This document shows, piece by piece, positions 1-64,000 of a stretch of 64,000 bases of DNA. Source of the stretch: Actinomycetota bacterium (lineage in GTDB: Bacteria > Actinomycetota > CADDZG01 > JAHWKV01). Below the pieces are notes generated by a model that was given only the letters and a program-made list of their open reading frames with translations, searched no databases and was not told the DNA's origin. Positions within the stretch are counted from its first letter, which is position 1. Each line of letters starts with the position of its first letter. The DNA lies in assembly GCA_046262935.1 (NCBI GenBank), contig JBHELT010000074.1, positions 13,251 to 77,250 on the forward strand, in the 5' to 3' direction. Position numbers and translations under genes: made by a program.

Positions 1-11
1 TATTCGTCACG

Positions 12-482
12 GTGCTTACCGTCGCCGCCCTTTCGTTGGTACTAGTCACATCCAGAGGTCGCCGCGCGCCGGTGGCCGTGCAAGGCGGGGTCAAGTTGCG
101 GGCGATCATCGATCTGGTGCCGCTGTTCTTTGCCGCATCGGCGATCCGGACCCTTCTTGCGCCCGGAGTGTGGCTCCATGGCAGTTTCATCGAGCAGTTG
201 TCTTGGGGCTCTGTGTTCGGTGCGACAGTCAACAATCTGCCAGCGGCCGCGGCGATCCACGCGTCGGGAGCTACTAACGTGTGGGCGGCGATCTTGGCGC
301 TGTCCATCGGCCCGAACATGCTCTTCACCGGATCGGTCGCAACGCTGATCTGTCGGCGTATAGCACGCGACAGCGGCGCGAAGCTCTCGGCGTTGCCGTT
401 CTCCGCCCTCGGCATCGGGCTGCTTCCAGCTCAGGTCGCAGTCGCGTATGTTGGGCTGCACCTGACAGATGCTCTGCGTTGA
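12..482 (+). CDS. ArsB/NhaD-family ion transporter permease, C-terminal fragment (gene probably continues upstream of the window)
   Basis: Hydrophobic multi-TM sequence; motif LPAAAAIHASGATNVWAAILALSIGPNMLFTGS resembles the C-terminal half of ArsB/NhaD/citrate-transporter permeases. Confidence 0.4.
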   Translation: MLTVAALSLVLVTSRGRRAPVAVQGGVKLRAIIDLVPLFFAASAIRTLLAPGVWLHGSFIEQLSWGSVFGATVNNLPAAAAIHASGATNVWAAILALSIGPNMLFTGSVATLICRRIARDSGAKLSALPFSALGIGLLPAQVAVAYVGLHLTDALR

Positions 483-684
483 GCTTTGTGTGCAAATGCG
501 TCGGTCGCGAACCACTCCTTGAAGACCGCTCCTAGGATCCCGGGAAATCTAGTGTCCCTCATGCGATGTTGCGCGTTGGATGGGGGCGATCCGTGGGCGG
601 TGGCGGTATTCACCCGGACCTGCGATCTCACCTGCTAACTAGTCACCGCACTAGTTTGTTCGCACTATTCAGGCTCAACAAACG

Positions 685-2550
685 TTGGCCGAAATCAAAG
701 GAAAGGCCAACTCCGGGCCGAGTTTGACTACGCCAAGAAACCGAAGGGGTGAGCGGTTGAGACTCAAGGACCATGTCGAAGCCCTTCTTACGGCTTTGGC
801 ATTCGTGTTTCTTCGCAGATTCGGGTTGATCGCTCCAACGCCGATCTGGATATTGCTCACCCTGATCGCTGGTGGCGTTTTGTTAAGGGCGGTTGGGGAT
901 CACTTCTGGCCACCCGATGGAGATGCCGCGCAACTCCAGCTGCGCATCGCAACGGGGACCATCGCAAGCGCGCTGGTGATGTACGCGACAGGCTGGGGCC
1001 CGGTATTGGCGGTAGGTTACATGTTCACAGCCGGGGTGAACATCAAAGGTTCCGGCTCACGAGCAGCGAAACCGGCGATCGTTTGGGCCATCGTAGCGAG
1101 CGCTCTTGGGCAGGCAGCGGTGGCTATGGGGCTTGCCCCAACGCTTATCACCCAGCCTTTGGTTCACGGCTTAGCAGGCCTAAGTCTTTTAGGGGCGGTG
1201 TTCGCTATCCGATTGGTCGGTCAATCGACGGCTGAGAGAGAAACGGCCGAGCAAGAGGTGGCCGCGGCCTTGCAAAGAGAGCAACGCGTTTCCACCGATC
1301 TGCGTCGCTTGAATGACGCAATAAAAGTTGTCGCGTCTTCGATGGATATGCGAGAGATGCTGGATGCGATAACTAGTTCGATCAATGATGCATTGGAAGG
1401 CAAGTTCGCAGCCATCTTATTCAGGGGTCCCGACGCGCTGATGACCGGGTCGCTGCGAGGAAGAATCCCACCGCGGCCGGGCATGATCCATCTACCTATA
1501 GAGGCGATCGCAGAAGAGAGTGCTTGTCCCTCGTCGATGGCACTGCATACTGGAAAGCCGGTAGTGGTCCAAGACTTCCTCACCGCCACCGATCCAAAGA
1601 TAGCGAAGTGGGCCCCCGACGCGGCATCTGTTGGCGTTAGGTCGATGGTCGCGATGCCCCTTGGTGTTCCTGCGATGGCTGTGCTCAACGTTTATTTCGC
1701 CCAACCGAACTCCATAAAAGATGATGATCTGAGGCTACTTAGCGCATTCGCCGAGGAGGCAACAGTAGCGATCGCAAGAGCCGATGCATACGACCGCGAA
1801 CGCGACGCCGTTCGTCGCCTTCACGAACTCGATGAGATGAAAGATGAGTTCATCTCGACGGTTTCCCATGAGCTCAGAACCCCACTTACTACCATTGAAG
1901 GATTCGCCGACACCCTTCGACGTCGATGGGATGGACTAACCGATGAAGTCCGCCAGGACTTCGTTGGGAGGATCGGGCGCAACTCTGCTGAGATGCGCAC
2001 TCTCATAGAAGACTTGCTCGAGATGTCACGGCTGGAGCGCCAAGACTACGAATTGAAAACCCGAGTACTCCCAGTCGCCGAGCAGGTCGCGTCGTGTTTA
2101 CACTCGCTGGCGGATCTGTTCGCTGGCCGACTTATCGAAGTGAACGTTGAATCGGGTTTGGCGATGCAGGCGGACCCGAGATCCTTCGATCGCGTGCTCG
2201 ACAATGTGCTTACCAACGTTGCGAAATACTCACCGGCCGGCTCGCCAGTCCTGATCACGGCCATGCGCCAAGGGTTCGATATCGTGATTTCGGTTACGGA
2301 CCAAGGCGCAGGTATCCCGCTAGATGAACAGGCGCGGATATTCGAACGCTTCTATCAAGGTTCAGGACGCAAACCGGGAAGGAGCGGAACTGGGATCGGG
2401 CTCAATATCGCACGACGCTACATCGAGATGCAGGGGGGACGGATCTGGGTAGAGAGTGAGCCGGGGAAGGGTTCAACGTTTTCATTCACTATCCCATCGG
2501 CCCATTCGACCAGAACTCCTCCAAGGCCCAAGGTGACAACAAAGACCTGA
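685..2550 (+). CDS. membrane-associated GAF-domain sensor histidine kinase
   Basis: N-terminal TM helices, central GAF-like region, HisKA H-box FISTVSHELRTPLTTIEG, HATPase_c G-boxes GTGIGLNIARRYIEMQGGRIWVESEPGKGSTFSFTIP. Confidence 0.85.
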   Translation: MAEIKGKANSGPSLTTPRNRRGERLRLKDHVEALLTALAFVFLRRFGLIAPTPIWILLTLIAGGVLLRAVGDHFWPPDGDAAQLQLRIATGTIASALVMYATGWGPVLAVGYMFTAGVNIKGSGSRAAKPAIVWAIVASALGQAAVAMGLAPTLITQPLVHGLAGLSLLGAVFAIRLVGQSTAERETAEQEVAAALQREQRVSTDLRRLNDAIKVVASSMDMREMLDAITSSINDALEGKFAAILFRGPDALMTGSLRGRIPPRPGMIHLPIEAIAEESACPSSMALHTGKPVVVQDFLTATDPKIAKWAPDAASVGVRSMVAMPLGVPAMAVLNVYFAQPNSIKDDDLRLLSAFAEEATVAIARADAYDRERDAVRRLHELDEMKDEFISTVSHELRTPLTTIEGFADTLRRRWDGLTDEVRQDFVGRIGRNSAEMRTLIEDLLEMSRLERQDYELKTRVLPVAEQVASCLHSLADLFAGRLIEVNVESGLAMQADPRSFDRVLDNVLTNVAKYSPAGSPVLITAMRQGFDIVISVTDQGAGIPLDEQARIFERFYQGSGRKPGRSGTGIGLNIARRYIEMQGGRIWVESEPGKGSTFSFTIPSAHSTRTPPRPKVTTKT

Positions 2551-2554
2551 TCCC

Positions 2555-3786
2555 CTAGAACTTCACTTGCAGTTCGGTCAATCCCCTGAGGACTATGTTG
2601 GGCTTATAGACCAAAGCTTCGTCGCTGAGGCTCATGGTGGGAAGTCGTTCGAACAATCTCTGCAGAACCATCCTGCCTTCGAGCCTCGCTAGCGGCGCCC
2701 CGAGGCAGAAGTGGATGCCGTTGCTGAACGAGACATGCGGATTCTTAACGCGAGACACGTCGAAGCGGTCTGGTTGATCGAAAGCTTCTGGATCACGATT
2801 CGCGGAACCAACGAGCAGGATCATCTCCTGCCCCTTGTCGATGTCATATCCACCAACCTTCATCGGCTCGCGGGCGACCCGCGACGTCAACTGCACCGGC
2901 GGGTCGAACCGCAAAACTTCCTCGACCAGGTTCCGCCAACCTGAAGCCGAAGCTCCTTCATTGGCAACGCCAACCTGGTCGGGATTTCTAAGCAGCGCCA
3001 AAACTCCATTGGCGATCAGGTTCACCGTTGTTTCGTGTCCCGCCACGAGCAACAGCACGCAGGTAGTCAGCATCTCTTCCTCGGTCAATTTCTGGCCTTG
3101 GTTCTCGGATTGGATCAAACCACTCAAAAGATCGTCGGTTGGGTTGGCCCTGCGTAGCTTGATCAACTGAAGGAAGTACTCATGGAACTCGTCGTCGGCC
3201 TGCTGACGCTGCTTGAGACCTCGTCTGGTAACTCAGTCACTGGGTCCAAACTGCTTGCCAACTCTCGCGACCAAGCCCTGAAGCGCTCTCTATCTTCGAG
3301 GGGTACTCCCAACATCTCGCAGATGACCGTCACCGGTATGGGATACGCGATGGATTCGATGATGTCCATGTGACCCTCAGCCGATGCCAGATCGATCGCC
3401 TCATCTATCAACGAGGCGATACGAGGACGAAGGTCATCGACCGTTCTTGGCGTGAATGCCTTTGAAACCAAGTTCCGCAAACGCGTGTGGTTTGGAGGAT
3501 CCATGAAAAGGAAAGACTGGGTGCGCTCTTGCCACTCGATGGCGGTCGGATCGTTGGCTTCAAGCATCTGGGTGAATTCCTGCGAATTCCTGAAGTCCGA
3601 GGACGACAAGGGATCTTGCAAGATGCGCACACAGTCAGCATGGCGAGCAACTATGACGGAGCCGAAAGGGCTACGGTGGATCGGAGCTTCTTGACGCACG
3701 CGAGCGAACGCGGGATAGGGATCTTTCTTGAATTCGGGGTCGAACGGATTGAAGATGATCTCGTTCAAGACAGGTACTGCGTTCAT
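2555..3786 (-). pseudogene. cytochrome P450, split into two ORFs (3163..3786 N-terminal half; 2555..3166 C-terminal half) by a frameshift near 3166-3235
   Basis: C-terminal half carries the I-helix AGHETT and the heme-binding loop FSNGIHFCLGAPLARLEG. Upstream frame reads EYFLQLIKLRRANPTDDLLS (the YFxxLIxxRR motif) but hits a stop at 3233-3235, while the N-terminal ORF ends at 3163 in another frame. Confidence 0.8.
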
Positions 3787-3861
3787 GCGGTCACTCTAAA
3801 GCAATGCAGGCGTTACGTTTCAGGATGAGCATTTGTGCAACGTAAGTGGTGATGAATCGTT

Positions 3862-4179
3862 ATGACACATGAAGAACCGAGGTTCACATTGTTCGAAGAT
3901 CTCTCAAGGAAAGCGCGGGGGGAACTGCGTGCCACCGGCATCGTCTATCTGCTCGACTTTGCGGGTCCGACGGAACCTTTGTCGCCACTGGGTGAGAGCT
4001 TGCCTCGCATCGTTGGATATTGGGAGGCCGAACTCGACGGACAGGACGTGGTCATCGAGGCGGCGCCAGGCTTCGAAGAACTAGGCAAAGCGCTTTCATG
4101 GGCGCGGGAGCGAGCCAGCGTGGTTTTGCTGTCATCGCCTGACGGAACCATCCTCTACGGCGACACCGACCCGAGGTAG
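3862..4179 (+). CDS. hypothetical protein (105 aa)
   Basis: Intact ORF with high-GC codon bias; no recognisable motif. Confidence 0.35.
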   Translation: MTHEEPRFTLFEDLSRKARGELRATGIVYLLDFAGPTEPLSPLGESLPRIVGYWEAELDGQDVVIEAAPGFEELGKALSWARERASVVLLSSPDGTILYGDTDPR

Positions 4180-4279
4180 CTTCGGGGAGCTAACTCCGCT
4201 CCTGATCTCCTGCAACTCCTGTGTCGGGTTAGGCTCGGCGCTGGAACGGGGCGAAGTCCGTGATGCTCTCGGAGGTCAG

Positions 4280-5296
4280 ATGCAGCAACTCACTTTTATC
4301 TCTGCTGGCAACCTCGAATGGCACGAGAGCGATGACCCCACTCTTGGTGGGCCGAAGCAAGCCCTCGTGCGACCGACCGCGGTTGCGATGTGCGACCTCG
4401 ATATCGCAGCTATCCAAGGTCTAGCCCCGATACCGGGCCCGTTCGCGCTCGGTCATGAATTCACCGCGACGGTTATCGAGGTCGGCGACGAGGTGATCCG
4501 AGTCCGACCGGGTGATGAGGTGATCTGTTCATTTCAGATCAGTTGTGGAATATGCGTCCGTTGCCTGAGGGGAGATACCGGCAACTGCACAGAAGTGAAC
4601 CCCGGCGCTATGTATGGACTTGGCCAGGTTGGCGGAGAGCATTGGGGCGGTGCGATGGCCGACATCGTCCTGGTTCCGTTCGCAGACGCCATGCTATTCG
4701 CGGTGTCTGCATCGATCTCGGCCCCCACCCTCGCAAGCTCGAGCGACAACATCGTCGACGGTTACCGTACCGTTGCACCATCGCTCGCGAAGCACCCAGG
4801 TGCCGACGTGCTGATCGTCGCCGGCGGCGCGCGGAGCATCCCGCTTTACACCGTTCAGATCGCAAGGGCCTTGGGCGCGGGTCGGATCGATTACATCGAT
4901 CATGATGTAGCTCGCCTCGATCTTGCGGAAAAGTTCGGCGCCCGTCCGATCGAGGGCCCCCCTGGTAAGAAGGCGGGCAGTTACCAGGTGACAGTCGATG
5001 CGAGTGCTACGGAAGACGGCCTGCGATGTGCCATCCGCTCGACGGAACCTGGTGGTACATGTACCAGCATCGGGATCTACTATTCGGATGTCGAGATGCC
5101 GTTGCTTCACATGTACAGCAAGGGGATCACGTTCATCACCGGCAGGCCCGACTCGGTGGCCACGCTTCCAGAAGTGATCAAACTCATCGAAACCGGCCGC
5201 ATCGACCCGGATGAATTGCAAACGACGTTCGCTTGGGAAGATGCGATCGAAGCTTTGAAAGATCCGCCCGTCAAGACCATCTTCGTTCGGGATTAA
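4280..5296 (+). CDS. zinc-dependent alcohol dehydrogenase family (MDR) oxidoreductase
   Basis: GHEFTATVIEVG catalytic-Zn motif, structural-Zn cysteine cluster CGICVRCLRGDTGNC, Rossmann segment LIVAGGARSIP. Confidence 0.8.
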   Translation: MQQLTFISAGNLEWHESDDPTLGGPKQALVRPTAVAMCDLDIAAIQGLAPIPGPFALGHEFTATVIEVGDEVIRVRPGDEVICSFQISCGICVRCLRGDTGNCTEVNPGAMYGLGQVGGEHWGGAMADIVLVPFADAMLFAVSASISAPTLASSSDNIVDGYRTVAPSLAKHPGADVLIVAGGARSIPLYTVQIARALGAGRIDYIDHDVARLDLAEKFGARPIEGPPGKKAGSYQVTVDASATEDGLRCAIRSTEPGGTCTSIGIYYSDVEMPLLHMYSKGITFITGRPDSVATLPEVIKLIETGRIDPDELQTTFAWEDAIEALKDPPVKTIFVRD

Positions 5297-5309
5297 AGCA
5301 GCCGCAACC

Positions 5310-5729
5310 CTATTCGCCGAAACCCAGACGTCGGTGATTGGTTCGTATGCAAGTGTCCATAACAACCGTTAGACCGGCTTCTATCGCGATCTCTGCGGCT
5401 TCATCGGAGATGATCCCAGGTTGCATCCAAAGGACCTTCGCTCCGATCTTGATCGCAGAACGCGCGATGCCTGGGGCTTCTTCGGCGGGCCTGAAGACAT
5501 CGACGACGTCGACGGGGATGTCGACGTCATCCAGGGAGCCGTAGACCTTCTCGCCTAGTATCTCGCCGCCCTTTGGATTGACCGGGACGATCTTATATCC
5601 GTAGTACTGCAGGTATTCAGGAACGGTGTGTGCGTCTTTCGACGGATCCGCAGATATCCCAACCACCGCGATGGTCTTGGCAGAGGTGTATATGGCTGAG
5701 AGTTCTTCGTCGGTGGGCATCGTGCGCAT
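5310..5729 (-). CDS. CoA-binding domain protein (YccU/YneT-like)
   Basis: KTIAVVGISADPSKDAHTVPEYLQYYGYKIVPVNP is a typical CoA-binding Rossmann motif. Start trimmed to the MRTMPTDEEL methionine, which abuts the stop of the upstream gene at 5731. Confidence 0.7.
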   Translation of the reverse strand: MRTMPTDEELSAIYTSAKTIAVVGISADPSKDAHTVPEYLQYYGYKIVPVNPKGGEILGEKVYGSLDDVDIPVDVVDVFRPAEEAPGIARSAIKIGAKVLWMQPGIISDEAAEIAIEAGLTVVMDTCIRTNHRRLGFGE

Positions 5730-5730
5730 A

Positions 5731-7344
5731 TTATCCGACCCATTCGCTGAGCATCGCCTTAAGTTGAGCATGATGTTCGGAAGTGGCGAAATCCAAAAGA
5801 TCATTCGAAGGCAGCAGATGTTCGGCAACGTCGCCATGGCGACGCAGATACGCGGCCGGGTGGATGTTACCGTTGTCGTCGGTCTCAACCGCCACCGCGA
5901 TGCCATCGGGGCCAGAGGAGTCTACGAAGTCAGCGAGGGGCAGGATGCCTTGATCCGTAAGCCCAGATGTTTCATCAAAATAGACGACTCTGGCCAGATA
6001 GGAGGGCTGATTCCAAAGCTCGGGGGCCCGCGTTACCTCATCGACTAGGTAGCCGACGAGCGAAGCGGGCTCGATGACCGGCCGTTCGAGTTTGACCCCG
6101 AATCTTGTCTCGGCCAGATGTCGAGCTAGCACCCCGGCGTTATAGCGGAAGCCATGAACAGCTGCGGAGTTGCTGGGGATACCGTACTTCTTGAGACCGA
6201 TCGAACCCTGGGTTATGGAACCAGCGAAATAGATACCATCGATCGTGGAACTCTCGAAATATGGAGTTTGAGCTGGTAAGCGGCCTTGGAAGAAAGTCTT
6301 GACCCCTAGCGCGGGTAGGTCAACCATCGGCGTTGAGAACCCGGTCGCTGCGATCACTTCGTCTACATCGAAAGTGTGGTCTCCCGGATTGGTCGTGCCC
6401 ATAGCGTGCACGCGGTACCCATCGCCGTTGCGCTCGATGGAGTCGGTCGCAGCATCGAGAACGATGTTGCCTCCACCAAGAACGTGATCTTCGTATGGCT
6501 GCAGATAGCGGGCCCTCGCGGCGGCCGTTGAATGCACCATCACCGATATCCGTGCAGGGCGGGGGGATGCGAGGATTATCTGGCGGGCCACGGGCAACAG
6601 TCCATCTGCCACCTCGAAACCAGAATTGCGCTTGCCCAGTATGAAGACGCTTCGCCCTGCGTAGCGTTCGATCGACTTTGTTTCAACGTAATGCGGAACT
6701 TGTTCGATGCCTTTGATCGAAGGCTTCCACGGTGTCGTTGTTCCCACCGCGACGATCATGACTTGCGCATGGTATTCGCCATCGTTGGTACCAACAACGA
6801 ACCCATCATCGACCTTCTTGGTTGACTCCCATCTGCAACCGAACCGGATCTTGATGTTCGCCTTCTCGACGAAAGTTCTGATGCCGAGCTCCATTTCAGG
6901 GCGCGACGGGAAATAGGAGGACCCGTCCATCAATGGTGGCAGGATGGAACTGGCCTCGGGCTCATCTGCGATGAGACTGTTCCAATCGAACTTCTGATAA
7001 GCGCGGGTACCGCGCGGCGCAGGTGCGTGGGGTTTGGTCCAAGAGATCAGTCGCTGGAACAGCGGGTAAAGCTGGAACATCCCACCTGGCTTATCGTCGG
7101 ACGAGATAACGGCGTGTTCAACTCCATATCTCCGCAGGAAATAGGAGGTTTGTATCGCTCCCGGCCCGCTGCCGATGATGATCGCCGGATACCTACCCGG
7201 AGGGAAGGGCCGCTCGGTCTCGCTCAGTTGCGCCACTGCAATGATCTGTGCAAGCGCGAAGCTTCGGCCTGCAGCATGCGATACATGACCTTCGGATGTG
7301 CTTCGAGGAATCCCTGCAGATCTGACGCTGGCAGGACCAAACAT
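5731..7344 (-). CDS. FAD/NAD(P)-binding oxidoreductase (flavin-containing monooxygenase-like, two dinucleotide-binding motifs)
   Basis: IIGSGPGAIQ (GxGxxG) near the N-terminus and a second ILGKRNSGFEVADGL motif; 537 aa. Confidence 0.6.
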   Translation of the reverse strand: MFGPASVRSAGIPRSTSEGHVSHAAGRSFALAQIIAVAQLSETERPFPPGRYPAIIIGSGPGAIQTSYFLRRYGVEHAVISSDDKPGGMFQLYPLFQRLISWTKPHAPAPRGTRAYQKFDWNSLIADEPEASSILPPLMDGSSYFPSRPEMELGIRTFVEKANIKIRFGCRWESTKKVDDGFVVGTNDGEYHAQVMIVAVGTTTPWKPSIKGIEQVPHYVETKSIERYAGRSVFILGKRNSGFEVADGLLPVARQIILASPRPARISVMVHSTAAARARYLQPYEDHVLGGGNIVLDAATDSIERNGDGYRVHAMGTTNPGDHTFDVDEVIAATGFSTPMVDLPALGVKTFFQGRLPAQTPYFESSTIDGIYFAGSITQGSIGLKKYGIPSNSAAVHGFRYNAGVLARHLAETRFGVKLERPVIEPASLVGYLVDEVTRAPELWNQPSYLARVVYFDETSGLTDQGILPLADFVDSSGPDGIAVAVETDDNGNIHPAAYLRRHGDVAEHLLPSNDLLDFATSEHHAQLKAMLSEWVG

Positions 7345-7652
7345 CGAAGAGCCGTTCTTGCCACGATGTCGGCAGTGGGCGATGACCCAAGCAGGATGGA
7401 GATCTCGCCAAAGAAGTCGCCGCGGGACAAACGCGCAACCTGTTGCTCGTCTAGCTGAACATCTGCTTCGCCTTCGATGATCAGATAGAAGCCTGCACCC
7501 GAGAATCCTTTACGCAGAACACGTTGCCCGGCTGTGAAGACATCCTCTTCGAAAATATGGGCAGCAGCCTCGAGTTGGGGTCGTGAAAGATCTGCGAACA
7601 GAGCGAGTTGCGCGATCGCATCGATGACATCGCTAAGGTCAGTGGCAGTCAT
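7224..7652 (-). CDS. stand-alone cyclic-nucleotide-binding (cNMP/CAP-effector) domain protein, 142 aa
   Basis: FGEISILLGSSPTADIVARTALRCLVL and RKGFSGAGFYLIIEGEADV match the cNMP-binding β-roll. Start set to MTATDLS (ATG at 7650-7652); the longer tracked ORF overlaps the upstream gene. Confidence 0.7.
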   Translation of the reverse strand: MTATDLSDVIDAIAQLALFADLSRPQLEAAAHIFEEDVFTAGQRVLRKGFSGAGFYLIIEGEADVQLDEQQVARLSRGDFFGEISILLGSSPTADIVARTALRCLVLPASDLQGFLEAHPKVMYRMLQAEASRLHRSLQWRN

Positions 7653-7723
7653 GTTCCCTTTCTGAAATTCCTCTGCTTGCCCCCGGGCCCCACGCAGTAA
7701 GGGTCCGGAGTTGATGCTGAAGT

Positions 7724-9298
7724 CTATTCGCTGGCGGTTGGGCTCGTTGGTCGGTAGCGGAAGTAGCCCCAGAAGCCGAATGAGAAGATTGCAAAACCCA
7801 GGAACAATCCAACCACCACGGCGGTCGAGATGGTCCGCGAGATGCTTATGTAACCGGTGGCCGGATCTAGCAAGACATGGATGAAACCGAAAAGGCTGAC
7901 ACCGAACAAGATGCCCCACAGCAGACGGTTCCAGACCGCGAGTTTCTGTCCGTCGAGGAAATGAAGGGGCAAAAGACCAAACACGAGTCCCTCTAAACCA
8001 GCAACGAATGTTGCCGCAAGCAGCGCGTCGAGAGCCAGCACACCGAACGACGCACCCGGGATCTGTGCGAGTGCCTTCACGGGGATCCAGGCGAACCAGG
8101 CCGCGAGACTGACGATGAACACCGCGATCGACGCGATCGCCACGGACAGTCCTTCGAACTTCTTTGAAAGCCGACCCCTGAATGCCGCCGCTGCCACAAG
8201 CCCATACAGATACCCAGGTTGGAAATCCAAGAGCCTCGAAAGTGCGACGCATAAAACAGCCACGATCAATGAACCAGGGAATACGCGGAGATAGACCTTG
8301 GTTTTGGCGATCTTCTGGATGTACAAGCCAGAGACCAATTCGCCGATGAATGTCATCAACACGATCGCGCCGATGATGCCGACCAACAGAGACAACGATG
8401 CCTTGTTCAAGCCGAAGTCCGGCGATAGGAAGCCATACAGTGCTGCCGTGATGAGGCTCAGCAAGGCGAACCCCTTGTATGACCGCGACAGTTTTCGAAG
8501 AGTGTCTTTGGCCTTCTTCGCCCCGGCCCGGGTGCGTCGGAACCAACCGTGGATCTCGTCGTAATGCTCTTCGTAGGTGCTGTTGAAGATCTGGGCCGGG
8601 AACGCGAGCAGCAGGGTGAGCAGGAGCGCGAGTAGTGAACTCCTTCCAAGGGAACGCGCGTCGGTCTTCACCGTAGATGGGTCCCTGACCGACGAAACGA
8701 ACCGCGATCGGTCCGGATTGCCGTGAGTTGGCGGTGGCGATGACGCGACCCGGGGCGACGGCGAAGGACTGGGACTAGGCGATGGCAAGGGACTCGGTGA
8801 CGGACTAGGTGATGGCGACGGGCTCGGCGATGGCGACGGACTGGGCCGTGGGCGCCGCGAAGGGCTGGGGCTCGGAGTCACCTGTGGCGAAGAAGCTGGT
8901 GCGCTGACCGTCAGGAAGAATCGCGCGATATCCGCGCTGGGGCAGTTGCCTTCGCAATGCTCTATAACCAGAACGTAATCTCCTGGAGTTGCCGAGGCAT
9001 CAACAGTGATGATCATCGTGTCGCTCCAACCCTTGGGAGTGACATCGTTCCTATTGGGACATTGGAAATCTCTAAATGTGACGACTATCAGCGAGGAACT
9101 TGGGGACATCGATTGCAGGTCGAGGCAGCCTGGACTCACTCCGTTACTCACTCGCACATCTACGGTCAAACTGCTGCTTGGAGTCGTTGAGCCGGATGAT
9201 TGAGCGAGCGTTACAGTCGCCCAGGCCGAGTCGACCCCAAGCAAGATCACAGCGATCAGCACGAAGGCAACCAGCGCCCCCGCTGAGATCTTTCTCAT
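7724..9298 (-). CDS. secreted/membrane protein: signal peptide, ~130-aa extracellular Cys-containing domain, (Pro-Ser)n linker, C-terminal polytopic membrane domain
   Basis: N-terminal hydrophobic signal MRKISAGALVAFVLIAVILLG; PSPSPS repeat; at least 6 predicted TM helices C-terminally; no catalytic motif recognised. Confidence 0.6.
   Translation of the reverse strand: MRKISAGALVAFVLIAVILLGVDSAWATVTLAQSSGSTTPSSSLTVDVRVSNGVSPGCLDLQSMSPSSSLIVVTFRDFQCPNRNDVTPKGWSDTMIITVDASATPGDYVLVIEHCEGNCPSADIARFFLTVSAPASSPQVTPSPSPSRRPRPSPSPSPSPSPSPSPSPSPLPSPSPSPSPSPRVASSPPPTHGNPDRSRFVSSVRDPSTVKTDARSLGRSSLLALLLTLLLAFPAQIFNSTYEEHYDEIHGWFRRTRAGAKKAKDTLRKLSRSYKGFALLSLITAALYGFLSPDFGLNKASLSLLVGIIGAIVLMTFIGELVSGLYIQKIAKTKVYLRVFPGSLIVAVLCVALSRLLDFQPGYLYGLVAAAAFRGRLSKKFEGLSVAIASIAVFIVSLAAWFAWIPVKALAQIPGASFGVLALDALLAATFVAGLEGLVFGLLPLHFLDGQKLAVWNRLLWGILFGVSLFGFIHVLLDPATGYISISRTISTAVVVGLFLGFAIFSFGFWGYFRYRPTSPTASE
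8745..8885. repeat. coding tandem repeat (GAYGGN/GGCGAY units) encoding the (Pro-Ser)n linker of the membrane protein
   Basis: Visible periodicity gatggcgacgg / gactgggac in the sequence. Confidence 0.6.
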
Positions 9299-9307
9299 GC
9301 CGTTCCG

Positions 9308-10270
9308 TTATCCCTTCAGCAGCGGTGCCAGAACGGTCCCCACCTTTGCCGCGGTGATGGGACCCTCGAAACGCTTTGCGATCGAACCTTTGGCATCGAT
9401 CACGAAGAGCCAGGGATCTGATGGCAGGCTCCACTCGGCGAATGTCGGCGAGACCTTCTGCGTTTGAACCGTTTCGGGTTTGTCATCGACGTAAACCTCG
9501 GCGTGAATGAAGTTGGCCGCATCGCCAACGTCTTGCCTCAACTTCAACAGTTCGTCCACGTTGGGACCACAAGTTCTCGATGAACAAAATCGCGGAGTAG
9601 CGATTATGAACACTGTCGGCTTGCCCGATGCGATCGCATCTTTCAACGTGATCTCATGCATGCCACATCCAGGCGTTCGTGTACAGATGGGCTCTACACC
9701 TCGATGATCGCCAACCGTTGGCGTTAGAGTCGGCAATGCCTGCTCGCCCGCGATCTTTGTTGATGTCTTGCTCTTTTCCTTCACCTTGAAAGTAGTGCTC
9801 CCGATGAGTTTCGACTTTTCGGTTTCAACGAGCATCGTCCATGTGCCGGGCGTGGGAAAGGTTAGGTCGAGTGCGTTCATGCCTTGCGGGGCAGGGGCGG
9901 CTTCCGGTTTCGAGAATGGGGACCATGGAGCATCGAAGGGCCCGAGGGGAGCAACCTTGTCGTCGGGATTCGAAGTTGGGACCATCCAAACACGGGCATC
10001 GTCGCCAACGATCTCATCGCCGGAGCCTCGAACCAAACCGATCGCGACATAGTTCGGCGGCCCTGAAACATAGTCTTCGCCACCAAGGAATACAGAAAGG
10101 CCCTTTTTGGATCCGGCGGCCACCCGCGCGTCGGCAAGGATCCTCAATGACTCTCCGTTGCCAACCAACTTCTTGGCACAAGCCGCGAGGAATCCAGGCA
10201 TCGCCATTGCGATCCCCAAAAGCGCAGAGCCTCTCAGGAACCTCCTGCGATCCATCTCGTTCATTGGCAA
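9308..10270 (-). CDS. Tat-signal lipoprotein with putative thioredoxin-fold C-terminal domain (unusual C-x4-C motif)
   Basis: Twin-arginine motif RRRFLRGSALLG followed by lipobox LAAC; C-terminal FIIATPRFCSSRTCGP resembles a redoxin active-site region; located in a thiol-disulfide cluster. Confidence 0.45.
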   Translation of the reverse strand: MPMNEMDRRRFLRGSALLGIAMAMPGFLAACAKKLVGNGESLRILADARVAAGSKKGLSVFLGGEDYVSGPPNYVAIGLVRGSGDEIVGDDARVWMVPTSNPDDKVAPLGPFDAPWSPFSKPEAAPAPQGMNALDLTFPTPGTWTMLVETEKSKLIGSTTFKVKEKSKTSTKIAGEQALPTLTPTVGDHRGVEPICTRTPGCGMHEITLKDAIASGKPTVFIIATPRFCSSRTCGPNVDELLKLRQDVGDAANFIHAEVYVDDKPETVQTQKVSPTFAEWSLPSDPWLFVIDAKGSIAKRFEGPITAAKVGTVLAPLLKG

Positions 10271-10275
10271 ACCTC

Positions 10276-10851
10276 TCAGCCGATATCTAAGTACTGCTTC
10301 ATCATCTGTTTCAATGCAGCCTCGTCGACTTCGCCGAAGCGTCTGAAAGCGACCGTTCCATCTGATCGCACGAAGATAGTAGTTGGTGGAAGCACCCTTG
10401 CGATGAAGCGTAGGTAAAGAACGCCATCCTCGTCGTAGACCAATGGATATGTCACGTTCTTGCTTCTTGCGAATCGTTTGGCGGCCTCACGCGTCTCGGC
10501 CTGAATCGAAAGCAGATCGACTCCAACGAACGCCACCTTGTCTCGATACTGCGTTGCTATCTTCTGCAGAACAGGCATCTCTTTCACGCAATAGGTACAC
10601 CAGCTTGCCCAGAAGTTCAGAACCATGGGCTTGGAGCCTCGCAAACGCCCGAGGGTCGTAACCTCACCTTGAAAGGTTTCAAGGTGACAGCCATCCGGCA
10701 ATCTCGACCCAGGTATCAGTTCTTGAGTTGCGGGGCCGCAGCCCATCCCTGCGGCCGACTTGGTCGGCTGATCGGTCCGGCTCGTTCTGACGATCAAGAT
10801 GATGGCGATAGCCACGAGCACGGCTGCGATAGCGGTCGCCAGCGGCTTCAT
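10276..10851 (-). CDS. TlpA/ResA-family thiol-disulfide oxidoreductase (thioredoxin-like, membrane-anchored)
   Basis: WASWCTYCVKEMP (WCxxC) active site; N-terminal TM anchor. Start trimmed to MKPL to avoid a 64-nt overlap with ccdA. Confidence 0.75.
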   Translation of the reverse strand: MKPLATAIAAVLVAIAIILIVRTSRTDQPTKSAAGMGCGPATQELIPGSRLPDGCHLETFQGEVTTLGRLRGSKPMVLNFWASWCTYCVKEMPVLQKIATQYRDKVAFVGVDLLSIQAETREAAKRFARSKNVTYPLVYDEDGVLYLRFIARVLPPTTIFVRSDGTVAFRRFGEVDEAALKQMMKQYLDIG

Positions 10852-10865
10852 CGTGCGAACGCCGG

Positions 10866-11573
10866 TCATACCGGTGGCCAGTTGTGCGACACGAAGAACC
10901 GCACGATCGGGTTGAACAATCGCTGCCAATCACCGCTCACCAAAAGGATCCCCATGACTATCAGCAAGGCCCCACCTGCTCGTTCGATCCCCAAGCTGTG
11001 GCTTTTGAGGAATGAACCAGTCTTGCCCGAGCGCGCATATGCATAGGCGATGGCGAGGAACGGTATCCCCATGCCTAGCGAATAAACGAACAGTAGCGCC
11101 GCTCCTTTCCATGCGGTCGTCGTCGTCGCGGCGACCGAGAAGATGCCACCGAGGACGGGTCCGATGCACGGCGTCCAACCGAAGGCAAATGCCATTCCAA
11201 GTGGGAACGCTCCAACCGGGCCCGAACGCATCTTCGACATATCGAACCTTGCTTCACGGTAGAGGAATGGAAGCCTGAAAAGACCAACCATCGACATGCC
11301 CATGATGATCACGAATGCACCAGCGACCCTTAGGAAGATAGGCAGTTCCTTCAACAAGAAGCTCCCCAAGATCGAAGCGGTCGCCCCCAACGCCGTGAAG
11401 ACCGCCGCGAACCCAAGGATGAAAAGAAGCGATGCGCCAATAACTAGTCTCTTGCTCGACTCACCCGACCCGACCCCTGCGATGAACGAGACGTATCCCG
11501 GGATCAGAGGCAAACAGCAGGGCGTTAATATCGAGATGACCCCCGCAAGGAACGCTAAGAGCGCGAGTCCCAT
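10866..11573 (-). CDS. ccdA: cytochrome c-type biogenesis protein CcdA (DsbD β-domain family)
   Basis: ILTPCCLPLIPGYVSFIAG signature with the two conserved cysteines; 6 TM helices. Start trimmed to MGLALLAF, abutting the upstream gene stop at 11575. Confidence 0.8.
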   Translation of the reverse strand: MGLALLAFLAGVISILTPCCLPLIPGYVSFIAGVGSGESSKRLVIGASLLFILGFAAVFTALGATASILGSFLLKELPIFLRVAGAFVIIMGMSMVGLFRLPFLYREARFDMSKMRSGPVGAFPLGMAFAFGWTPCIGPVLGGIFSVAATTTTAWKGAALLFVYSLGMGIPFLAIAYAYARSGKTGSFLKSHSLGIERAGGALLIVMGILLVSGDWQRLFNPIVRFFVSHNWPPV

Positions 11574-11574
11574 G

Positions 11575-12213
11575 TCAGTTTGGCGCTGCCGCCAGCATCG
11601 ATTCGATCCTACTTCGAAGCACGGCCGGTTGGACCGGCCCAAAGATCGCGGTCCCCGCGTTCTGCCCTATCCGGCGGAACGATGCGATCGCGAAGAACTT
11701 ACCGTCCTTATCCACGAAGTATGTCTCGGGGTAACCGTGAACTCCGAATGCATGCACGAGTACCTCGTTGACATCGCGAACGACCGGATAGTCCATGCCG
11801 AATTCTCTGGCGAAAGCGAGAGCATCTTCAGTTGTGTCCTGGAAGTCGACTCCAAGAACGATCACGCCCTGGTCTTTGAATCTCTGCCACGCAGCCTCGA
11901 GTTGGGGGGCCTCATCGCGGCAAGTGATGCAGCGCGAACTCCAGAAGTTGAAGACGATGGGGTGCCCTTCAAGGTCTTTGTTGGAAAGGGTTCTTGACGG
12001 CTGACCGGGTTCAACGAGCACAGGAAGCCGAAAGGCCGGAACGGGTGTGCCAACGACCGCATGCGGTGCAGCCTTGACCAACACTCCAGCGGTCAGTATC
12101 GCGATGAAGATGACCGGCACCGCGACGAAGGCGAGCCTTCTCAAGTAGGAAGGTTTGGATGTGCTTTCGCTCCCTTGCAAGGGCGCTTCGGGGGTCTGCA
12201 ATGAAGAAGACAT
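11575..12213 (-). CDS. TlpA/ResA-family thiol-disulfide oxidoreductase (second paralog)
   Basis: FNFWSSRCITCRDEAPQLE (CxxC) thioredoxin motif; N-terminal TM anchor. Confidence 0.7.
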   Translation of the reverse strand: MSSSLQTPEAPLQGSESTSKPSYLRRLAFVAVPVIFIAILTAGVLVKAAPHAVVGTPVPAFRLPVLVEPGQPSRTLSNKDLEGHPIVFNFWSSRCITCRDEAPQLEAAWQRFKDQGVIVLGVDFQDTTEDALAFAREFGMDYPVVRDVNEVLVHAFGVHGYPETYFVDKDGKFFAIASFRRIGQNAGTAIFGPVQPAVLRSRIESMLAAAPN

Positions 12214-12499
12214 CGCCGCTCAGTGTAGCGTCGGCCGCGCCGGGGGCCCCAAACGCGCCAGGGGCCCCGGACGCGCCAGAGCCCCCAGAAAGGGGCCCTG
12301 ACACTTGTATCTCGAAACGTGCAGATGGGTTTAGCGATCTAGGATCGATAGGCCGGTGGACCACTTCGGCCCCCATCTAGCACGGTGTCCTGAGATGGAT
12401 TCCTTAGAGGTCAGGCACCTCGCGGGTCCAGTGGGTACTGTTATGCAAAACTGGATCACCTCCCTTCTCGCGTGCATCCAGTTTCGCATAGCCCGCAAG

Positions 12500-12580
12500 C
12501 ATTGCGGGGGTTCGGGGGTGTAGCAGCCACCGTTCGGTTAGGCCCCTCCCGCGCCAGAAGCCCCGATGAAACCCAGAATC
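12500..12580 (-). repeat. single copy (reverse orientation) of the dispersed ~79-bp hairpin repeat family
   Basis: gggggttcgggggtgtagcagccaccgt...cgcgccagaagc is the reverse complement of the units at 27.6 kb and 38.2 kb. Confidence 0.7.
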
Positions 12581-13326
12581 CGATGCCAGGCGTCGTCACA
12601 TTGCTCTTTGAACTGGGTGAACGATCGGTCGAAGAACGAGTGCGGGGCCCCCTCGTACACCTGGATCTCGTTAGGCAGGCCCTTTGCCTCCATGGCCTTT
12701 CGAAATGCATCGATCGTTTCCACGGGGATACTCGGGTCGGCCCCACCGAAGAGCCCAAGGACCTTGCAATCGTAGGTTTCGACCAGGTCGATCGGTGCGT
12801 TGGCGTCTTCTTCCGAAGCTGCTGCAACCCTTCCATAGAAGCCGATCACTCCGGCTAGGCCGTGGCCCCTTCCGGCTTGATTGAATGACGATCGACCGCC
12901 GAAGCAGAACCCCATCGTAAAGACATCGGTGCACCCAATCTCGTCCCTTAGATGGGCGACAGCAGCGGCAGTGTCGAGAGAAACTGTGTCTGGCTGGGTC
13001 TGCATGACATGCGGCATGAACTCGAATGAATCATCCCTAGTCCCAAGCCCCGCGGTCCTTCCGAAATAGTCGATGGCAACGGCATTCACTCCCGTATCGC
13101 CGAACCTCAAGGCGAGGTCTTCATAAAAGGCGTGCAGACCGCGAACATCGGGCAGGATCACAACCCCCTTGTTGGATGCCTGAACGGCTCTTGATTCGAA
13201 TGCCGAGAATCGGTTGCCATCCTTCGCCTCTAGCGTCAGCGCGCTTCCCTGCGCTGAAGCGCCACCTGAGATCGGTGGCAAAGGAGGGCGGGCATCGGTT
13301 TCATAGCACATATGATTTCCTTTCAA
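12538..13326 (-). CDS. dienelactone hydrolase family protein
   Basis: VVILPDVRGLHAFYEDLALRFGDTGVNAVAIDYFGR and nucleophile elbow TMGFCFGG. The C-terminal GAGGA tail overlaps the repeat element, so the true stop may be earlier. Confidence 0.7.
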   Translation of the reverse strand: MKGNHMCYETDARPPLPPISGGASAQGSALTLEAKDGNRFSAFESRAVQASNKGVVILPDVRGLHAFYEDLALRFGDTGVNAVAIDYFGRTAGLGTRDDSFEFMPHVMQTQPDTVSLDTAAAVAHLRDEIGCTDVFTMGFCFGGRSSFNQAGRGHGLAGVIGFYGRVAAASEEDANAPIDLVETYDCKVLGLFGGADPSIPVETIDAFRKAMEAKGLPNEIQVYEGAPHSFFDRSFTQFKEQCDDAWHRILGFIGASGAGGA

Positions 13327-13348
13327 CTAAAACCCAAAGACTGACAGG

Positions 13349-14107
13349 ATGCCAATCGTGGACCCATCAATAACGATGTCGCAAACAACCGCGGCCGAAA
13401 CAAGAGACCTTGTGAAGATCTACGGTGAGGGCGAAACGGTAGTCACGGCTCTCGATGGCATCAACCTAACATTTGAATCGGGACGATTCACAGCCATCAT
13501 GGGCCCATCTGGCTCTGGCAAGTCCACGCTTTTGCATTGCCTGGCGGGACTCGACAAACCGACTTCGGGCAAGGTCTTCATTGGGGCAACCGACCTTTCG
13601 GCACTGAATGACAAGAAACTCACCCAGCTCAGAAGGCAAAAGGTGGGATTCATCTTTCAAACGTTCAATCTGGTGCCAACTTTGACTGCCCAGGAGAACA
13701 TCAACCTGCCGCCATCGCTCGCCGGCAACAAGCCCGACAAGGCCTGGATCGACAACGTCGTTGGAATCTTGGGCCTGTCAGACCGACTCGATCACCTGCC
13801 TTCGGAGCTATCAGGCGGACAGCAACAACGCGTTGCCGCAGCAAGAGCCCTGGGGAGTCGTCCCGACATCGTTTTCGCCGATGAACCAACCGGCAACCTC
13901 GACTCGAAGTCTGGCGCCGAACTTCTGACCTTTCTGCGAAACGCCGTGAAGGAGTTCGGTCAAACCATGATCATGGTCACCCACGATCCAGTGGCAGCTA
14001 GCAACGCCGACCGGGTGATCTTCCTCGCCGATGGCCACGCGGTTGGTGAGGTACAAGACCCAACGACCGAGACCGTGATCGATGCGTTGAAGCGATTGGG
14101 GGCCTGA
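13349..14107 (+). CDS. ABC transporter ATP-binding protein (MacB/LolD/FtsE-like)
   Basis: Walker A GPSGSGKST, signature LSGGQQQRVAAARAL, Walker B IVFADEPTGNLD. Confidence 0.9.
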   Translation: MPIVDPSITMSQTTAAETRDLVKIYGEGETVVTALDGINLTFESGRFTAIMGPSGSGKSTLLHCLAGLDKPTSGKVFIGATDLSALNDKKLTQLRRQKVGFIFQTFNLVPTLTAQENINLPPSLAGNKPDKAWIDNVVGILGLSDRLDHLPSELSGGQQQRVAAARALGSRPDIVFADEPTGNLDSKSGAELLTFLRNAVKEFGQTMIMVTHDPVAASNADRVIFLADGHAVGEVQDPTTETVIDALKRLGA

Positions 14108-14108
14108 C

Positions 14109-16664
14109 GTGTGGCGGGCGACCATCAAGGGACTCATCGCCCACAAGGTGCGCCTTGGCCTAACCGCATTAGCTGTTGTGCTTGGCGTTGGTTTCGTTGC
14201 GGGTAGTTTCATCTTGACCGACACGATTGGAAGTTTGTTCGATCGATTGTTCAAAGATGTGGGTAAGGGTATCGACGTTGTGGTGCGGCCGAACGATCGG
14301 GCAACGGCGCAGAACGATCAGCGTGAACGACAAGCAGGTTTCGGCAGGACGCTTCTGCCACAGACGGTGCTCAACACCGTTCGATCGGTCCCCGGGGTGC
14401 GCGAAGCCGAGGGTTCGGTTGCGGGCTTCGTGAGCATCTCCGACAAGAAGGGCAAACCAATAATCTCAGATGGCCCTCCCAACATCGGCCTGTCTTGGGC
14501 CATATCGTCAACGCTTTCACCATTGAAACTGCGCAGCGGACGACGGCCCGCCAAAGACGGCGAGGTCGCAATCGACGCGTTGACGGCCAAGAAGTTCGGC
14601 TACAAGCCGGGCGACAAAGTTAAGCTCGTGGCTTCGGGGCCTGCCGAGGAATTCATCATCACCGGCATCGCAGGATTCGGAGCGGCCGACAACATCGGTG
14701 GCGCGACCTTGGCAGCATTCGATCTGGCAACTGCACAACGACTGTTGGGGGCCGGCGACAAGTTCGACTCGATCGGTGTTGTTGGGGCCCCTGACCAATC
14801 GGCCAGCATTCTGCGCCAGAAGATCTCGGCGAAGTTGCCTCAGGGAGTCGAGGCCCTGACGCAGTCGAGCATCGCTCAAGAGAACGCTAAACGCGTGAAG
14901 CAGGGCATCAAGTTTTTCACGACGGTTCTGCTCGTCTTTGCCTCCATCTCGCTGTTCGTCGGAGCGTTCATCATCTTCAATACCTTCTCGATCATCGTTG
15001 CCCAAAGGTCCAAGGAGATCGCCCTTCTGCGGGCACTCGGCGCGAGCCGCGGGCAGGTGATCCGCTCGGTAGTTGGCGAATCAGCCGTAGTGGGAATCAT
15101 CTCGTCGGGCATAGGGCTCGCCTTCGGCGTCGGGATCGCGATCACGATCAAAGCCGTGATGAAAGCATTCGGCATCGATATCCCCTCGTCGGGCACCGTG
15201 TTCAAGCCGCGGACCGCCGAGGTAGCGATGGGTCTGGGCGTCGGTATCACTTTGATCTCTTCCTTTCCCCCGGCCCTCAGGGCATCGCGCACGGCCCCGG
15301 TCGAAGCGATGAAAGGCGTGGCAGAGCGCGCACTCAAACCCATCAAGGTCCGCGCTATCGTTGGCGCCATCATCGCCACTTTGGGCGCACTCGTCCTTTC
15401 TCTTGGTCTATTCGTTCACGGGCCGAAACCGGTGCCCAAGGTGGGAACCGGCGCCGCGCTGATGTTCTTTGGCATAGCGGTCATGAGCCCACTGCTGGTT
15501 AGGCCACTGGCCAGAACGATCGGGGCCCCCATCGCGAAGGGTTTCGGGATGCCAGGGAAATTGTCGCGACAAAACTCGATGCGTGACCGTCGTCGCACCG
15601 CATCAACAGCCTCGGCCCTGATGATCGGAGTGAGTTTGGTCACTCTAGTGACCATCCTCGCCGCATCCACCAAACTGTCATTCAACAAAGTGATCGGTGA
15701 TTTCTTCAAAGCCGACTACATCGTCAGTCAACAGGGTCGATCGACCGGATTCAGCTCCGAGGTCGCCGACAGATTGAAGCGTCTCTCATCGGTTTCGGTT
15801 GTGAATGAAGTTCGCACTGGCGCATTTCGCATCGATGGCAAGGACCAAACGTTGGCCTCCTTCGACGCGACAACGGTTAGCAAGGTAGTTGACCTCGACA
15901 TCGCGTCGGGCTCTATCGACTCGATCAAAGGCCCGGCCGTCTTGGTGCACAAAGACCAGGCCAGCAAACGCAAACTACATCTAGGCGACCGCCTGAAGAT
16001 GCAGTTCGCTGGGTTTGGCGACAAAGAGCTAACGGTTGGCGCGATATTCAGATCAGACTTCGCACCGGCGCAGTTCGTCGTGTCAACAGACAACTACCGT
16101 AAGAGTTTCGACAACTCCAACGACTTCGCGGTTCTGGTCAAAACGAAAGCAGGTACATCTCACGCGACCTCTAAGAACCAAGTGGACAAAGCTCTGGCCG
16201 ACTTCCCACAGATCCAAGTGCAAGACGAAGCTCAGTTCTTCGAGCAGGGAGCCAAACAACTCGACCAATTGCTTGGTCTTGTAAGGGCGTTGCTCGCGCT
16301 GTCGATAGTCATCGCCCTGATCGGGATCACCAACACCCTCGCCTTAAGCGTCTTCGAACGCACCAGAGAATTGGGGCTGCTTAGGGCAGTAGGGATGACC
16401 CGCAGACAAGTCAGGGCCATGATCCGGGGGGAATCGGTCATCATCGCCTTGATAGGTACAGCATTGGGGCTAGCACTCGGGTCATTCTTCGGCTGGGCCA
16501 TCGTAAAGGCACTGGCATCGCAGGGGATCCGGGAATTCGTCTTTCCCGCAACCCAATTGCTTGTCGTGGCATTGTTCGCAGGGCTAGCAGGGGTATTAGC
16601 GGCTGTGTTCCCGGCCCGAAGAGCCGCCAGATTAGACGTACTAACAGCCATCGCAACCGAGTGA
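14109..16664 (+). CDS. ABC transporter permease, FtsX/MacB-type with two FtsX domains (851 aa)
   Basis: N-terminal TM helix followed by a large periplasmic domain, twice; conserved FtsX-C segments; adjacent to the ABC ATPase with a 1-nt gap. Confidence 0.85.
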   Translation: MWRATIKGLIAHKVRLGLTALAVVLGVGFVAGSFILTDTIGSLFDRLFKDVGKGIDVVVRPNDRATAQNDQRERQAGFGRTLLPQTVLNTVRSVPGVREAEGSVAGFVSISDKKGKPIISDGPPNIGLSWAISSTLSPLKLRSGRRPAKDGEVAIDALTAKKFGYKPGDKVKLVASGPAEEFIITGIAGFGAADNIGGATLAAFDLATAQRLLGAGDKFDSIGVVGAPDQSASILRQKISAKLPQGVEALTQSSIAQENAKRVKQGIKFFTTVLLVFASISLFVGAFIIFNTFSIIVAQRSKEIALLRALGASRGQVIRSVVGESAVVGIISSGIGLAFGVGIAITIKAVMKAFGIDIPSSGTVFKPRTAEVAMGLGVGITLISSFPPALRASRTAPVEAMKGVAERALKPIKVRAIVGAIIATLGALVLSLGLFVHGPKPVPKVGTGAALMFFGIAVMSPLLVRPLARTIGAPIAKGFGMPGKLSRQNSMRDRRRTASTASALMIGVSLVTLVTILAASTKLSFNKVIGDFFKADYIVSQQGRSTGFSSEVADRLKRLSSVSVVNEVRTGAFRIDGKDQTLASFDATTVSKVVDLDIASGSIDSIKGPAVLVHKDQASKRKLHLGDRLKMQFAGFGDKELTVGAIFRSDFAPAQFVVSTDNYRKSFDNSNDFAVLVKTKAGTSHATSKNQVDKALADFPQIQVQDEAQFFEQGAKQLDQLLGLVRALLALSIVIALIGITNTLALSVFERTRELGLLRAVGMTRRQVRAMIRGESVIIALIGTALGLALGSFFGWAIVKALASQGIREFVFPATQLLVVALFAGLAGVLAAVFPARRAARLDVLTAIATE

Positions 16665-16673
16665 GGAGAAGCA

Positions 16674-17063
16674 ATGGATCAAGAACTCAAGGCGATAGCG
16701 AGCGAAGGCACGAACTTCGCGGCACTTACAACCAGGTTCACCGATGGCTCGATGCAATGCCAAGTCATGTGGGTCGACGCCGATGAGGAACACATCTTGA
16801 TCAACACCGAGGTCCATCGTGCGAAGTTCCGTAACGTCGAGAACGACCCGGTGGTGACTGTCCTGATATGGGAATTGACCGATCCATACAGATATATCGA
16901 GGTTCGCGGAAAGGTTGCCGAGACGGTGCGGGGACCATCGGCTAGAGCACATATCGATCGATTGGCCCAGCGCTACACGGGCAGGAGCTTCGCCGATGAA
17001 TCCATCACTTCTGAAAGGGTTCTGCTCAAGATCTCGCCAGAAAAGGTCATCCGTTACAGCTGA
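16674..17063 (+). CDS. PPOX-class (pyridoxamine 5'-phosphate oxidase-like) probable F420-dependent enzyme
   Basis: TNFAALTTRFTDGSMQCQVMWVD...DPYRYIEVRGKVAE is typical of the split-barrel PPOX class F420-dependent family; ~129 aa. Confidence 0.6.
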   Translation: MDQELKAIASEGTNFAALTTRFTDGSMQCQVMWVDADEEHILINTEVHRAKFRNVENDPVVTVLIWELTDPYRYIEVRGKVAETVRGPSARAHIDRLAQRYTGRSFADESITSERVLLKISPEKVIRYS

Positions 17064-18301
17064 TGGGGCTAACCAATCCCATTTCGTACCTATCAGATAT
17101 CGCCTGCAGGTATCGCTATGTGATCGTTGGCATCTTCTCCGCTGGGGTCGCCATCTTCGATTCGTTCGATAAGGCATCGCTGCAAGACCCATTCATCTTT
17201 GCGGCGGCCGGTTTGCGCCTGTTCTCGCATTCTTGGTTGAACGTATTCGGTGACTCACAGATCCAGGTTGGTCCGTTGCAATTGATCTATTCGGGGATCA
17301 TCGCAGCCATCTCGAAAACAACAGGTATTGGTCTTCGGCTCCCGCTTTCACTCGTGACACAGGTGTTGTTCGCCATCGGAGCGATGCTTGTCACCCGCGC
17401 ACTCCTTCGCAGCGATGACAAACGATCGGCCGGAGCGGAATTCGCAACGGGATGCATTGTTGCCATCTTCAGCATCGGATATCGATCCTTCACTTCAGGT
17501 CAGCCTTCGGATGGCTTCATCGCCGCGATATGGGTCCTTTCCGCCATCGCTGCTCGCAAGGGTCATGGCTGGATAGCTGGCGCATTGATCGGCGCTTCGG
17601 TAGCGCTCAAGCCGTGGGGGGCTCTTGGGTTCCCGTTGCTCCTTCTGGCGCCCAACCTCAAGGATGTGATCGATGGCGCCCTTGTCATGACTGTGATCAG
17701 CGCAGTCGCATATCTGCCATTCATACTGTTCGGCGACTTCAAGATGTTCACCTTCCGATGGCTCTTTGAACCACACTCCCCGCTTCGGTACCTTTACGGA
17801 TCGAGCATCGGATTCACATGGCAAGATCGCATGATCCAGGGTGCGATCGTTTCGGTCGTCGGAGTCATCGCCACCTTGAAGGCTCGCCGCTCGGGGATCG
17901 CAGCGTGGGCAGCCCCACTGGCGATCGTAGCGACAAAAGTGACGTTGGATCCGGTGCGTTGGTATTGGTACTGGATCCCCATCCAGTTACTGTGCCTATG
18001 GGGGACCACGATGATCGCGACCCGGCGCCAAGAGATTCCGTGGGTACTTGCACCCATAGCGGCGATGGCCCTAGTGGTTGTCCTGCCAAGCGGAGGGCTG
18101 CTGCTTGGCCTCCTCGTCATCGCAGTCGTCATGGCTTTGTTGTTCACGCCGCTGACGGGGAGCTTGGGTGCCATCCATGCACAAGGGGCGCTTCGGGGTT
18201 CATACTCACAGGCAACCGTTAGGACTCCGGAGGTAGCGATGGCAAAGGGTCGCGACAAACCCAAGAAAGAGACCAAGAAACCAAAGAAAGACAAGAAATA
18301 G
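17063..18301 (+). CDS. polytopic integral membrane protein (possible GT-C/DUF2029-like glycosyltransferase) with Lys-rich C-terminal tail
   Basis: About 10–12 predicted TM helices; tail KGRDKPKKETKKPKKDKK; no definitive motif. Confidence 0.35.
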   Translation: MGLTNPISYLSDIACRYRYVIVGIFSAGVAIFDSFDKASLQDPFIFAAAGLRLFSHSWLNVFGDSQIQVGPLQLIYSGIIAAISKTTGIGLRLPLSLVTQVLFAIGAMLVTRALLRSDDKRSAGAEFATGCIVAIFSIGYRSFTSGQPSDGFIAAIWVLSAIAARKGHGWIAGALIGASVALKPWGALGFPLLLLAPNLKDVIDGALVMTVISAVAYLPFILFGDFKMFTFRWLFEPHSPLRYLYGSSIGFTWQDRMIQGAIVSVVGVIATLKARRSGIAAWAAPLAIVATKVTLDPVRWYWYWIPIQLLCLWGTTMIATRRQEIPWVLAPIAAMALVVVLPSGGLLLGLLVIAVVMALLFTPLTGSLGAIHAQGALRGSYSQATVRTPEVAMAKGRDKPKKETKKPKKDKK

Positions 18302-18462
18302 AACCCAAGCGCCGCACCATTTCCTTAGAAGGCAAGGTCGATATCGGGCTGACGCTGGGTCCACTGCGACGTGGCCGTTTCGATCCGACCATCAAGTGGG
18401 AAGGCGGCAGGGTTTGCCGGGCGACGCGTACCCCCGAAGGTCCGGCCGCAGAGCAGATATGG

Positions 18463-19200
18463 GTGGAAGGTCAGCAAGTCTTCGCCGAAGCCTGGGGGCC
18501 CGGTGCGCATTGGCTGCTTCACCACCTGCCCACTTTGATCGGTGCCGATGATGACCCCTCGGCTCTGATCGCCCAAGAGCCGCTCGTTGAGCGGATGCAA
18601 AGACGCGCGGGGTGGTTGCGGATGGGACGAACACATGCGGTGTTCGAGGCGGCGCTACCAACTGTCATCGAGCAGAAAGTGACTGGCCTCGAGGCCAAAC
18701 GTTCATATTTCGCGCTGGTGAAGATGGCGGGCGAGCCCGCACCGGGCCCATTTGGCTTGATGTTGCCCCCTCATCCAGCCGCGATCGCCGCGATGCCGTA
18801 TCACTCGATGCATCCGCTGGGACTCGAGAAGCGCAGAGCCGACATCGTAAGACACATAGCGACCAATGCCGGTCGGTTGGAAGAAACATCAAAGATGCCT
18901 CTAGACGCTGCCTATCGTCGCCTTCTGGCCATCCCCGGTATCGGTCAGTGGACGGCGGCTGAAGTTGCCAGCTCCGCATTGGGCGACGTCGATGCGGTAA
19001 GCGTTGGTGACTATCACTTGAAGAACATCGTCTGTTATGCGTTCACGGGCGAACCGCGAGGAACCGACGAACGGATGCTGGAACTCCTCGAACCCTATCG
19101 AGGTCAAAGGGGCCGGGTGGTAAGGATGATCAAACTCACCTGCAAGATGCCACCGCGCTTTGGCCCCCGTATGCCCATCAGATCGTTCGCTCGGGACTGA
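18463..19200 (+). CDS. HhH-GPD superfamily DNA glycosylase (AlkA-like 3-methyladenine DNA glycosylase II)
   Basis: Helix-hairpin-helix LLAIPGIGQWTAAEVASSALGDVDAVSVGDYHL with the catalytic Asp following the GxG hairpin. Confidence 0.7.
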   Translation: MEGQQVFAEAWGPGAHWLLHHLPTLIGADDDPSALIAQEPLVERMQRRAGWLRMGRTHAVFEAALPTVIEQKVTGLEAKRSYFALVKMAGEPAPGPFGLMLPPHPAAIAAMPYHSMHPLGLEKRRADIVRHIATNAGRLEETSKMPLDAAYRRLLAIPGIGQWTAAEVASSALGDVDAVSVGDYHLKNIVCYAFTGEPRGTDERMLELLEPYRGQRGRVVRMIKLTCKMPPRFGPRMPIRSFARD

Positions 19201-19238
19201 ACTCGCGGTTGGAACCGGCCGCCTGTTAGTGTGCCGCC

Positions 19239-20375
19239 ATGAAGATCGCCGACGTAAAAGCTTGGATATTTCACTCACCATTGGATTCGCCCTTCAAGCC
19301 GAGTTGGGTGCCCGGATACTCATCGATGATGAGCAGTGCCGTTATCTACGAACTCACCACAGACACCGGTATCTCGGGGATCGCCGGTGGCAACGCATTC
19401 GCGGATGAAGCGAAAGGCCCTGTCAATCTTCTGCGCGCTTACCTTTTGGGCATCGACGTCGACGATTCCGAACAGATCACGTCGCGGCTGGGGGCCCTGA
19501 ACCGTGTCCTCGGTATGCGCTCTTGGTTCATAGAAACTGCCTTTTGGGATATCCGAGGTAAGGCCTCCGGCAGATCCATCGCCGCCACGCTGGGAGCCAA
19601 CACCGATCGCGTAAGGGCTTATGCATCGACGGGCGAGCTTCGTGAACCCGAAGAAGCCGCGTCGCATGCTAAGAACATCGTGGCTCAGGGCTTCAAAGGG
19701 ATAAAGATCCGAACCCGCCACGACGAGCTCGACAAGGACATAGCGATGGTCCAAGCGGTTCGCGAAGCGGTCGGTGACACCGTGGCTGTGATGTGCGATG
19801 CGAATCAGGCTTGGCGCGTAGATGCCTTTGGTATCGGGCCAAGATGGGACTTAGAGCGTGCTGCCAAGACGGCCGAGGCGATGGAGACATACAACGTCGC
19901 ATGGCTAGAAGAACCCCTGGATATGTTCGATCTAAAAGGCTACGCCGAACTTCGTAAACGCAGCAGCACTCCGATCGCGGCCGGGGAACTTCACGGAGAA
20001 CCTTCGCTGGTTGGATTGCTTATCGACGCAGGTGGAGTTGACATTGTTCAACCAGACCTTGTTTTCACGGGCGGGATAAGTGGTGCTTGGGGCCTTGCAC
20101 AGAAGGCATTGTCGAACGGCCTGCGATTCTCACCACATACATGGTCGAACGGGCTTGGACTTGCGGCCAACCTGCACCTGGCTGTGGCAGCACCCAATTG
20201 TGATTGGCTCGAATTTCCTTACGACCCACCAGGCTGGGTCCCCGAACACCGCGACGCGATGATCGACGAAGTTTTCGCTATCGACGACAACGGCGACGTA
20301 GTGCTGCCAACGGCCCCTGGTCTTGGGGTCGACATCAACCGCGAGAAACTGGAAACGTTCGCAGTAAGTATCTGA
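19239..20375 (+). CDS. enolase-superfamily enzyme (mandelate racemase/muconate lactonizing enzyme family)
   Basis: KIRTRHDELDKDIAMVQAVREAVG, metal-ligand region VMCDANQAW, AWLEEPLD. Confidence 0.8.
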   Translation: MKIADVKAWIFHSPLDSPFKPSWVPGYSSMMSSAVIYELTTDTGISGIAGGNAFADEAKGPVNLLRAYLLGIDVDDSEQITSRLGALNRVLGMRSWFIETAFWDIRGKASGRSIAATLGANTDRVRAYASTGELREPEEAASHAKNIVAQGFKGIKIRTRHDELDKDIAMVQAVREAVGDTVAVMCDANQAWRVDAFGIGPRWDLERAAKTAEAMETYNVAWLEEPLDMFDLKGYAELRKRSSTPIAAGELHGEPSLVGLLIDAGGVDIVQPDLVFTGGISGAWGLAQKALSNGLRFSPHTWSNGLGLAANLHLAVAAPNCDWLEFPYDPPGWVPEHRDAMIDEVFAIDDNGDVVLPTAPGLGVDINREKLETFAVSI

Positions 20376-20378
20376 TCA

Positions 20379-20420
20379 ATCTCGGGGGTTTAGCAGCTCC
20401 TGGCGCGGGAGGATTGGCGT
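20379..20420 (+). repeat. partial (5' half) copy of the dispersed hairpin repeat family
   Basis: atctcgggggtttagcagctcctggcgcggg matches the conserved left arm of the repeat. Confidence 0.5.
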
Positions 20421-20437
20421 AGCCGCGGTATTTTGGT

Positions 20438-20451
20438 ACACTAATTAGTGT
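20438..20451. promoter_or_regulatory. perfect 14-bp palindrome ACACTAATTAGTGT 27 bp upstream of marR (candidate MarR operator)
   Basis: Exact dyad symmetry in an AT-rich context immediately upstream of the MarR-family gene. Confidence 0.45.
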
Positions 20452-20477
20452 CCCTAACTATCTAGGACGGTGGTGCA

Positions 20478-20921
20478 GTGGCGAACCAAACGATCACCCA
20501 AGTCGATCCAGATCTGGTTTCTGGACTCCGGCTTATCTTGATGCGACTCGCTCGCAGACTCCGCCAGCAGGCCGAGGGTGAAGTGACCCCTTCGATGCTC
20601 TCGGCCCTTTCGAGTATCGAACGTCAAGGTCCCCTCACGCTCGGAGATCTCGCGGCAGTGGAGAGGATCTCGGCCCCAACGATGACAACCATCATCAGCC
20701 GCTTGCTCGAGGCCGGTCTAATAGTCAAACAGGTCGATGCGAATGACCGACGGTTCGCTCGAGTGGGGCTGAGCCCCGAAGGCAAGCGCTACGTCACCAA
20801 GAGCCGATCCCGCAAGGACGCATACCTCGCGCACAGGCTTGCCGGGCTAACTCCCGAGCAGCTCAAGGTGCTTGGGCAAGCGGTCACCATCCTCGAATCC
20901 ATCCTCGAGGAACAGCCATGA
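20478..20921 (+). CDS. MarR-family transcriptional regulator
   Basis: Winged-helix region LGDLAAVERISAPTMTTIISRLLEAGLIVKQVDANDRRFARVGLSPEG; overlaps the downstream MFS gene by 4 nt. Confidence 0.85.
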   Translation: MANQTITQVDPDLVSGLRLILMRLARRLRQQAEGEVTPSMLSALSSIERQGPLTLGDLAAVERISAPTMTTIISRLLEAGLIVKQVDANDRRFARVGLSPEGKRYVTKSRSRKDAYLAHRLAGLTPEQLKVLGQAVTILESILEEQP

Positions 20922-22216
20922 CCCTATTGAGACGCGCGACCGCAAGAACTTTCCATAGCTTGACCATCAGGAATTACCGCTTGTACTTCATAGGGCAGAT
21001 CGTCTCGATGAGCGGCACTTGGATGCAAACCGTCGCGCAGAGTTGGCTGGTCCTGAAGCTGACAAATAGCGCCTTCGCTCTTGGATTGACTGTCGCCCTG
21101 CAGTTCCTGCCGGTGCTCCTGTTCGGAGCATGGGGCGGTGTCATAGCAGACCGTTTCGATAAAAGACGGGCTCTGCTCGTCACCCAATCGTTGATGGGGA
21201 CCTTGGCACTCATCCTCGGACTGCTCACCGCGACCGGCACGGTCCGCCTCTGGATGGTGTACCTACTGGCTGGAGCATTCGGCATGGTTGCCGTTTTCGA
21301 CATACCGGCCCGCCAAAGTTTCGTAGTAGAGATGGTCGGTCCCGAAGACCTCACCAACGCGGTTGGCCTGAACAGCACCATCTTCACTGCGTCTCGGGTT
21401 ATCGGACCGGCGATCGCCGGATTGCTGATAGCGCGGGTTGGGCTTTCTTGGTGCTTCCTGATCAATGCCGCCTCTTACCTCGGGGTGCTTGCAGGGTTGA
21501 TCGCGATGGACCAATCAAAACTCATGCGCCGCGCCCCCGTTTCACGCGCAAAGGGACAGTTGATGGAGGGCCTGCGCTACGTTCGCTCGACCCCTATCCT
21601 TCTTTGGAGTCTGCTGATGATGGCGGTCGTGGGCACCCTTACTTTTAACTACCAGGTCCTCCTGCCTCTATTCGCCAAGAACGTGTTCAAGGGTGACGCA
21701 AGTACGTTCGGTCTTCTTAGTTCAGTCCTGGGTGTTGGCGCGGTTGTAGGGGCCCTAGTTTCGGCCAGCCGCCGGCAGCCAAGCGTCACAGTGTTGATCG
21801 TGGCATCACTTGTGGCCGGCGTTGCACTGATCCTGGGAGCAGCGGCCCCGACGATCCAACTTGAGATGGCAGCGCTTATCGTGATCGGCGCTTTCAGCAT
21901 CATCTTCATCTCTACTTCCAACTCGATGCTTCAACTGAACTCGGCCGACCACATGAGGGGCAGAGTGATGGCCCTTTACTCGGTCGTGTTCGTCGGGAGT
22001 GCCCCCATCGGCGGCCCGATAGTCGGCTGGATCGCTCAGCAGTCCGGCCCCCGGTCTGGATTCCTCGTCGGGGGGTTGTCGGCGATACTCGTATCGGCCG
22101 TCGCCTTCACTGCAAGGCTTCGGATCGCCCGCAGAGCCCGTCTCGTCACGTCGATCAGCAGCGACAGCGTTGATTTCGAACCCACCGCCGTTGAACACGA
22201 AACCGCGGTGGTGTGA
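20918..22216 (+). CDS. MFS transporter
   Basis: 12-TM topology; MFS motif GGVIADRFDKRRALL between TM2 and TM3. Confidence 0.8.
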   Translation: MTLLRRATARTFHSLTIRNYRLYFIGQIVSMSGTWMQTVAQSWLVLKLTNSAFALGLTVALQFLPVLLFGAWGGVIADRFDKRRALLVTQSLMGTLALILGLLTATGTVRLWMVYLLAGAFGMVAVFDIPARQSFVVEMVGPEDLTNAVGLNSTIFTASRVIGPAIAGLLIARVGLSWCFLINAASYLGVLAGLIAMDQSKLMRRAPVSRAKGQLMEGLRYVRSTPILLWSLLMMAVVGTLTFNYQVLLPLFAKNVFKGDASTFGLLSSVLGVGAVVGALVSASRRQPSVTVLIVASLVAGVALILGAAAPTIQLEMAALIVIGAFSIIFISTSNSMLQLNSADHMRGRVMALYSVVFVGSAPIGGPIVGWIAQQSGPRSGFLVGGLSAILVSAVAFTARLRIARRARLVTSISSDSVDFEPTAVEHETAVV

Positions 22217-22217
22217 T

Positions 22218-24047
22218 TCAGTCGTAGCGTGAAGCCTGCAGCCTGAACAATTCCGCGTAACGCGCGTCGGCGGCCATCAGTTCATCGTGCGTGCCGATCT
22301 GCTCGATCTCTCCCTCGTTCAACACCACGATGAGCTCCGCCATCCTGACCGTCGAGAAGCGGTGTGAAACCAGCAGCGTGATGGGATCGTTCGCTCCACG
22401 GCCTGCTGCCATCTCGGCGAACCGCTCGAAGACGTCGTGCTCGGCCCTGGCATCCAGACTCGCTGTTGGTTCATCGAGCACGACCAGGATCGGTGTTGGT
22501 CGCATCGCTCCCCTTGCAAGGGCCACGCGTTGCCACTCGCCTTCTGACAGATCAACACCGTCCTCGAATTCGCGGCCAAGCTGGGTATCGGCTCCATGAG
22601 GAAGCTTGTTGATAACGCTAAGGGCTCCGGCCATTCGGGCAGCCGTTGCAACCGCAGCGCCATCTTCGATGGCACCTAAGTCACCAACTCCGACGGCCTC
22701 GCGGGCGAGCAACTGGAAACGGACGAAGTCTTGGAAGCCAGCGCCTGTGCGGTTGCGCCAATCTTCGAGGTCGAGATCACGAAGATCCATATCGTCAACC
22801 ATGATCCTGCCTTCGGTGGGGTCATAGAAACGGCAGAGCAATTTGACGAGGCTGGTCTTGCCCGCTCCGTTCTCTCCCACAAGCGCAACGGTCGACCCCG
22901 CAAGTATGAAGAATGAGACCCCCTTGAGAACCGTCTTGTCAGTACCCGGATATGTGAACGAGACGTTATCGAAAGTGATGCCGCGCACGATGCGTTCGGG
23001 GGCGGGGTAAACCTTTTCTCTTATCTGCACATCGGGTTCGTATTCGAGCATCCATAGGTATCTTTCTCCCACCAAGGAGAGCTCCGCCAGCCAAGCGAAC
23101 ATACTCGCCGCCATCTCGACATGACCGATAACCATCCTCGCAACCGCTACACCCATGACAACCTCACCGAAGGTTGCTTTACCACGCAGCGCCAGCCACC
23201 CGATGAATCCGATCGACGCCGCGAGCGTCGCCCCGTAGAGGGCGCCGCTTGCTACCCCGACAGCAGACCGCTTAAGCCGATCGGCGTACAACTTCTTGAT
23301 GTAACGATCGGTTAACTCCTTGTGCCTGCCGACGAGAAGGTTCCTAAGGCCGAACAGTCGCACCTCTTTCGCCGATTTATCCTCGGTGAGAAGTTGCATG
23401 TAATGCGAAGCCAGTCGGTCTTCTGGCGCGGTCTCGTCGAATTTAGCGAAGTGCTTCCGCAGTGTTTTGAACTGAAGCAAACTACTGGGGACGGCAACGA
23501 CCGGCATGAGCAGGAGCAGAGGGTGTATGGACCCGAGCAGGATCAACGCGGCCACCAATCCAAAAACCATGTAAGCCAAAGCATTCACATTGGCAAGAGC
23601 ACTGAACGGAACGTAACTCTGATCGCGAACCAACTTGATCTTGTCGGCGAATTCTGGCCGCTCGAGGTGATCCAGGCCCGGGACCCCCATAACTATGCTC
23701 ATGATCCGGCGATCAACCTCTTGGCTGATCCTGTCGCCCATATCGAACTGCATCAGGCCCAACAGGTCTTGGACGATCGTTGCCAACCCCATCGCGACCA
23801 AGAATGCGATGGCTGCAACAACTGCCGCGTGGAAGTGATGGATCTTAAGGGCATCGATAACGAACTTGCTTATAAGGCTGCGAATGGCCCCCGAAACGCC
23901 CAGTATCACCATGCACGCCAGCAGAAGGATGGAGCGACTCTTGGCAGCCACCCACGCCATATTCAGGATCGTGCCATAGACCTTGAACATCCTCTTCAAG
24001 GTTTGGCGAGGCACCTCAGGTGTCTTCGTTGGCTGTTCGGTACTCAT
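22218..24047 (-). CDS. ABC transporter, fused permease/ATP-binding subunit (type I exporter half-transporter)
   Basis: N-terminal 6-TM domain; Walker A GENGAGKTS, signature LSEGEWQRVALARGA, Walker B LVVLDEPT. Confidence 0.9.
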   Translation of the reverse strand: MSTEQPTKTPEVPRQTLKRMFKVYGTILNMAWVAAKSRSILLLACMVILGVSGAIRSLISKFVIDALKIHHFHAAVVAAIAFLVAMGLATIVQDLLGLMQFDMGDRISQEVDRRIMSIVMGVPGLDHLERPEFADKIKLVRDQSYVPFSALANVNALAYMVFGLVAALILLGSIHPLLLLMPVVAVPSSLLQFKTLRKHFAKFDETAPEDRLASHYMQLLTEDKSAKEVRLFGLRNLLVGRHKELTDRYIKKLYADRLKRSAVGVASGALYGATLAASIGFIGWLALRGKATFGEVVMGVAVARMVIGHVEMAASMFAWLAELSLVGERYLWMLEYEPDVQIREKVYPAPERIVRGITFDNVSFTYPGTDKTVLKGVSFFILAGSTVALVGENGAGKTSLVKLLCRFYDPTEGRIMVDDMDLRDLDLEDWRNRTGAGFQDFVRFQLLAREAVGVGDLGAIEDGAAVATAARMAGALSVINKLPHGADTQLGREFEDGVDLSEGEWQRVALARGAMRPTPILVVLDEPTASLDARAEHDVFERFAEMAAGRGANDPITLLVSHRFSTVRMAELIVVLNEGEIEQIGTHDELMAADARYAELFRLQASRYD

Positions 24048-25912
24048 TCGAGGACTCCGGTCATTCGATAGTGCGAAGCCTGCATCTCGTACAGTTCGGC
24101 GTAACGGCCCCCTAGGGCCATGAGTTGATCGTGATCGCCGTCTTCCTTTATACGGCCTGCTTCCAAGAACACGATCCGGTGGGCCATGCGAACGGTGGAG
24201 AAACGATGCGACACAAGCAAAGTAGTTCGTCCAGCCGACAGCTCAGCGAAGTGTTCATACAGGTCGTGCTCGAGGCGAACATCCAGACTGGCTGTGGGTT
24301 CATCCAGGATCAGTACATCGGCATCGCGACCGATCTGGGCCATCATGGCCCGCGCAAGCGCGACTCGCTGCCACTCTCCTCCGGAAAGATCTACGCCATC
24401 GAACTCGCGGGCCAAGGGAGTATCCCAAGATGAGGGAAGTTCCTCGATCTTCTCGAGCACTCCAACCCTTCGCGCCGCTTCTCGAAGAGCGCTCTCATCG
24501 TTGATGCTGTCAACCGCACCGAACCCAACGTTGTCTCTCGCCGGGAGATGGTAGTGGACGAAGTCTTGGAATATCACAGCAAGACGCCTGCGAAGACTCT
24601 CGATATCGAACTGCCTGATGTCGATCCCGTCGAGCAAGATGCGCCCTTCGGTGGGATCGTAGAAACGACACATCAACTTGATCAGTGTGGTCTTACCAGC
24701 CCCATTCTCGCCGACCAGGGCTATCGAACTACCGTGCGGTATCCAAAGATCCAAGTCGTCGAGGATCTTTCGCTCGGTCCCCGGGTAAACGAAAGTGACC
24801 CCCTCGAAAATGATCCCTTGCCTGACGGTCGACGAGGCGTCCTTGGTTCCCGATACATCCAAGCGCGGATCGTCCTTTGCAAGTTTCATCAGTTGGAACG
24901 CAACCGGCAGATAAAAATTACTCTGTCTCATCCAAGTTGCCGCTTGGAATGCGGCCATAACTGCAGTCGTCATGCCGACAACAGCCATCGACCCTGCCGC
25001 GAAACTTCCGATGCTTATCGTACGTTTGAACACAGCATTCAGCATCGCGATGTACGCGTAGCTCATCGCCGCGATGGCAGGGACCTGCAGCGCCAGACGG
25101 ATGATCAAACTGCGCTGACGCTTCTTCCATGTCTCCCTAACACCCTCGAGCCAGAACCCTGCTTGCCTTCCAAGCAACCATTCTTTCAACCGGAAGATCC
25201 TAAGTTCCTTGGCCGATTCGATCCGCAGGGCGAGGTTCCGGTAATAATCGGCCTTGCGAACGGTCGGCGAATGTCTCCATCGAGCCAAACCGATACCGGC
25301 CTCGAAATACACAGCGGCTATCCCGGCAGGCAACGCCGCACCGATGACAACGAAGGGGGCCCAGGGAGCGAAGAACTTTCCCACGACGAATGAGAGACCG
25401 ACCAGTTGAGTCAATTGTTGGAATCCCTGATTGAACGCGGCGATGCTGTTGACGGGAGCCCACCCGACCCACTCCGACACCTTCAACTTGTCCCTGAATT
25501 TCGGGTCCTCGAAATACGCTATGCCAGGCAGTTCCGCAACCGCGACCATCATCTGTCTGGTCAAGAAGGCGTGGAACCTGCGTTCCAGGCCGAACTGTGC
25601 GACTCCTTGGATAGGGCCAAGAACCTGGCTCGCCAAGATCGCACCCGCGATCCAGATGAGTGAGGTCCTTGCGTGAACGGCGCTAGCGCTTGCGAGACCG
25701 TGCCCGATGGCTTGCGGTATGGCCGACATGAACAGTCCGGTCTGCGCAACGATGACTGCTGGTATCAGACCTTGCAATGCCGTCAAGCCTAAAGAGGCCA
25801 ACGCGAAGAAAGGCGTCGACCTCAGCACGAGGAATGTGCCCTTCAGATTGGCAGCTAGTTCCTCTTGCCAGGACACCTTGTACTTTGGATCGAAGTCCCT
25901 CGGCATTGACAT
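24044..25912 (-). CDS. ABC transporter, fused permease/ATP-binding subunit (partner half-transporter)
   Basis: Same architecture: GENGAGKTT, LSGGEWQRVALARAM, LILDEPT; 4-nt overlap with the partner gene suggests a heterodimeric exporter. Confidence 0.9.
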   Translation of the reverse strand: MSMPRDFDPKYKVSWQEELAANLKGTFLVLRSTPFFALASLGLTALQGLIPAVIVAQTGLFMSAIPQAIGHGLASASAVHARTSLIWIAGAILASQVLGPIQGVAQFGLERRFHAFLTRQMMVAVAELPGIAYFEDPKFRDKLKVSEWVGWAPVNSIAAFNQGFQQLTQLVGLSFVVGKFFAPWAPFVVIGAALPAGIAAVYFEAGIGLARWRHSPTVRKADYYRNLALRIESAKELRIFRLKEWLLGRQAGFWLEGVRETWKKRQRSLIIRLALQVPAIAAMSYAYIAMLNAVFKRTISIGSFAAGSMAVVGMTTAVMAAFQAATWMRQSNFYLPVAFQLMKLAKDDPRLDVSGTKDASSTVRQGIIFEGVTFVYPGTERKILDDLDLWIPHGSSIALVGENGAGKTTLIKLMCRFYDPTEGRILLDGIDIRQFDIESLRRRLAVIFQDFVHYHLPARDNVGFGAVDSINDESALREAARRVGVLEKIEELPSSWDTPLAREFDGVDLSGGEWQRVALARAMMAQIGRDADVLILDEPTASLDVRLEHDLYEHFAELSAGRTTLLVSHRFSTVRMAHRIVFLEAGRIKEDGDHDQLMALGGRYAELYEMQASHYRMTGVLE

Positions 25913-25969
25913 AGCGTGACCGCAACAGGCGTTGGAAGCAAACGAACTTGATGCTGTAAACTCGTATCA

Positions 25970-27178
25970 GTGACGCCCTCCGCGAAGCAACTTCCCGCTG
26001 GCGCTTGGTACGAGCCCCCCAAGTGGGTTGGCGATTGGGAATCCCTAAGAGCACAGTGGCCACTCGATCGATCGATCACATTCGTAAACCACGGATCCTT
26101 CGGAGCATGCCCAACGCCTGTTCTGGATGTCCAGGCGGCGTTGCGTGAAGAGCTCGAGCGCGATCCGATGGATTTCTTGGAGCGCAAGATCGACCCTCTC
26201 ATCGAGGCCGCGATCGCCTCGGTGGCTGGGTTCCTGGGAGCTCGCGCGGATGACCTGGTCTTCGTTCAGAACGCCACCACGGCGGTAAATACCGTTCTGC
26301 AGAGTCTCGAACTCGGCCCCCAGGACGAAGTCCTGGTGACCGACCATACCTATAGCGGGGTCTTCAATACGGTGACGGAGGGGGCCCTGAAGAGGGGTTA
26401 CGGCGTCAAGGTTGTCCACCTTGGCCTTGACGCGAGTGACGATGAGATCGTTTCGGCCGTCCAAGGATCTCTCGGTTCCCGACCGAAACTCGCCATCATC
26501 GATCACATCACCTCAGCGACCGCAGTCGTGTTACCGATCGAACGCATCGTCGCGGCCTGCGCGGCCGAAGGCGTGATGGTCATGGTCGATGCGGCACATA
26601 CCCCGGGGATGTTCGATACCGACCTTGGCAAACTTCGTCCAGATTTTTGGACGGGGAACTTACATAAGTGGGTGTGCGCCCCAAAAGGCTGCGCCGTTCT
26701 TTACGTGCGCGAGGATCGTCAGGAAGGTATCCACCCACTCGTTCGCTCGCACGCCCACCTGACCCCGTTCACCGGCGAATTCGCATGGACGGGAACCCAC
26801 GACCCGACGGCGTTCTTGTCGGCACCGGAAGCGATCCATTTCTTCGATGCACTGGGGTGGGAAAAGGTGCGCGATTACAACTCACGTCTTGCACTGTACG
26901 GATCTGCCCTCATACACGAGGCATTAGGCACTAGGCCGGTGGTGCCAGACCGCACCAGCTCGAGCATGGCCCTCGTCGTTCTGCCCGATAACAAAGGCAA
27001 CACACGCGAGTCTGCATTGGCTTTCAGAGATGAGCTATTTCGGACCCATGGGATCGAGGTTCCAGTTGTTGCATGGGGGGGCATCGGCGCTCTTCGCATC
27101 TCCGCTCACGTTTACAATCGAGCAGAGGATTACGAGCGGCTTGCGGATGTTCTGCCCAAAGCCATCTCGGGCCGCTGA
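25970..27178 (+). CDS. class-V aminotransferase-fold PLP-dependent enzyme (isopenicillin-N-epimerase / cysteine-desulfurase-like; candidate ergothioneine C–S lyase EgtE)
   Basis: HTPGMFDTDLGKLRPDFWTGNLHKWVCAPKGCAVLYVR contains a PLP-lysine motif (NLHKW) typical of the class V fold; position is next to the egt cluster. Confidence 0.6.
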   Translation: MTPSAKQLPAGAWYEPPKWVGDWESLRAQWPLDRSITFVNHGSFGACPTPVLDVQAALREELERDPMDFLERKIDPLIEAAIASVAGFLGARADDLVFVQNATTAVNTVLQSLELGPQDEVLVTDHTYSGVFNTVTEGALKRGYGVKVVHLGLDASDDEIVSAVQGSLGSRPKLAIIDHITSATAVVLPIERIVAACAAEGVMVMVDAAHTPGMFDTDLGKLRPDFWTGNLHKWVCAPKGCAVLYVREDRQEGIHPLVRSHAHLTPFTGEFAWTGTHDPTAFLSAPEAIHFFDALGWEKVRDYNSRLALYGSALIHEALGTRPVVPDRTSSSMALVVLPDNKGNTRESALAFRDELFRTHGIEVPVVAWGGIGALRISAHVYNRAEDYERLADVLPKAISGR

Positions 27179-27218
27179 GCCATTAACCAAACCTAGTCGG
27201 GGTTGATATAACAAGACC

Positions 27219-27632
27219 ATGGCAAAACCAACGATCGGGGAAAGAACTGAAGTCCTGGCGACGATGCCCTTGTTCGCCGGCTTGTCTCAACGTTCTTTAC
27301 AGCGGATCTTAAAAGTAGCCAACGAGTTCGAGGCTCCCGCCGGCCAGATCATGGTGCAGCCTGGCATGCCAGGTTCGGGGATGTTCGTAATCGAGGAGGG
27401 CACGGTTGTGGCTCGCACCTCGCGCCGCGAGATCGAAATCGGTCCTGGCGAATGCTTCGGTGAGTTGGCGCTGCTGACCGACAGGGTCCGAACCGCAAGG
27501 GTTCAGGCTAAAACCGCGGTGACCTGCCTTGCCATCTCTCGCAGCGATTTCATCAAACTGCTGGAGACCGAACCCAAGATCGCTGTGCACCTACTCGAGA
27601 TCCTCGCGGGGCGCTTGGCCGACGCCAACTGA
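27219..27632 (+). CDS. stand-alone cyclic-nucleotide-binding domain protein, 137 aa (second paralog)
   Basis: FGELALLTDRVRTARVQAKTAVTCLAI and GQIMVQPGMPGSGMFVIEEGTV match the cNMP-binding fold. Confidence 0.7.
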   Translation: MAKPTIGERTEVLATMPLFAGLSQRSLQRILKVANEFEAPAGQIMVQPGMPGSGMFVIEEGTVVARTSRREIEIGPGECFGELALLTDRVRTARVQAKTAVTCLAISRSDFIKLLETEPKIAVHLLEILAGRLADAN

Positions 27633-27641
27633 TCGGTTTTA

Positions 27642-27795
27642 CCTCGGGGGCTTAGCAGCTTCTGGCGCGCGATGGTCATAACGGGACGGTGGCTGCTACA
27701 CCCCCGAACCCCCGGTTCGACCTCGGGGGTTTCGCAGCTTCTGGCGCGCGATGGTCATAACGGGACGGTGGCTGCTACACCCCCGAACCCCCGGT
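27642..27795 (+). repeat. two tandem copies (~79-bp period) of the dispersed hairpin repeat
   Basis: cctcggggg(c/t)tt(a/c)gcagcttctggcgcgcgatggtcataacgggacggtggctgctacacccccgaacccccggtt occurs twice back-to-back. Confidence 0.85.
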
Positions 27796-28772
27796 TAGGG
27801 CTTCGTCCAAAGCGATAAGGCGAAGGATCCTGCGTCGTCGGTCCACCAAGCCTGCTGTTTCGATCCCACAGACCCCAGTTCATCCTCGACGCCTTCGCGG
27901 CGGAACTTGGTACTGATCTCGGTTCGGATCTCTTCGCCCTCTTCGACATCGAACACCAGGTCCACTTTATGAAGGGTCACACGCTGTCGGCCCACTGACC
28001 GCAGTCTCATCTCGATCCATTCGTTGGCCTCGTCGTAGAAAGCAACATGTTCGAAACACCTTGGAACGAAGTCTCCGGCGAGCCTTGCGTTGATGACCTC
28101 GAGGATGTTGCGATTGAACATCGCGGTTATGCCCTTCGAATCGTTGTAAGCAGCATCCAACACGGCGGGATCCTTTACCAGGTCCGTTCCGAGTAGGAAA
28201 GAATCGCCCGATCGCATATTGGATGTGAGGGCTGCGAGGAACTGCTTGCGCTGGGTGGGATCGAGATTACCGATCGTCGACCCGATGAACGCGATCATCC
28301 GCCTGCCTTCGACCGGCAGGTCGCCGAGGTTGCGCTCGAAGTCCCCAACGACCGCGGTCACCGAAACTCCTTCGTAGCGCGACATGATCGAGGTTGCTGC
28401 GGCTGTCAGTGTGACCTCGTCGACGTCGAGGGGGATGAATCTTTCAAGACGCCCTGCATGCGAAAACGCATCCAAGATGATCGCCGATTTCTCCGACGTC
28501 CCCGATCCCAATTCGACGATGGTGTCCGCCCCCGTCAAACGAACGATATCGGCGGCATGGGCTTGCAAGATCTGCTTCTCAGCCCTCGTAAGGTAGTACT
28601 CGTCGAGCCGGGTGATCTCGTCGAATAGTTGCGAACCCTTCTCGTCGTAGAACCATTTGGATGGGATAGATCGGGGTTGGGTCGACAATCCTAGGGTCGC
28701 GTCGAGCTCCAGAGCTTTCTGCATGTCTTCAGGTGTTAGATGACGTTCAACAACGAACCCCGGCTCATGCAT
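27795..28772 (-). CDS. egtD: L-histidine N(alpha)-methyltransferase EgtD (ergothioneine biosynthesis)
   Basis: Near-collinear match by memory to mycobacterial EgtD: PSKWFYDEKGSQLFDEITRLDEYY, IVELGSGTSEKS, AFIGSTIGNL, LLGTDLVKD, FNRNILEVINARL, WWTDDAGSFALSL. Confidence 0.9.
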   Translation of the reverse strand: MHEPGFVVERHLTPEDMQKALELDATLGLSTQPRSIPSKWFYDEKGSQLFDEITRLDEYYLTRAEKQILQAHAADIVRLTGADTIVELGSGTSEKSAIILDAFSHAGRLERFIPLDVDEVTLTAAATSIMSRYEGVSVTAVVGDFERNLGDLPVEGRRMIAFIGSTIGNLDPTQRKQFLAALTSNMRSGDSFLLGTDLVKDPAVLDAAYNDSKGITAMFNRNILEVINARLAGDFVPRCFEHVAFYDEANEWIEMRLRSVGRQRVTLHKVDLVFDVEEGEEIRTEISTKFRREGVEDELGSVGSKQQAWWTDDAGSFALSLWTKP

Positions 28773-30057
28773 CGCGAGCGCACCTGAATCCGCAGAAGAT
28801 CTGCCTTCTTATCGGAAAGTCCCAGTTCCTGAAAGTGTTGCGGATCGCGGTTGGATGAGTTGCCCAAGAGCCACCGCGAAGTACCTTGTAGCCGCGCCCG
28901 TAAAACACCTCGGAGTACTCACGGTACGGGAAAGAGTTGAATCCCGGGTATGGCTCGAAGGCAGTGGACGTCCACTCCCACACATCGCCGATCATCTGGT
29001 GACATCCAACGGGGCTCACGCCACCGGGAAAAGTTCCAATCGGAGTTGGTCTGAAGCGAACTCCACCAACGTTGGCCGTTTCCTCGGTCGGCGCATCGTC
29101 ACCCCATGGGAAGCGCTTCTTCGACTTGGTCGCCGGGTCCCATGAAGCCGCCTTCTCCCACTCGGCTTCCGTTGGCAAACGCTTGCCCGCCCAATGCGCA
29201 TAAGCGTTCGCCTCATGCCACGAAACATGTTCTACAGGTTCGGCGTCAACGATCGGTTCGACGCGTCCATACCTAAGGCGCGCCCACTGACCTCCTGCTT
29301 GTTTACTCCAGAACAAGGGCGACTCCGCCGATTCTTTAGCGCGCCATTCCCAACCCTCGGGGGTCCAGAATCTTCGGTCAAAATAACCCCCAGCCAGCAT
29401 GAAGTCCATATAGGCGCGGTTGGTTACCGGAGCGGTGTCTATGTAGAACGGCGGCAGATCGACAGTATGTTGCGGTCGTTCATTGTCGTAAGCCCACGGC
29501 TCGAGATCGGTTCCCATCTGGAAGGGGCCACCCTCGACGTATACCTGTTGACCCACATCGACCGGTGCCCGCGGGAGAGCGCGCTGCTTTACCGGATATT
29601 CGGCTCCGCTGCGTAGCTGCAGGGTCGCTAGCATGGTCTCGTCATGCTGGTGCTCATGTTGCACGACCATGCCATAAACGAAACCTTCGGCGAGCAATGG
29701 GTTGGACGGGTCGAATTCGGTCCGGTCGAGGACATCGAAGACTTGGCCGCGCACGTCGGTTATGTATGACCTGGATTCGTGTGGGCCAAGCAGCCTCAGT
29801 TTGGTGCGTTCCTTGCGCGCATGCTTGAAGGCATCGTATATATCGTCGAGTTCAGGGTCCGACGCGGGGACCCCTGCGACCATCCTCAGGAGCCATATCT
29901 CTTCGTAGTTGCCAACGTGCGCAAGGTCCCATACCAGTGGCGACATGATCGGAGAATGTTGCTTGATGAGGTCCTTGTCGTCGACGGGTGCCAGCAAACC
30001 GAATGACCGCTTTCGGACACCGTCGAGTTCGTCTGCGATCAATTGCTTTAGATCCAT
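28765..30057 (-). CDS. egtB: ergothioneine biosynthesis sulfoxide synthase EgtB (DinB-like + FGE-sulfatase domains)
   Basis: DinB-like iron motif HEHQHDETM, C-terminal FGE-type region LRGGSWATHP; overlaps egtD by 8 nt. Start trimmed to MDLKQLIADE (ATG at 30055-30057). Confidence 0.85.
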   Translation of the reverse strand: MDLKQLIADELDGVRKRSFGLLAPVDDKDLIKQHSPIMSPLVWDLAHVGNYEEIWLLRMVAGVPASDPELDDIYDAFKHARKERTKLRLLGPHESRSYITDVRGQVFDVLDRTEFDPSNPLLAEGFVYGMVVQHEHQHDETMLATLQLRSGAEYPVKQRALPRAPVDVGQQVYVEGGPFQMGTDLEPWAYDNERPQHTVDLPPFYIDTAPVTNRAYMDFMLAGGYFDRRFWTPEGWEWRAKESAESPLFWSKQAGGQWARLRYGRVEPIVDAEPVEHVSWHEANAYAHWAGKRLPTEAEWEKAASWDPATKSKKRFPWGDDAPTEETANVGGVRFRPTPIGTFPGGVSPVGCHQMIGDVWEWTSTAFEPYPGFNSFPYREYSEVFYGRGYKVLRGGSWATHPTAIRNTFRNWDFPIRRQIFCGFRCARDA

Positions 30058-31322
30058 GCGGGGGCCCCAACGCTCGATTCGAAAGGTAGGTATCGGCCGG
30101 TCTTCTCGAACGCTTCCAGCCTCTCGTCTGCGGGCATGCGAGAGCGGAATGTGAATCTGTCGGCGAACTCGGCCAGAGCGGCCAGATCGGTTGCGCCAAC
30201 ATCCATGCGTTGTGCGCCATCGAGAGCCGCCTGCATGCAAGTGATCGCCGACTCAGCAATCGCTGTATCAGCAAGTCCATCGACGGCAGCGTCTTTCCAC
30301 ATGTTTGCGGTCGCGGCGGTAGCGCGCTCGGCCCTCTCACCCGCTTCAACGTCGTGCAGAAGAACAACCCACGCGGTCACCGCGGCCCGCCAGTACGGCT
30401 CTGGGAGAGCGTCGATCATCCTGATCTCCAACCATGCCTTCGGTCGTATCGGCGGAAAAAGTGTGGTCAAGTGGTAATCGAGATCATCGGGAGTTGGAAA
30501 GCCCGTCTCGTGACCATGTTGTATCCAGTTCTTGAAAGTGAAGTTTCGTCCCGCGTGCCCGAAACGCTCTCCATGTGGCCCGATCAATATCACTTGAGCA
30601 TTCAAGGCGTAGCGGGCCCAAACGCTAACTGGATCGTCTGATATCTCAAGCGGCGCAGTCCGTGACGGATCCATACCCTGCCATATCGCCAGGCGATTCG
30701 AAGCAACCGCATTCGGTTTCCCATCGATGATGGGTGAATCGGCGAATATCGCCGACATGACTGGACCCACAAGATGAGCGATGCGGAACTGTTCAACCCG
30801 GCGGGACGAGACATCTATGTTGATCTGAAGCGCCGCGGTGTCGCGCATCATCCTTCGACCGAGAGGGCCGAAGGAATCGAAACACTCCTCCATCCGGTCG
30901 TATCGAGGGGTGTGAATTACGCGCTCGTTTCGCCTCAGAGGATCCACACCGACGCTGACCATTTCGATCCCACTCGCTGACAGCAGGCCTGCGATATGTG
31001 ACCGGTCGGTGGCTGCCGCTGCGGTGGCCCTATCGACACTTCCCCTAACGAGGGTGCTGAGCTCGACCTGCCCGCCCGGCTCATAGGTGATGGCGCCACC
31101 CGCAGGGAGCGGTCCCGCCGATCCTAGTATCTGTCTGACGAGGTCGTGGGGTACCGGGGCGGTCGGGTCCCCCGCCGTGTAAACCAGCCACTCCATCTCG
31201 AGCCCAACCCTGGGCGAGTCTGTGGGGACCAAGCACGTCTCCGCCAACCGGCGATAAACGTCCTTTTCAGCGAGGCTTCTGTGGTTTGAGGGCATCGGAT
31301 TGGCCTTGACGAAACAGTCCAA
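30048..31322 (-). CDS. egtA: glutamate–cysteine ligase family 2 protein EgtA
   Basis: GCS2-type motifs GLEMEWLVY and ALQINIDV; ~424 aa; translationally coupled to egtB. Confidence 0.7.
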   Translation of the reverse strand: MDCFVKANPMPSNHRSLAEKDVYRRLAETCLVPTDSPRVGLEMEWLVYTAGDPTAPVPHDLVRQILGSAGPLPAGGAITYEPGGQVELSTLVRGSVDRATAAAATDRSHIAGLLSASGIEMVSVGVDPLRRNERVIHTPRYDRMEECFDSFGPLGRRMMRDTAALQINIDVSSRRVEQFRIAHLVGPVMSAIFADSPIIDGKPNAVASNRLAIWQGMDPSRTAPLEISDDPVSVWARYALNAQVILIGPHGERFGHAGRNFTFKNWIQHGHETGFPTPDDLDYHLTTLFPPIRPKAWLEIRMIDALPEPYWRAAVTAWVVLLHDVEAGERAERATAATANMWKDAAVDGLADTAIAESAITCMQAALDGAQRMDVGATDLAALAEFADRFTFRSRMPADERLEAFEKTGRYLPFESSVGAPAWI

Positions 31323-31403
31323 GAACGATACCCGATTCCCTGGTTTAGCAAGGAGCAGTCCAAAGGCGCACAGTTACCCGCCGGATGGGTTAGAACATCA
31401 TCG

Positions 31404-32192
31404 ATGGAAAAGACCAATCGAAGACGCAAGGGCCGGATCCTTGAACGCAGTAGCGAACATGCCGAAACGTCCGACGAAAAACTGCTTGAGCGTCGAGACC
31501 CGACCTTCACCGACACAGATCCATGGCGAGCGCTTCGGATACTCTCGGAATTCGTAGAAGGGTTCCAAGCGTTCGCCCACATCCCGCTAGCGATCAGTGT
31601 CTTCGGCTCGGCCCGCGTTGTCGAACAGGACCCGTATTACGACGTCGCTCGCCGGGTCGGAGCTGCCCTGGCGGACGCCGGCTACGCAGTGATCACTGGC
31701 GGTGGCCCTGGGATCATGGAGGCAGCCAACAAGGGCTGCAAGGAGGCCGGGGGTCTCTCCATCGGATGCAACATCGAACTTCCCTTCGAACAGAAGATGA
31801 ACGCATATGTCGATCTTGGGGTCGACTTCAATTACTTCTTCGCTCGAAAGATGATGTTCGTTAAGTACTCAGAAGGATTCGTGGTGTTCCCGGGCGGATA
31901 CGGAACCTTGGACGAGTTGTTCGAAGCGGTGACCCTTATCCAAACCGGCAAGGTTTATCACTTCCCGGTCATATTGTTCGGTTCGGCTTATTGGGCTGGT
32001 CTGATCGATTGGCTGAAGGACAAGCCGCTCGGTGAGGGCAAGATCTACGCCGAAGACCTCGAATATCTGCGCATCACCGACGATGTCGCCGAAGTTGTAG
32101 CGACCATCGATGAAGCACTCGCGGCCAGGGCTCATGAGACGACGACCGAAACGCCCGACCACGTAAGGCCCGACAAATCAGATGCGCAATAG
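31404..32192 (+). CDS. LOG-family (TIGR00730) Rossmann-fold nucleotide-binding protein / cytokinin riboside 5'-monophosphate phosphoribohydrolase-like
   Basis: GGGPGIMEAANKG and PGGYGTLDELFE are hallmark LOG motifs. Confidence 0.8.
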   Translation: MEKTNRRRKGRILERSSEHAETSDEKLLERRDPTFTDTDPWRALRILSEFVEGFQAFAHIPLAISVFGSARVVEQDPYYDVARRVGAALADAGYAVITGGGPGIMEAANKGCKEAGGLSIGCNIELPFEQKMNAYVDLGVDFNYFFARKMMFVKYSEGFVVFPGGYGTLDELFEAVTLIQTGKVYHFPVILFGSAYWAGLIDWLKDKPLGEGKIYAEDLEYLRITDDVAEVVATIDEALAARAHETTTETPDHVRPDKSDAQ

Positions 32193-32334
32193 ATCCGCGT
32201 CCGGCGGCGCATAAGGTGTAGGCGGCGTTACCGTCCAATCCGAACGTTGATACGTCCTGGACCGCGAAATTGCTGGAACGGAATTAAAGAAGAGGCGCCC
32301 ACGAGGGACGCCTCTTCCTTATTCTTCGAAATGA

Positions 32335-33684
32335 TTAGTCGAACAAGTATCCGTCCCATCCGGCACCGAACAGGTCACGTTCGGCAACTTCGACCGCTGC
32401 GATCTTTTCGGCCCCCGGCATCGAAACGACCACTCTTGCGGAACCTGCAGCCAGTGCCCGTCTCCTGCGGCTCGACCTCTCCAGAGCTACACCAGCGATC
32501 AGCAGCATCAGTGCGAGTTCGAGTTGCAGCTTGGCATCGATCCCGGTGAACGGAAGTGCCCTTGTGAATGAGACACCGAGCACCGAGGTTGGCTTTGGAC
32601 TCTTGGTGAAACTCTCACCAAGAACGCTGGTGCAATCAGTGATTTGATCGAACACCTTGGTTGAAGAGTTCCCGCCCGGGTTGACCGATGATGCAGAGAT
32701 CGAGTGGGGACCATCATTGGCGAAGGTCTCCGCTATCGTCTGCGATTGGCCAGCTGCCAGGGTTATCGTTTGGGCGACGCCATCCAGCGAGACCGTGAAT
32801 GTGCGGGATGCCGCCGAGTTGCTGTTCAACAGCAGGACGTTAGCCGTGCGGCTCGTGCAGCTCACAGATCCGATCGAAAGCGTCGAGCCGAACGTGGGCG
32901 TTTCGTGCGAGCAATCCAGCTTCGGGAACGTCTTCGACTTCGTGTTACCGCTAGTTGTAACGGTGATCGTGTGCGAAGCATCTGATGGCACGGTGAAAGT
33001 CATAGTCCTGGATGCACCTGCCGCTAGCGAAACCGTGCTTGCACTCTCCCAGTCCGGAGTGATGGTGAAAGAACGAGTTGTCGCTGCGTTCTCATTCTTG
33101 AAAGTCACCGAAAGCGTCCTGCTGTCGCAATCGACCGAGCCGATGGAAATCTTGGAACCCTTCACCTCCGAAGTTGATGGCGAAGAACATCCAGTGTGAG
33201 CAGGGTTCGTCCTTGCTATCCCATGGTTTCCGTCACATTCGTAACCATTGTTGTGATCACTGGGGCCTGGGTATTGGCCTGGAGGGTTCTTGTCATCAGC
33301 GTTGCCAACACAACCCGCGCAGGGTTTGCCGGTTGAAATCCCACCGCCGTTGCCATTACCGGACTGGCCATCGGGGCATGTGTTCGTGTAGGGCCCCGCA
33401 GGAGTTGAGTTGGCGCCGCTGCCCGTCCCGCTGTTGCCCGACGGATCACCATTGCACTTGGTGGTATCGCTGTGATCGGAAGACGAGGATGCGGATGTCT
33501 GCGACGAAAGCGCATCGCTAGCGGACAGGGTGGTGTCTTGGGACCGGTGGCCCTGGGACTTGTCCGAGCGGTGCTCGCTGCTCGAGCCACCCGCGGCGGC
33601 GAACCCTTGAAAGCCCACCGAGATCATCAGGATCAGTGCCAATACTGTTGCGGCGCCGACTTTGCGTAGAAGCTGTACGAGCAT
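32335..33684 (-). CDS. cell-surface protein with signal peptide, Ser/Thr/Gly-rich region, two tandem ~90-aa domain repeats and an LPFTG sortase-type sorting signal
   Basis: N-terminal signal MLVQLLRKVGAATVLALILMISVGFQGFAAAGG; paired repeats IGSVDCDSRT.../IGSVSCTSRT... with LAAGxSxT; C-terminal LPFTG followed by a hydrophobic stretch and RRRR. Confidence 0.6.
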   Translation of the reverse strand: MLVQLLRKVGAATVLALILMISVGFQGFAAAGGSSSEHRSDKSQGHRSQDTTLSASDALSSQTSASSSSDHSDTTKCNGDPSGNSGTGSGANSTPAGPYTNTCPDGQSGNGNGGGISTGKPCAGCVGNADDKNPPGQYPGPSDHNNGYECDGNHGIARTNPAHTGCSSPSTSEVKGSKISIGSVDCDSRTLSVTFKNENAATTRSFTITPDWESASTVSLAAGASRTMTFTVPSDASHTITVTTSGNTKSKTFPKLDCSHETPTFGSTLSIGSVSCTSRTANVLLLNSNSAASRTFTVSLDGVAQTITLAAGQSQTIAETFANDGPHSISASSVNPGGNSSTKVFDQITDCTSVLGESFTKSPKPTSVLGVSFTRALPFTGIDAKLQLELALMLLIAGVALERSSRRRRALAAGSARVVVSMPGAEKIAAVEVAERDLFGAGWDGYLFD

Positions 33685-34009
33685 CTGGTCTCCCCTGTCC
33701 TAGAGCGGCCGGGTTCACCATTAAGCTCGCCGCTGCCCATTAGGTGACCAGATTCAGGCAGCGGGTCAAAGCTTCCGCGGTAACTTCCTTACGAAGCACC
33801 AACGTATTTCGTGCACTCATGTTACGGCCTCGACCACGCTAAGTGCAATAGTTATCTCGTAGAGCGTTTGGGTTAGTCTGCCCTTGAGCACAATCTTGGA
33901 CCTATTTGTGCTGTTCGCGGTGATTTCAGCGATTCCGAAAAGATTTTCGTGCGCCCTCTGCCTGCAACCCGACCACGCTTCGAGAGCGCTAAGAAACACG
34001 CGCCAGGGA

Positions 34010-35050
34010 TCATTCGCTATCCATAGCGTCGATCGCGAACCAGCCTCCGTCGGGCTTTTCAACTGCCAGGCATAGCAACCAACCGGTGGCTCCTACTGGC
34101 GGGAACCAATACCAACGCGATCGACTCGCCTCATCGAAAAGATCTCGACCGTCGATCGGCCATTCGAGATCGAAAACGCTCGCCAGCGCCCACCAAGTTC
34201 CGAATCTGCCCGAAGCCGCTCCCCGTCGCCTTCCGTGAGCACCGCCATTCGCCGCGGCCCAGGCCATCGTCGTTGCAGCTTCCTGGAAAGAGGTCTCGAC
34301 CAAACGTCGGGGGCCATCCAGAGACGAGACCCAATTGGACAAGTCGCCATTGCCTGTCGAAACGCAAGCCTGCCCATTGGAACTCGAGACCCATTCGGCG
34401 ACGAGTGCTAGTAAGGCCTCTTCGACGTCGGGAGAAGGAACGTCAACCTGGAATCTGCCCCCAGCTCGCGCCGCTCCGCCGTCCTGCGATCCGACCAAGG
34501 CGGGGGCCTGCACCTCAACCGCATCGGACTTATAGGTCGCCAGTGGATAGTCCTCCCAATCGAGCAGCCTGCCAGGCAGCTCGAGAACCTCAAGCGCATC
34601 ACGCGCGCTATCGGTAAGGTCCTCTCCCCTGATCACACGTTCGGCGGCGAAAACGCCAAGGACCGTTGGGTCCTTGATCCACCCGGCCACTTCGTCATAT
34701 CGATGGGTCGAAGCCGCGACTTCGGTAAGGGGGCCGAGGGCGAAGCGGCCTGCGTCGGCAGTCATGACCTTGCCCGCGAATTCTCCCGGTGCCTGCAGAG
34801 CCAGCCGGTATTCGACATGTTCGGCGATCGGCCACAGCTGCTTGCCCCGCTCGGTCTCCGCGCGGCACCGAGCCGCTAGGTCTTCGAGAGTTTCCCATTG
34901 TCTTGCATCACACAATGCGTCGATCCGCAGCAGAAGAGGATTCGGCTCCGCAGCGACGATCAGATCGTCTAGGTCCAAGCTCGAACCCCTGGTCCGGTCA
35001 ATCTCTGAGCGCTGCTTCAAAAACGTCGAAGGTCTCATCGAGTTGGTCAT
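34010..35050 (-). CDS. hypothetical protein (346 aa), no recognisable domain
   Basis: Intact ORF with GC-biased codons; 53-nt overlap with the upstream gabT-like gene start suggests a slightly shorter true ORF or translational coupling. Confidence 0.4.
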   Translation of the reverse strand: MTNSMRPSTFLKQRSEIDRTRGSSLDLDDLIVAAEPNPLLLRIDALCDARQWETLEDLAARCRAETERGKQLWPIAEHVEYRLALQAPGEFAGKVMTADAGRFALGPLTEVAASTHRYDEVAGWIKDPTVLGVFAAERVIRGEDLTDSARDALEVLELPGRLLDWEDYPLATYKSDAVEVQAPALVGSQDGGAARAGGRFQVDVPSPDVEEALLALVAEWVSSSNGQACVSTGNGDLSNWVSSLDGPRRLVETSFQEAATTMAWAAANGGAHGRRRGAASGRFGTWWALASVFDLEWPIDGRDLFDEASRSRWYWFPPVGATGWLLCLAVEKPDGGWFAIDAMDSE

Positions 35051-36254
35051 CCGAGATCACGAGCGGCATGAGATGCCTGATCACATCGCCTTTCGGCCCA
35101 GCGGTCATCGCCAATACCCCGGCCTCAAGGCTTCTATTGATCACACGTCGAGCTTTGTCCCCAGAGCCGAACTCAACCCCGATCATCGCACCCAAACCAC
35201 GGATGGACGAGATCGATGACCCGCCCGAGGCAAGCGCCCCCCAACCCTGCTCGAGGCGAGCGCCTATGTCGCGAGCACGCGCAACCAGATCTTGATCCTT
35301 CATCACATCGAGCACTGCCAATGCCGCCGCGCAAGCTACTGGATTGCCAACATAGGTGCCCCCTAACGCATTCGGCACGAGTGCGTCCATGAAACGGGGG
35401 TCGCCCACGATCGCCGAAAGCGGGAGACCGGCCGCGATGGACTTTCCAAGGACGACAAGATGCGGACGGATCCCGCTTTGCTCACTGGCCAGGAACGAGC
35501 CTGTTCTTCCGTAACCAGACTGGATCTCATCGGCGATGAACACCACGTTCGCGCGCTCGCAAAGATCGAAGAGAGATTCCAACAATCCCTTCGCTGGCGG
35601 CACGAAGCCACCTTCACCCTGGATCGGCTCGATGATCAAACCACCGATCTCGTTGCTCTGTATCAATCCAGAAACGACCTCGAGGCATCGCTCGACCTCG
35701 GAATCGTGGGCGGCGTACGGGGCTCGATAAACCTCGGGTGCGAATGGACCGAATCCGGCTTTGTATGGCACGTCCCTTCCGGTGAGCGAAAGCGCCATCA
35801 GGGTCCTGCCATGAAATGCATTTTCGAAGCAGATGATCCCGGTCTTACCCGTTGCTCCTTTCGCTACCTTGATCGCGTTCTCAACCGCTTCGGCCCCCGA
35901 GTTGAAGAACCCGGCTTTGCGCCCTCCACCGCACATATCCGACAACCGCCCCGCTAGCTGCAGGTATGACTCATACGGCGATATCGAGAAGTCTGTGTGG
36001 GTGAATCTCGAAACCTGCTCGTTGATGGCCGAGACGACATGCGGATGGGAATGACCAACAACCAGGCAGCCGACCCCACCGATGAAATCGATAAAGCGGT
36101 TGCCATCAACATCTTCTACAACGGCGCCCTCGCCTCGTTCGATGAAAACCTGTCCACCTGGAACAAGTGGGTGCGCTATCGACTCACGGGCCTGCACGGA
36201 CAAGGTTCTTGAGCGCGGGCCGGGGACCTCGGTAACGAGCCTGATCGAACCCAT
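34998..36254 (-). CDS. class-III aminotransferase (4-aminobutyrate/ornithine-type aminotransferase, GabT-like)
   Basis: GRTLMALSLTG, VFIADEIQSGYGRTG, and PLP-lysine context LVVLGKSIAAGLP. Confidence 0.8.
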   Translation of the reverse strand: MGSIRLVTEVPGPRSRTLSVQARESIAHPLVPGGQVFIERGEGAVVEDVDGNRFIDFIGGVGCLVVGHSHPHVVSAINEQVSRFTHTDFSISPYESYLQLAGRLSDMCGGGRKAGFFNSGAEAVENAIKVAKGATGKTGIICFENAFHGRTLMALSLTGRDVPYKAGFGPFAPEVYRAPYAAHDSEVERCLEVVSGLIQSNEIGGLIIEPIQGEGGFVPPAKGLLESLFDLCERANVVFIADEIQSGYGRTGSFLASEQSGIRPHLVVLGKSIAAGLPLSAIVGDPRFMDALVPNALGGTYVGNPVACAAALAVLDVMKDQDLVARARDIGARLEQGWGALASGGSSISSIRGLGAMIGVEFGSGDKARRVINRSLEAGVLAMTAGPKGDVIRHLMPLVISDDQLDETFDVFEAALRD

Positions 36255-37078
36255 CAGCCCTCTAACGCTTTCAACAACCGGCTGACGGGTCCAGAGAGTC
36301 CATATCCCCTGGCCGATCCAACGACATCCGGATCGGTGGGCTTCCTGCTGCGGGTTAGGTCAACGACGGGGATGGGCAGGTCCGAAGATATGAGAACCAC
36401 GTTCACGGCCCTATCGAGATAATCGAGGGACCGCTTGACCTTCGCAAGGGGACCCGAGACCCCATGATCAGCGGTCATCGCAGCCTCGACGACCGCTTCG
36501 AGGCTGCCATATTTCGAGATCAGGAACGCCGCACTTTTCTCCCCAACCCCGGGAACACCTGGCAGCCCATCGGATGGATCGCCGCGCAGGATCGCGAAGT
36601 CGCCGTAAGCCCGCCCCGGGATCCCGTATTTCTTTGCGATCAACTCCTCTGTGATCGTCTCCACCTGACTCACGCCTCGCTTTGGGTAAAGGATGCAAAC
36701 ATCGGGGTCTCGCACCAGTTGGAACAGATCGCGATCTCCCGAAACGATCTCAACACGGCCAGTTGCTCTTGCCGCCAGCGTTCCGATCACGTCTTCTGCT
36801 TCGTAGTCGGCTAAGCCAACCACAGAGACGCCGCATCGCTCCACAAGATCGAAGATCACGGGGATCTGGGCGTCGAGGTCCGGGGTCGGGTCGAGGTCGA
36901 GCCTGTGGGTTTTGTAGGTTTCGATCAGATCGACACGCCACTGCGGCCGCCAGGCTTCGTCGGTTGCACAGGCGATCGAAGAAGGGTCGCGATCGGCAAC
37001 AAGCTTAGTGAGCATATCGATGAAGCCATGCGCGGCGTTCATCGGCATACCGCTCGGGGACCTCACGGTGTCGGGCAT
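36254..37078 (-). CDS. 5'-3' exonuclease (FEN/Pol I N-terminal-domain family, PIN + H3TH)
   Basis: HGFIDMLTKLVADRDP, ETYKTHRL, and an H3TH region; ~274 aa. Confidence 0.75.
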   Translation of the reverse strand: MPDTVRSPSGMPMNAAHGFIDMLTKLVADRDPSSIACATDEAWRPQWRVDLIETYKTHRLDLDPTPDLDAQIPVIFDLVERCGVSVVGLADYEAEDVIGTLAARATGRVEIVSGDRDLFQLVRDPDVCILYPKRGVSQVETITEELIAKKYGIPGRAYGDFAILRGDPSDGLPGVPGVGEKSAAFLISKYGSLEAVVEAAMTADHGVSGPLAKVKRSLDYLDRAVNVVLISSDLPIPVVDLTRSRKPTDPDVVGSARGYGLSGPVSRLLKALEG

Positions 37079-37133
37079 GGAAAAGAATGCCCTATATATG
37101 AGGCTCGACGCATCAACGAGAAGCGTCAGGGGC

Positions 37134-38147
37134 TCAGTCGTACTTGATCTCCGAAAAACTCATGAGTTTTTGCCAGTGATGATCTGAAGAGATTGTTCTG
37201 ATCGTCCCACTTCGACTCCGCATTACTATCGATTGCGTCGAAGCGCCGTCTCCTCTGTATCTAACGCCTTGAAGAAGTTCGCCGTCGGTGATCCCAGTCG
37301 CGGCGAACCAGCAGTCACCGGTCACCAGATCGTCGGTTGTGAGGACTCGATCTAGGTCGTATCCCTGATCGATCGCCGCTTGGCGCTCTTCGTCGTTTCG
37401 GGTCCACAACCTGCCTTGGATCATGCCCCCAAGACTCTTGATGGCAGCCGCGGCGATAACGCCTTCCGGCGTACCACCTATCCCGAGCAGAAGATCGACG
37501 CCGGTCCCCGGTTTTGCAGCCGATATGGCAGCGGCAACGTCGCCATCGCTTATGAGCTTGATGCGTGCCCCTGCCGCCCTTACCTCCTTGATGATGCCTG
37601 CATGTCGGTCACGGTCAAGTACCACAACGGTCAGGTCTTCGACGTCTGAGCCCTTGCCCTTCGCAACACGTTTGAGATTGTTCGAGATCGGAGCAGCCAG
37701 ATCGATGAGGTCCGCCGCCTCGGGCCCGGTCGCGATCTTCTCCATATATACGCAAGGGCCGGGGTTGAACATGGTTCCGTCTTCTGAAACCGCGATCACT
37801 GCGAGTGCGCCACCTTGACCTCGTGATGTCAAACCGGTCCCATCGATCGGGTCGACTGCCACATCCACTCTTGGCGCGTCGCCGGTTCCCACACGTTCGC
37901 CGTTGTAGAGCATGGGGGCCTCGTCCTTCTCGCCCTCGCCTATCACCACAACGCCATCCATCTGTACGGTCGCGATCATCAAACGCATCGCATCGACGGC
38001 AGCCTGGTCGGCTCCCTCTTTGTCGCCACGGCCCATCCAACGTCCGGCAGCCAGAGCAGCCGCCTCGGTAACTCTCACTAGTTCCATGCCAAGGTTGCGC
38101 TCGGGACCTGTGGTTACCCCGGGTGGAGTCTGTTCGGTGGTTGCCAT
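37134..38147 (-). CDS. glpX: class II fructose-1,6-bisphosphatase GlpX
   Basis: [33 protein letters not shown] and VDPIDGTG are GlpX hallmarks. Confidence 0.85.
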
Positions 38148-38161
38148 ATCCGCTCATCCTA

Positions 38162-38402
38162 ACCCCGGTTTGATCTCGGGGGTTTCGCAGCTTCTGGCGC
38201 GCCTTGGTCTTAACCGGACGGTAGTTGCTACACCCCCGAACCCCCCGTTTGATCTCGGGGGTTTCGCAGCTTCTGGCGCGCCGTGGTCTTAACCGGACGG
38301 TAGTTGCTACACCCCCGAACCCCCCGTTTGATCTCGGGGGTTTCGCAGCTTCTGGCGCGCCTTGGTCTTAAATGAACAGGGCTGCTACACCCCGAACCCC
38401 CC
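38162..38402 (+). repeat. three tandem copies (~80-bp period) of the dispersed hairpin repeat, in the divergent glpX / MFS intergenic region
   Basis: gatctcgggggtttcgcagcttctggcgcgcc(t/g)tggtcttaaccggacggtagttgctacacccccgaaccccccgttt ×3; the last copy has a diverged middle. Confidence 0.85.
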
Positions 38403-38420
38403 ATCTGCGACAATCACCCG

Positions 38421-39821
38421 GTGAGCCAACAGGTCGAATCGAAGAACACCTCAGGCGCCCGCGACCGCTCTTACCTTCGCCTTCTCCTGGTCCTGCTCGG
38501 CACAGCGACTTTCTTCGAAGGCTACGACTCAGCGATCAACGCCGTGGTGCTGCGCGATCTTGCTCAGAGCTTCCACATCAACACCTTGGAAACGACCAAC
38601 CTCACCGCCCCGATCGTTGGCATCGGCTTCGGTGCTTTCGGTGCCTTGTTCGTCACCAGGCTTGGCGATCGATGGGGCAGGCGACCGCTTCTGATCGCGA
38701 CCACCTTGATATACGCACTGTTCACTGGGTTGACCGCAACTGCACAGAACATGGGACAGTTCGTGATCTTTCAATTCTTCGCCAGGACATTCCTCATCGC
38801 CGAATACGTGACCGCCATAACGATGGTCAGCGAAGAGTTCCCCGCCGAGCGTCGGGGACGAGCCATCGGAACGTTGACCGCAGTTGGCGCTTTCGGCCTT
38901 CCCATCGTCGCGGTCAGTCATCTACTGCTGAGGAACACCTCGTTGGGCTGGCGATGGCTTTATCTGATCGGTCTGCTGCCGCTCCTCGTAACTGCAGCGC
39001 TGCGAACGAGATTGAAAGAGACAGCACGTTGGCAACGATCGCGCGAACTCATCGGGAACGGCAAGCGCACTCCGTTCGCGTCGGTCCTCTCGGGGCCATA
39101 CCGCCACTCACTGCTGATGGTGAGCGCACTTATGTTCTTTACGCATTTCGCGTTGTTCGGAGCCGCCACGTGGTGGCCTTTCTTCGCAAGACAAGAACGG
39201 CATCTCTCGGAGTCGACGATCACACTGCTGTTGTCGATCGCTTACCCACTCGGCGTTTTCGGTTACCTCACATCAGGATGGCTCCAAGACAAGATCGGCA
39301 GGCGAAAGACCGGAACTCTCTTCCTGTTGGCCGGTTTGGTCTTCGGGATCGCAACCTTCCAGGTTGTCTCGACCGGGGCTCTGTTCCCGATCATGACCCT
39401 TGCTGTTTTCTTCGGGTTCGGCGTTTCGCCGGTTATCGGAGCATTCGCAACAGAGCTGTTCCCAACCGAGGTCAGGGCGACCGCTGTTGCGTTCTCACGA
39501 TCTATATTCGGCACGCTCGGAGCCATATTGGGCCCCTTGACCGCCGGCATACTCGGTGACCAGCGAACGGGGACGGCTCTTAGCGGGATCCCATTCGTCG
39601 GGCACCTATCGGGGAGCGTCACCGTGGTTGCTCTCATGTATCTGCCGGCAGTTGCGATCCTTAGACGCTTACCAGAAACCGCGGGGCGCGAACTTGAATC
39701 GATCACCGCCGAGTCGGATAGGCGCATGGGGATCTCGCGGCAGCCGTACCAGGGCCCCGAGCGACGCGTAGTTCACGAACCCATCAGCGATCCCAAACCC
39801 GAGGACTTCTTTCAGCCTTGA
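38421..39821 (+). CDS. MFS transporter
   Basis: 12 predicted TM helices; motifs GDRWGRRPLL and LFPTEVRATA. Confidence 0.8.
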   Translation: MSQQVESKNTSGARDRSYLRLLLVLLGTATFFEGYDSAINAVVLRDLAQSFHINTLETTNLTAPIVGIGFGAFGALFVTRLGDRWGRRPLLIATTLIYALFTGLTATAQNMGQFVIFQFFARTFLIAEYVTAITMVSEEFPAERRGRAIGTLTAVGAFGLPIVAVSHLLLRNTSLGWRWLYLIGLLPLLVTAALRTRLKETARWQRSRELIGNGKRTPFASVLSGPYRHSLLMVSALMFFTHFALFGAATWWPFFARQERHLSESTITLLLSIAYPLGVFGYLTSGWLQDKIGRRKTGTLFLLAGLVFGIATFQVVSTGALFPIMTLAVFFGFGVSPVIGAFATELFPTEVRATAVAFSRSIFGTLGAILGPLTAGILGDQRTGTALSGIPFVGHLSGSVTVVALMYLPAVAILRRLPETAGRELESITAESDRRMGISRQPYQGPERRVVHEPISDPKPEDFFQP

Positions 39822-41260
39822 ACTTCGCCCGAACCAACGGCCGTAGAGGTCTGTGCATGGGTTACTTTCGCGGAACGATCCAAGGCGGCCTTTTCTAACT
39901 CCGATATCGCGTGAGCGATGTGAGATGCCAGCGTTTTGAGGTCTGGGTGTGCATCGCGATCGGCATTCATGCCGAAGAAGATGCCTCCGTTATATGAGGT
40001 GACTCCGATGGCTAGTGATTGGCCCTGAGAAAGCGGGATGACCGCATACGGCTCAAGCATCTTCTGGCCACACGAATAAAGCGGGATCTGGGGGCCGGGA
40101 ACATTCGAGATCACTGTATTCATAAGGCGCGCACGGGTCCCCAGCCGGGCAGCCATCGCGTGAAGCGTTGGCGGCGCCCACCTGGTTATGTTCACCAGCA
40201 GATCTGCGCCCACCGCCTGCCCCGAATCCTTTATCTCCGCCATCTCTTCGTGTATCAATTTCAGTCGATCGAAAGCTGGCATCTTGCCGATCGGGAGATC
40301 GGGGAAAACCGCAGCGACTTCATTGCCTAGGGCCATCTTCTGTGACTCGTCGCGCACACTGACAGGAACCATGACCCGCAGATTCTTTGCTTCTGTGGCT
40401 TCGCCGCGGTCGCGGAACAGCCGTCCCAAGGCATCCGAGCAAACGGCAAGGATCACATCGTTAACGGTCACACCCGGCGCAGCGTTCTTTATGTCCTTGA
40501 ATGTTTGAAGCGTACTCCGCACGATCGCGTATCTTCGATGAAGACCCGGGCCGGTGTTCAGGGGCGAAGATCTTGCAGGCTTTAGCAGGGAGGCGGCCGA
40601 GGACGCGAGCTTACTTGCCGTCGAACCCACGCCCTCAAGCATCGCCTTCGGCGACGTCACCGCCAACTTCAATCCAGAAACCGTTTGTACGAGCTGATCC
40701 AACTGCTTCGACAGACCAGCTTGAACGAGCGTTATGGTCGACGGGAACGGTTCCGCATTACGCGTCTTGCCTGAAGTCATCGCAGGTGGGTCTGGCTCGA
40801 AGTCGAGTAGAACCGTGGCAAGGTCCATGCTTGAAAGGCCGTCGATCATCGCGTGGTGCGTCTTGGACACGATCGCAGATCGCCCGCCCTTCAATCCATC
40901 GATAACGTACAACTCCCAAAGTGGTCTGCTGCGATCGAGAGGCCGCGATATGAGCCTGGCCGCATAATCACAAAGTTGCTCATCGTTGCCGGGGCTCGGC
41001 AATGCTGAGTGCCTTAGGTGATACGAAAGATCGAACCCAGGGTCATCGACCCAGAATGGGTAGCCAAGGCCATATGGGACCTCGGCTATGCGCTGCATGA
41101 ATCTTGGAACAAGATGCAACCGCGCTGCGATCGTTTCGAAGACTTTGGCGAAGGGGGCCGTGCCCTCGAATACGACTACTCCAGCCGTATGCATCGGGGT
41201 ATGGGGCCGTTCCAGATTTAGAAACAGATTGTCTAAGGGTGAGAGTTGTTGGCCGACCAT
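39812..41260 (-). CDS. wax ester synthase / acyl-CoA:diacylglycerol acyltransferase (WS/DGAT)
   Basis: Catalytic motif HHAMIDGLS (HHxxxDG), N-terminal LSPLDNLFL, ~480 aa. Confidence 0.85.
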   Translation of the reverse strand: MVGQQLSPLDNLFLNLERPHTPMHTAGVVVFEGTAPFAKVFETIAARLHLVPRFMQRIAEVPYGLGYPFWVDDPGFDLSYHLRHSALPSPGNDEQLCDYAARLISRPLDRSRPLWELYVIDGLKGGRSAIVSKTHHAMIDGLSSMDLATVLLDFEPDPPAMTSGKTRNAEPFPSTITLVQAGLSKQLDQLVQTVSGLKLAVTSPKAMLEGVGSTASKLASSAASLLKPARSSPLNTGPGLHRRYAIVRSTLQTFKDIKNAAPGVTVNDVILAVCSDALGRLFRDRGEATEAKNLRVMVPVSVRDESQKMALGNEVAAVFPDLPIGKMPAFDRLKLIHEEMAEIKDSGQAVGADLLVNITRWAPPTLHAMAARLGTRARLMNTVISNVPGPQIPLYSCGQKMLEPYAVIPLSQGQSLAIGVTSYNGGIFFGMNADRDAHPDLKTLASHIAHAISELEKAALDRSAKVTHAQTSTAVGSGEVQG

Positions 41261-41326
41261 TGCGATGACTCCGAACGAAGGGGAGCCTAGACCTTATAGC
41301 AATCGCCAAAGCCTTACGATTCCTGG

Positions 41327-42584
41327 ATGTCAAAGCGACGGCCTTATATCGAGTTAGTGACCGGCAACCAGAACTTCCGTCGTCTCTGGGTCGCTCAACT
41401 CATCTCCCTAGGCGGAGATTGGTTCAATTCAGTGGCCATGCTGGGTCTGGTCTGGGACCTCACTCACTCGGGCTTCTACTCCGCGCTCATCTTCGCCGCG
41501 AACCTGCTGCCAGGATTCCTGTTCGCTCCAGTTGCCGGTCCCATCGTAGATCGCTTCGACCGTAAGAAAAGTGATGATCGCCTCGGATCTCGTTCGAGTT
41601 GGACTTGCTCTCGGTATGCTCGCTGTCCATTCGAAAGCCACGGTGTGGCTCGGGATCGCGTGTCTTGCCGGGATCTCAACCTTCAGCGCATTCTTTCAGC
41701 CCGCGTCTGGGGCGGCTCTGCCGAATCTGGTGAGTCTCGAAGAACTCGCACCTGCACAAGCCCTGATGGGTGCCTCCTGGGGCTCGATGGCGATCGGAGC
41801 CGCCCTAGGGGGCGTAGTGGCGAGCGTTTTCGGCAGACCAACTGCCTTCATAGTGAATGCCGCAAGTTTCCTTCTCTCCGGGATCTTGATAGCCCTCGTG
41901 AAAGGACGCTTCGCTGAAGACCGTGATCACACCCGAGAACTAAGACCGATCCGAGATCTCGTCGAAGGCTTTTCTTATGCCCGCTCAGATAGACGCATCG
42001 TCGCGTTGCTCGCGACGAAGGGGGGATTCGGTCTTGGCGTCGGGGTCGTGTCGCTGCTTTCGATCTTCGCGACCAAGGTGTTCAAGGCAGGTGACATTGG
42101 CATCGGTGTCTTGTTCGCGGCTCGCGGACTCGGCGCGCTGTTGGGACCGTTCATGGCGCGAGCCATCGTGAAGACGGACTTTCGAAGACTGATCTTGGCG
42201 ATAGGAGTATCGATGGGTGTATACGGCGTGGCTTATCTGGTCTTCCCCGCCATGCCGGTTATCGCGCTGGCTGCTGCATTAGCGGCGATCGCGCACCTCG
42301 GCGGTGGTGCCCAGTGGCTGCTATCCAGCTACGGTCTTCAAGTGATAACTCCCGACGGCCTGCGCGGACGGATCCTCGCACTCGACCTCGGCTTAGTCAG
42401 CCTAACCATGTCTATCAGCGCGTTCACGGCCGGCTGGCTCGCGGACAGATTCGGACCTCGGCCCGTCATGGCTGGGCTGGCTTTGGTCGAGATCGCTTAC
42501 GCGCTCGTTTGGACTTTCTTTACCAGGAGTCTTTGGCGCAAACCAATTTCACCGCCAACCGAACTTGCCGGCGAGACAGCTTGA
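41327..42584 (+). pseudogene. MFS transporter (EntS/MFS_3-like) interrupted by a frameshift at an A-run (~41565-41572); ORFs 41327..41917 and 41571..42584
   Basis: First ORF reads ...PIVDRFDRKK then goes out of frame; the overlapping +1-frame ORF continues VMIASDLVRVGLALGMLAV, the expected continuation of the MFS loop 2–3 motif. Confidence 0.65.
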
Positions 42585-43244
42585 TCAGTCTACGAGACCT
42601 TTACGGAGCGCTAGTGCGACTGCACCGGTTCGGTCTGCAGCGCCTAGTTTCGTGAAGATGTGCGAAACATGAGTCTTAACTGTCTGCGAGCCTATGCCGA
42701 GCGCTTTGGCGATCTCTTTGTTCGACTTCCCATATGCCAAAAGTTGCAGAACGTCTTGTTCGCGTTTGGATAGTTGCTTTGCAGGCGTAGCGGATCCTCT
42801 GGCCATCTCAGCGAATTCGTTGATCAGATGCCGAGTGATGACCGGGTGCAGCATCGCCTTTCCGGACGCGACGGTTGTTATCCCTTTTATCAGCTCTTCG
42901 GCCGAAACAGTCTTCAATAGATAACCCGATGCCCCGGCGCGGATGGCTTCGTGAACATACGACTCCTCGTCATGAACCGTAAGCATCAAAGCTTTGACAT
43001 CGGGATCGTTCTTCTTGATCCGGCGTACGGCATCGAGCCCATCCATCTCGGGCATGCGGATGTCGACTACTACAACATGAGGGCGCAAACGCTCCGCTTG
43101 TTCGACAAGTTCCCTGCCATTCGCAGCCTCGGAAACGATCTCGATCTCGTCTGTCGTCTCCAGCATCGCGCGTAACCCTTGCCTGATGAGGGCGTGGTCG
43201 TCGGCGAGGATGACCTTGATCGGGGTTGGGTATTCATCAGGCAT
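42585..43244 (-). CDS. two-component response regulator, NarL/FixJ (LuxR) family
   Basis: Receiver domain VILADDHALIRQGL...VVVDIRMPEMDG and LuxR HTH LSKREQDVLQLLAYGKSNKEIA. Confidence 0.9.
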   Translation of the reverse strand: MPDEYPTPIKVILADDHALIRQGLRAMLETTDEIEIVSEAANGRELVEQAERLRPHVVVVDIRMPEMDGLDAVRRIKKNDPDVKALMLTVHDEESYVHEAIRAGASGYLLKTVSAEELIKGITTVASGKAMLHPVITRHLINEFAEMARGSATPAKQLSKREQDVLQLLAYGKSNKEIAKALGIGSQTVKTHVSHIFTKLGAADRTGAVALALRKGLVD

Positions 43245-43300
43245 AACTAGGCTTTCGGCCCTCGCTGTCGGTCGATTGAATCTTTATACACATAAAGCCG

Positions 43301-44068
43301 CTACTTGGGCGGCATCCTAAGGGCCCCATCCAGCCTTATGGTCTCACCGTTAAGCACTGGATTCTCGAAGATATGCCTGACCAGGGCCGCGTACTCCGAA
43401 GGTTGACCGAGTCTGCGAGGGTGCGGGATACCAGCGGCCAAAGCGTCGCGCATCTCCTGGGGCAGCATCGCCAGCATCGGTGTATCGAAAGTGCCCGGTG
43501 CGATGGTCACTACGCGGATCAGAGCAGATGCAAGGTCCCGAGCGAGCGGAAGGGTCATCCCCACAACGCCTCCCTTCGAGGCCGAGTACGCGTTCTGACC
43601 TATCTGCCCATCGAAAGCAGCGGCCGAAGCGGTGTTTACGATCACCCCTCTTTCTTCACCGAATGGTTCCTGCTTGACCATGGCGGCGGCTGCCAGCCGG
43701 ATGACGTTGAAAGTACCGATCAGGTTGATCTTTATCACCAGCTCGAATTGCTCGAGCGGCAGTGGTTCTCCCGCCTTGTTGACGACGCGACCTGGGAAGC
43801 CAACCCCCGCGCAGTTCACGACTAGATGGATCCCGCCGAAAGCCTCGACGGTCGCATCGACGGCGGCTTGGACGTCTTGTTCACTGGTCACATCCGCAGG
43901 GCTGAACATGACCGAGTCGCCCAAGCCTTTTGCAACCATCTCGCCGTCCGTGTGGGCAAGATCTACGATCATCGCCCTGCCGCCTGCCTTGACGAATCCT
44001 TCAACGGTTGCGCGCCCTAGACCGGAAGCTCCTCCGGTAACGAGCGCAGTCTTGCCTTCAGGGTTCAA
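43301..44068 (-). CDS. SDR-family oxidoreductase (3-hydroxyacyl-CoA dehydrogenase / FabG-like)
   Basis: TGGASGLG cofactor motif, NCAG, YSASKGG catalytic tetrad. Confidence 0.85.
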
Positions 44069-44101
44069 TGGGTTCTCCTTGATCGCGTCGGATCGGGGTA
44101 A

Positions 44102-45226
44102 TCAGGTAAGTGCAGTCTTGAGGTCTTCGATCAGATCGTCGGGATGCTCGATACCGACGGACAACCGGATGAGTTTGTCAGAAACTCCGAAAGGTGAGTC
44201 CGCGATACTTGCATGAGTCATCGCAGCGGGGTGCTCGATCAGCGACTCGACCCCGCCGAGAGACTCTGCCAGGAAAAAGACCTTTGTGCGCGAAACGATC
44301 TGTAGGGCCTGGGCCTTCGAACCAACTTCGAATGAGACCATGCCCCCGAAACCATCCATCTGGCGTGTGGCGATCTCGTGTCCGGGGTGTGTTGGCAGGC
44401 CCGGGTACCAAACCTTCTCAACAATGGGGTGCTCAAGCAGGAACGACGCTACCGCCATGGCGTTTTCACAATGCTGACGCATGCGCACCCCGAGGGTCTT
44501 GATCCCACGCAGGACTAACCAAGAATCGAACGCGCCGGGAACGGCTCCAACGGCGTTTTGGAGGTAATACAACGTTTCAGCGAGCCCTTTGTCCTTGGTA
44601 CAAACGGCCCCGCCAACCACATCCGAGTGGCCCCCCAGGTACTTCGTCGTTGAGTGCACAACAAGGTCTGCACCCAGATCGAGGGGCCGCTGAAGGAACG
44701 GCGACGCGAATGTGTTATCGACGCAGATAAGGCAATCGTGCTCGTGGCCCAACGCGGATAGGGCTTCGATGTCCGCGATCCGAAGATAGGGGTTGGTGGG
44801 TGTCTCGATCCAGATCAGCTTCGTGTTCGGCTGGATCGCAGAGCGAACGTCGTCGAGACTGGTTGTGTCAACCGAGGTGAATGACAATCCGAAACGGACG
44901 AGCACTTTGTCGAAGAGCCTTCTGGTACCTCCATACACGTCATCGCCTAGCACTACGTGATCGCCCGACGACAAGAGCCTGAGTACGGCATCTTCGGCTG
45001 CCATGCCAGAGGCGAATGCCAGCCCGAAGGAAGCGCTCTCGAGCGAAGCTATGCAACTCTCGAGTGCGGCCCTCGTTGGGTTGCCGGTACGCGAATACTC
45101 GAACCCTTTGTGCTCTCCAACTTCCTGTTGGACATAAGTCGACGTTTGGTAGATGGGCACCACTGCCGCGCCAGTAGTTGGGTCTGGGTCTTGACCAACA
45201 TGGATCGCTTTGGTCTCAAATCTCAT
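44102..45226 (-). CDS. Cys/Met-metabolism PLP-dependent enzyme (cystathionine γ-lyase/γ-synthase family)
   Basis: N-terminal MRFETKAIHVGQDPDPTTGAAVVPIYQTSTY is typical; PLP-lysine region STTKYLGGHSD. Confidence 0.85.
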   Translation of the reverse strand: MRFETKAIHVGQDPDPTTGAAVVPIYQTSTYVQQEVGEHKGFEYSRTGNPTRAALESCIASLESASFGLAFASGMAAEDAVLRLLSSGDHVVLGDDVYGGTRRLFDKVLVRFGLSFTSVDTTSLDDVRSAIQPNTKLIWIETPTNPYLRIADIEALSALGHEHDCLICVDNTFASPFLQRPLDLGADLVVHSTTKYLGGHSDVVGGAVCTKDKGLAETLYYLQNAVGAVPGAFDSWLVLRGIKTLGVRMRQHCENAMAVASFLLEHPIVEKVWYPGLPTHPGHEIATRQMDGFGGMVSFEVGSKAQALQIVSRTKVFFLAESLGGVESLIEHPAAMTHASIADSPFGVSDKLIRLSVGIEHPDDLIEDLKTALT

Positions 45227-46605
45227 CCGGCGCTCCTTTTCGATAAGAACGTGAGCAGATCCGATCGCGTGATGACACCAGAAGGCTTCCCATCAACCAT
45301 AACGACAACAGCTGACGCGCCCTGACCAAGGTTGGCAACCAGGGAGTCGACCTCTTCTTCAACATCAACCATCGGCATGGGCGGCTGCATGACCTCGATC
45401 ACTTGTTTCTCGAAGGCATCAGGTTCCTTCAATACGACCTCGAGCAGATCTCGTTCTCGGATCGAACCGAGAACATCTCCAGCATGCTCAGCGTCGTCTG
45501 AGCGCATGACCGGCAGTTGTGAAACTCCAAATTCGTGCATGATCTCGATCGCCACTTCGACCCGCTCGTGCGGATGGACGTGCACAACCCCAGGCAACTG
45601 CGAGGACTTCGTTTCGAGAACGTCGCCGACCCTCGCGCCAGCGGCTCTTCGTTCCAAGAACCCATGTTCGGTCAGCCAGTTGTCGTTGTATATCTTCGAT
45701 AGATAGGAACGCCCGCCATCGGGAAGAAGTACTACGACGATGGAATCTTGCGGAAGGTCGGCTCCCACCCTTAGGGCAGCCACGACCGCTGTGCCACAAG
45801 AACCACCGACCAAGATCCCTTCTTCGCGGGTGATCCGCCTTGTCATCGTGAACGTCTCGACGTCAGAGATCTTTTCCCACCGGTCGACTATCGAGCGATC
45901 GAAGGTCTCGGGGTAGAAGTCTTCGCCGATGCCTTCTGCAAGATACGGATGGATATCGTCCGGTTGGGTGTATATCGATCCTTCAGGGTCGGCTCCAACG
46001 ATCAAAACTTCGGGGTTGCGTTCTTTCAAGTACCGACCAACCCCCGTGATCGTTCCGCCTGTTCCAACGCCAGCTACGAACGCAGCCACCCTTCCTTCGG
46101 TCTGCTCCCAGATCTCGGGCCCAGTTGTTTTGTAGTGAGCCTCGGGATTGGCCTGATTGAAGTATTGGTTGGGCTGGAATGCCCCCGGAACTTCCTCCGC
46201 AAGCCTTTTCGCAACGCTGTAATAACTGCGGGGCGAGTCGGGCGCGACATCGGTCGGGCAAACGACAACCTCACCGCCATAGGCGCGCAGGAGATTGATC
46301 TTTTCTTGGCTCATCTTGTCGGGCATGACGAAGATGCATCGATATCCCTTTCGAACCGCCGCGATGGCGAGTCCGACCCCGGTATTGCCACTCGTCGGCT
46401 CGACGATGACTCCACCCGGTTTCAGGGTTCCATCACGTTCGCCCGCTTCGATCATCGCCTCGGCGATGCGATCCTTGACGCTTCCACCGGGGTTCAGGAG
46501 TTCCATCTTCGCCACGATCCGTGAAGGGTTGTTGCGGCCGATGCGGTCGAGCGCGACCAACGGCGTATCGCCTACGAGTGAAAGCAGGTCGTCACGGATC
46601 TCCAT
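45223..46605 (-). CDS. cystathionine β-synthase (PLP fold-II domain + tandem CBS domains)
   Basis: NPGGSVKDRIA, PTSGNTGVGLA, C-terminal CBS-pair region; 4-nt overlap with the downstream γ-lyase gives a reverse-transsulfuration operon. Confidence 0.85.
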   Translation of the reverse strand: MEIRDDLLSLVGDTPLVALDRIGRNNPSRIVAKMELLNPGGSVKDRIAEAMIEAGERDGTLKPGGVIVEPTSGNTGVGLAIAAVRKGYRCIFVMPDKMSQEKINLLRAYGGEVVVCPTDVAPDSPRSYYSVAKRLAEEVPGAFQPNQYFNQANPEAHYKTTGPEIWEQTEGRVAAFVAGVGTGGTITGVGRYLKERNPEVLIVGADPEGSIYTQPDDIHPYLAEGIGEDFYPETFDRSIVDRWEKISDVETFTMTRRITREEGILVGGSCGTAVVAALRVGADLPQDSIVVVLLPDGGRSYLSKIYNDNWLTEHGFLERRAAGARVGDVLETKSSQLPGVVHVHPHERVEVAIEIMHEFGVSQLPVMRSDDAEHAGDVLGSIRERDLLEVVLKEPDAFEKQVIEVMQPPMPMVDVEEEVDSLVANLGQGASAVVVMVDGKPSGVITRSDLLTFLSKRSAG

Positions 46606-46655
46606 CGCTGTAACTGTATCTTGCCTGAGCTATGCATCGATCACGCCACCCCGCC

Positions 46656-47645
46656 TCAGGGAGTACAGCCCGCACAGAAGTTCTGGGTCACCATCAGACC
46701 GTAGGGGCCCTTGTAGACCCCTATCCCCAGATCGGTGAATTCGGGCTTGAGGATGTTCTCTTTATGTTTGGGGGAGTTCATCAACCCCTGATGCACCAAA
46801 GTGATGGTCGGAGCCAAAGCCAGGTTCTCTCCGGCGAAGGAAAAGGAGATACCTTGACCCTCCATCCTTTGAAACGGGTCCCTGCCATCGGGATCTATAT
46901 GCGCGAAGTAGCCCCTTCGATACATGTCCGCCGAATGCGCCCTCGCGACTTCTCTCATCCTGTTGAACGGGTTCAACTTGCCGAGGCCCCTGCTCGTTCG
47001 TTCGCGGTTGACTAGATCGAATATCTGTTTCTCAGCGGCAGCGTCGATGGATATGTCATTCGACGGAGTGAGCTTGAAGAACTCTTCCTTCCCTTCCTGC
47101 TTCTCAACCTTCGCCGGCTGCAATTGCGCGAAGTACTGACGCAGGTAAAGAAGTACGTTCCTGGCTTCGTGCTTGGCGTAGTCGTCCAGCAGCGGATATA
47201 TAGGCGAGTTGGCAGCCAGTGCTGTGCGTCCGACGAATGATGAACGGACCACCCTTGTCCCTTCGGGAGAAGGGATGACGGTCACAACGACAAGCAGGAA
47301 TGCTGCGAACATCGCTGACCATAAGAACGCGAATGCCGCTCCACCAACCTTGTTCACGCTGGCGTTGTGCATCGCACCCATCTTGCCTTCAACGCGGCTG
47401 GACATGATCGCCGAAGCAACGACGAACAGGATGAAGATGAGCGCACCCCCGATGACGTTCGCCCACCCGGCGTTGGCACCGAAGAATTTGAAGATGGCCG
47501 CAGGTAGTTGATAAACACGAAGCGCGACAGCGATCGCGATGGCGAAACCAACAAGGTCGAGGCCCTCTCGCACTATGCCGCGATGGAACCCTCTGTACGC
47601 GTAGAACGCGACAAATGCAGCGAAGGCTACGTCTACCAGATTCAT
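46656..47645 (-). CDS. CvpA-family membrane protein fused to a C-terminal CAP/SCP (cysteine-rich secretory protein-like) domain
   Basis: N-terminal 4-TM CvpA-like region; C-terminal YFAHIDPDGRDPFQRMEGQGISFSFAGENLA...MNSPKHKENIL resembles CAP-domain motifs. Confidence 0.55.
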   Translation of the reverse strand: MNLVDVAFAAFVAFYAYRGFHRGIVREGLDLVGFAIAIAVALRVYQLPAAIFKFFGANAGWANVIGGALIFILFVVASAIMSSRVEGKMGAMHNASVNKVGGAAFAFLWSAMFAAFLLVVVTVIPSPEGTRVVRSSFVGRTALAANSPIYPLLDDYAKHEARNVLLYLRQYFAQLQPAKVEKQEGKEEFFKLTPSNDISIDAAAEKQIFDLVNRERTSRGLGKLNPFNRMREVARAHSADMYRRGYFAHIDPDGRDPFQRMEGQGISFSFAGENLALAPTITLVHQGLMNSPKHKENILKPEFTDLGIGVYKGPYGLMVTQNFCAGCTP

Positions 47646-47648
47646 TTC

Positions 47649-47894
47649 TTACCCTTGGGTCACGTCGCCCTCGATGGGGCTAACCTGCACACCTAGCAGA
47701 CCTAGGTGTGCAGCGGCGGCGTCGATCTGATCAGAAGAGCCTTCTATCTCAAGGATGACCCAGCCCACCTTCTCCTCGATATTGGCTCTCCTGATGTTCG
47801 TGATCACGTCGAATCTCTTTCCGAGTTCAAAGATGACAGGCTGGGTGATGAGTTTCTCAGGAAAAGTTAGATGAAGACGTCTGCTCGCCATCAA
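47649..47894 (-). CDS. small NIL-domain (ferredoxin-like) protein
   Basis: LHLTFPEKLITQPVIFELGKRFDVITNIRRANIEEKVGWVILEIEG matches the NIL-domain pattern found C-terminal to MetN and in sulfur-related operons. Confidence 0.5.
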   Translation of the reverse strand: MMASRRLHLTFPEKLITQPVIFELGKRFDVITNIRRANIEEKVGWVILEIEGSSDQIDAAAAHLGLLGVQVSPIEGDVTQG

Positions 47895-48763
47895 TCAACC
47901 TCTGCCTGGCTACGTTCAGAACGAGGTGCGCCCAGAGCGATCGTAACGATGCCCTCGTTCAAGGAACCTCTTCGGTACCCTTCCTCGTCGAGCGTCACTT
48001 CGCCAAATCCCATATTCAAAAGTGCCGTCTGAATCTCAAATGACGATGCCTTCAGAAGATCGAGCTCATCTTTGCCAACTTCAACGCGAGCGCGATCGTT
48101 GCCAAGGTCTCTGACCCGAAGAACCCGCAAGCCCGCTTCACGCAGGTATTCTTCGGCCCCCTCTACCCTGGCAAGGCCCTCGCGGGTGATCCCAACGCCA
48201 TAAGCGAATCTGCTTGCCAAACAAGCAGAGGCCGGTTTGGCCGACGTCGCAAGACCCAGAAGATCTGAAGCCCTTCGGATATCTTGCTTCGTCAACCCGA
48301 CATCCAGCATCGGATGCAAAGCGCCAGCCTCATCGGCAGCTACCTGCCCCGGTCTATGGTCCCCGATATCGTCGGCGTTGGTCCCAAGCAGCACTGGAAA
48401 ACCTGTCTCGGTCGCGAGCGGTGCCAGCGCGGTGAATAACTCGACTTTGCAGAAGTAACATCGGTTAGTGGGATTGGCTGCGTAATCGCTGGAACTGAGC
48501 TCATCGGTGGGCACGACAATATGTTTCCAACCTCGCGAATGGGCGAGACCTATGCAATCGAGAAGTTCCCTTCGAGGCAATGAGGCCGAATCGGCGGTCA
48601 CGGCGATGAAGCGATCACCCAATCGGCGATGGGCAACCTCTGAAAGGAAGGCACTATCGACGCCGCCTGAGAACGCGACGATCGCCCCTGGCAACTCGCC
48701 AACTCTGCGGTGTAGCTCATCCAACCTGTTCTCGAAACTCATGGGTCCATTTTTCCGCATCAT
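47891..48763 (-). CDS. PP-loop ATP pyrophosphatase of the LarE/TIGR00268 family (ATP-dependent sulfur transferase-like)
   Basis: PP-loop AFSGGVDSAFL, conserved CYFCK and ACLASRF cysteines. Confidence 0.65.
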   Translation of the reverse strand: MMRKNGPMSFENRLDELHRRVGELPGAIVAFSGGVDSAFLSEVAHRRLGDRFIAVTADSASLPRRELLDCIGLAHSRGWKHIVVPTDELSSSDYAANPTNRCYFCKVELFTALAPLATETGFPVLLGTNADDIGDHRPGQVAADEAGALHPMLDVGLTKQDIRRASDLLGLATSAKPASACLASRFAYGVGITREGLARVEGAEEYLREAGLRVLRVRDLGNDRARVEVGKDELDLLKASSFEIQTALLNMGFGEVTLDEEGYRRGSLNEGIVTIALGAPRSERSQAEVD

Positions 48764-48807
48764 GGGCAGGTACGATAGGCCGCCATTCGAGAAAGGGCCG
48801 GAACCTA

Positions 48808-49710
48808 GTGTCGCCTGCGGTGATCGAGGTCGAGAACCTCACCAAGATCTACGATGGGATCAAGGTCGTCGATTCATTGACGTTCAGGGTCGAAAAGGGT
48901 TCCTTGTGTGCTCTGCTCGGACCCAATGGAGCAGGCAAGACAACCACAGTCGAGATCCTCGAGGGTTACCGCAAACCAGACTCGGGCTCGGTTCGGGTAT
49001 TGGGCCACGACCCTTGGAGCACCGGAGGGGAACTCAAAAAACGTGTCGGGCTGATGCTTCAAGAAGGTGGCGTCTACCCTGGGATCCGGGTTGCGGAAGC
49101 CGCACGCCTGTTCGGTTCCTACTATGACAACCCAGTCTCGGTTGATGAAGCCATCGCGTCGGTAGGACTGACCGGGTATGAAAAGCGAAAGGTCAGGGGT
49201 CTTTCCGGCGGCGAGAAACAGCGATTGAATCTGGCTCTCGCGTTGATAGGCAAGCCCGAGGTTCTGTTCCTCGATGAACCGACATCGGGTATGGACCCCC
49301 ACGCCAGGGCATCGACGTGGGAGCGAATACAAGATCTCAAACGCAGCGGCGTGAGCATCTTGCTCACAACCCACTTCCTCGAAGAGGCCGAGAATCTGGC
49401 CGATACGGTTGCCATCATCGACGAGGGCAGGCTCATCGAGGAAGGTCAATTGGCCGACCTCCTCTCCGTCGGCAAACACTTCGAATTCAAGACCGATCAA
49501 CCCATAGATGCAGCCTCTTTGTCAGATCACCTCGGAGCGAAGGTGGTTTCGAACGTTGCCATGAGCTATGTCGTCGAGGCCGCGCCGACACCAAGCCTGA
49601 TCGCCCTGACCGCCGATTTCGTTTCATCTCACCAGGCCTTGATCACAGAACTCAAGACGGGACGCGTCTCTCTTGAATCGGTCTTCATGAAACTCACCTC
49701 AACCAAGTAG
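48808..49710 (+). CDS. ABC transporter ATP-binding protein (ABC-2/DrrA-like)
   Basis: Walker A GPNGAGKTT, signature LSGGEKQRLNLALAL, Walker B LFLDEPTSGMD. Confidence 0.9.
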   Translation: MSPAVIEVENLTKIYDGIKVVDSLTFRVEKGSLCALLGPNGAGKTTTVEILEGYRKPDSGSVRVLGHDPWSTGGELKKRVGLMLQEGGVYPGIRVAEAARLFGSYYDNPVSVDEAIASVGLTGYEKRKVRGLSGGEKQRLNLALALIGKPEVLFLDEPTSGMDPHARASTWERIQDLKRSGVSILLTTHFLEEAENLADTVAIIDEGRLIEEGQLADLLSVGKHFEFKTDQPIDAASLSDHLGAKVVSNVAMSYVVEAAPTPSLIALTADFVSSHQALITELKTGRVSLESVFMKLTSTK

Positions 49711-49731
49711 GAGGCTCTTACGAAAGCGCTA

Positions 49732-50439
49732 ATGGCACAGAGCCGCATCGAATTCATCATGACTCTAAGGCGTGGAGAGAGCCTGCTGGTCACGATCGGC
49801 ATCCCTGCGGGATTGCTACTGCTCTTCTCACTGATACCGATCACAAGTACGAGCAAGCATCCCGTTGACCTTCTGCTGGCTGGAACACTTGCCATCGCCG
49901 TCATGGCATCGGCCATGGTGAGTCTTGGGATCTCGACCGGCTACGAGCGGCACTACTTGGTTCTCAAGCGCCTAGGAGGTACTCCCCTTGGACGAGCCCG
50001 CCTGATCGCGGCAAAGATCATCACCATCCTTGCGATCGAGGTATTGCAGACGATCCTTTTGATCGGCCTAGCTATATTTGTTTTGCATGCTCATAACAAC
50101 ATCTCTTGGGCCGCTCTGGGGGCAACGATCCTTCTTGGCACTGCCGCGTTCGCGGGGATCGGTTCATCGATGGCTGGCCGTCTTCGCGCCGAAGCCAATT
50201 TGACCGCAGCGAACGCTCTGTTCTTACTTCTTCTGGTATTTGGCGGCTCGGTGGTTCCGCTCAGCCGTCTTCCCCATGCGCTCGCGGCTGTCGCCCGCGC
50301 CCTTCCGGCAGCGCCGCTAACCGAGATGATGAAATGGGCCGTGCGGGGTGGAGCTATCCCGTTTCACTCGTTGATCGTGCTGTCGGCCTGGGCCGTGATC
50401 ACTCTGGTTCTCGCGATCAAAACTTTCTCTTGGGAATGA
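49732..50439 (+). CDS. ABC-2 family transporter permease
   Basis: Six predicted TM helices; adjacent to the ABC-2 ATPase. Confidence 0.75.
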   Translation: MAQSRIEFIMTLRRGESLLVTIGIPAGLLLLFSLIPITSTSKHPVDLLLAGTLAIAVMASAMVSLGISTGYERHYLVLKRLGGTPLGRARLIAAKIITILAIEVLQTILLIGLAIFVLHAHNNISWAALGATILLGTAAFAGIGSSMAGRLRAEANLTAANALFLLLLVFGGSVVPLSRLPHALAAVARALPAAPLTEMMKWAVRGGAIPFHSLIVLSAWAVITLVLAIKTFSWE

Positions 50440-50454
50440 GGCCTGCGCTTCTTG

Positions 50455-52455
50455 CTACTTGGGGACGGCTATCCCGATGTTCGGCCAGGAAACGGTGAAC
50501 AATGCAGCGATCGCCAGTATGGGGATCGTCGTCCACGCAAGCTCCGAAGCTATCCGGGAACCCTTGCGATAACGAGCAACCGAAGCAACGATCGCTGTCT
50601 CGAAAGTTATGAACAACGCCGCAGCCACTATCGATACGGGCGCGTACAACCAGGTTAGGCTCGGCGCCGCTAACGCCCTGTCGATAGCTGCTCCCACGAA
50701 CAGCAGAACCAGATAGGTAAGCGAGAAATGGAACAAGGCCATCGCCGATCTTGGCGTAGGCCACCGTCGAAGGCGGATAGCGAAGAAGGCGAAGGCCGGT
50801 CCAAGGATGCAAGCGACCAACAGGTACATGGTCCCCATGTGCGCGACCGGATACAGCAGCAGACTCGTCGCGATGAGCACGAACGAGTAAAGCAAGATCT
50901 GCCGAGTAGTTTCCGCAACCCCGTGCACCACAGGGAGCATCGGTATCCCCGCGGCCGCATACTCGTCTTTATGTCTGAGCGACAGGGCCCAGAAGTGCGG
51001 TGGTGTCCAGTAGAAAACGATCGCGAACAATATCCAAGCGGGCGCGGACAATCCTCCAGTCACTGCGGCCCACCCAACTAGAACGGGAACAGCTCCCGCC
51101 GCGCCACCGATGACGATGTTCGACGGGGTTCGCCTCTTCATACCGATCGTGTAGACGAAGACGTAGAACAAGATCGCAGACGTCGCCAGAACTGCGGAAA
51201 GAAGGTTGACCAGGGCCGCGAGCCAACCGAACCCGGCGATACCAAGAACGATCCCGAATCGCAGCGCAGCGCGTGGATCAACTTGGTGTAATGGCAAGGG
51301 TCGCCCTGCGGTTCGTGGCATCTTCTCGTCGATGTCGCGGTCGACGTAACAATTGATCGAGTTGGCAGAACCTGCGGTGAGCGAACCTCCGAACAAAGTC
51401 GAAATGATCAGCCACCAAGAAGGATGACCCTTGCCAGCGATGACCATGGCTGGCACGGTAGTGATTAGAAGAAGTTCGATGATCCTTGGCTTCGTGAGCA
51501 TGAAGTAAGCCTTGGCCTTGTCGAGATTGGACGCCTCTATCGGGGTCAACCTTTCGCTCTGACTGCTGGTTGCCCGATCCTGAGCCGGGCTGATCCGGTA
51601 GGAAAGGGTTGCGAACGCAACCGTCATCGCCCACAGGATGGCCGAGGTCGTTACATGAGCCACGATCGCCCAAGGCTCAGACCTCGTAAACACGTTCAAC
51701 GCGCCAAAGGCAACTTGGACCGCCCATAGCAACGACATCGAATGCGCAAGCATCACCAACGCTCGCTCGCGTTTCGCGCTTTGCTTAACTCTGATCGACA
51801 GATGGATCAGGGTGATCCCAAGCAGCGCGGCCGCGATGCGGTGGCCATAGTGAAGCCAACCAAGTGCCCCTCCAGAGGGAAAGACTCCGCCATTCACCAG
51901 GGGCCAGTCCGGGTACACAAGTGCGGCGTGGAATTGAGATACGAATGCCCCAACTACCAAGACCGTACCAACAGCCCCAAGAGCAACAAGACCATGTCGT
52001 GACACTGGATCGAATGCTCCGCCCTTGGGGCGGAACGAATTGACGGCCGTATACACAAGTAACGCCAGCAGAGCCGATGCAACGACGAAGTGCAGCACTA
52101 CAGCGATCGACGTGAGATCGGCAACCACAACCAACCCTCCGATCCCTCCCTGCGCGAACACGAGGACGAGGGCCAGGAAACAGGGCCAGAAGATCGTTTT
52201 CACCGGACGGAACTTGAGCCACGCGTAGATAGCCAGAATGGTCACGAGCGCAACGACCAGCGAAGCAGCGACCCTGTGAGAGAACTCGATCGCAACGTTG
52301 ACGGAATCCAGCCGCGGGAGAAACTTGCCGTGGCAATGTGGCCAGTCGTTGCCGCACCCGAGTCCGGACTTAGTTGCCCTAACAAGCGCGCCGATCCCGA
52401 TCTGGATGGCGGTCATCACCGCCGCGGCTACCGTGAGATTTTGTAGGCGCTTCAA
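50455..52455 (-). CDS. ctaA-ctaB: fused heme A synthase (CtaA/COX15, N-terminal) – protoheme IX farnesyltransferase (CtaB/CyoE, C-terminal), 666 aa
   Basis: N-terminal GLGCGNDWPHCHG Cys-loop and His-containing TM helices of CtaA; C-terminal UbiA-family motif NCYVDRDIDEKMPRTAGRPLP of heme O synthase. Confidence 0.8.
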   Translation of the reverse strand: MKRLQNLTVAAAVMTAIQIGIGALVRATKSGLGCGNDWPHCHGKFLPRLDSVNVAIEFSHRVAASLVVALVTILAIYAWLKFRPVKTIFWPCFLALVLVFAQGGIGGLVVVADLTSIAVVLHFVVASALLALLVYTAVNSFRPKGGAFDPVSRHGLVALGAVGTVLVVGAFVSQFHAALVYPDWPLVNGGVFPSGGALGWLHYGHRIAAALLGITLIHLSIRVKQSAKRERALVMLAHSMSLLWAVQVAFGALNVFTRSEPWAIVAHVTTSAILWAMTVAFATLSYRISPAQDRATSSQSERLTPIEASNLDKAKAYFMLTKPRIIELLLITTVPAMVIAGKGHPSWWLIISTLFGGSLTAGSANSINCYVDRDIDEKMPRTAGRPLPLHQVDPRAALRFGIVLGIAGFGWLAALVNLLSAVLATSAILFYVFVYTIGMKRRTPSNIVIGGAAGAVPVLVGWAAVTGGLSAPAWILFAIVFYWTPPHFWALSLRHKDEYAAAGIPMLPVVHGVAETTRQILLYSFVLIATSLLLYPVAHMGTMYLLVACILGPAFAFFAIRLRRWPTPRSAMALFHFSLTYLVLLFVGAAIDRALAAPSLTWLYAPVSIVAAALFITFETAIVASVARYRKGSRIASELAWTTIPILAIAALFTVSWPNIGIAVPK

Positions 52456-52468
52456 ACTGCCTTCTTTT

Positions 52469-53095
52469 CTAAGTGACGGTTAGCTTGCCGTTCATCTGCT
52501 GAGGATGCACCTGGCATTCGAAGAAATAGGTCCCGGGCTTGAGGTCGGGCCCCTCAACCTTGACTGACTTTGGTCCTGTGATGATGTCGGTTTTGAACAG
52601 TGGAGGGTCACTCGAACCCTCGGCAACCAGGATCGCGAAGTTATGCGGGACCGATTCTTGGTTGTTGAACTTAAGCTCGAAGGTTCCTGCCGCCAGGGTG
52701 ATCTCTTTCTTGTCGAAAGTCGCGTCCTTGGCGTTGATCTCGATAGAGCGTCCCGCCCCTGAAGGCTGAGACTGTTTCGGGCCTTCAGCCGCAGCTTTCA
52801 TAGGGACTTTGACCTCGACCGCCCCGGCAGCTACTGCCGCCCCGATGAGCACCGGGACAAGCGCTACCCCGATCACCGGAACAAGTTGCATCCGGCTCAA
52901 TTTTGAACGGGCTGAAAGGAAGGCAAAAACGACCATCAGATTGAATGCGGTCATAAGGGCTACAGCGGTCGCGATCTGCTTGGGGACATTGAGCAGAACT
53001 CGAGAAAGCGTGAATGCGATCACGAAGATCGAACCTAACGCGATGATCGGGATCGCCACAGGCAGGATCACACGATCGCGCATCTGTTCATTCAT
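52469..53095 (-). CDS. membrane-anchored cupredoxin (plastocyanin/amicyanin-like type-1 copper protein)
   Basis: Type-1 Cu ligand set: H in VPHNF, then C, H, M in PGTYFFECQVHPQQMNG; N-terminal TM helices. Confidence 0.7.
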   Translation of the reverse strand: MNEQMRDRVILPVAIPIIALGSIFVIAFTLSRVLLNVPKQIATAVALMTAFNLMVVFAFLSARSKLSRMQLVPVIGVALVPVLIGAAVAAGAVEVKVPMKAAAEGPKQSQPSGAGRSIEINAKDATFDKKEITLAAGTFELKFNNQESVPHNFAILVAEGSSDPPLFKTDIITGPKSVKVEGPDLKPGTYFFECQVHPQQMNGKLTVT

Positions 53096-53117
53096 AGATC
53101 CACCATTCCTATCGACC

Positions 53118-53990
53118 CTATGGGCCCGTTTGGCCGGATTGATTGACCTTCAATTCAAGGTCCTGCCACTCGACCTCGTCAGGGGTCCCCTTCTCTTCCT
53201 TCGAGGACCAGCGGAAGAATAGCACCGCGATAACCCCCCAAAGAAGAAAACCACCGAACAGTTTCATGGTTAGTCCTGCGATGCGTTGGTCGGCGAGCGC
53301 CGAGAACCCTGCGAACAGTCGCGGAGCCTTTATGTAGAACGCGTACATGGGTGTCTCACCGAAGGTCAAGAACGATGCCGGAACGGTCGGTACGATCGTC
53401 TGCCCGAACAAGTAGAGCATCTGAGCTGGATTCGAGATGCGCGCGATCTCGGGCAATGGACTGAATACGGGCCACCACATGATGATCGCCGTGAAAAAAA
53501 GCCCGGCGTGGGCCAAGAAGTGAAGTGGGTGATTCACCAGTACTGCATCGACGAAAGCTGGCGAGTGACTGATCACCAGATAGCCGTTGAATAAGAGCAA
53601 CGCAGGGATCGGTCTCGTCAACTTCTTCATGATGAACATCACCGGCTTGGGGCCAAGGACCCGGCGAGCCATCCAATGAGGAATCCCCAACAATATGAGC
53701 GGAGCCCCAACCAGAGAAAAGATCAGATGCTGGAACATATGAACGCTGAACAGATACTGCTCGGCCATGTCGTGGATCGGCCAGCTGGCTCCTATCCAAA
53801 GAGCGCTCATCCCCCCCAAGAAGCATCCGACCTGCAGACGCGATACAGGCTTTTCGCCGGGTTCGACCGACGACTCCCCCCACCTAGCCACCAGCAGGGC
53901 ATAGATCGCGAGGCCCGCGAGCATCATCGCCCACACTTCGTAGTGAGGATGCCAGCCGAGTAGGTCCTGGAAAGATGCGGTTGAAGCGAG
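53118..53990 (-). CDS. ctaG: caa3-type cytochrome c oxidase assembly factor CtaG (Caa3_CtaG family)
   Basis: HMFQHLIFSLVGAPLILLG motif in a polytopic membrane protein; the tracked ORF (to 54170) overlaps ctaF, so the start is internal (exact start uncertain, near 53927-53990). Confidence 0.6.
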   Translation of the reverse strand, partial: LASTASFQDLLGWHPHYEVWAMMLAGLAIYALLVARWGESSVEPGEKPVSRLQVGCFLGGMSALWIGASWPIHDMAEQYLFSVHMFQHLIFSLVGAPLILLGIPHWMARRVLGPKPVMFIMKKLTRPIPALLLFNGYLVISHSPAFVDAVLVNHPLHFLAHAGLFFTAIIMWWPVFSPLPEIARISNPAQMLYLFGQTIVPTVPASFLTFGETPMYAFYIKAPRLFAGFSALADQRIAGLTMKLFGGFLLWGVIAVLFFRWSSKEEKGTPDEVEWQDLELKVNQSGQTGP

Positions 53991-54006
53991 CGCCGAGATC
54001 AATCCA

Positions 54007-54315
54007 CTAGCCGATCGGTGACCCCGGCCTCTGCACGATCGTGAAGGTAACAAGGACGATACCGAACACGATGATCGCAAGAACGATGCCAAGCACGAAC
54101 AGTCGCTTGAAAACCTTGCTGTCGAACCGCAGATGCATGAACCACGATGCGACAAGAATGAATTTGACAAGGGCCATGCTCAGCAGAACCGGAACGATGA
54201 TGGGTCGCATCGCTTTCACGTAGTAAACAGCGACCTCAGCTGCGGTGACCACAGCCAAGATGGCGGCGATCTTCATGTATTGAATGTCACTGGGATGCTT
54301 ATGCGTCTGTTCCAT
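54007..54315 (-). CDS. ctaF: cytochrome c oxidase subunit IV (bacterial CtaF)
   Basis: ~100 aa, 3 TM helices, PSDIQYMKIAAILAVVTAAEVAVYY; position between ctaE and ctaG. Confidence 0.65.
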   Translation of the reverse strand: MEQTHKHPSDIQYMKIAAILAVVTAAEVAVYYVKAMRPIIVPVLLSMALVKFILVASWFMHLRFDSKVFKRLFVLGIVLAIIVFGIVLVTFTIVQRPGSPIG

Positions 54316-54328
54316 CGGGGTCTCCGCG

Positions 54329-54988
54329 CTAAGGGATCAGATAAACGACAGTGAAGATGACGATCCAAACGATATCGACGAAGTGCCAATAAAGACCGAT
54401 CAGCTCGACCTTTCGAGCATCTTGCTCTGACAACTTCCCAAGGTGAGAAAGTCCAACCAAAGAAAGCAGCATCAAGATACCGATGGTCACATGGGCGCCA
54501 TGAAATCCCGTGAGAACAAAGAATGACGACCCGAAGTTGCTCGTCTTGAGCGTTAGGCCCTCTTTGACGAAACCGGTGAACTCATAGATCTGGCCGCCGA
54601 TGAAGGTGCACCCAAGCAGGGCGGTGGCCAGCAGCCAAGCACGCATGCGTTTGTGGTCGCCTCGTTGGATCGCTGCAAGCGCCAGGACCATTGTCAAACT
54701 GCTCATCAGAAGAACGAATGACGAGACCGAGGTGTATGGGATGTCGTAGAGCTGATGTGGCTTGGGGCCCGAAAGAGAGTGGTGCTTGTAGAGCAGGTAT
54801 GCCGATATCAGGGAGCCGAAGAAAAGACACTCGGACCCAAGGAATGCCCACATCGCGAGCTTGGTGTTGTCGAGACCGGTGTAGGTCTCGTGAGCCCCAT
54901 GCTCTTCGTGGCCGTGATGCTCGATGGCGGTTGAATCTTGCACTTGCTGTCTCCTACTCTTCCGCCGCTGGTTCAAGGACCCATCCAT
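54329..54988 (-). CDS. ctaE: cytochrome c oxidase subunit III (CtaE)
   Basis: AMWAFLGSECLFFGSLISAYLLY, WHFVDIVWIVIFTVVY. Confidence 0.85.
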   Translation of the reverse strand: MDGSLNQRRKSRRQQVQDSTAIEHHGHEEHGAHETYTGLDNTKLAMWAFLGSECLFFGSLISAYLLYKHHSLSGPKPHQLYDIPYTSVSSFVLLMSSLTMVLALAAIQRGDHKRMRAWLLATALLGCTFIGGQIYEFTGFVKEGLTLKTSNFGSSFFVLTGFHGAHVTIGILMLLSLVGLSHLGKLSEQDARKVELIGLYWHFVDIVWIVIFTVVYLIP

Positions 54989-56819
54989 ACAGCCCAGCCA
55001 GAAGAACGAAGCCTCCGAAGATGCCCAGCCACCAACTATGCATCATGACCGCGTAGGCCATCAGTGGAAGTCCTACCGCCGCGACCATCGGGAAATATGA
55101 AGGCGACGGCATGTGTATATGCAGTTCCTGGGCATCTGCGTGTTCCTCACCGTGATCGCTAGCACCGGCGGGAACAGGCATCGGCCGACCCCGCTTGTCT
55201 TCGGTGTACTTCTGGTGCCAAAAGTCGTCACGATCGTGCACCCGCGGGATGGTTGCAAAGTTGTACTCAGGAGGCGGCGAAGGGATCGTCCACTCGAGGG
55301 TGCGGCCGTCCCACGGGTCCCCAGTCGCCTTGTGCCCTTTGCGTTTACTGTGAACGAAGTTGTACATGAACACCAAGATCGAAGCGGCGATCATAAAGGC
55401 GCCAACGGTCGAAACCATGTTCCACAGATCCCAACCGCGCCCGGAAGGGTAGGTGTAGATGCGACGCGACATCCCCTTCAATCCGAGGATGTGGAATGGC
55501 CCAAAAGTGACGTTGAATCCGATGATCATCAGCCAGAAGTGGATCTTGCCAAGGGTTTCATTCATCAGCCTTCCGGTGAACTTAGGGAACCAGTAGTAGA
55601 TGCCCGAGAACAACCCGAAGATGGCGCCCCCGAACAGTACGTAATGGAAGTGGGCCACTATGTAGTAAGTGTCGGTCTGCTGGGTGTCGTGCGGCACGAT
55701 CGAGTGCGTGACTCCAGAAAGGCCCCCGATGATGAACATGGCCACGAAACCGATCGAGAAAAGCATCGGCGACTTGAACCTGAGTGACCCGCGATGCAGC
55801 GTTGCTATCCAGTTGAAGATCTTTACGCCTGTTGGAACGGCGATGAACATGGTCGAGGTAGCGAAGGCGGCGTTGGCCGCGGTCCCCAAGCCGACGGCGA
55901 ACATGTGATGAGCCCAAACGCCCCATCCCATGAACCCGATGGCGATACCCGAGAAGACAACCGCCGAGTAACCGAACAGCGGCTTGCGTGAGAAGGTTGG
56001 CAGCACTTCGCTGACTATTCCCATGGCGGGCAAGATCAAGATGTAAACCTCCGGATGACCGAACAACCAGAACAGGTGCTGCCAAAGAACGGGATCACCA
56101 CCCGCAGCCGGGTTGAAGAAGTTGGCCCCGAAGTTACGATCGAAAGTCATCATGAATAGCGCAACAGCGATGATCGGCATTGCGAACAGAAGCAAGAAGT
56201 TGACCACCAGGGTCATCCACACGAACACCGGCAAACGCAGCAAAGACATACCAGGGGCTCGCATGTTGATGATGGTCACTATGAAGTTGGCCGAGGCAAC
56301 GATCGAAGCCAGTCCAAGGATCTGAAGGCCAAGGGCGTAAAAGTCGATGCGATGTCCCGGCGAGAAGGCGCTAGACAAAGGCGCGTAGTTGAACCATCCG
56401 CCGTCGGGGGCTCCACCCAGGAACCAACTCGAATAGATGAAGAGGCCCCCGAAGAGAAAGACCCAATAGCTGAACGCGTTCAGGCGTGGGAAGGCAACGT
56501 CTCTCGCCCCGATCATCAGGGGCAGCAGATAGTTGAAGAACGCCGCCCCCAGAGGCATAACAACCAAGAAGATCATCGTCACGCCATGTGTCGTGAACAA
56601 TTGGTTATAAAGATCAGCGCTCACCACATGACCGTTGGGCTTGGCCAACTGCAGTCGAATGAGCATCGCTTCGAGCCCACCCAATATGAAGAAGAAGAAC
56701 GCGGTGTAGCCATACATCAGGCCTATACGTTTGTGGTCAACCGTTGTCACCCAGCTCGAGATGCCAGTCTTCGCCGAAGGACGGCGGAATGGAACAGGAA
56801 GCTCGCCAGCCAAAGCCAT
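54954..56819 (-). CDS. ctaD: cytochrome c oxidase subunit I (CtaD)
   Basis: WFFGHPEVYILILP, HHMFAVG, canonical 12+ TM helices; 621 aa. Confidence 0.95.
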   Translation of the reverse strand: MALAGELPVPFRRPSAKTGISSWVTTVDHKRIGLMYGYTAFFFFILGGLEAMLIRLQLAKPNGHVVSADLYNQLFTTHGVTMIFLVVMPLGAAFFNYLLPLMIGARDVAFPRLNAFSYWVFLFGGLFIYSSWFLGGAPDGGWFNYAPLSSAFSPGHRIDFYALGLQILGLASIVASANFIVTIINMRAPGMSLLRLPVFVWMTLVVNFLLLFAMPIIAVALFMMTFDRNFGANFFNPAAGGDPVLWQHLFWLFGHPEVYILILPAMGIVSEVLPTFSRKPLFGYSAVVFSGIAIGFMGWGVWAHHMFAVGLGTAANAAFATSTMFIAVPTGVKIFNWIATLHRGSLRFKSPMLFSIGFVAMFIIGGLSGVTHSIVPHDTQQTDTYYIVAHFHYVLFGGAIFGLFSGIYYWFPKFTGRLMNETLGKIHFWLMIIGFNVTFGPFHILGLKGMSRRIYTYPSGRGWDLWNMVSTVGAFMIAASILVFMYNFVHSKRKGHKATGDPWDGRTLEWTIPSPPPEYNFATIPRVHDRDDFWHQKYTEDKRGRPMPVPAGASDHGEEHADAQELHIHMPSPSYFPMVAAVGLPLMAYAVMMHSWWLGIFGGFVLLAGLYGWVLEPAAEE

Positions 56820-56832
56820 CAGTTAGCTCCGT

Positions 56833-57860
56833 TCATTTCAAACTCAGAAGGTAAGCGGTCAAAGCGTCGATGTCGTCTTGACTCAGATGATAGTTGGGCA
56901 TCTTCGAACCTGGCTTGCGAGCGGGCGGGTTGGCCAGCCACTTCGAGACCGCGTCGGCATTGATATCGAAGATAGAACCTGCGAATGTGCCGCGGCTGGC
57001 GAAGTGGGTGAGGTTGGGACCAACGATCCCAGCCGCCGTGGTCCCCTTGACCGTGTGACATCCAACGCAGGGACCGTTCACGAAAACTTGCTCACCTTGT
57101 TGTGCCAGGCTCGTTTCGGGAGCTACTCGGTCTTTAGTTTGGTCCGACACCCAGGTGTCGAAATCCGATGCTTCGTCGGCGAAGACCCTGTTTCGCATGT
57201 TCGCGTGAGACGCACCGCAATACTCAACGCACTCACCAACGAATTGCCCTTTGACCGGCGAAGAGATGGTCATATGGTTGATGCGTCCAGGAACCACGTC
57301 CTGTTTACCCGCAAGTTTGGGGACCCAGTAGCTGTGGATGACGTCGACAGACTCGAGGGTTAAGTAGACAGGCCGGCCGACGGGGATATGCAATTCATTG
57401 GCGGTTGTCACTCCCAAGGTCGGATATCGATATTCCCACCACCACTGATGGCCGATAACTGTCACTTCCAAGGGGTTGTCCTTCGGTTTGGCCGAGATGT
57501 CGTAGATCCCTTTGATCGTAGGAACCGCGATCCCGGAAAGAAGCAGGACCGGGATCAGTGTCCATGCGATCTCGGCCTTGTGGTTTCCGTGCACCTGTTT
57601 GGGAGCATCCCGAGAGGACTTCTGCCGGTATCGCACGATCACGAATAGCAAAGCCCCCTCGACCAGCACGAAAACAACCGCCGCGATACCGAAGGTCAAT
57701 CTCCAAAGAGAGTCTTCGCGCTTCGCGATGGCGCCCACCGGATGCAGGAAGTTCTGCGGGGCATCACGTGAGCAGCCGATGAGCAAGAACATCAGCCCAA
57801 CAGCGAACAAGGTCGCTAGGAACTTTGGCCGCGCGAAATGAGGTTTCCTGCTGAGATTCA
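56833..57860 (-). CDS. ctaC: cytochrome c oxidase subunit II with C-terminal cytochrome c domain (caa3-type CtaC)
   Basis: CuA site HSYWVPKLAGK...CVEYCGASHANM and heme-c site CVGCH. Start probably a GTG near 57858 (VNLSRKPHF...LIGCS lipoprotein-type signal) rather than the tracked 57990, which would overlap the divergent gene. Confidence 0.8.
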
Positions 57861-57908
57861 CGGTGCTGGATGCTAACAGAGCGCGGGGATGGTTACAGTT
57901 AAGGAACT

Positions 57909-59024
57909 TTGTGCCCCCGAGACCAAGATCCCCCCCCGCAACGCTCCACCATGCAGGAGCACCACGAGCGCGACGAGGCCGGCACACCAACCGATCTCGA
58001 TTCGCTCAGGGCATTGATCGAAGAACGACTCACCGAGCGACTGGTGGGGATGCATGCCTGGTTTCGGGAAATCGAACCGCGCTCGGTGGATCTGCTTGAT
58101 CTTGTGAGCGGCCTGGTTTCATCGGGCGGCCGAAGGATCCGGCCCCTTCTTACTGTGATCTCGTTCATGGCCTGCGGCGGACGCATAGGCCAGGAGATAT
58201 TGGATGTGGCTGTGTCGATCGAGATGCTCCACACGTTCGCCTTGATCCACGACGATGTCATGGACTCTTCTGACGTACGGCGTGGGGTGCGAACCATCGG
58301 AGCAGCAAGCGGCAACGCGGTCGCCATCCTGGCTGGGGACCTGGCCTTGATCCTTTCGGACCACATCTATTGGGATTCAGGTTTCCAGCCATCAGCGTTG
58401 AGCAAGGCAGCCAAGTCCATCGATCAGATGCGGCTCGAGGCGATAGCCGGCCAGTACCTTGACCTCAAGGATCCTCATGCACAAGCTGCGAAGGTGGCCG
58501 ACCTGAAAACAACGTCGTACACGATCAGGGGCCCTCTTAGAGTTGGAGCACACCTGGCGGGTGGTTCGGTCCCCCGGTCTTTGGACCTCTTCAGCGAGCC
58601 GCTCGGGGCTGGGTTCCAACTTGCCAATGACCTGGTTGGGTTGTTTTCGGGACCCTCGCCAGCTCAGACCGACATCGCAGGCCCGGCGAAGAACCGTCTC
58701 TTCGAGATCTTCTATGAGACATGTTCCGATGAAGAATCGATCGCGAACGTCACGAGAGTGAGGACATCGGCCGCGACCGACCAGGCGAGCATCGACCTGG
58801 TGAGGTCCGCGATCACCGAGTCGGGAGCGTTGAAGGTTGCTCTGGAATCAGTCCGAAGTTCGGTCTTCAGAGCCAAAAAGATCCTCGAAGAACATGTCAC
58901 GCAGTTTCCTCGCCCAACCGCCGCGATGATGTTGAATGAGATCGCCGACCTGGTCTTGATCAAAGCTGTGGCCATCGCGGCCAGTGAAGTAGAGTCCCCT
59001 GGACACGAGAGAAGGAGTCAGTAA
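57909..59024 (+). CDS. polyprenyl diphosphate synthase (trans-isoprenyl diphosphate synthase family)
   Basis: FARM LIHDDVMDSSDVRRG and second Asp-rich GFQLANDL motif. Confidence 0.8.
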   Translation: MCPRDQDPPPQRSTMQEHHERDEAGTPTDLDSLRALIEERLTERLVGMHAWFREIEPRSVDLLDLVSGLVSSGGRRIRPLLTVISFMACGGRIGQEILDVAVSIEMLHTFALIHDDVMDSSDVRRGVRTIGAASGNAVAILAGDLALILSDHIYWDSGFQPSALSKAAKSIDQMRLEAIAGQYLDLKDPHAQAAKVADLKTTSYTIRGPLRVGAHLAGGSVPRSLDLFSEPLGAGFQLANDLVGLFSGPSPAQTDIAGPAKNRLFEIFYETCSDEESIANVTRVRTSAATDQASIDLVRSAITESGALKVALESVRSSVFRAKKILEEHVTQFPRPTAAMMLNEIADLVLIKAVAIAASEVESPGHERRSQ

Positions 59025-59025
59025 A

Positions 59026-59433
59026 GTGAAAAAGGTCTTTGGCGTAGTTTTGATAGGTGCGATCGCACTGGTTGGATGCTCGAAGAGTGGCTCGAGCGGA
59101 TCCGGCTCAACGTCGGGTTCGGGGTCTGCTGCGACCTGCTCTCCAGGCGGCGCCGAGCTGACCGTTTCGGCGAAGGACACGTCGTTCGACAAGAAATGCC
59201 TTGCCGCCCCCGCGGACGCAGCGTTCACGATCGCACTCGACAACAAGGATGGATTCCCTCACAACATCTCGATCTACAAGTCAAAGGGCGGAGCCGACGT
59301 TTACAAGGGCCAGCCATTCGCCGAGGCGAGCAAGACCACGACCTATTCGGTCCCCGCAACCACGGCAGGCACTTACTACTTCCAATGCGACATCCACCCG
59401 GACCAGATGAATGGAACCTTCATCGTGAAGTAG
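59026..59433 (+). CDS. lipoprotein cupredoxin (type-1 copper protein, second paralog)
   Basis: Signal + lipobox LVGCS; Gly/Ser linker; ligand set H in FPHNI, then C, H, M in AGTYYFQCDIHPDQMNG. Confidence 0.7.
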   Translation: MKKVFGVVLIGAIALVGCSKSGSSGSGSTSGSGSAATCSPGGAELTVSAKDTSFDKKCLAAPADAAFTIALDNKDGFPHNISIYKSKGGADVYKGQPFAEASKTTTYSVPATTAGTYYFQCDIHPDQMNGTFIVK

Positions 59434-59450
59434 TTGTTCGTTAGTTCTAA

Positions 59451-59479
59451 GAAGAAGGGCCCCTTGGGGGCCCTTCTTC
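59451..59479 (+). terminator. rho-independent-type terminator hairpin downstream of the cupredoxin gene
   Basis: Perfect 13-bp stem GAAGAAGGGCCCC-ttg-GGGGCCCTTCTTC followed by a T-containing tract. Confidence 0.6.
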
Positions 59480-59741
59480 TGTCGTTGATGGCTCGCTGGG
59501 CCGGACGCGAGAAAGGCTGGCGGACCTCCTGCGGGGCCCATCAGCCTCTCCCTATTCGGTTTTGGCTCCCTCCCGGTGATCGGCCGGGGGTGGCCGCATT
59601 CGGTAGGCCCGGCAACCATGCCCAGCTAGGGGCGCTCAGATGGACGCTCGGTCCACCAAAAATTGGTGCGTGGGGATTCCCGACTTCTCGATTGTCGCGC
59701 CGCCAAGCCAACAAGGGAAGAGTTTTTCTGAATAAGGCAGG

Positions 59742-59969
59742 TCAGAAACCGAGTTCAAAATCGAGATCGAGCCTTCCTTCGATCTCTCGCAACTGGTTCC
59801 GCGCACAATCGGGGCAAAGATAGCCTTGCAGCTTGGAACCGCTCCCCAAGATCGACCATCCCAGTGGGAACGAATCTCCGCGAACGCGCTGCGTTGCACC
59901 GCAAGACCGACAAACGATCCTATTGCGGCGGGCGATCCTGGAATCTGGGGTCTCGTCGTCGTCGGCCAA
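59742..59969 (-). CDS. small zinc-ribbon-like protein (75 aa, two CxxC pairs)
   Basis: CRSCGAT...CPDCAR. Confidence 0.35.
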   Translation of the reverse strand: MADDDETPDSRIARRNRIVCRSCGATQRVRGDSFPLGWSILGSGSKLQGYLCPDCARNQLREIEGRLDLDFELGF

Positions 59970-59990
59970 GGTGGATAAACAGTAGCAGGC

Positions 59991-60698
59991 TCAGCGACTA
60001 CCTATATACAACCCTCTGCCCATCAGGCCATCAGGGTCATGTTCGACAACCAAGCCAGCCAGCCGGAATGCTTCCTGGTATTCATCGCTCGTGAAAAGAG
60101 TCGTCGCGTGGGTCTCCATGAATGCCTCGACGCCCTGCGGCGTGCCGACCAGATAATGCAACTGAAGTGTTGAGTCTCTTGGGTCATCCGAAGAGGCTCC
60201 CACCGTCATCCTTGCGATCTTCAGGTCCGGCTTATCGACGAAACGAGCATGGACCTGGCCACGTAGCCATTCGTCAGGCGTGAACCAAGGCTCAACGACA
60301 ACGAGGCCGCCGGGTGCCAAGTGGGCGGCCATCCGGGCGATCGCCTTGTTCAAGTGGCCGACCGTCGGCCCGCAATAGCCGATCGCGCTGAAAAGGCAGG
60401 TGACCACATCGAACTTGCGTCCGAGATCGAAATCGCCCATGTCGCCAACATGCAGCGCCACGGACCCAAGGCGCTCTTGGGCGATCTTCAAAAGGCCGAG
60501 GTCGAGATCGAGCCCTTCCACCTGGAAGCGCTTCATGAAGTAGCGCAGGTGAAGACCAGTCCCGCACGCTACGTCCAACAGCGTTTGGGCACCAGGCACC
60601 CTCGCCTCGACGATATCGGCGACCTTTGATGCTTCGCGGTCGTAGTCCTTCATCTCTTGATAGATGAGGTCATACAGATGGGGGCTCTTGTCGAACAT
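59991..60698 (-). CDS. class I SAM-dependent methyltransferase
   Basis: Motif I LLDVACGTGLH, post-I acidic residue EGLDL. Confidence 0.8.
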   Translation of the reverse strand: MFDKSPHLYDLIYQEMKDYDREASKVADIVEARVPGAQTLLDVACGTGLHLRYFMKRFQVEGLDLDLGLLKIAQERLGSVALHVGDMGDFDLGRKFDVVTCLFSAIGYCGPTVGHLNKAIARMAAHLAPGGLVVVEPWFTPDEWLRGQVHARFVDKPDLKIARMTVGASSDDPRDSTLQLHYLVGTPQGVEAFMETHATTLFTSDEYQEAFRLAGLVVEHDPDGLMGRGLYIGSR

Positions 60699-60730
60699 CG
60701 AGTTTTCCTTTTAGGGGAAGGCGATAAGAA

Positions 60731-60759
60731 GAAGGGGGCCGGATTCCGGCCCCCCCTTC
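60731..60759 (-). terminator. GC-rich hairpin terminator downstream of groEL
   Basis: GGGGGCCGG-att-CCGGCCCCC stem followed on the minus strand by a TTCTTCTTAT tract. Confidence 0.55.
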
Positions 60760-60783
60760 CTTGGTGCTGTGACCAGATACTGC

Positions 60784-62478
<1,695 letters not shown>

Positions 62479-62505
62479 TTAGCACTCCAGAGTCTAGAGT
62501 GCTAA
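62479..62505. promoter_or_regulatory. CIRCE operator (HrcA-binding inverted repeat) upstream of groEL
   Basis: Exact TTAGCACTC-N9-GAGTGCTAA. Confidence 0.9.
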
Positions 62506-62681
62506 CGGCCCAGTTTGCAACCGGTCCAGCATCTGAGCGATATCGCAGGCGGGCGGGGCGGGTTATGAGGGGGAGCTAAAGCCTTTGGGCAGGGCAGATC
62601 CCATGGGCAGAGCGTTCCCAACAAGTGGGCCGGAATGAAAAGTGGACCCCGAGGGGTCCACTTTCGTGATGCTGAAAAAGC

Positions 62682-63008
62682 CTATCTTTTCGCTGCGGAC
62701 TTTCTTCTAGTGGTGGTCTTCCTTTTGGCCGCAGTCTTACGTTTCGCTGCAGGCTTCCGCTTTGCAGTTGCCTTACGTTTCGCTGCTGGCTTCCGCTTTG
62801 CAGTTGCTTTCTTTGCAGCTGTCTTGCGCTTCGCGGCTGGCTTGCGTTTTGCAGTTGCCTTCCGCTTTGCCGTCGACTTTCTAGCCGTCGACTTTTTAGC
62901 TGAGCTCTTGCGCTTGGCGGTTGCGCGCTTCGCGGGAGCCTTTGCAGTGGCTTTGCGCGTTGACTTGCGCTTCGCCGTCGACTTCTTGGCTGCTGGCATA
63001 AGTGACAC
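62682..63008 (-). CDS. lysine/alanine-rich histone-like DNA-binding protein (AKRK/PAAKRK tandem repeats; Hc1 / HupB-tail-like)
   Basis: 108 aa, ~40% Lys/Arg, repeats TAKRKPAAKRK; GC3-rich codons on the minus strand versus T-rich third positions on the antisense strand. Confidence 0.6.
   Translation of the reverse strand: MSLMPAAKKSTAKRKSTRKATAKAPAKRATAKRKSSAKKSTARKSTAKRKATAKRKPAAKRKTAAKKATAKRKPAAKRKATAKRKPAAKRKTAAKRKTTTRRKSAAKR
62700..63000. repeat. coding tandem repeat (~30–33-nt period) underlying the AKRK-repeat protein
   Basis: Repeated gcagttgccttacgtttcgctgctggcttccgctttgca units. Confidence 0.6.
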
Positions 63009-63107
63009 CCCCTTCCTCGGAGTTATTCCCCTTGTTCGGAAGTTTAGGTGAATGCAAGCCCTATTTGTAGCTAATTGGAAAGTTTTTTTCTGCGCGATTT
63101 TCGCAGG

Positions 63108-63560
63108 TCACTCTTCTCCGAATGCAGATTCGATACGCGACAACAGATTCGACTTCTCTAATTCTTGCAATCGCTTCTGTTGGATCTGATCTGTCGACAT
63201 CAATAAGATCTGGTTTACGGTGATCGCTAAGTCTTCGGGATCGAATGGTTTCGTTAAGTATTCGTCGACACCTAATCTCCATCCGTTGACGAAATCTGCT
63301 TCTGCACTTTTGGCTGTTAACAGAACAACGCGCGTACTTCTTTTCAGTCCAGTGCGACGCAATTCCCGAAGAACAGCCCAACCATCGATCTTCGGCATCA
63401 TCACATCGAGCAAGATGAGATCGGGTGTTTTGTCTTTCAGAAAATCGATAGCCTCTTCGCCGTTTCCTGCCTCATCGACCATGTGGCCCGCGTCGGTGAG
63501 CGTGAAGGAGATGAGCTGCCGGATGGCTGGTTCATCGTCCACGACTAGGATGTTCGCCAT
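63108..63560 (-). CDS. stand-alone response-regulator receiver domain protein (CheY-like)
   Basis: ILVVDDEPAIRQL, phospho-acceptor LILLDVMMPKIDG, conserved LLTAK and EYLTKPF. Confidence 0.85.
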   Translation of the reverse strand: MANILVVDDEPAIRQLISFTLTDAGHMVDEAGNGEEAIDFLKDKTPDLILLDVMMPKIDGWAVLRELRRTGLKRSTRVVLLTAKSAEADFVNGWRLGVDEYLTKPFDPEDLAITVNQILLMSTDQIQQKRLQELEKSNLLSRIESAFGEE

Positions 63561-63679
63561 TAGAAAAGGTCCTTTCGCCCGCCTAGAAGCCTCGTCGGCT
63601 CAAACTTCGTATTGATTTAATCCTATTTACCCCTTACTATTGCTTCCTTCTCTGAAACCAGGCTGGAGGCGCAGAAAAC

Positions 63680-64000
63680 ATGTCCACTCAGGTCGACTCC
63701 AAGGTCCCCCGGGCCAAGGCGGTGTTCCACGCCATGATCCCAGCGCTCGCTTTCCTAGCGGGCCCTCCGGTCGCTACATACGTGCTGGCTGTCACCGGCC
63801 TCATCATGGCTGCTAGCGTGATCGGTGGTGGCCGCTTCAGCCTTTTCGGCATCATCTTCAACAAGTGGATAAGACCGGCTTTGAGGTTGGGCCCCGGAAA
63901 GCTCGAGGAAGTAGCCCCTCACCGTTTCGCCGAAGCGGTCGGCTCGGTGTTCTTGCTGGCATCTTCGCTCGCGTTCGGCGCCGGAGCCAAGGTATTGGGC
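63680..64000 (+). CDS. membrane protein, N-terminal fragment (continues beyond window; DUF4395-like guess)
   Basis: ATG at 63680; hydrophobic segments IPALAFLAGPPVATYVLAVTGLIMAASVIGG; no stop before the window end. Confidence 0.3.
   Translation, partial: MSTQVDSKVPRAKAVFHAMIPALAFLAGPPVATYVLAVTGLIMAASVIGGGRFSLFGIIFNKWIRPALRLGPGKLEEVAPHRFAEAVGSVFLLASSLAFGAGAKVLG

Follow-up and report, generated by a model that had tools for sequence, protein, structure and literature searches.

A 77-79-bp, imperfectly palindromic tandem repeat dispersed among intergenic spaces of an uncultured soil actinobacterial lineage

Introduction

What kind of element is a sequence of ~79 bp that recurs, in tandem and as single pieces, in several intergenic spaces of one actinobacterial genome? 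A sequence-only reading of the window, by which we mean the whole stretch of 64,000 nt that was analyzed, had described such a dispersed hairpin repeat and had likened it to REPs and MITEs, leaving room for a structured RNA family. Here the repeat is followed over ~81 kb by adding flanks from a sibling assembly. We favor, with a probability of about 60%, an interspersed repeat of the REP/BIME/REPIN kind that is non-coding, is restricted to this lineage, gains and loses units locally and has dispersed by a step that we infer.

The repeat and its loci

In the window, Tandem Repeats Finder detects a period of 79 at 27634-27796 (2.1 copies, 95% matches) and at 38163-38402 (3.1 copies, 93% matches), and a period of 18 at 12236-12287 (2.9 copies). 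An unfiltered profile search (nhmmer --max) finds full units at 27636-27713, 27715-27792, 38168-38245, 38247-38324 and 38326-38401, together with incomplete copies at 12506-12577 (minus strand) and, as a left half, at 20375-20412. Beyond these five full and two incomplete copies the profile finds none in the window. A left-arm 28-mer (up to 3 mismatches) has 6 sites in the window against a mean of 0.00 in 100 dinucleotide shuffles, and a right-arm 19-mer has 6 against 0.02. The 77-79-bp tandem repeat is confirmed as real and non-random. The two copies at 27.6 kb and three at 38.2 kb of a dispersed ~79-bp unit, as first described, agree with both Tandem Repeats Finder and the profile, and shuffles expect none. 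The half-copy placed near 20379-20420 was likewise recovered, and the related sequence noticed at 12230-12300 corresponds to the 18-bp array, which resembles the left-arm core. The reverse copy at 12.5 kb is indeed on the minus strand, but it is a partial unit, not a complete one, and overlaps the end of a dienelactone-hydrolase (DLH) gene. The loci are as follows.

Array A, 27634..27796, plus strand: two tandem 79-bp units (A1 27635-27713, A2 27714-27792) and the GGTT of another unit
Array B, 38163..38402, plus strand: three tandem units of 79, 79 and 78 bp, the centre of B3 diverged
Array C, 12505..12577, minus strand: one partial unit of the 77-bp C/E subtype, beginning inside the left arm
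Remnant D, 20375..20412, plus strand: left half of a unit (linker, left arm and beginning of the centre), the similarity being gone after ~20412
Locus E, L042 5019-5172 (sibling assembly): two 77-bp units and the start of a third, flanked by a response-regulator gene on one side and otsA on the other
Mini-array, 12236..12287, minus strand: 18-bp x 2.9, reading GGGGCYCCTGGCGCG plus 3 nt on the minus strand

Locus E comes from a second assembly of the same species, GCA_020201635.1, which covers most of the window at 99.8-100% nucleotide identity (~99.9%) and reaches ~9 kb further to the left and ~8 kb further to the right. All four repeat loci of the window are also present in it, and the fifth lies just past the right end of the window. 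Wherever the two assemblies can be compared, a locus that is filled in one is filled in the other; some arrays differ in size. The tally is five loci and ~12 units in ~81 kb of genome, in arrays of 0.5-3 units. Because only these five loci are known, the genome-wide abundance of the repeat is an extrapolation.

Anatomy of the unit

The unit is 77-79 bp long, imperfectly palindromic and non-coding. It reads, in order, a linker GGTTYGAYC, a left arm TCGGGGGTTTCGCAGC, a centre, a right arm GCTGCTACACCCCCGA and a tail ACCCCC, so that successive units are joined by a linker of ~13 nt, AACCCCC-GGTTYGAYC. The centre, TTCTGGCGCG-N8-10-TAAC-N3-ACGG-N4, is ~31 nt long and asymmetric. It had been taken as variable, which holds in part: within it CTTCTGGCGCG, TAAC and ACGG are invariant or nearly so. 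Two subtypes are distinguished by locus, of 79 bp (A, B) and 77 bp (C, E). Units are 87-99% identical inside an array compared to 75-91% across arrays. The arrays are not CRISPR arrays; the entire 79-bp period repeats, centre included, and the centres are specific to the locus, not to the unit.

The arms TCGGGGGTTTCGCAGC and GCTGCTACACCCCCGA are G/C-rich inverted repeats with 82% complementarity over 17 nt, or 71% when extended to 31 nt. Over nine distinct units, the pairing (8+6+3 bp) holds in 91.5% of cells, compared to 20-53% when the partner is slid. Alternative partners for the G5 arm are the second C5 run in its own unit and each of the two C5 runs in the unit before it. The inverted repeat behind the long imperfect hairpin that had been proposed is thus present, but its folding energy is not clearly better than that of shuffled sequence. 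A REP is recognized as a short palindrome that has a conserved GTAG-type tetranucleotide on its 5' side. Neither arm, TCGGGGGTTTCGCAGC or GCTGCTACACCCCCGA, is self-complementary or a REP palindrome, and a GTAG on the minus strand (GGTGTAGCAGC) sits within the stem, not 5' of any REP hairpin. An integron attC site, with its RYYYAAC/GTTRRRY cores, was also considered and rejected: the TAAC lies in the loop rather than at the ends, and the cores fit only two of the five subtypes.

The array boundaries fall at different positions of the unit in each locus. No target-site duplications, and no terminal inverted repeats bounded by unique DNA, were found at the array flanks. Since, in addition, every comparable locus is occupied in both assemblies, the MITE label of the sequence-only reading is not established. 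The differing array ends fit recombination or decay as well as transposition.

Gene contexts

The gene contexts first assigned to the repeat, namely convergent ends at 27.6 kb, divergent starts at 38.2 kb and a gene 3' end at 12.5 kb, proved right, and their diversity speaks, as had been argued, against a regulator specific to one gene. Array A takes up the entire 162-bp gap between the convergent stop codons of a cNMP-binding gene (TGA 27630-27632, plus strand) and egtD (TAA 27795-27797, minus strand). The C-terminus of EgtD beside it has its native length, as judged from a relative. This egtD belongs to an ergothioneine cluster at 27795-32200 (minus strand) that encodes an EgtD-type histidine methyltransferase, an EgtB-like DinB_2/FGE-sulfatase protein and an EgtA-like GCS2 protein; array A adjoins the stop codon of the last gene of the cluster.

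The start codons of glpX (38147, minus) and of an MFS transporter gene (38421, plus) diverge from a 273-bp spacer, of which array B makes up 240 bp; the array has the same sequence in the sibling assembly. The GlpX of this locus matches, at 100% identity, a protein annotated 'MAG: Actinomycetota bacterium'. Directly before the GTG start of the MFS gene lies ATCTGCGACAATCA, which is conserved in a relative (L008) and which, we infer, resembles the -10 box of a leaderless transcript. Array B stands just upstream of two divergent, apparently leaderless genes.

Array C encodes the last eight residues of DLH, GASGAGGA, and its TAA stop (12538-12540). DLH homologues stop 2-5 residues past a conserved ...ILGFI motif, where the window DLH goes on with GASGAGGA*. 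The comparison with homologues indicates that the C-terminal tail and stop codon of DLH have been replaced by array C. Overlap with coding sequence, which the sequence-only reading had named as the kind of result that would count against it, is marginal and restricted to this eight-codon tail; the other loci lie outside genes. The 18-bp mini-array lies ~23 nt upstream of an AhpC/redoxin gene (start 12213), and its GGGGCYCCTGGCGCG is identical to the start of array C (GGGGCTTCTGGCGCG) at 12-14 of 15 positions. It is probably a local derivative of the left-arm core. In the ~330-bp spacer between array C and the mini-array (12290-12500, minus strand), a strong Shine-Dalgarno-like AAGGGAGGTGATC is followed by an open frame of ~42 codons, read by eye, which could be an unannotated small protein or a leader upstream of the AhpC/redoxin-DsbD operon.

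Remnant D starts at the TGA stop (20373-20375) of an MR_MLE-family gene, has a MarR gene downstream and does not differ in the sibling assembly. The MarR-family gene (20478-20921) is preceded at ~27 bp by a perfect palindrome of 14 bp, ACACTAATTAGTGT, which lies at 20438-20451 just past the remnant and is probably that gene's own operator. At locus E, the TGA stop of the response regulator falls within the linker sequence TTTGATCTCAGGGG.

In all four loci with an upstream gene end (those of the cNMP gene, the MR_MLE gene, the response regulator and DLH), the first unit overlaps the stop codon or lies within 0-3 nt of it. The neighbors of the repeat (glpX, the MFS transporter, egtD, the cNMP-binding protein, DLH, the MR_MLE enzyme, otsA) share no functional theme. 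A fixed TGATC target was considered as the reason for the placement. At A, D and E the motif does occur near or in the first unit. Its distance from the G5 arm differs in all three, however, and with 310 sites in 64 kb it is common, so that no target is defined. A simpler reading is that intergenic spaces are short and that only insertions at gene ends survive.

Array size in the two assemblies

Two arrays differ in size between the assemblies. Array A has three units in the sibling and two in the window, the additional unit being one base off A2. Array C has 2.7 units in the sibling and 0.7 in the window, a difference of exactly 154 bp, or 2x77; the window copy is the first, partial unit of the array. 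Such differences between ~99.9%-identical assemblies fit the REP-like, recombinogenic character that had been suggested for the repeat. They represent either genuine VNTR-type variation or assembly collapse of near-identical repeats: they run in the direction expected of collapse, and collapse is possible at C because the repeated stretch there is an identical 55-mer. A second site of copy-number difference between the assemblies is found in a minus-strand gene at 62716-62900. It has in-frame 18/36-bp tandem repeats and encodes a very basic Lys/Ala-rich protein (...AKRKPAAKRKATAKRKPAAKRKTAAKRK...) that resembles histone H1 or an HU tail; here the window copy is the longer one, by ~90 bp (5 x 18).

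Distribution outside the species

In four relatives (L008, L009, L043, L044), whose GlpX proteins are 81-91% identical, no copy of the repeat was found in ~54 kb, and the orthologous glpX-MFS spacer lacks the array. This spacer is too diverged in the relatives to give an exact empty site. When 185,579 species genomes, mycobacteria included, were scanned for exact or gapped patterns, six matches came up, each of them due to chance in unrelated coding DNA. The right-arm 18-mer gave 30 matches in JGI metagenome contigs, all unrelated (reverse complements of a tRNA gene, and coding DNA). Two scans of IMG/VR viral contigs gave 0 and 1, the sole match (L046) being a 24-nt coincidence in a gene for a small membrane protein. 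By blastn, plasmids and phages contain no relative of the repeat, and translations of the arrays in all frames have no match in a database of 5.8 billion protein sequences. These outside searches were exact-word or high-identity searches, which diverged relatives could escape. The family is clearly not widespread, and the lack of a detectable relative in the 185,579 species genomes or the JGI metagenomes suggests that it is young or fast-evolving. With no related sequence in these large collections and nothing in Rfam (below), the impression that the family has not been named was borne out.

Signals and alternative explanations

At the gathering threshold, Rfam has no match at the repeats, the best sub-threshold scores being 12-20 bits against thresholds of 37-200, and at E <= 10 it returns generic hairpin noise alone. 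The junction CCCGG-TTCGACC-TCGGG in array A looks like the T-arm of a tRNA; ARAGORN is negative, the motif is not kept in B, C and E, and the idea was rejected. A search for sigma-70 promoters and intrinsic U-tract terminators at arrays A and B gave nothing above shuffles.

The hairpin could nevertheless act in cis as structured RNA, in a 3' UTR or in the 5' leader of the MFS gene, for example as a U-tract-independent terminator, a block to 3' exonucleases or a processing site. At the co-directional loci C, D and E the unit is in sense orientation to the flanking genes, starting from the upstream stop codon, and single units have predicted folds of -28 to -36 kcal/mol. In the inner helix, paired in 96% of cases, four of the nine pairs vary only by one-sided G-U/A-U changes. 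RNA of the sense strand tolerates these, but RNA of the opposite strand would have A-C mismatches in their place, a weak hint of tolerance at the RNA level. However, three sense orientations out of three have a chance probability of p = 0.125, and the z-scores of the folds against shuffles range from +1.05 to -2.13, that is, the folds are no better than composition predicts. The nine distinct units contain no compensatory (two-sided) change in the hairpin pairs, their covariation score equals that of shuffles (RNAalifold covariation term = +0.5), and in the C/E units a G of the outer stem has become A with no compensation. Array B, moreover, lies between two start codons, where a terminator or 3' stabilizer would be needless. 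Since compensatory change is missing and the fold z-scores are weak, the RNA family envisaged by the sequence-only reading is not supported, and we consider a cis-acting RNA unlikely. The sequence could also matter as DNA, its centre or left-arm core, GGGG..CTTCTGGCGCG, being repeated as a binding site that a nucleoid-associated protein or a global regulator recognizes. The near invariance of CTTCTGGCGCG is consistent with this, as is the separate amplification of a shortened form, GGGGCYCCTGGCGCG, in the 18-bp x3 array just upstream of the AhpC/redoxin gene. Array B, as read from the sequence, would also immediately precede the -10-like elements of the two divergent genes that it separates. 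But most copies are at 3' ends and not at promoters, the neighboring genes have no functional theme in common, whole 79-bp units are conserved, linkers included, rather than one site, and close relatives with the same genes do without the family. Binding-site arrays are therefore quite improbable as an explanation.

The phylum brings to mind another possibility, a minisatellite of the MIRU type, i.e. a mobile tandem unit between cistrons whose small ORF is translationally coupled to its neighbors. MIRUs are found in the same phylum, Actinomycetota, and type I is ~77 bp, close to the 77-79 bp seen here. Like MIRUs, the present arrays are intergenic and, in co-directional contexts, in sense orientation; their unit number differs between the two assemblies, by true variation or by collapse; upstream stops overlap the unit, and at locus E the stop lies within TTGA, where a TTG start could overlap the TGA stop. 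Translation argues otherwise. Three-frame translations of the five loci reveal no ORF that bridges the flanking genes, so the coupling architecture of MIRUs is not found. Stops occur inside the unit, and neither 77 nor 79 is divisible by 3, so that each unit is read in a different frame from the one before it; the unit has no consistent ORF, and the sibling annotation calls no genes across the arrays. In addition, the unit is palindromic, arrays are also found between convergent and divergent genes, and none of the genomes searched has a relative. The MIRU reading is largely refuted by the translations and is very unlikely. Finally, the source is a metagenome-assembled genome (MAG) and the array sizes differ as collapse would make them differ, which raises the question of an assembly or chimera artefact. 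The arrays recur, however, at the same five loci in two independent assemblies, where the flanking genes are intact and the variants are specific to the locus, and an artefact is extremely improbable.

Other features of the region

The Rfam search also found a cyclic-di-GMP-II riboswitch aptamer (RF01786) at 33698-33785 on the minus strand, scoring 55.5 bits against a gathering threshold of 53.5 (E = 1.5e-9). The ORF that directly follows it (32335-33684, minus) codes for 449 aa and has no Pfam domain. A cyclic-di-GMP-II riboswitch that controls an uncharacterized protein in an uncultured member of the Actinomycetota may be worth a separate look. At 8799-8846 an 18-bp x 2.7 tandem repeat, which gives a (Pro-Ser)n run in one minus-strand frame, falls in long ORFs without Pfam domains (7724-9298 and 7224-8546, minus). 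Immediately to the left of the window start, positions 1-8200 of L047 in the sibling assembly encode the methylase and specificity subunits of a type I R-M system, a SIR2_2-domain protein, a PIN-domain protein, RadC and a phage-type integrase. The region is a probable integrated defense or mobile island, and it contains no copies of the repeat.

Discussion

A REP/BIME/REPIN-kind repeat, the explanation favored here, would have spread and been shaped in three steps. A unit would arrive at each site by a transposition- or recombination-type event, probably catalyzed in trans. REPINs, which are moved by RAYT transposases, offer an analogy for such catalysis; among the genes called in the ~81 kb there is no transposase or RAYT (PF01797, Y1). 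Once in place, an array would gain or lose units locally, whether by slippage during replication or by unequal recombination among its units, and would be homogenized. Selection would leave insertions only in the short spaces at gene ends, and for this reason the arrays would abut or slightly overlap stop codons and one would lie upstream of two divergent genes. A cellular role, such as a 3' hairpin that protects or ends transcripts, would be secondary.

A bolder version can be proposed, in which the repeats form a genome-wide, actively dispersing REPIN-like population, driven by a putative single-copy transposase, with strand-specific insertion next to TGATC-like stop-codon sequences, and in which the arrays supply gene-end hairpins or promoter-proximal DNA. 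We regard it as speculative and rather unlikely. If true, it would extend the "nested replicators" of the REPIN-RAYT type to another phylum; to our knowledge, they are essentially undescribed in Actinomycetota.

The repeat is otherwise a fairly ordinary kind of bacterial "junk" repeat, uncatalogued in this lineage, and it leaves the current understanding of bacterial repeats unchallenged. What is gained is the record of an interspersed repeat family, not catalogued before, from an uncultured lineage of soil actinobacteria. As arrays differ between near-identical genomes or assemblies, they are useful as VNTR-like strain markers and as a warning about the quality of MAG assembly. The repeat may also have small effects on host gene expression, given that array C replaces the tail and stop of DLH and array B fills almost all of the promoter region of glpX and the transporter gene.

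Comparison with known systems

REPINs are REP doublets that form hairpins, are mobilized by RAYTs and occur in Pseudomonas and Enterobacteria. They number tens to hundreds of copies over a genome, in which a cognate RAYT gene is flanked by the repeats. In Pseudomonas, tandem clusters of near-identical REPINs, including their flanks, have been documented (PMC3116915). The present repeat is like REPINs (70-110 bp) in being extragenic, in having two inverted arms around a less-conserved spacer that form a long hairpin, and in being lineage-confined and vertically inherited. Unlike REPINs, its arms lack REP palindromes and its copies are mostly in tandem arrays, where REPINs are mostly single; it is found in another phylum and has no sequence similarity to them. 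With such arms, and with no Y1 transposase among the genes of the ~81 kb, membership in the REPIN-RAYT system is not claimed.

In E. coli, BIME-2 elements reportedly consist, according to Gilson, Bachellier and colleagues, of alternating inverted REP/PU units with fixed linkers, arranged in tandem at gene 3' ends. The protein partners of BIMEs are gyrase, IHF and Pol I. The resemblance is in an iterated pair of inverted arms with two fixed linkers (roughly 80-100 bp) and in an intergenic position, often just past stop codons; copy number varies in BIME-2, and here unit number differs between the assemblies, by true variation or by collapse. However, each BIME arm is itself a palindrome of 35-40 nt, the arrays here, of at most three units, are much shorter, and the sequences are not similar.

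MIRUs enter operons at start codons, and their ORF is coupled to neighboring genes through an overlap of -4 (PMC12548453). The likeness to them is that of an actinobacterial, intergenic tandem unit of ~50-100 bp that overlaps flanking gene ends, with differences in copy number between strains in the case of MIRU (PMC12548453). Unlike MIRUs, the present repeat has no coupled ORF, is palindromic and is also found between convergent and divergent genes. A MITE of Porphyromonas gingivalis reportedly contains an internal minisatellite (PMC4596501). The two are alike in being small and non-coding and in combining inverted-repeat character with tandem iteration (PMC4596501). They differ in that the whole unit and not an internal segment is iterated here, and that terminal inverted repeats bounded by target-site duplications are not found. 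Among known systems, the closest in architecture are REPINs with their ordered tandem clusters (PMC3116915) and BIME-2 arrays; the phylum and the VNTR-like behavior recall MIRUs.

Follow-up and report, generated by a model that had tools for sequence, protein, structure and literature searches.

The window analysed here, by which we mean the whole stretch of 64,000 nucleotides, contains at the end of a cytochrome oxidase operon a single 666-aa open reading frame, ctaAB (50455..52455, minus strand), composed of a heme A synthase (CtaA), a linker, a heme O synthase (CtaB) and a tail that resembles COX2_TM, the transmembrane hairpin of oxidase subunit II. The locus raises the question whether this is truly one gene, whether the joining of the two enzymes means that heme O is channelled between them, and what a piece resembling subunit II is doing at the end of an enzyme of heme synthesis. 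Our reading, to which we give a probability of about 85%, is that ctaAB encodes a bifunctional, heme A-making membrane enzyme for the caa3 oxidase of the same operon, and that its tail is a copy of the hairpin of subunit II that has diverged.

The reading frame starts with a TTG codon, with AGAAGG 6 nt on its 5' side and an in-frame stop 7 codons upstream, and homologues align with the protein starting at residue 1. As the original prediction had stated, both halves lie in one uninterrupted frame: no stop or frameshift was found between the CtaA and CtaB halves, and homologues are likewise fused. Both Pfam domains were present in all of the 120 best database hits (proteins of 526-838 aa), and more than 100 independent fused homologues were found at 47-58% identity. 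One ORF with both domains occurred in 76 of 82 sequences (80 genome loci, a near-identical protein from NCBI and the window), never with CtaB first. The NCBI protein comes from an Actinomycetota MAG and was deposited as "heme o synthase"; its gene differs from that of the window at 3 nt, and both ORFs are open. In five related loci ctaA and ctaB are adjacent but separate, with a single in-frame stop within the linker in two (L004 and L079) and a frame change between the genes in three (L066, L077 and L078), L077 and L078 being the closest genome relatives by identity. These split loci give some encouragement to the idea that there are really two genes, joined only by an error of sequencing or assembly that hid a stop or frameshift, but this is extremely improbable given the independent fused homologues, the variable yet in-frame linkers of the fused sequences, the second open record and the published fusions (PMC8239418, PMC9145763, PMC12808453). 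Thus ctaAB is a genuine single gene encoding a covalent CtaA-CtaB fusion and is no sequencing artefact.

The CtaA-CtaB fusion itself is already known. It has been documented in Deinococcus-Thermus, Chloroflexi, Armatimonadetes, Acetothermia, Ktedonobacter and Bdellovibrio (PMC8239418), it is mentioned in a review (PMC9145763), and 56% of the archaeal type 1A enzymes are fused (PMC12808453). The arrangement had been called uncommon, which was overstated in view of its documentation in several bacterial and archaeal groups. The window provides a further, actinobacterial example, and its host, an uncultured Actinomycetota lineage, is missing from the fusion taxa listed in PMC8239418. Like the fusions of Chloroflexi/Acetothermia and Deinococcus-Thermus (class C, type 1.0 CtaA; Degli Esposti et al. 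2021, PMC8239418), ctaAB has CtaA first, a loop-1 Cys pair spaced 6 residues apart, no pair in loop 3, and linkage to COX genes. Chloroflexota homologues align across residues 1-598 at 38-48% identity, whereas the 70-aa COX2_TM-like tail of the window protein is absent from them. In the archaeal type 1A fusion (Halobacteria; PMC12808453) both enzymes are likewise in one chain, but there CtaA is of half size, with 4 TM helices, and that of ctaAB is the full 8-TM unit; no mention of a COX2-like tail on the archaeal fusion was found. The fusion alone adds little, being a documented architecture; the database entry, named simply "heme o synthase", annotates it incompletely.

The CtaA/COX15 domain occupies aa 1-288 (51592..52455, minus strand) and was identified by Pfam, phmmer, Foldseek and alignment. 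Pfam PF02628 (COX15-CtaA) matched aa 7-278 (E 2e-35; 122.7 bits, cut-off 29.9), phmmer matched the domain to B. subtilis CtaA (PDB 6A2J) at E 7e-26, and Foldseek gave a TM-score of 0.77 against the same structure. Eight TM helices lie within aa 2-288 of the AF2 model, and the N-terminal half of the domain aligned with both halves of 6A2J, as found for two four-helix repeats. Residues E57, H60, H122, H205 and H267, the counterparts of E57, H60, H123, H216 and H278 of B. subtilis CtaA, were invariant or at least 90% conserved in an alignment of 70 homologues, and the motifs EFSH, LHF, GHRIAA and AHV matched segments of 6A2J. The Cys loop GLGCGNDWPHCHG is present in this half as predicted, at aa 31-43 (52327..52365, minus strand), with C34 and C41 in extracellular loop 1; loop 3 (aa 175-196) contains no Cys. 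By this pattern in its sequence the domain is of type 1C (class C), in contrast to B. subtilis CtaA, which is class B and has two Cys pairs instead of one. The domain is predicted to oxidise heme O to heme A.

The CtaB/CyoE domain, a member of the UbiA family, occupies aa 316-596 (50668..51510, minus strand) and was identified by Pfam, NCBIfam and Foldseek. Pfam PF01040 (UbiA) matched aa 329-577 (E 1e-70), the NCBIfam heme o synthase equivalog NF003349 scored 402.5 bits (cut-off 246), TIGR01473 scored 330.5 bits (cut-off 210.3), and TM-scores against UbiA-family structures were 0.65-0.83. Nine TM helices span aa 323-594 of the AF2 model. The UbiA-type NCYVDRDIDEKMPRTAGRPLP was also where it had been reported, at aa 368-388 (51292..51354, minus strand), and it aligns as the Asp-rich prenyl-diphosphate/Mg motif N368-x3-D372-x3-D376 followed by R381 and R385. 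The residues of this motif are invariant or nearly so in the 70 homologues, and the loop that carries them is predicted to be cytoplasmic. The domain is predicted to farnesylate heme B to heme O. [quoted passage not shown]

The AF2 model of the whole protein (mean pLDDT 91.1, pTM 0.80) contains 19 TM helices, arranged as 8+9+2, and a topology with the N-terminus inside and the C-terminus outside places 22 Lys and Arg residues inside against 6 outside. A Foldseek search with this model matched the two enzyme folds only; the tail had no match, and no solved structure of the fusion was among the matches. Between the enzymes lies a disordered and variable cytoplasmic linker (aa 289-315; 51511..51591, minus strand), with pLDDT values of 53-63 and a mean pairwise identity of 12%. 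The stretch across it (aa 276-326 of the query) measured 41-78 aa in homologues and was in frame every time. The linker topology had been a point for checking and proved compatible with both enzymes: the helix count of CtaA is even, so that its chain begins and ends inside, and a linker in the cytoplasm can lead on to CtaB, which also begins inside, with neither enzyme inverted. The same topology explains why CtaA comes first, and this order is consistent with every fused ORF examined.

The genes around ctaAB bear out its position at the end of a ctaCDEFG-cupredoxin-ctaAB operon, the genes for COX2-cyt c, COX1, COX3, COX4_pro, Caa3_CtaG and cupredoxin preceding it in this order. All seven genes are on the minus strand, separated by gaps of 13, 10, 13, 4, 22 and 13 nt. 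They are ctaC (56833..57861), encoding a COX2 of the caa3 type, which has a COX2_TM hairpin of its own and is fused to a cytochrome c; ctaD (54954..56819), encoding COX1 (621 aa, extended at its C-terminus by a Cyt_c_ox_IV-like segment); ctaE (54329..54943; COX3, 204 aa); ctaF (54007..54315; COX4_pro, 102 aa); ctaG (53118..54002), the Caa3_CtaG assembly factor, of 294 aa according to the call in the NCBI twin; and, directly upstream of ctaAB, a gene for a membrane-anchored cupredoxin of 208 aa (52469..53095; Pfam Cupredoxin_1, E 3e-13), which is found at this place in the operons of L082, L083 and L085-L087 as well. The operon is conserved in independent MAGs. A divergently transcribed gene for a polyprenyl diphosphate synthase (57951..59024, plus strand; Pfam PF00348) adjoins the cluster in all nine loci examined and is a likely source of the farnesyl donor. 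A consensus scan for promoters and terminators over 49600-59200 found sites no more frequent than in shuffled sequence and was uninformative on the transcription unit.

Beyond the CtaB domain the protein continues through residues 597-666 (50458..50667, minus strand), a third module, with TM helices at aa 601-627 and 635-661, which the original prediction had missed. When a profile of the tail was run against 10,740 ORFs, the significant non-self matches were all COX2 hairpins, and the window's own COX2 was matched at E 3.5e-11. Comparison of the tail with the COX2 hairpin by hhalign gave 99% (E 2.9e-18), a reverse profile made from COX2 only matched the window tail at E 1.2e-3, and BLASTP of the window tail against its own COX2 gave 36% identity (E 4e-7). 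Pfam PF02790 was matched by 11 of 17 homologous tails at E<=1, with a best value of 1.4e-5; the window tail alone gave no PF02790 match at E<=1, staying below the gathering score, and a Pfam scan with it returned only weak matches to unrelated membrane proteins (8xMP, TauE), so that it took profiles to reveal the link to COX2. In a search of 1.84e9 proteins with the tail, all ten top hits had PF02790 at the matched stretch. Like COX2_TM, the tail has two helices with both ends outside and the motif E-x-x-W-T-x-x-P at the cytoplasmic start of its second helix, where E638, W641, T642 and P645 (50521..50544, minus strand) align with the motif of COX2 TM helix 2; helix 1 shares the conserved aromatic/Glu pattern, but the cytoplasmic loop is shortened and its Q-x-HGN motif lost. 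We also considered that the match reflects hydrophobic composition only, and rejected this, as none of the other membrane-protein ORFs among the 10,740 fell below E 0.6 and the motif is specific. On sequence similarity, and mainly on that of the tail family, the tail of the window protein is assigned as a COX2_TM hairpin. No periplasmic CuA cupredoxin domain follows it, and ctaAB is thus not itself a subunit II, having only a copy of that subunit's anchor; the real COX2 of the operon retains its own hairpin alongside this copy. A COX2-like segment on CtaA or CtaB was not found in the searchable literature or in PMC8239418, and may already stand in automatic domain databases.

The occurrence of the tail was compared with gene order in nine loci. 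The tail was present only where ctaAB is the last gene of the operon, this being the position of all five proteins with a two-helix tail and of one with a one-helix tail, while the three tail-less ctaAB genes lie directly upstream of ctaC, i.e. first, or stand alone. Most likely the tail was gained during a move of ctaAB from the first to the last place in the operon, its source being the 5' end of ctaC. In three proteins (P0044, P0048 and P0081) the hairpin runs on into an AhpC-TSA/Redoxin domain, and locus L086 has a Redoxin gene of its own (177 aa), which overlaps the stop of ctaAB. These cases would suit a tail that serves as an anchor placing a periplasmic thioredoxin-like partner (TlpA/ResA-type) by the site of oxidase assembly, the partner being absent or encoded elsewhere in the case of the window. 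However, the window protein ends 5 residues past its last helix and most tail-bearing relatives end within 5-20 residues, and no Redoxin gene lies 3' of ctaAB in the window, L082 or L087, so we regard such an anchoring role as quite unlikely.

As to the enzyme reaction, the CtaB domain would farnesylate heme B to heme O, which the CtaA domain would then oxidise to heme A, and the fusion would fix the two activities at a 1:1 ratio and hold their active sites close together. Probably this favours the hand-over of heme O. The claim that the fusion implies obligate channelling went too far: it was an inference, ctaA and ctaB are split in the five related loci, and the linker is disordered and poorly conserved. 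Hand-over is thus not obligatory, and the lability of fusion and fission among close relatives argues against obligate channelling. The same observations would fit a fusion that provides co-expression and fixed stoichiometry only, heme O being released into the membrane and bound again, and so would the fact that separate CtaA and CtaB suffice in most organisms (PMC9145763). On the other hand, the separate enzymes already form a complex (PMC9145763), and the pTM of the model suggests a defined arrangement of the domains. We consider a complete lack of channelling possible but on the unlikely side.

As to its role, the tail may attach the enzyme to apo-subunit I or may be a relic of rearrangement. 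The chain lies outside the cell past the 17th helix, and the hairpin that follows has both of its ends outside, which is the native topology in subunit II. In subunit II, the helix with the Glu/Trp/Thr/Pro motif packs against subunit I and carries the Glu of the K-pathway entrance. A COX2-derived hairpin could dock the synthase at the subunit II surface of cofactor-free subunit I, so that heme A is handed over first and the true subunit II then takes the place of the enzyme. We propose this tentatively and hold it to be doubtful, although it is consistent with the retained motif. Binding of heme A synthase to apo-subunit I has been suggested before (PMC9145763), and an association of Cox15 with Cox1 assembly intermediates is cited in PMC7582755. 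The alternative that survives best, and which we give somewhat less than an even chance, is that the tail is a tolerated relic of the rearrangement by which ctaAB became the last gene, and no more than a generic pair of membrane helices with no specific partner. Its restriction to operon-terminal ctaAB genes and its lost loop motif agree with this, as does the identity of the tail, 35-38% against 40-91% for the catalytic helices; moreover, it has been cut to one helix or lost in some relatives. Being less conserved than the catalytic helices and reduced or lost in relatives, the tail is dispensable. In contrast, the tail helices are three times better conserved than the linker, and E, T and P of the motif are invariant across tails, and W at least 90% conserved, in proteins that are only about 50% identical overall, which speaks against a relic.

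Whatever its role, the tail makes part of a structural subunit of the oxidase a part of the enzyme that supplies the oxidase with its cofactor. The transfer of heme A from the synthase into subunit I is poorly understood in bacteria, and a synthase bearing a copy of the subunit II anchor offers a concrete, testable lead on the docking site. If the docking proposal is true, the tail would be a built-in module for docking during assembly and would provide a handle on the insertion of hemes a and a3.

The CtaA-CtaB fusion gene, ctaAB, was found where the original prediction had placed it, as a single open reading frame encoding 666 aa on the minus strand (50455-52455). The TTG start codon is credible because AGAAGG lies 6 nt upstream, an in-frame stop occurs 7 codons upstream, and the alignment of homologues begins at residue 1. 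Residues 7-278 matched the Pfam family COX15-CtaA (E 2e-35) and residues 329-577 matched UbiA (E 1e-70), and the protein scored 402.5 and 330.5 bits against the NCBIfam heme o synthase equivalogs, whose cut-offs are 246 and 210.3. The two motifs on which the prediction had relied, the Cys loop of CtaA and the UbiA-type motif of CtaB, were recovered at aa 31-43 and aa 368-388. In the homologue alignment, E57, H60, H122, H205, H267 and the Cys pair C34/C41 of the CtaA domain are invariant or at least 90% conserved. With C34/C41 present and no Cys pair in extracellular loop 3, the CtaA domain classifies by its sequence as a class C / type 1C enzyme. Conserved in the CtaB domain are N368-x3-D372-x3-D376, R381, R385 and WTPPHFWAL (aa 483-491).

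Both Pfam domains were present in one protein in all of the best 120 protein-database hits (526-838 aa, 47-58% identity), which came from many independent metagenomes. Separate CtaA and CtaB profiles were run on 82 sequences, comprising 80 genome loci, a near-identical deposited locus and the window. One ORF carried both domains in 76 of these, and CtaB preceded CtaA in none. The deposited locus (contig JAIVGJ010000187.1 of assembly GCA_020201635.1, an Actinobacteria/Actinomycetota MAG) is, at 40,389 nt, shorter than the window and differs from window positions 46121-62455 by 8 substitutions in 16,335 nt (51785, 52120, 52431, 52823, 56106, 56210, 58314 and 58542). Three of them fall within ctaAB (V9I, K224T and one synonymous), and the ORF is open in both copies; the deposited protein is named only "heme o synthase". 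The fusion is thus genuine. There are, however, five related loci with neighbouring but separate ctaA and ctaB genes: two have one in-frame stop within the linker (L004, about 8928; L079, about 8922) and three a frame change between the genes (L066, L077, L078). These may represent real fission events, sites of read-through or mistakes in the assemblies. The linker varies in length and sequence among homologues, always keeping the frame, and its pairwise identity is only 12%. Given that value and the five split loci, the obligate channelling of heme O that had been proposed for the fusion is unsupported.

An AlphaFold2 model of CtaAB, computed with 70 homologues as input, had a mean pLDDT of 91.1 and a pTM of 0.80. 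It comprises a CtaA part of 8 helices (aa 2-288), a linker that is disordered (aa 289-309, pLDDT 53-63), a short amphipathic helix, a CtaB part of 9 helices (aa 323-594), and two further helices at aa 601-627 and 635-661. Foldseek gave TM-scores of 0.77 against the heme A synthase of B. subtilis (6A2J) and 0.65-0.83 against UbiA-family membrane prenyltransferases. Arranged as 19 helices, N-in and C-out, the protein has 22 Lys+Arg in cytoplasmic loops versus 6 outside. Compatibility of the linker with both active-site orientations had been raised as a check on the fusion; because the number of CtaA helices is even, the cytoplasmic linker presents CtaB in its native orientation. The opposite order would turn CtaA upside down, in agreement with CtaA coming first in 76 of 76 fused ORFs.

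The last 70 residues (aa 597-666), which the original prediction had passed over, lie outside both enzyme models. This tail has two helices in the closest homologues, only the first helix in a second group, and is missing from proteins of about 600 aa. Its last helix carries the motif E-x-x-W-T-x-x-P, in which E, T and P are invariant and W is at least 90% conserved among tails. Since this resembles transmembrane helix 2 of oxidase subunit II, an origin from COX2 was tested in several ways. A profile built from 41 tails was run on every stop-to-stop ORF in the window and the loci (10,740 in total), and all significant non-self hits fell on ORFs of 236-532 aa (E 1e-18 to 6e-6; next 0.64), the window's own COX2 among them (E 3.5e-11). 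All ten hits checked were Pfam COX2 proteins matched on the transmembrane hairpin domain, COX2_TM (PF02790). Alignments of tails and COX2 hairpins compared by hhalign gave a probability of 99% (E 2.9e-18); the 63 aligned columns span the two helices. Scanned singly, 11 of 17 tails matched the curated COX2_TM model, with a best E of 1.4e-5, and other families matched at most 2 tails each; the window's tail was not among the 11. In BLASTP, the window's tail aligned with the hairpin of its own COX2 at 36% identity (E 4e-7). The tail profile had 913 hits among 1.84 billion representative proteins, and in all 10 top hits examined the region matched was one where COX2_TM scores above its gathering threshold. 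Conversely, a profile from 27 COX2 hairpins found at E < 1, besides COX2, only the tail of one other locus (L002, 1.3e-6) and that of the window (1.2e-3). The genuine COX2 of the operon retains its hairpin, which makes the tail an additional copy, and since the tail has no CuA domain, the protein bearing it is not a subunit II. After 17 helices the tail is N-out, C-out, which is the native topology of the COX2 hairpin. We put at about 0.85 the probability that CtaAB is a functional, two-activity heme O/heme A synthase for the adjacent caa3 oxidase, genuinely fused and with a tail derived from COX2_TM.

The gene is last in its operon in all five loci with a two-helix tail (window and its twin, L082, L083, L086, L087), and likewise in L085, with a one-helix tail. 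In the tail-less loci L084 and L088, ctaAB is first and is followed after about 155 nt by ctaC, the gene that encodes the hairpin at its 5' end; in tail-less L089 ctaAB stands alone. The simplest reading of these nine loci is that ctaAB shifted from first to last place, taking the 5' part of ctaC along. Pairwise identity is 35-38% in the tail helices, threefold higher than in the linker, and 40-91% in the catalytic helices; the tail, lying between the two, is thus constrained but dispensable.

That the tail is a tolerated relic or a generic anchor is possible, at a little short of even odds. The subunit II helix with E-x-x-W-T-x-x-P packs against subunit I and bears the Glu at the K-pathway entrance. 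A tail that serves as a docking module, bringing the synthase to the face of apo-subunit I where subunit II binds so that heme A can be handed over, is rather unlikely; it would agree with the retention of the motif and with proposals in the literature that apo-subunit I is bound by heme A synthase (PMC9145763) and that Cox15 associates with Cox1 assembly intermediates (work cited in PMC7582755). An anchor for a thioredoxin-like partner is improbable. In three homologues (P0044, P0048, P0081; 804-838 aa) the hairpin runs on into a periplasmic AhpC-TSA/Redoxin domain, and in L086 a separate Redoxin gene (10025-10558) overlaps the ctaAB stop codon, probably representing the pre-fusion state. Such four-module proteins (CtaA, CtaB, COX2_TM-like hairpin, TlpA-like AhpC-TSA/Redoxin) include one in L083 (6521-9004). 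Seven other proteins of 330-450 aa (P0122, P0128, P0133, P0137, P0147, P0167, P0174) have a C-terminal COX2_TM hairpin as their only Pfam domain, preceded by 190-320 residues in which no domain is recognised; they could be truncated forms of COX2 that are much extended at the N-terminus, or a further architecture in which the hairpin is reused.

The predicted last place of ctaAB in the cta operon agrees with the gene order, all on the minus strand from 57861 to 50455: COX2 with fused cytochrome c (caa3 type), COX1, COX3, COX4_pro, Caa3_CtaG, a membrane-anchored cupredoxin and ctaAB, separated by 13, 10, 13, 4, 22 and 13 nt. The order is identical in five independent MAGs (L082, L083, L085, L086, L087). 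Scanning the cluster region for consensus promoters and terminators gave nothing informative. COX1 (54954-56819, minus strand) has a C-terminal extension of about 65 aa matching Pfam Cyt_c_ox_IV (PF12270, aa 556-616, E 1.7e-6), which coexists with the separate COX4_pro gene (54007-54315) and recurs in L082, L083, L086 and L087. An ABC-2 type exporter pair (48808-49710 and 49732-50439, plus strand) converges on ctaAB with stop codons 15 nt apart; it also follows ctaAB in L086 and is absent there in L082, L083 and L087. Some cultured Actinobacteria have an ABC transporter between ctaA and ctaB. In nine loci, mostly Chloroflexota MAGs (L005, L020, L040, L042, L048, L064, L067, L071, L072), a COX2 ORF 1-4 kb downstream of ctaAB has a second, plastocyanin-like Cupredoxin_1 domain after CuA. 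In the window, by contrast, COX2 bears cytochrome c, and a gene of its own (52469-53095) encodes the membrane-anchored cupredoxin. This suggests that a blue-copper protein donates electrons to the oxidase, either as a fused domain or as the product of a neighbouring gene. A divergent polyprenyl diphosphate synthase gene (57951-59024, plus strand), after which the window has a small cupredoxin of 135 aa (59026-59433, plus strand), adjoins the cluster in each of the nine loci compared for gene order (the window and L082-L089), and still lies beside ctaAB in L089 although the oxidase genes are absent. It is a plausible farnesyl donor source, and this constancy suggests that heme O synthesis has its own dedicated supply of farnesyl diphosphate.

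The fusion had been called an uncommon arrangement, which overstates the case because CtaA "fused with ctaB" is already tabulated for Deinococcus-Thermus, Chloroflexi MAGs, Armatimonadetes, Acetothermia, Ktedonobacter, Bdellovibrio and others, class C / type 1C being given as CtaB-fused in Chloroflexi and Acetothermia (Degli Esposti et al. 2021, PMC8239418). In the papers searched, no mention of a COX2-like tail on CtaA or CtaB was found. The CtaA-CtaB fusion itself is thus a known architecture; what sets this example apart is that its host is actinobacterial and, most of all, that it carries a tail derived from COX2.
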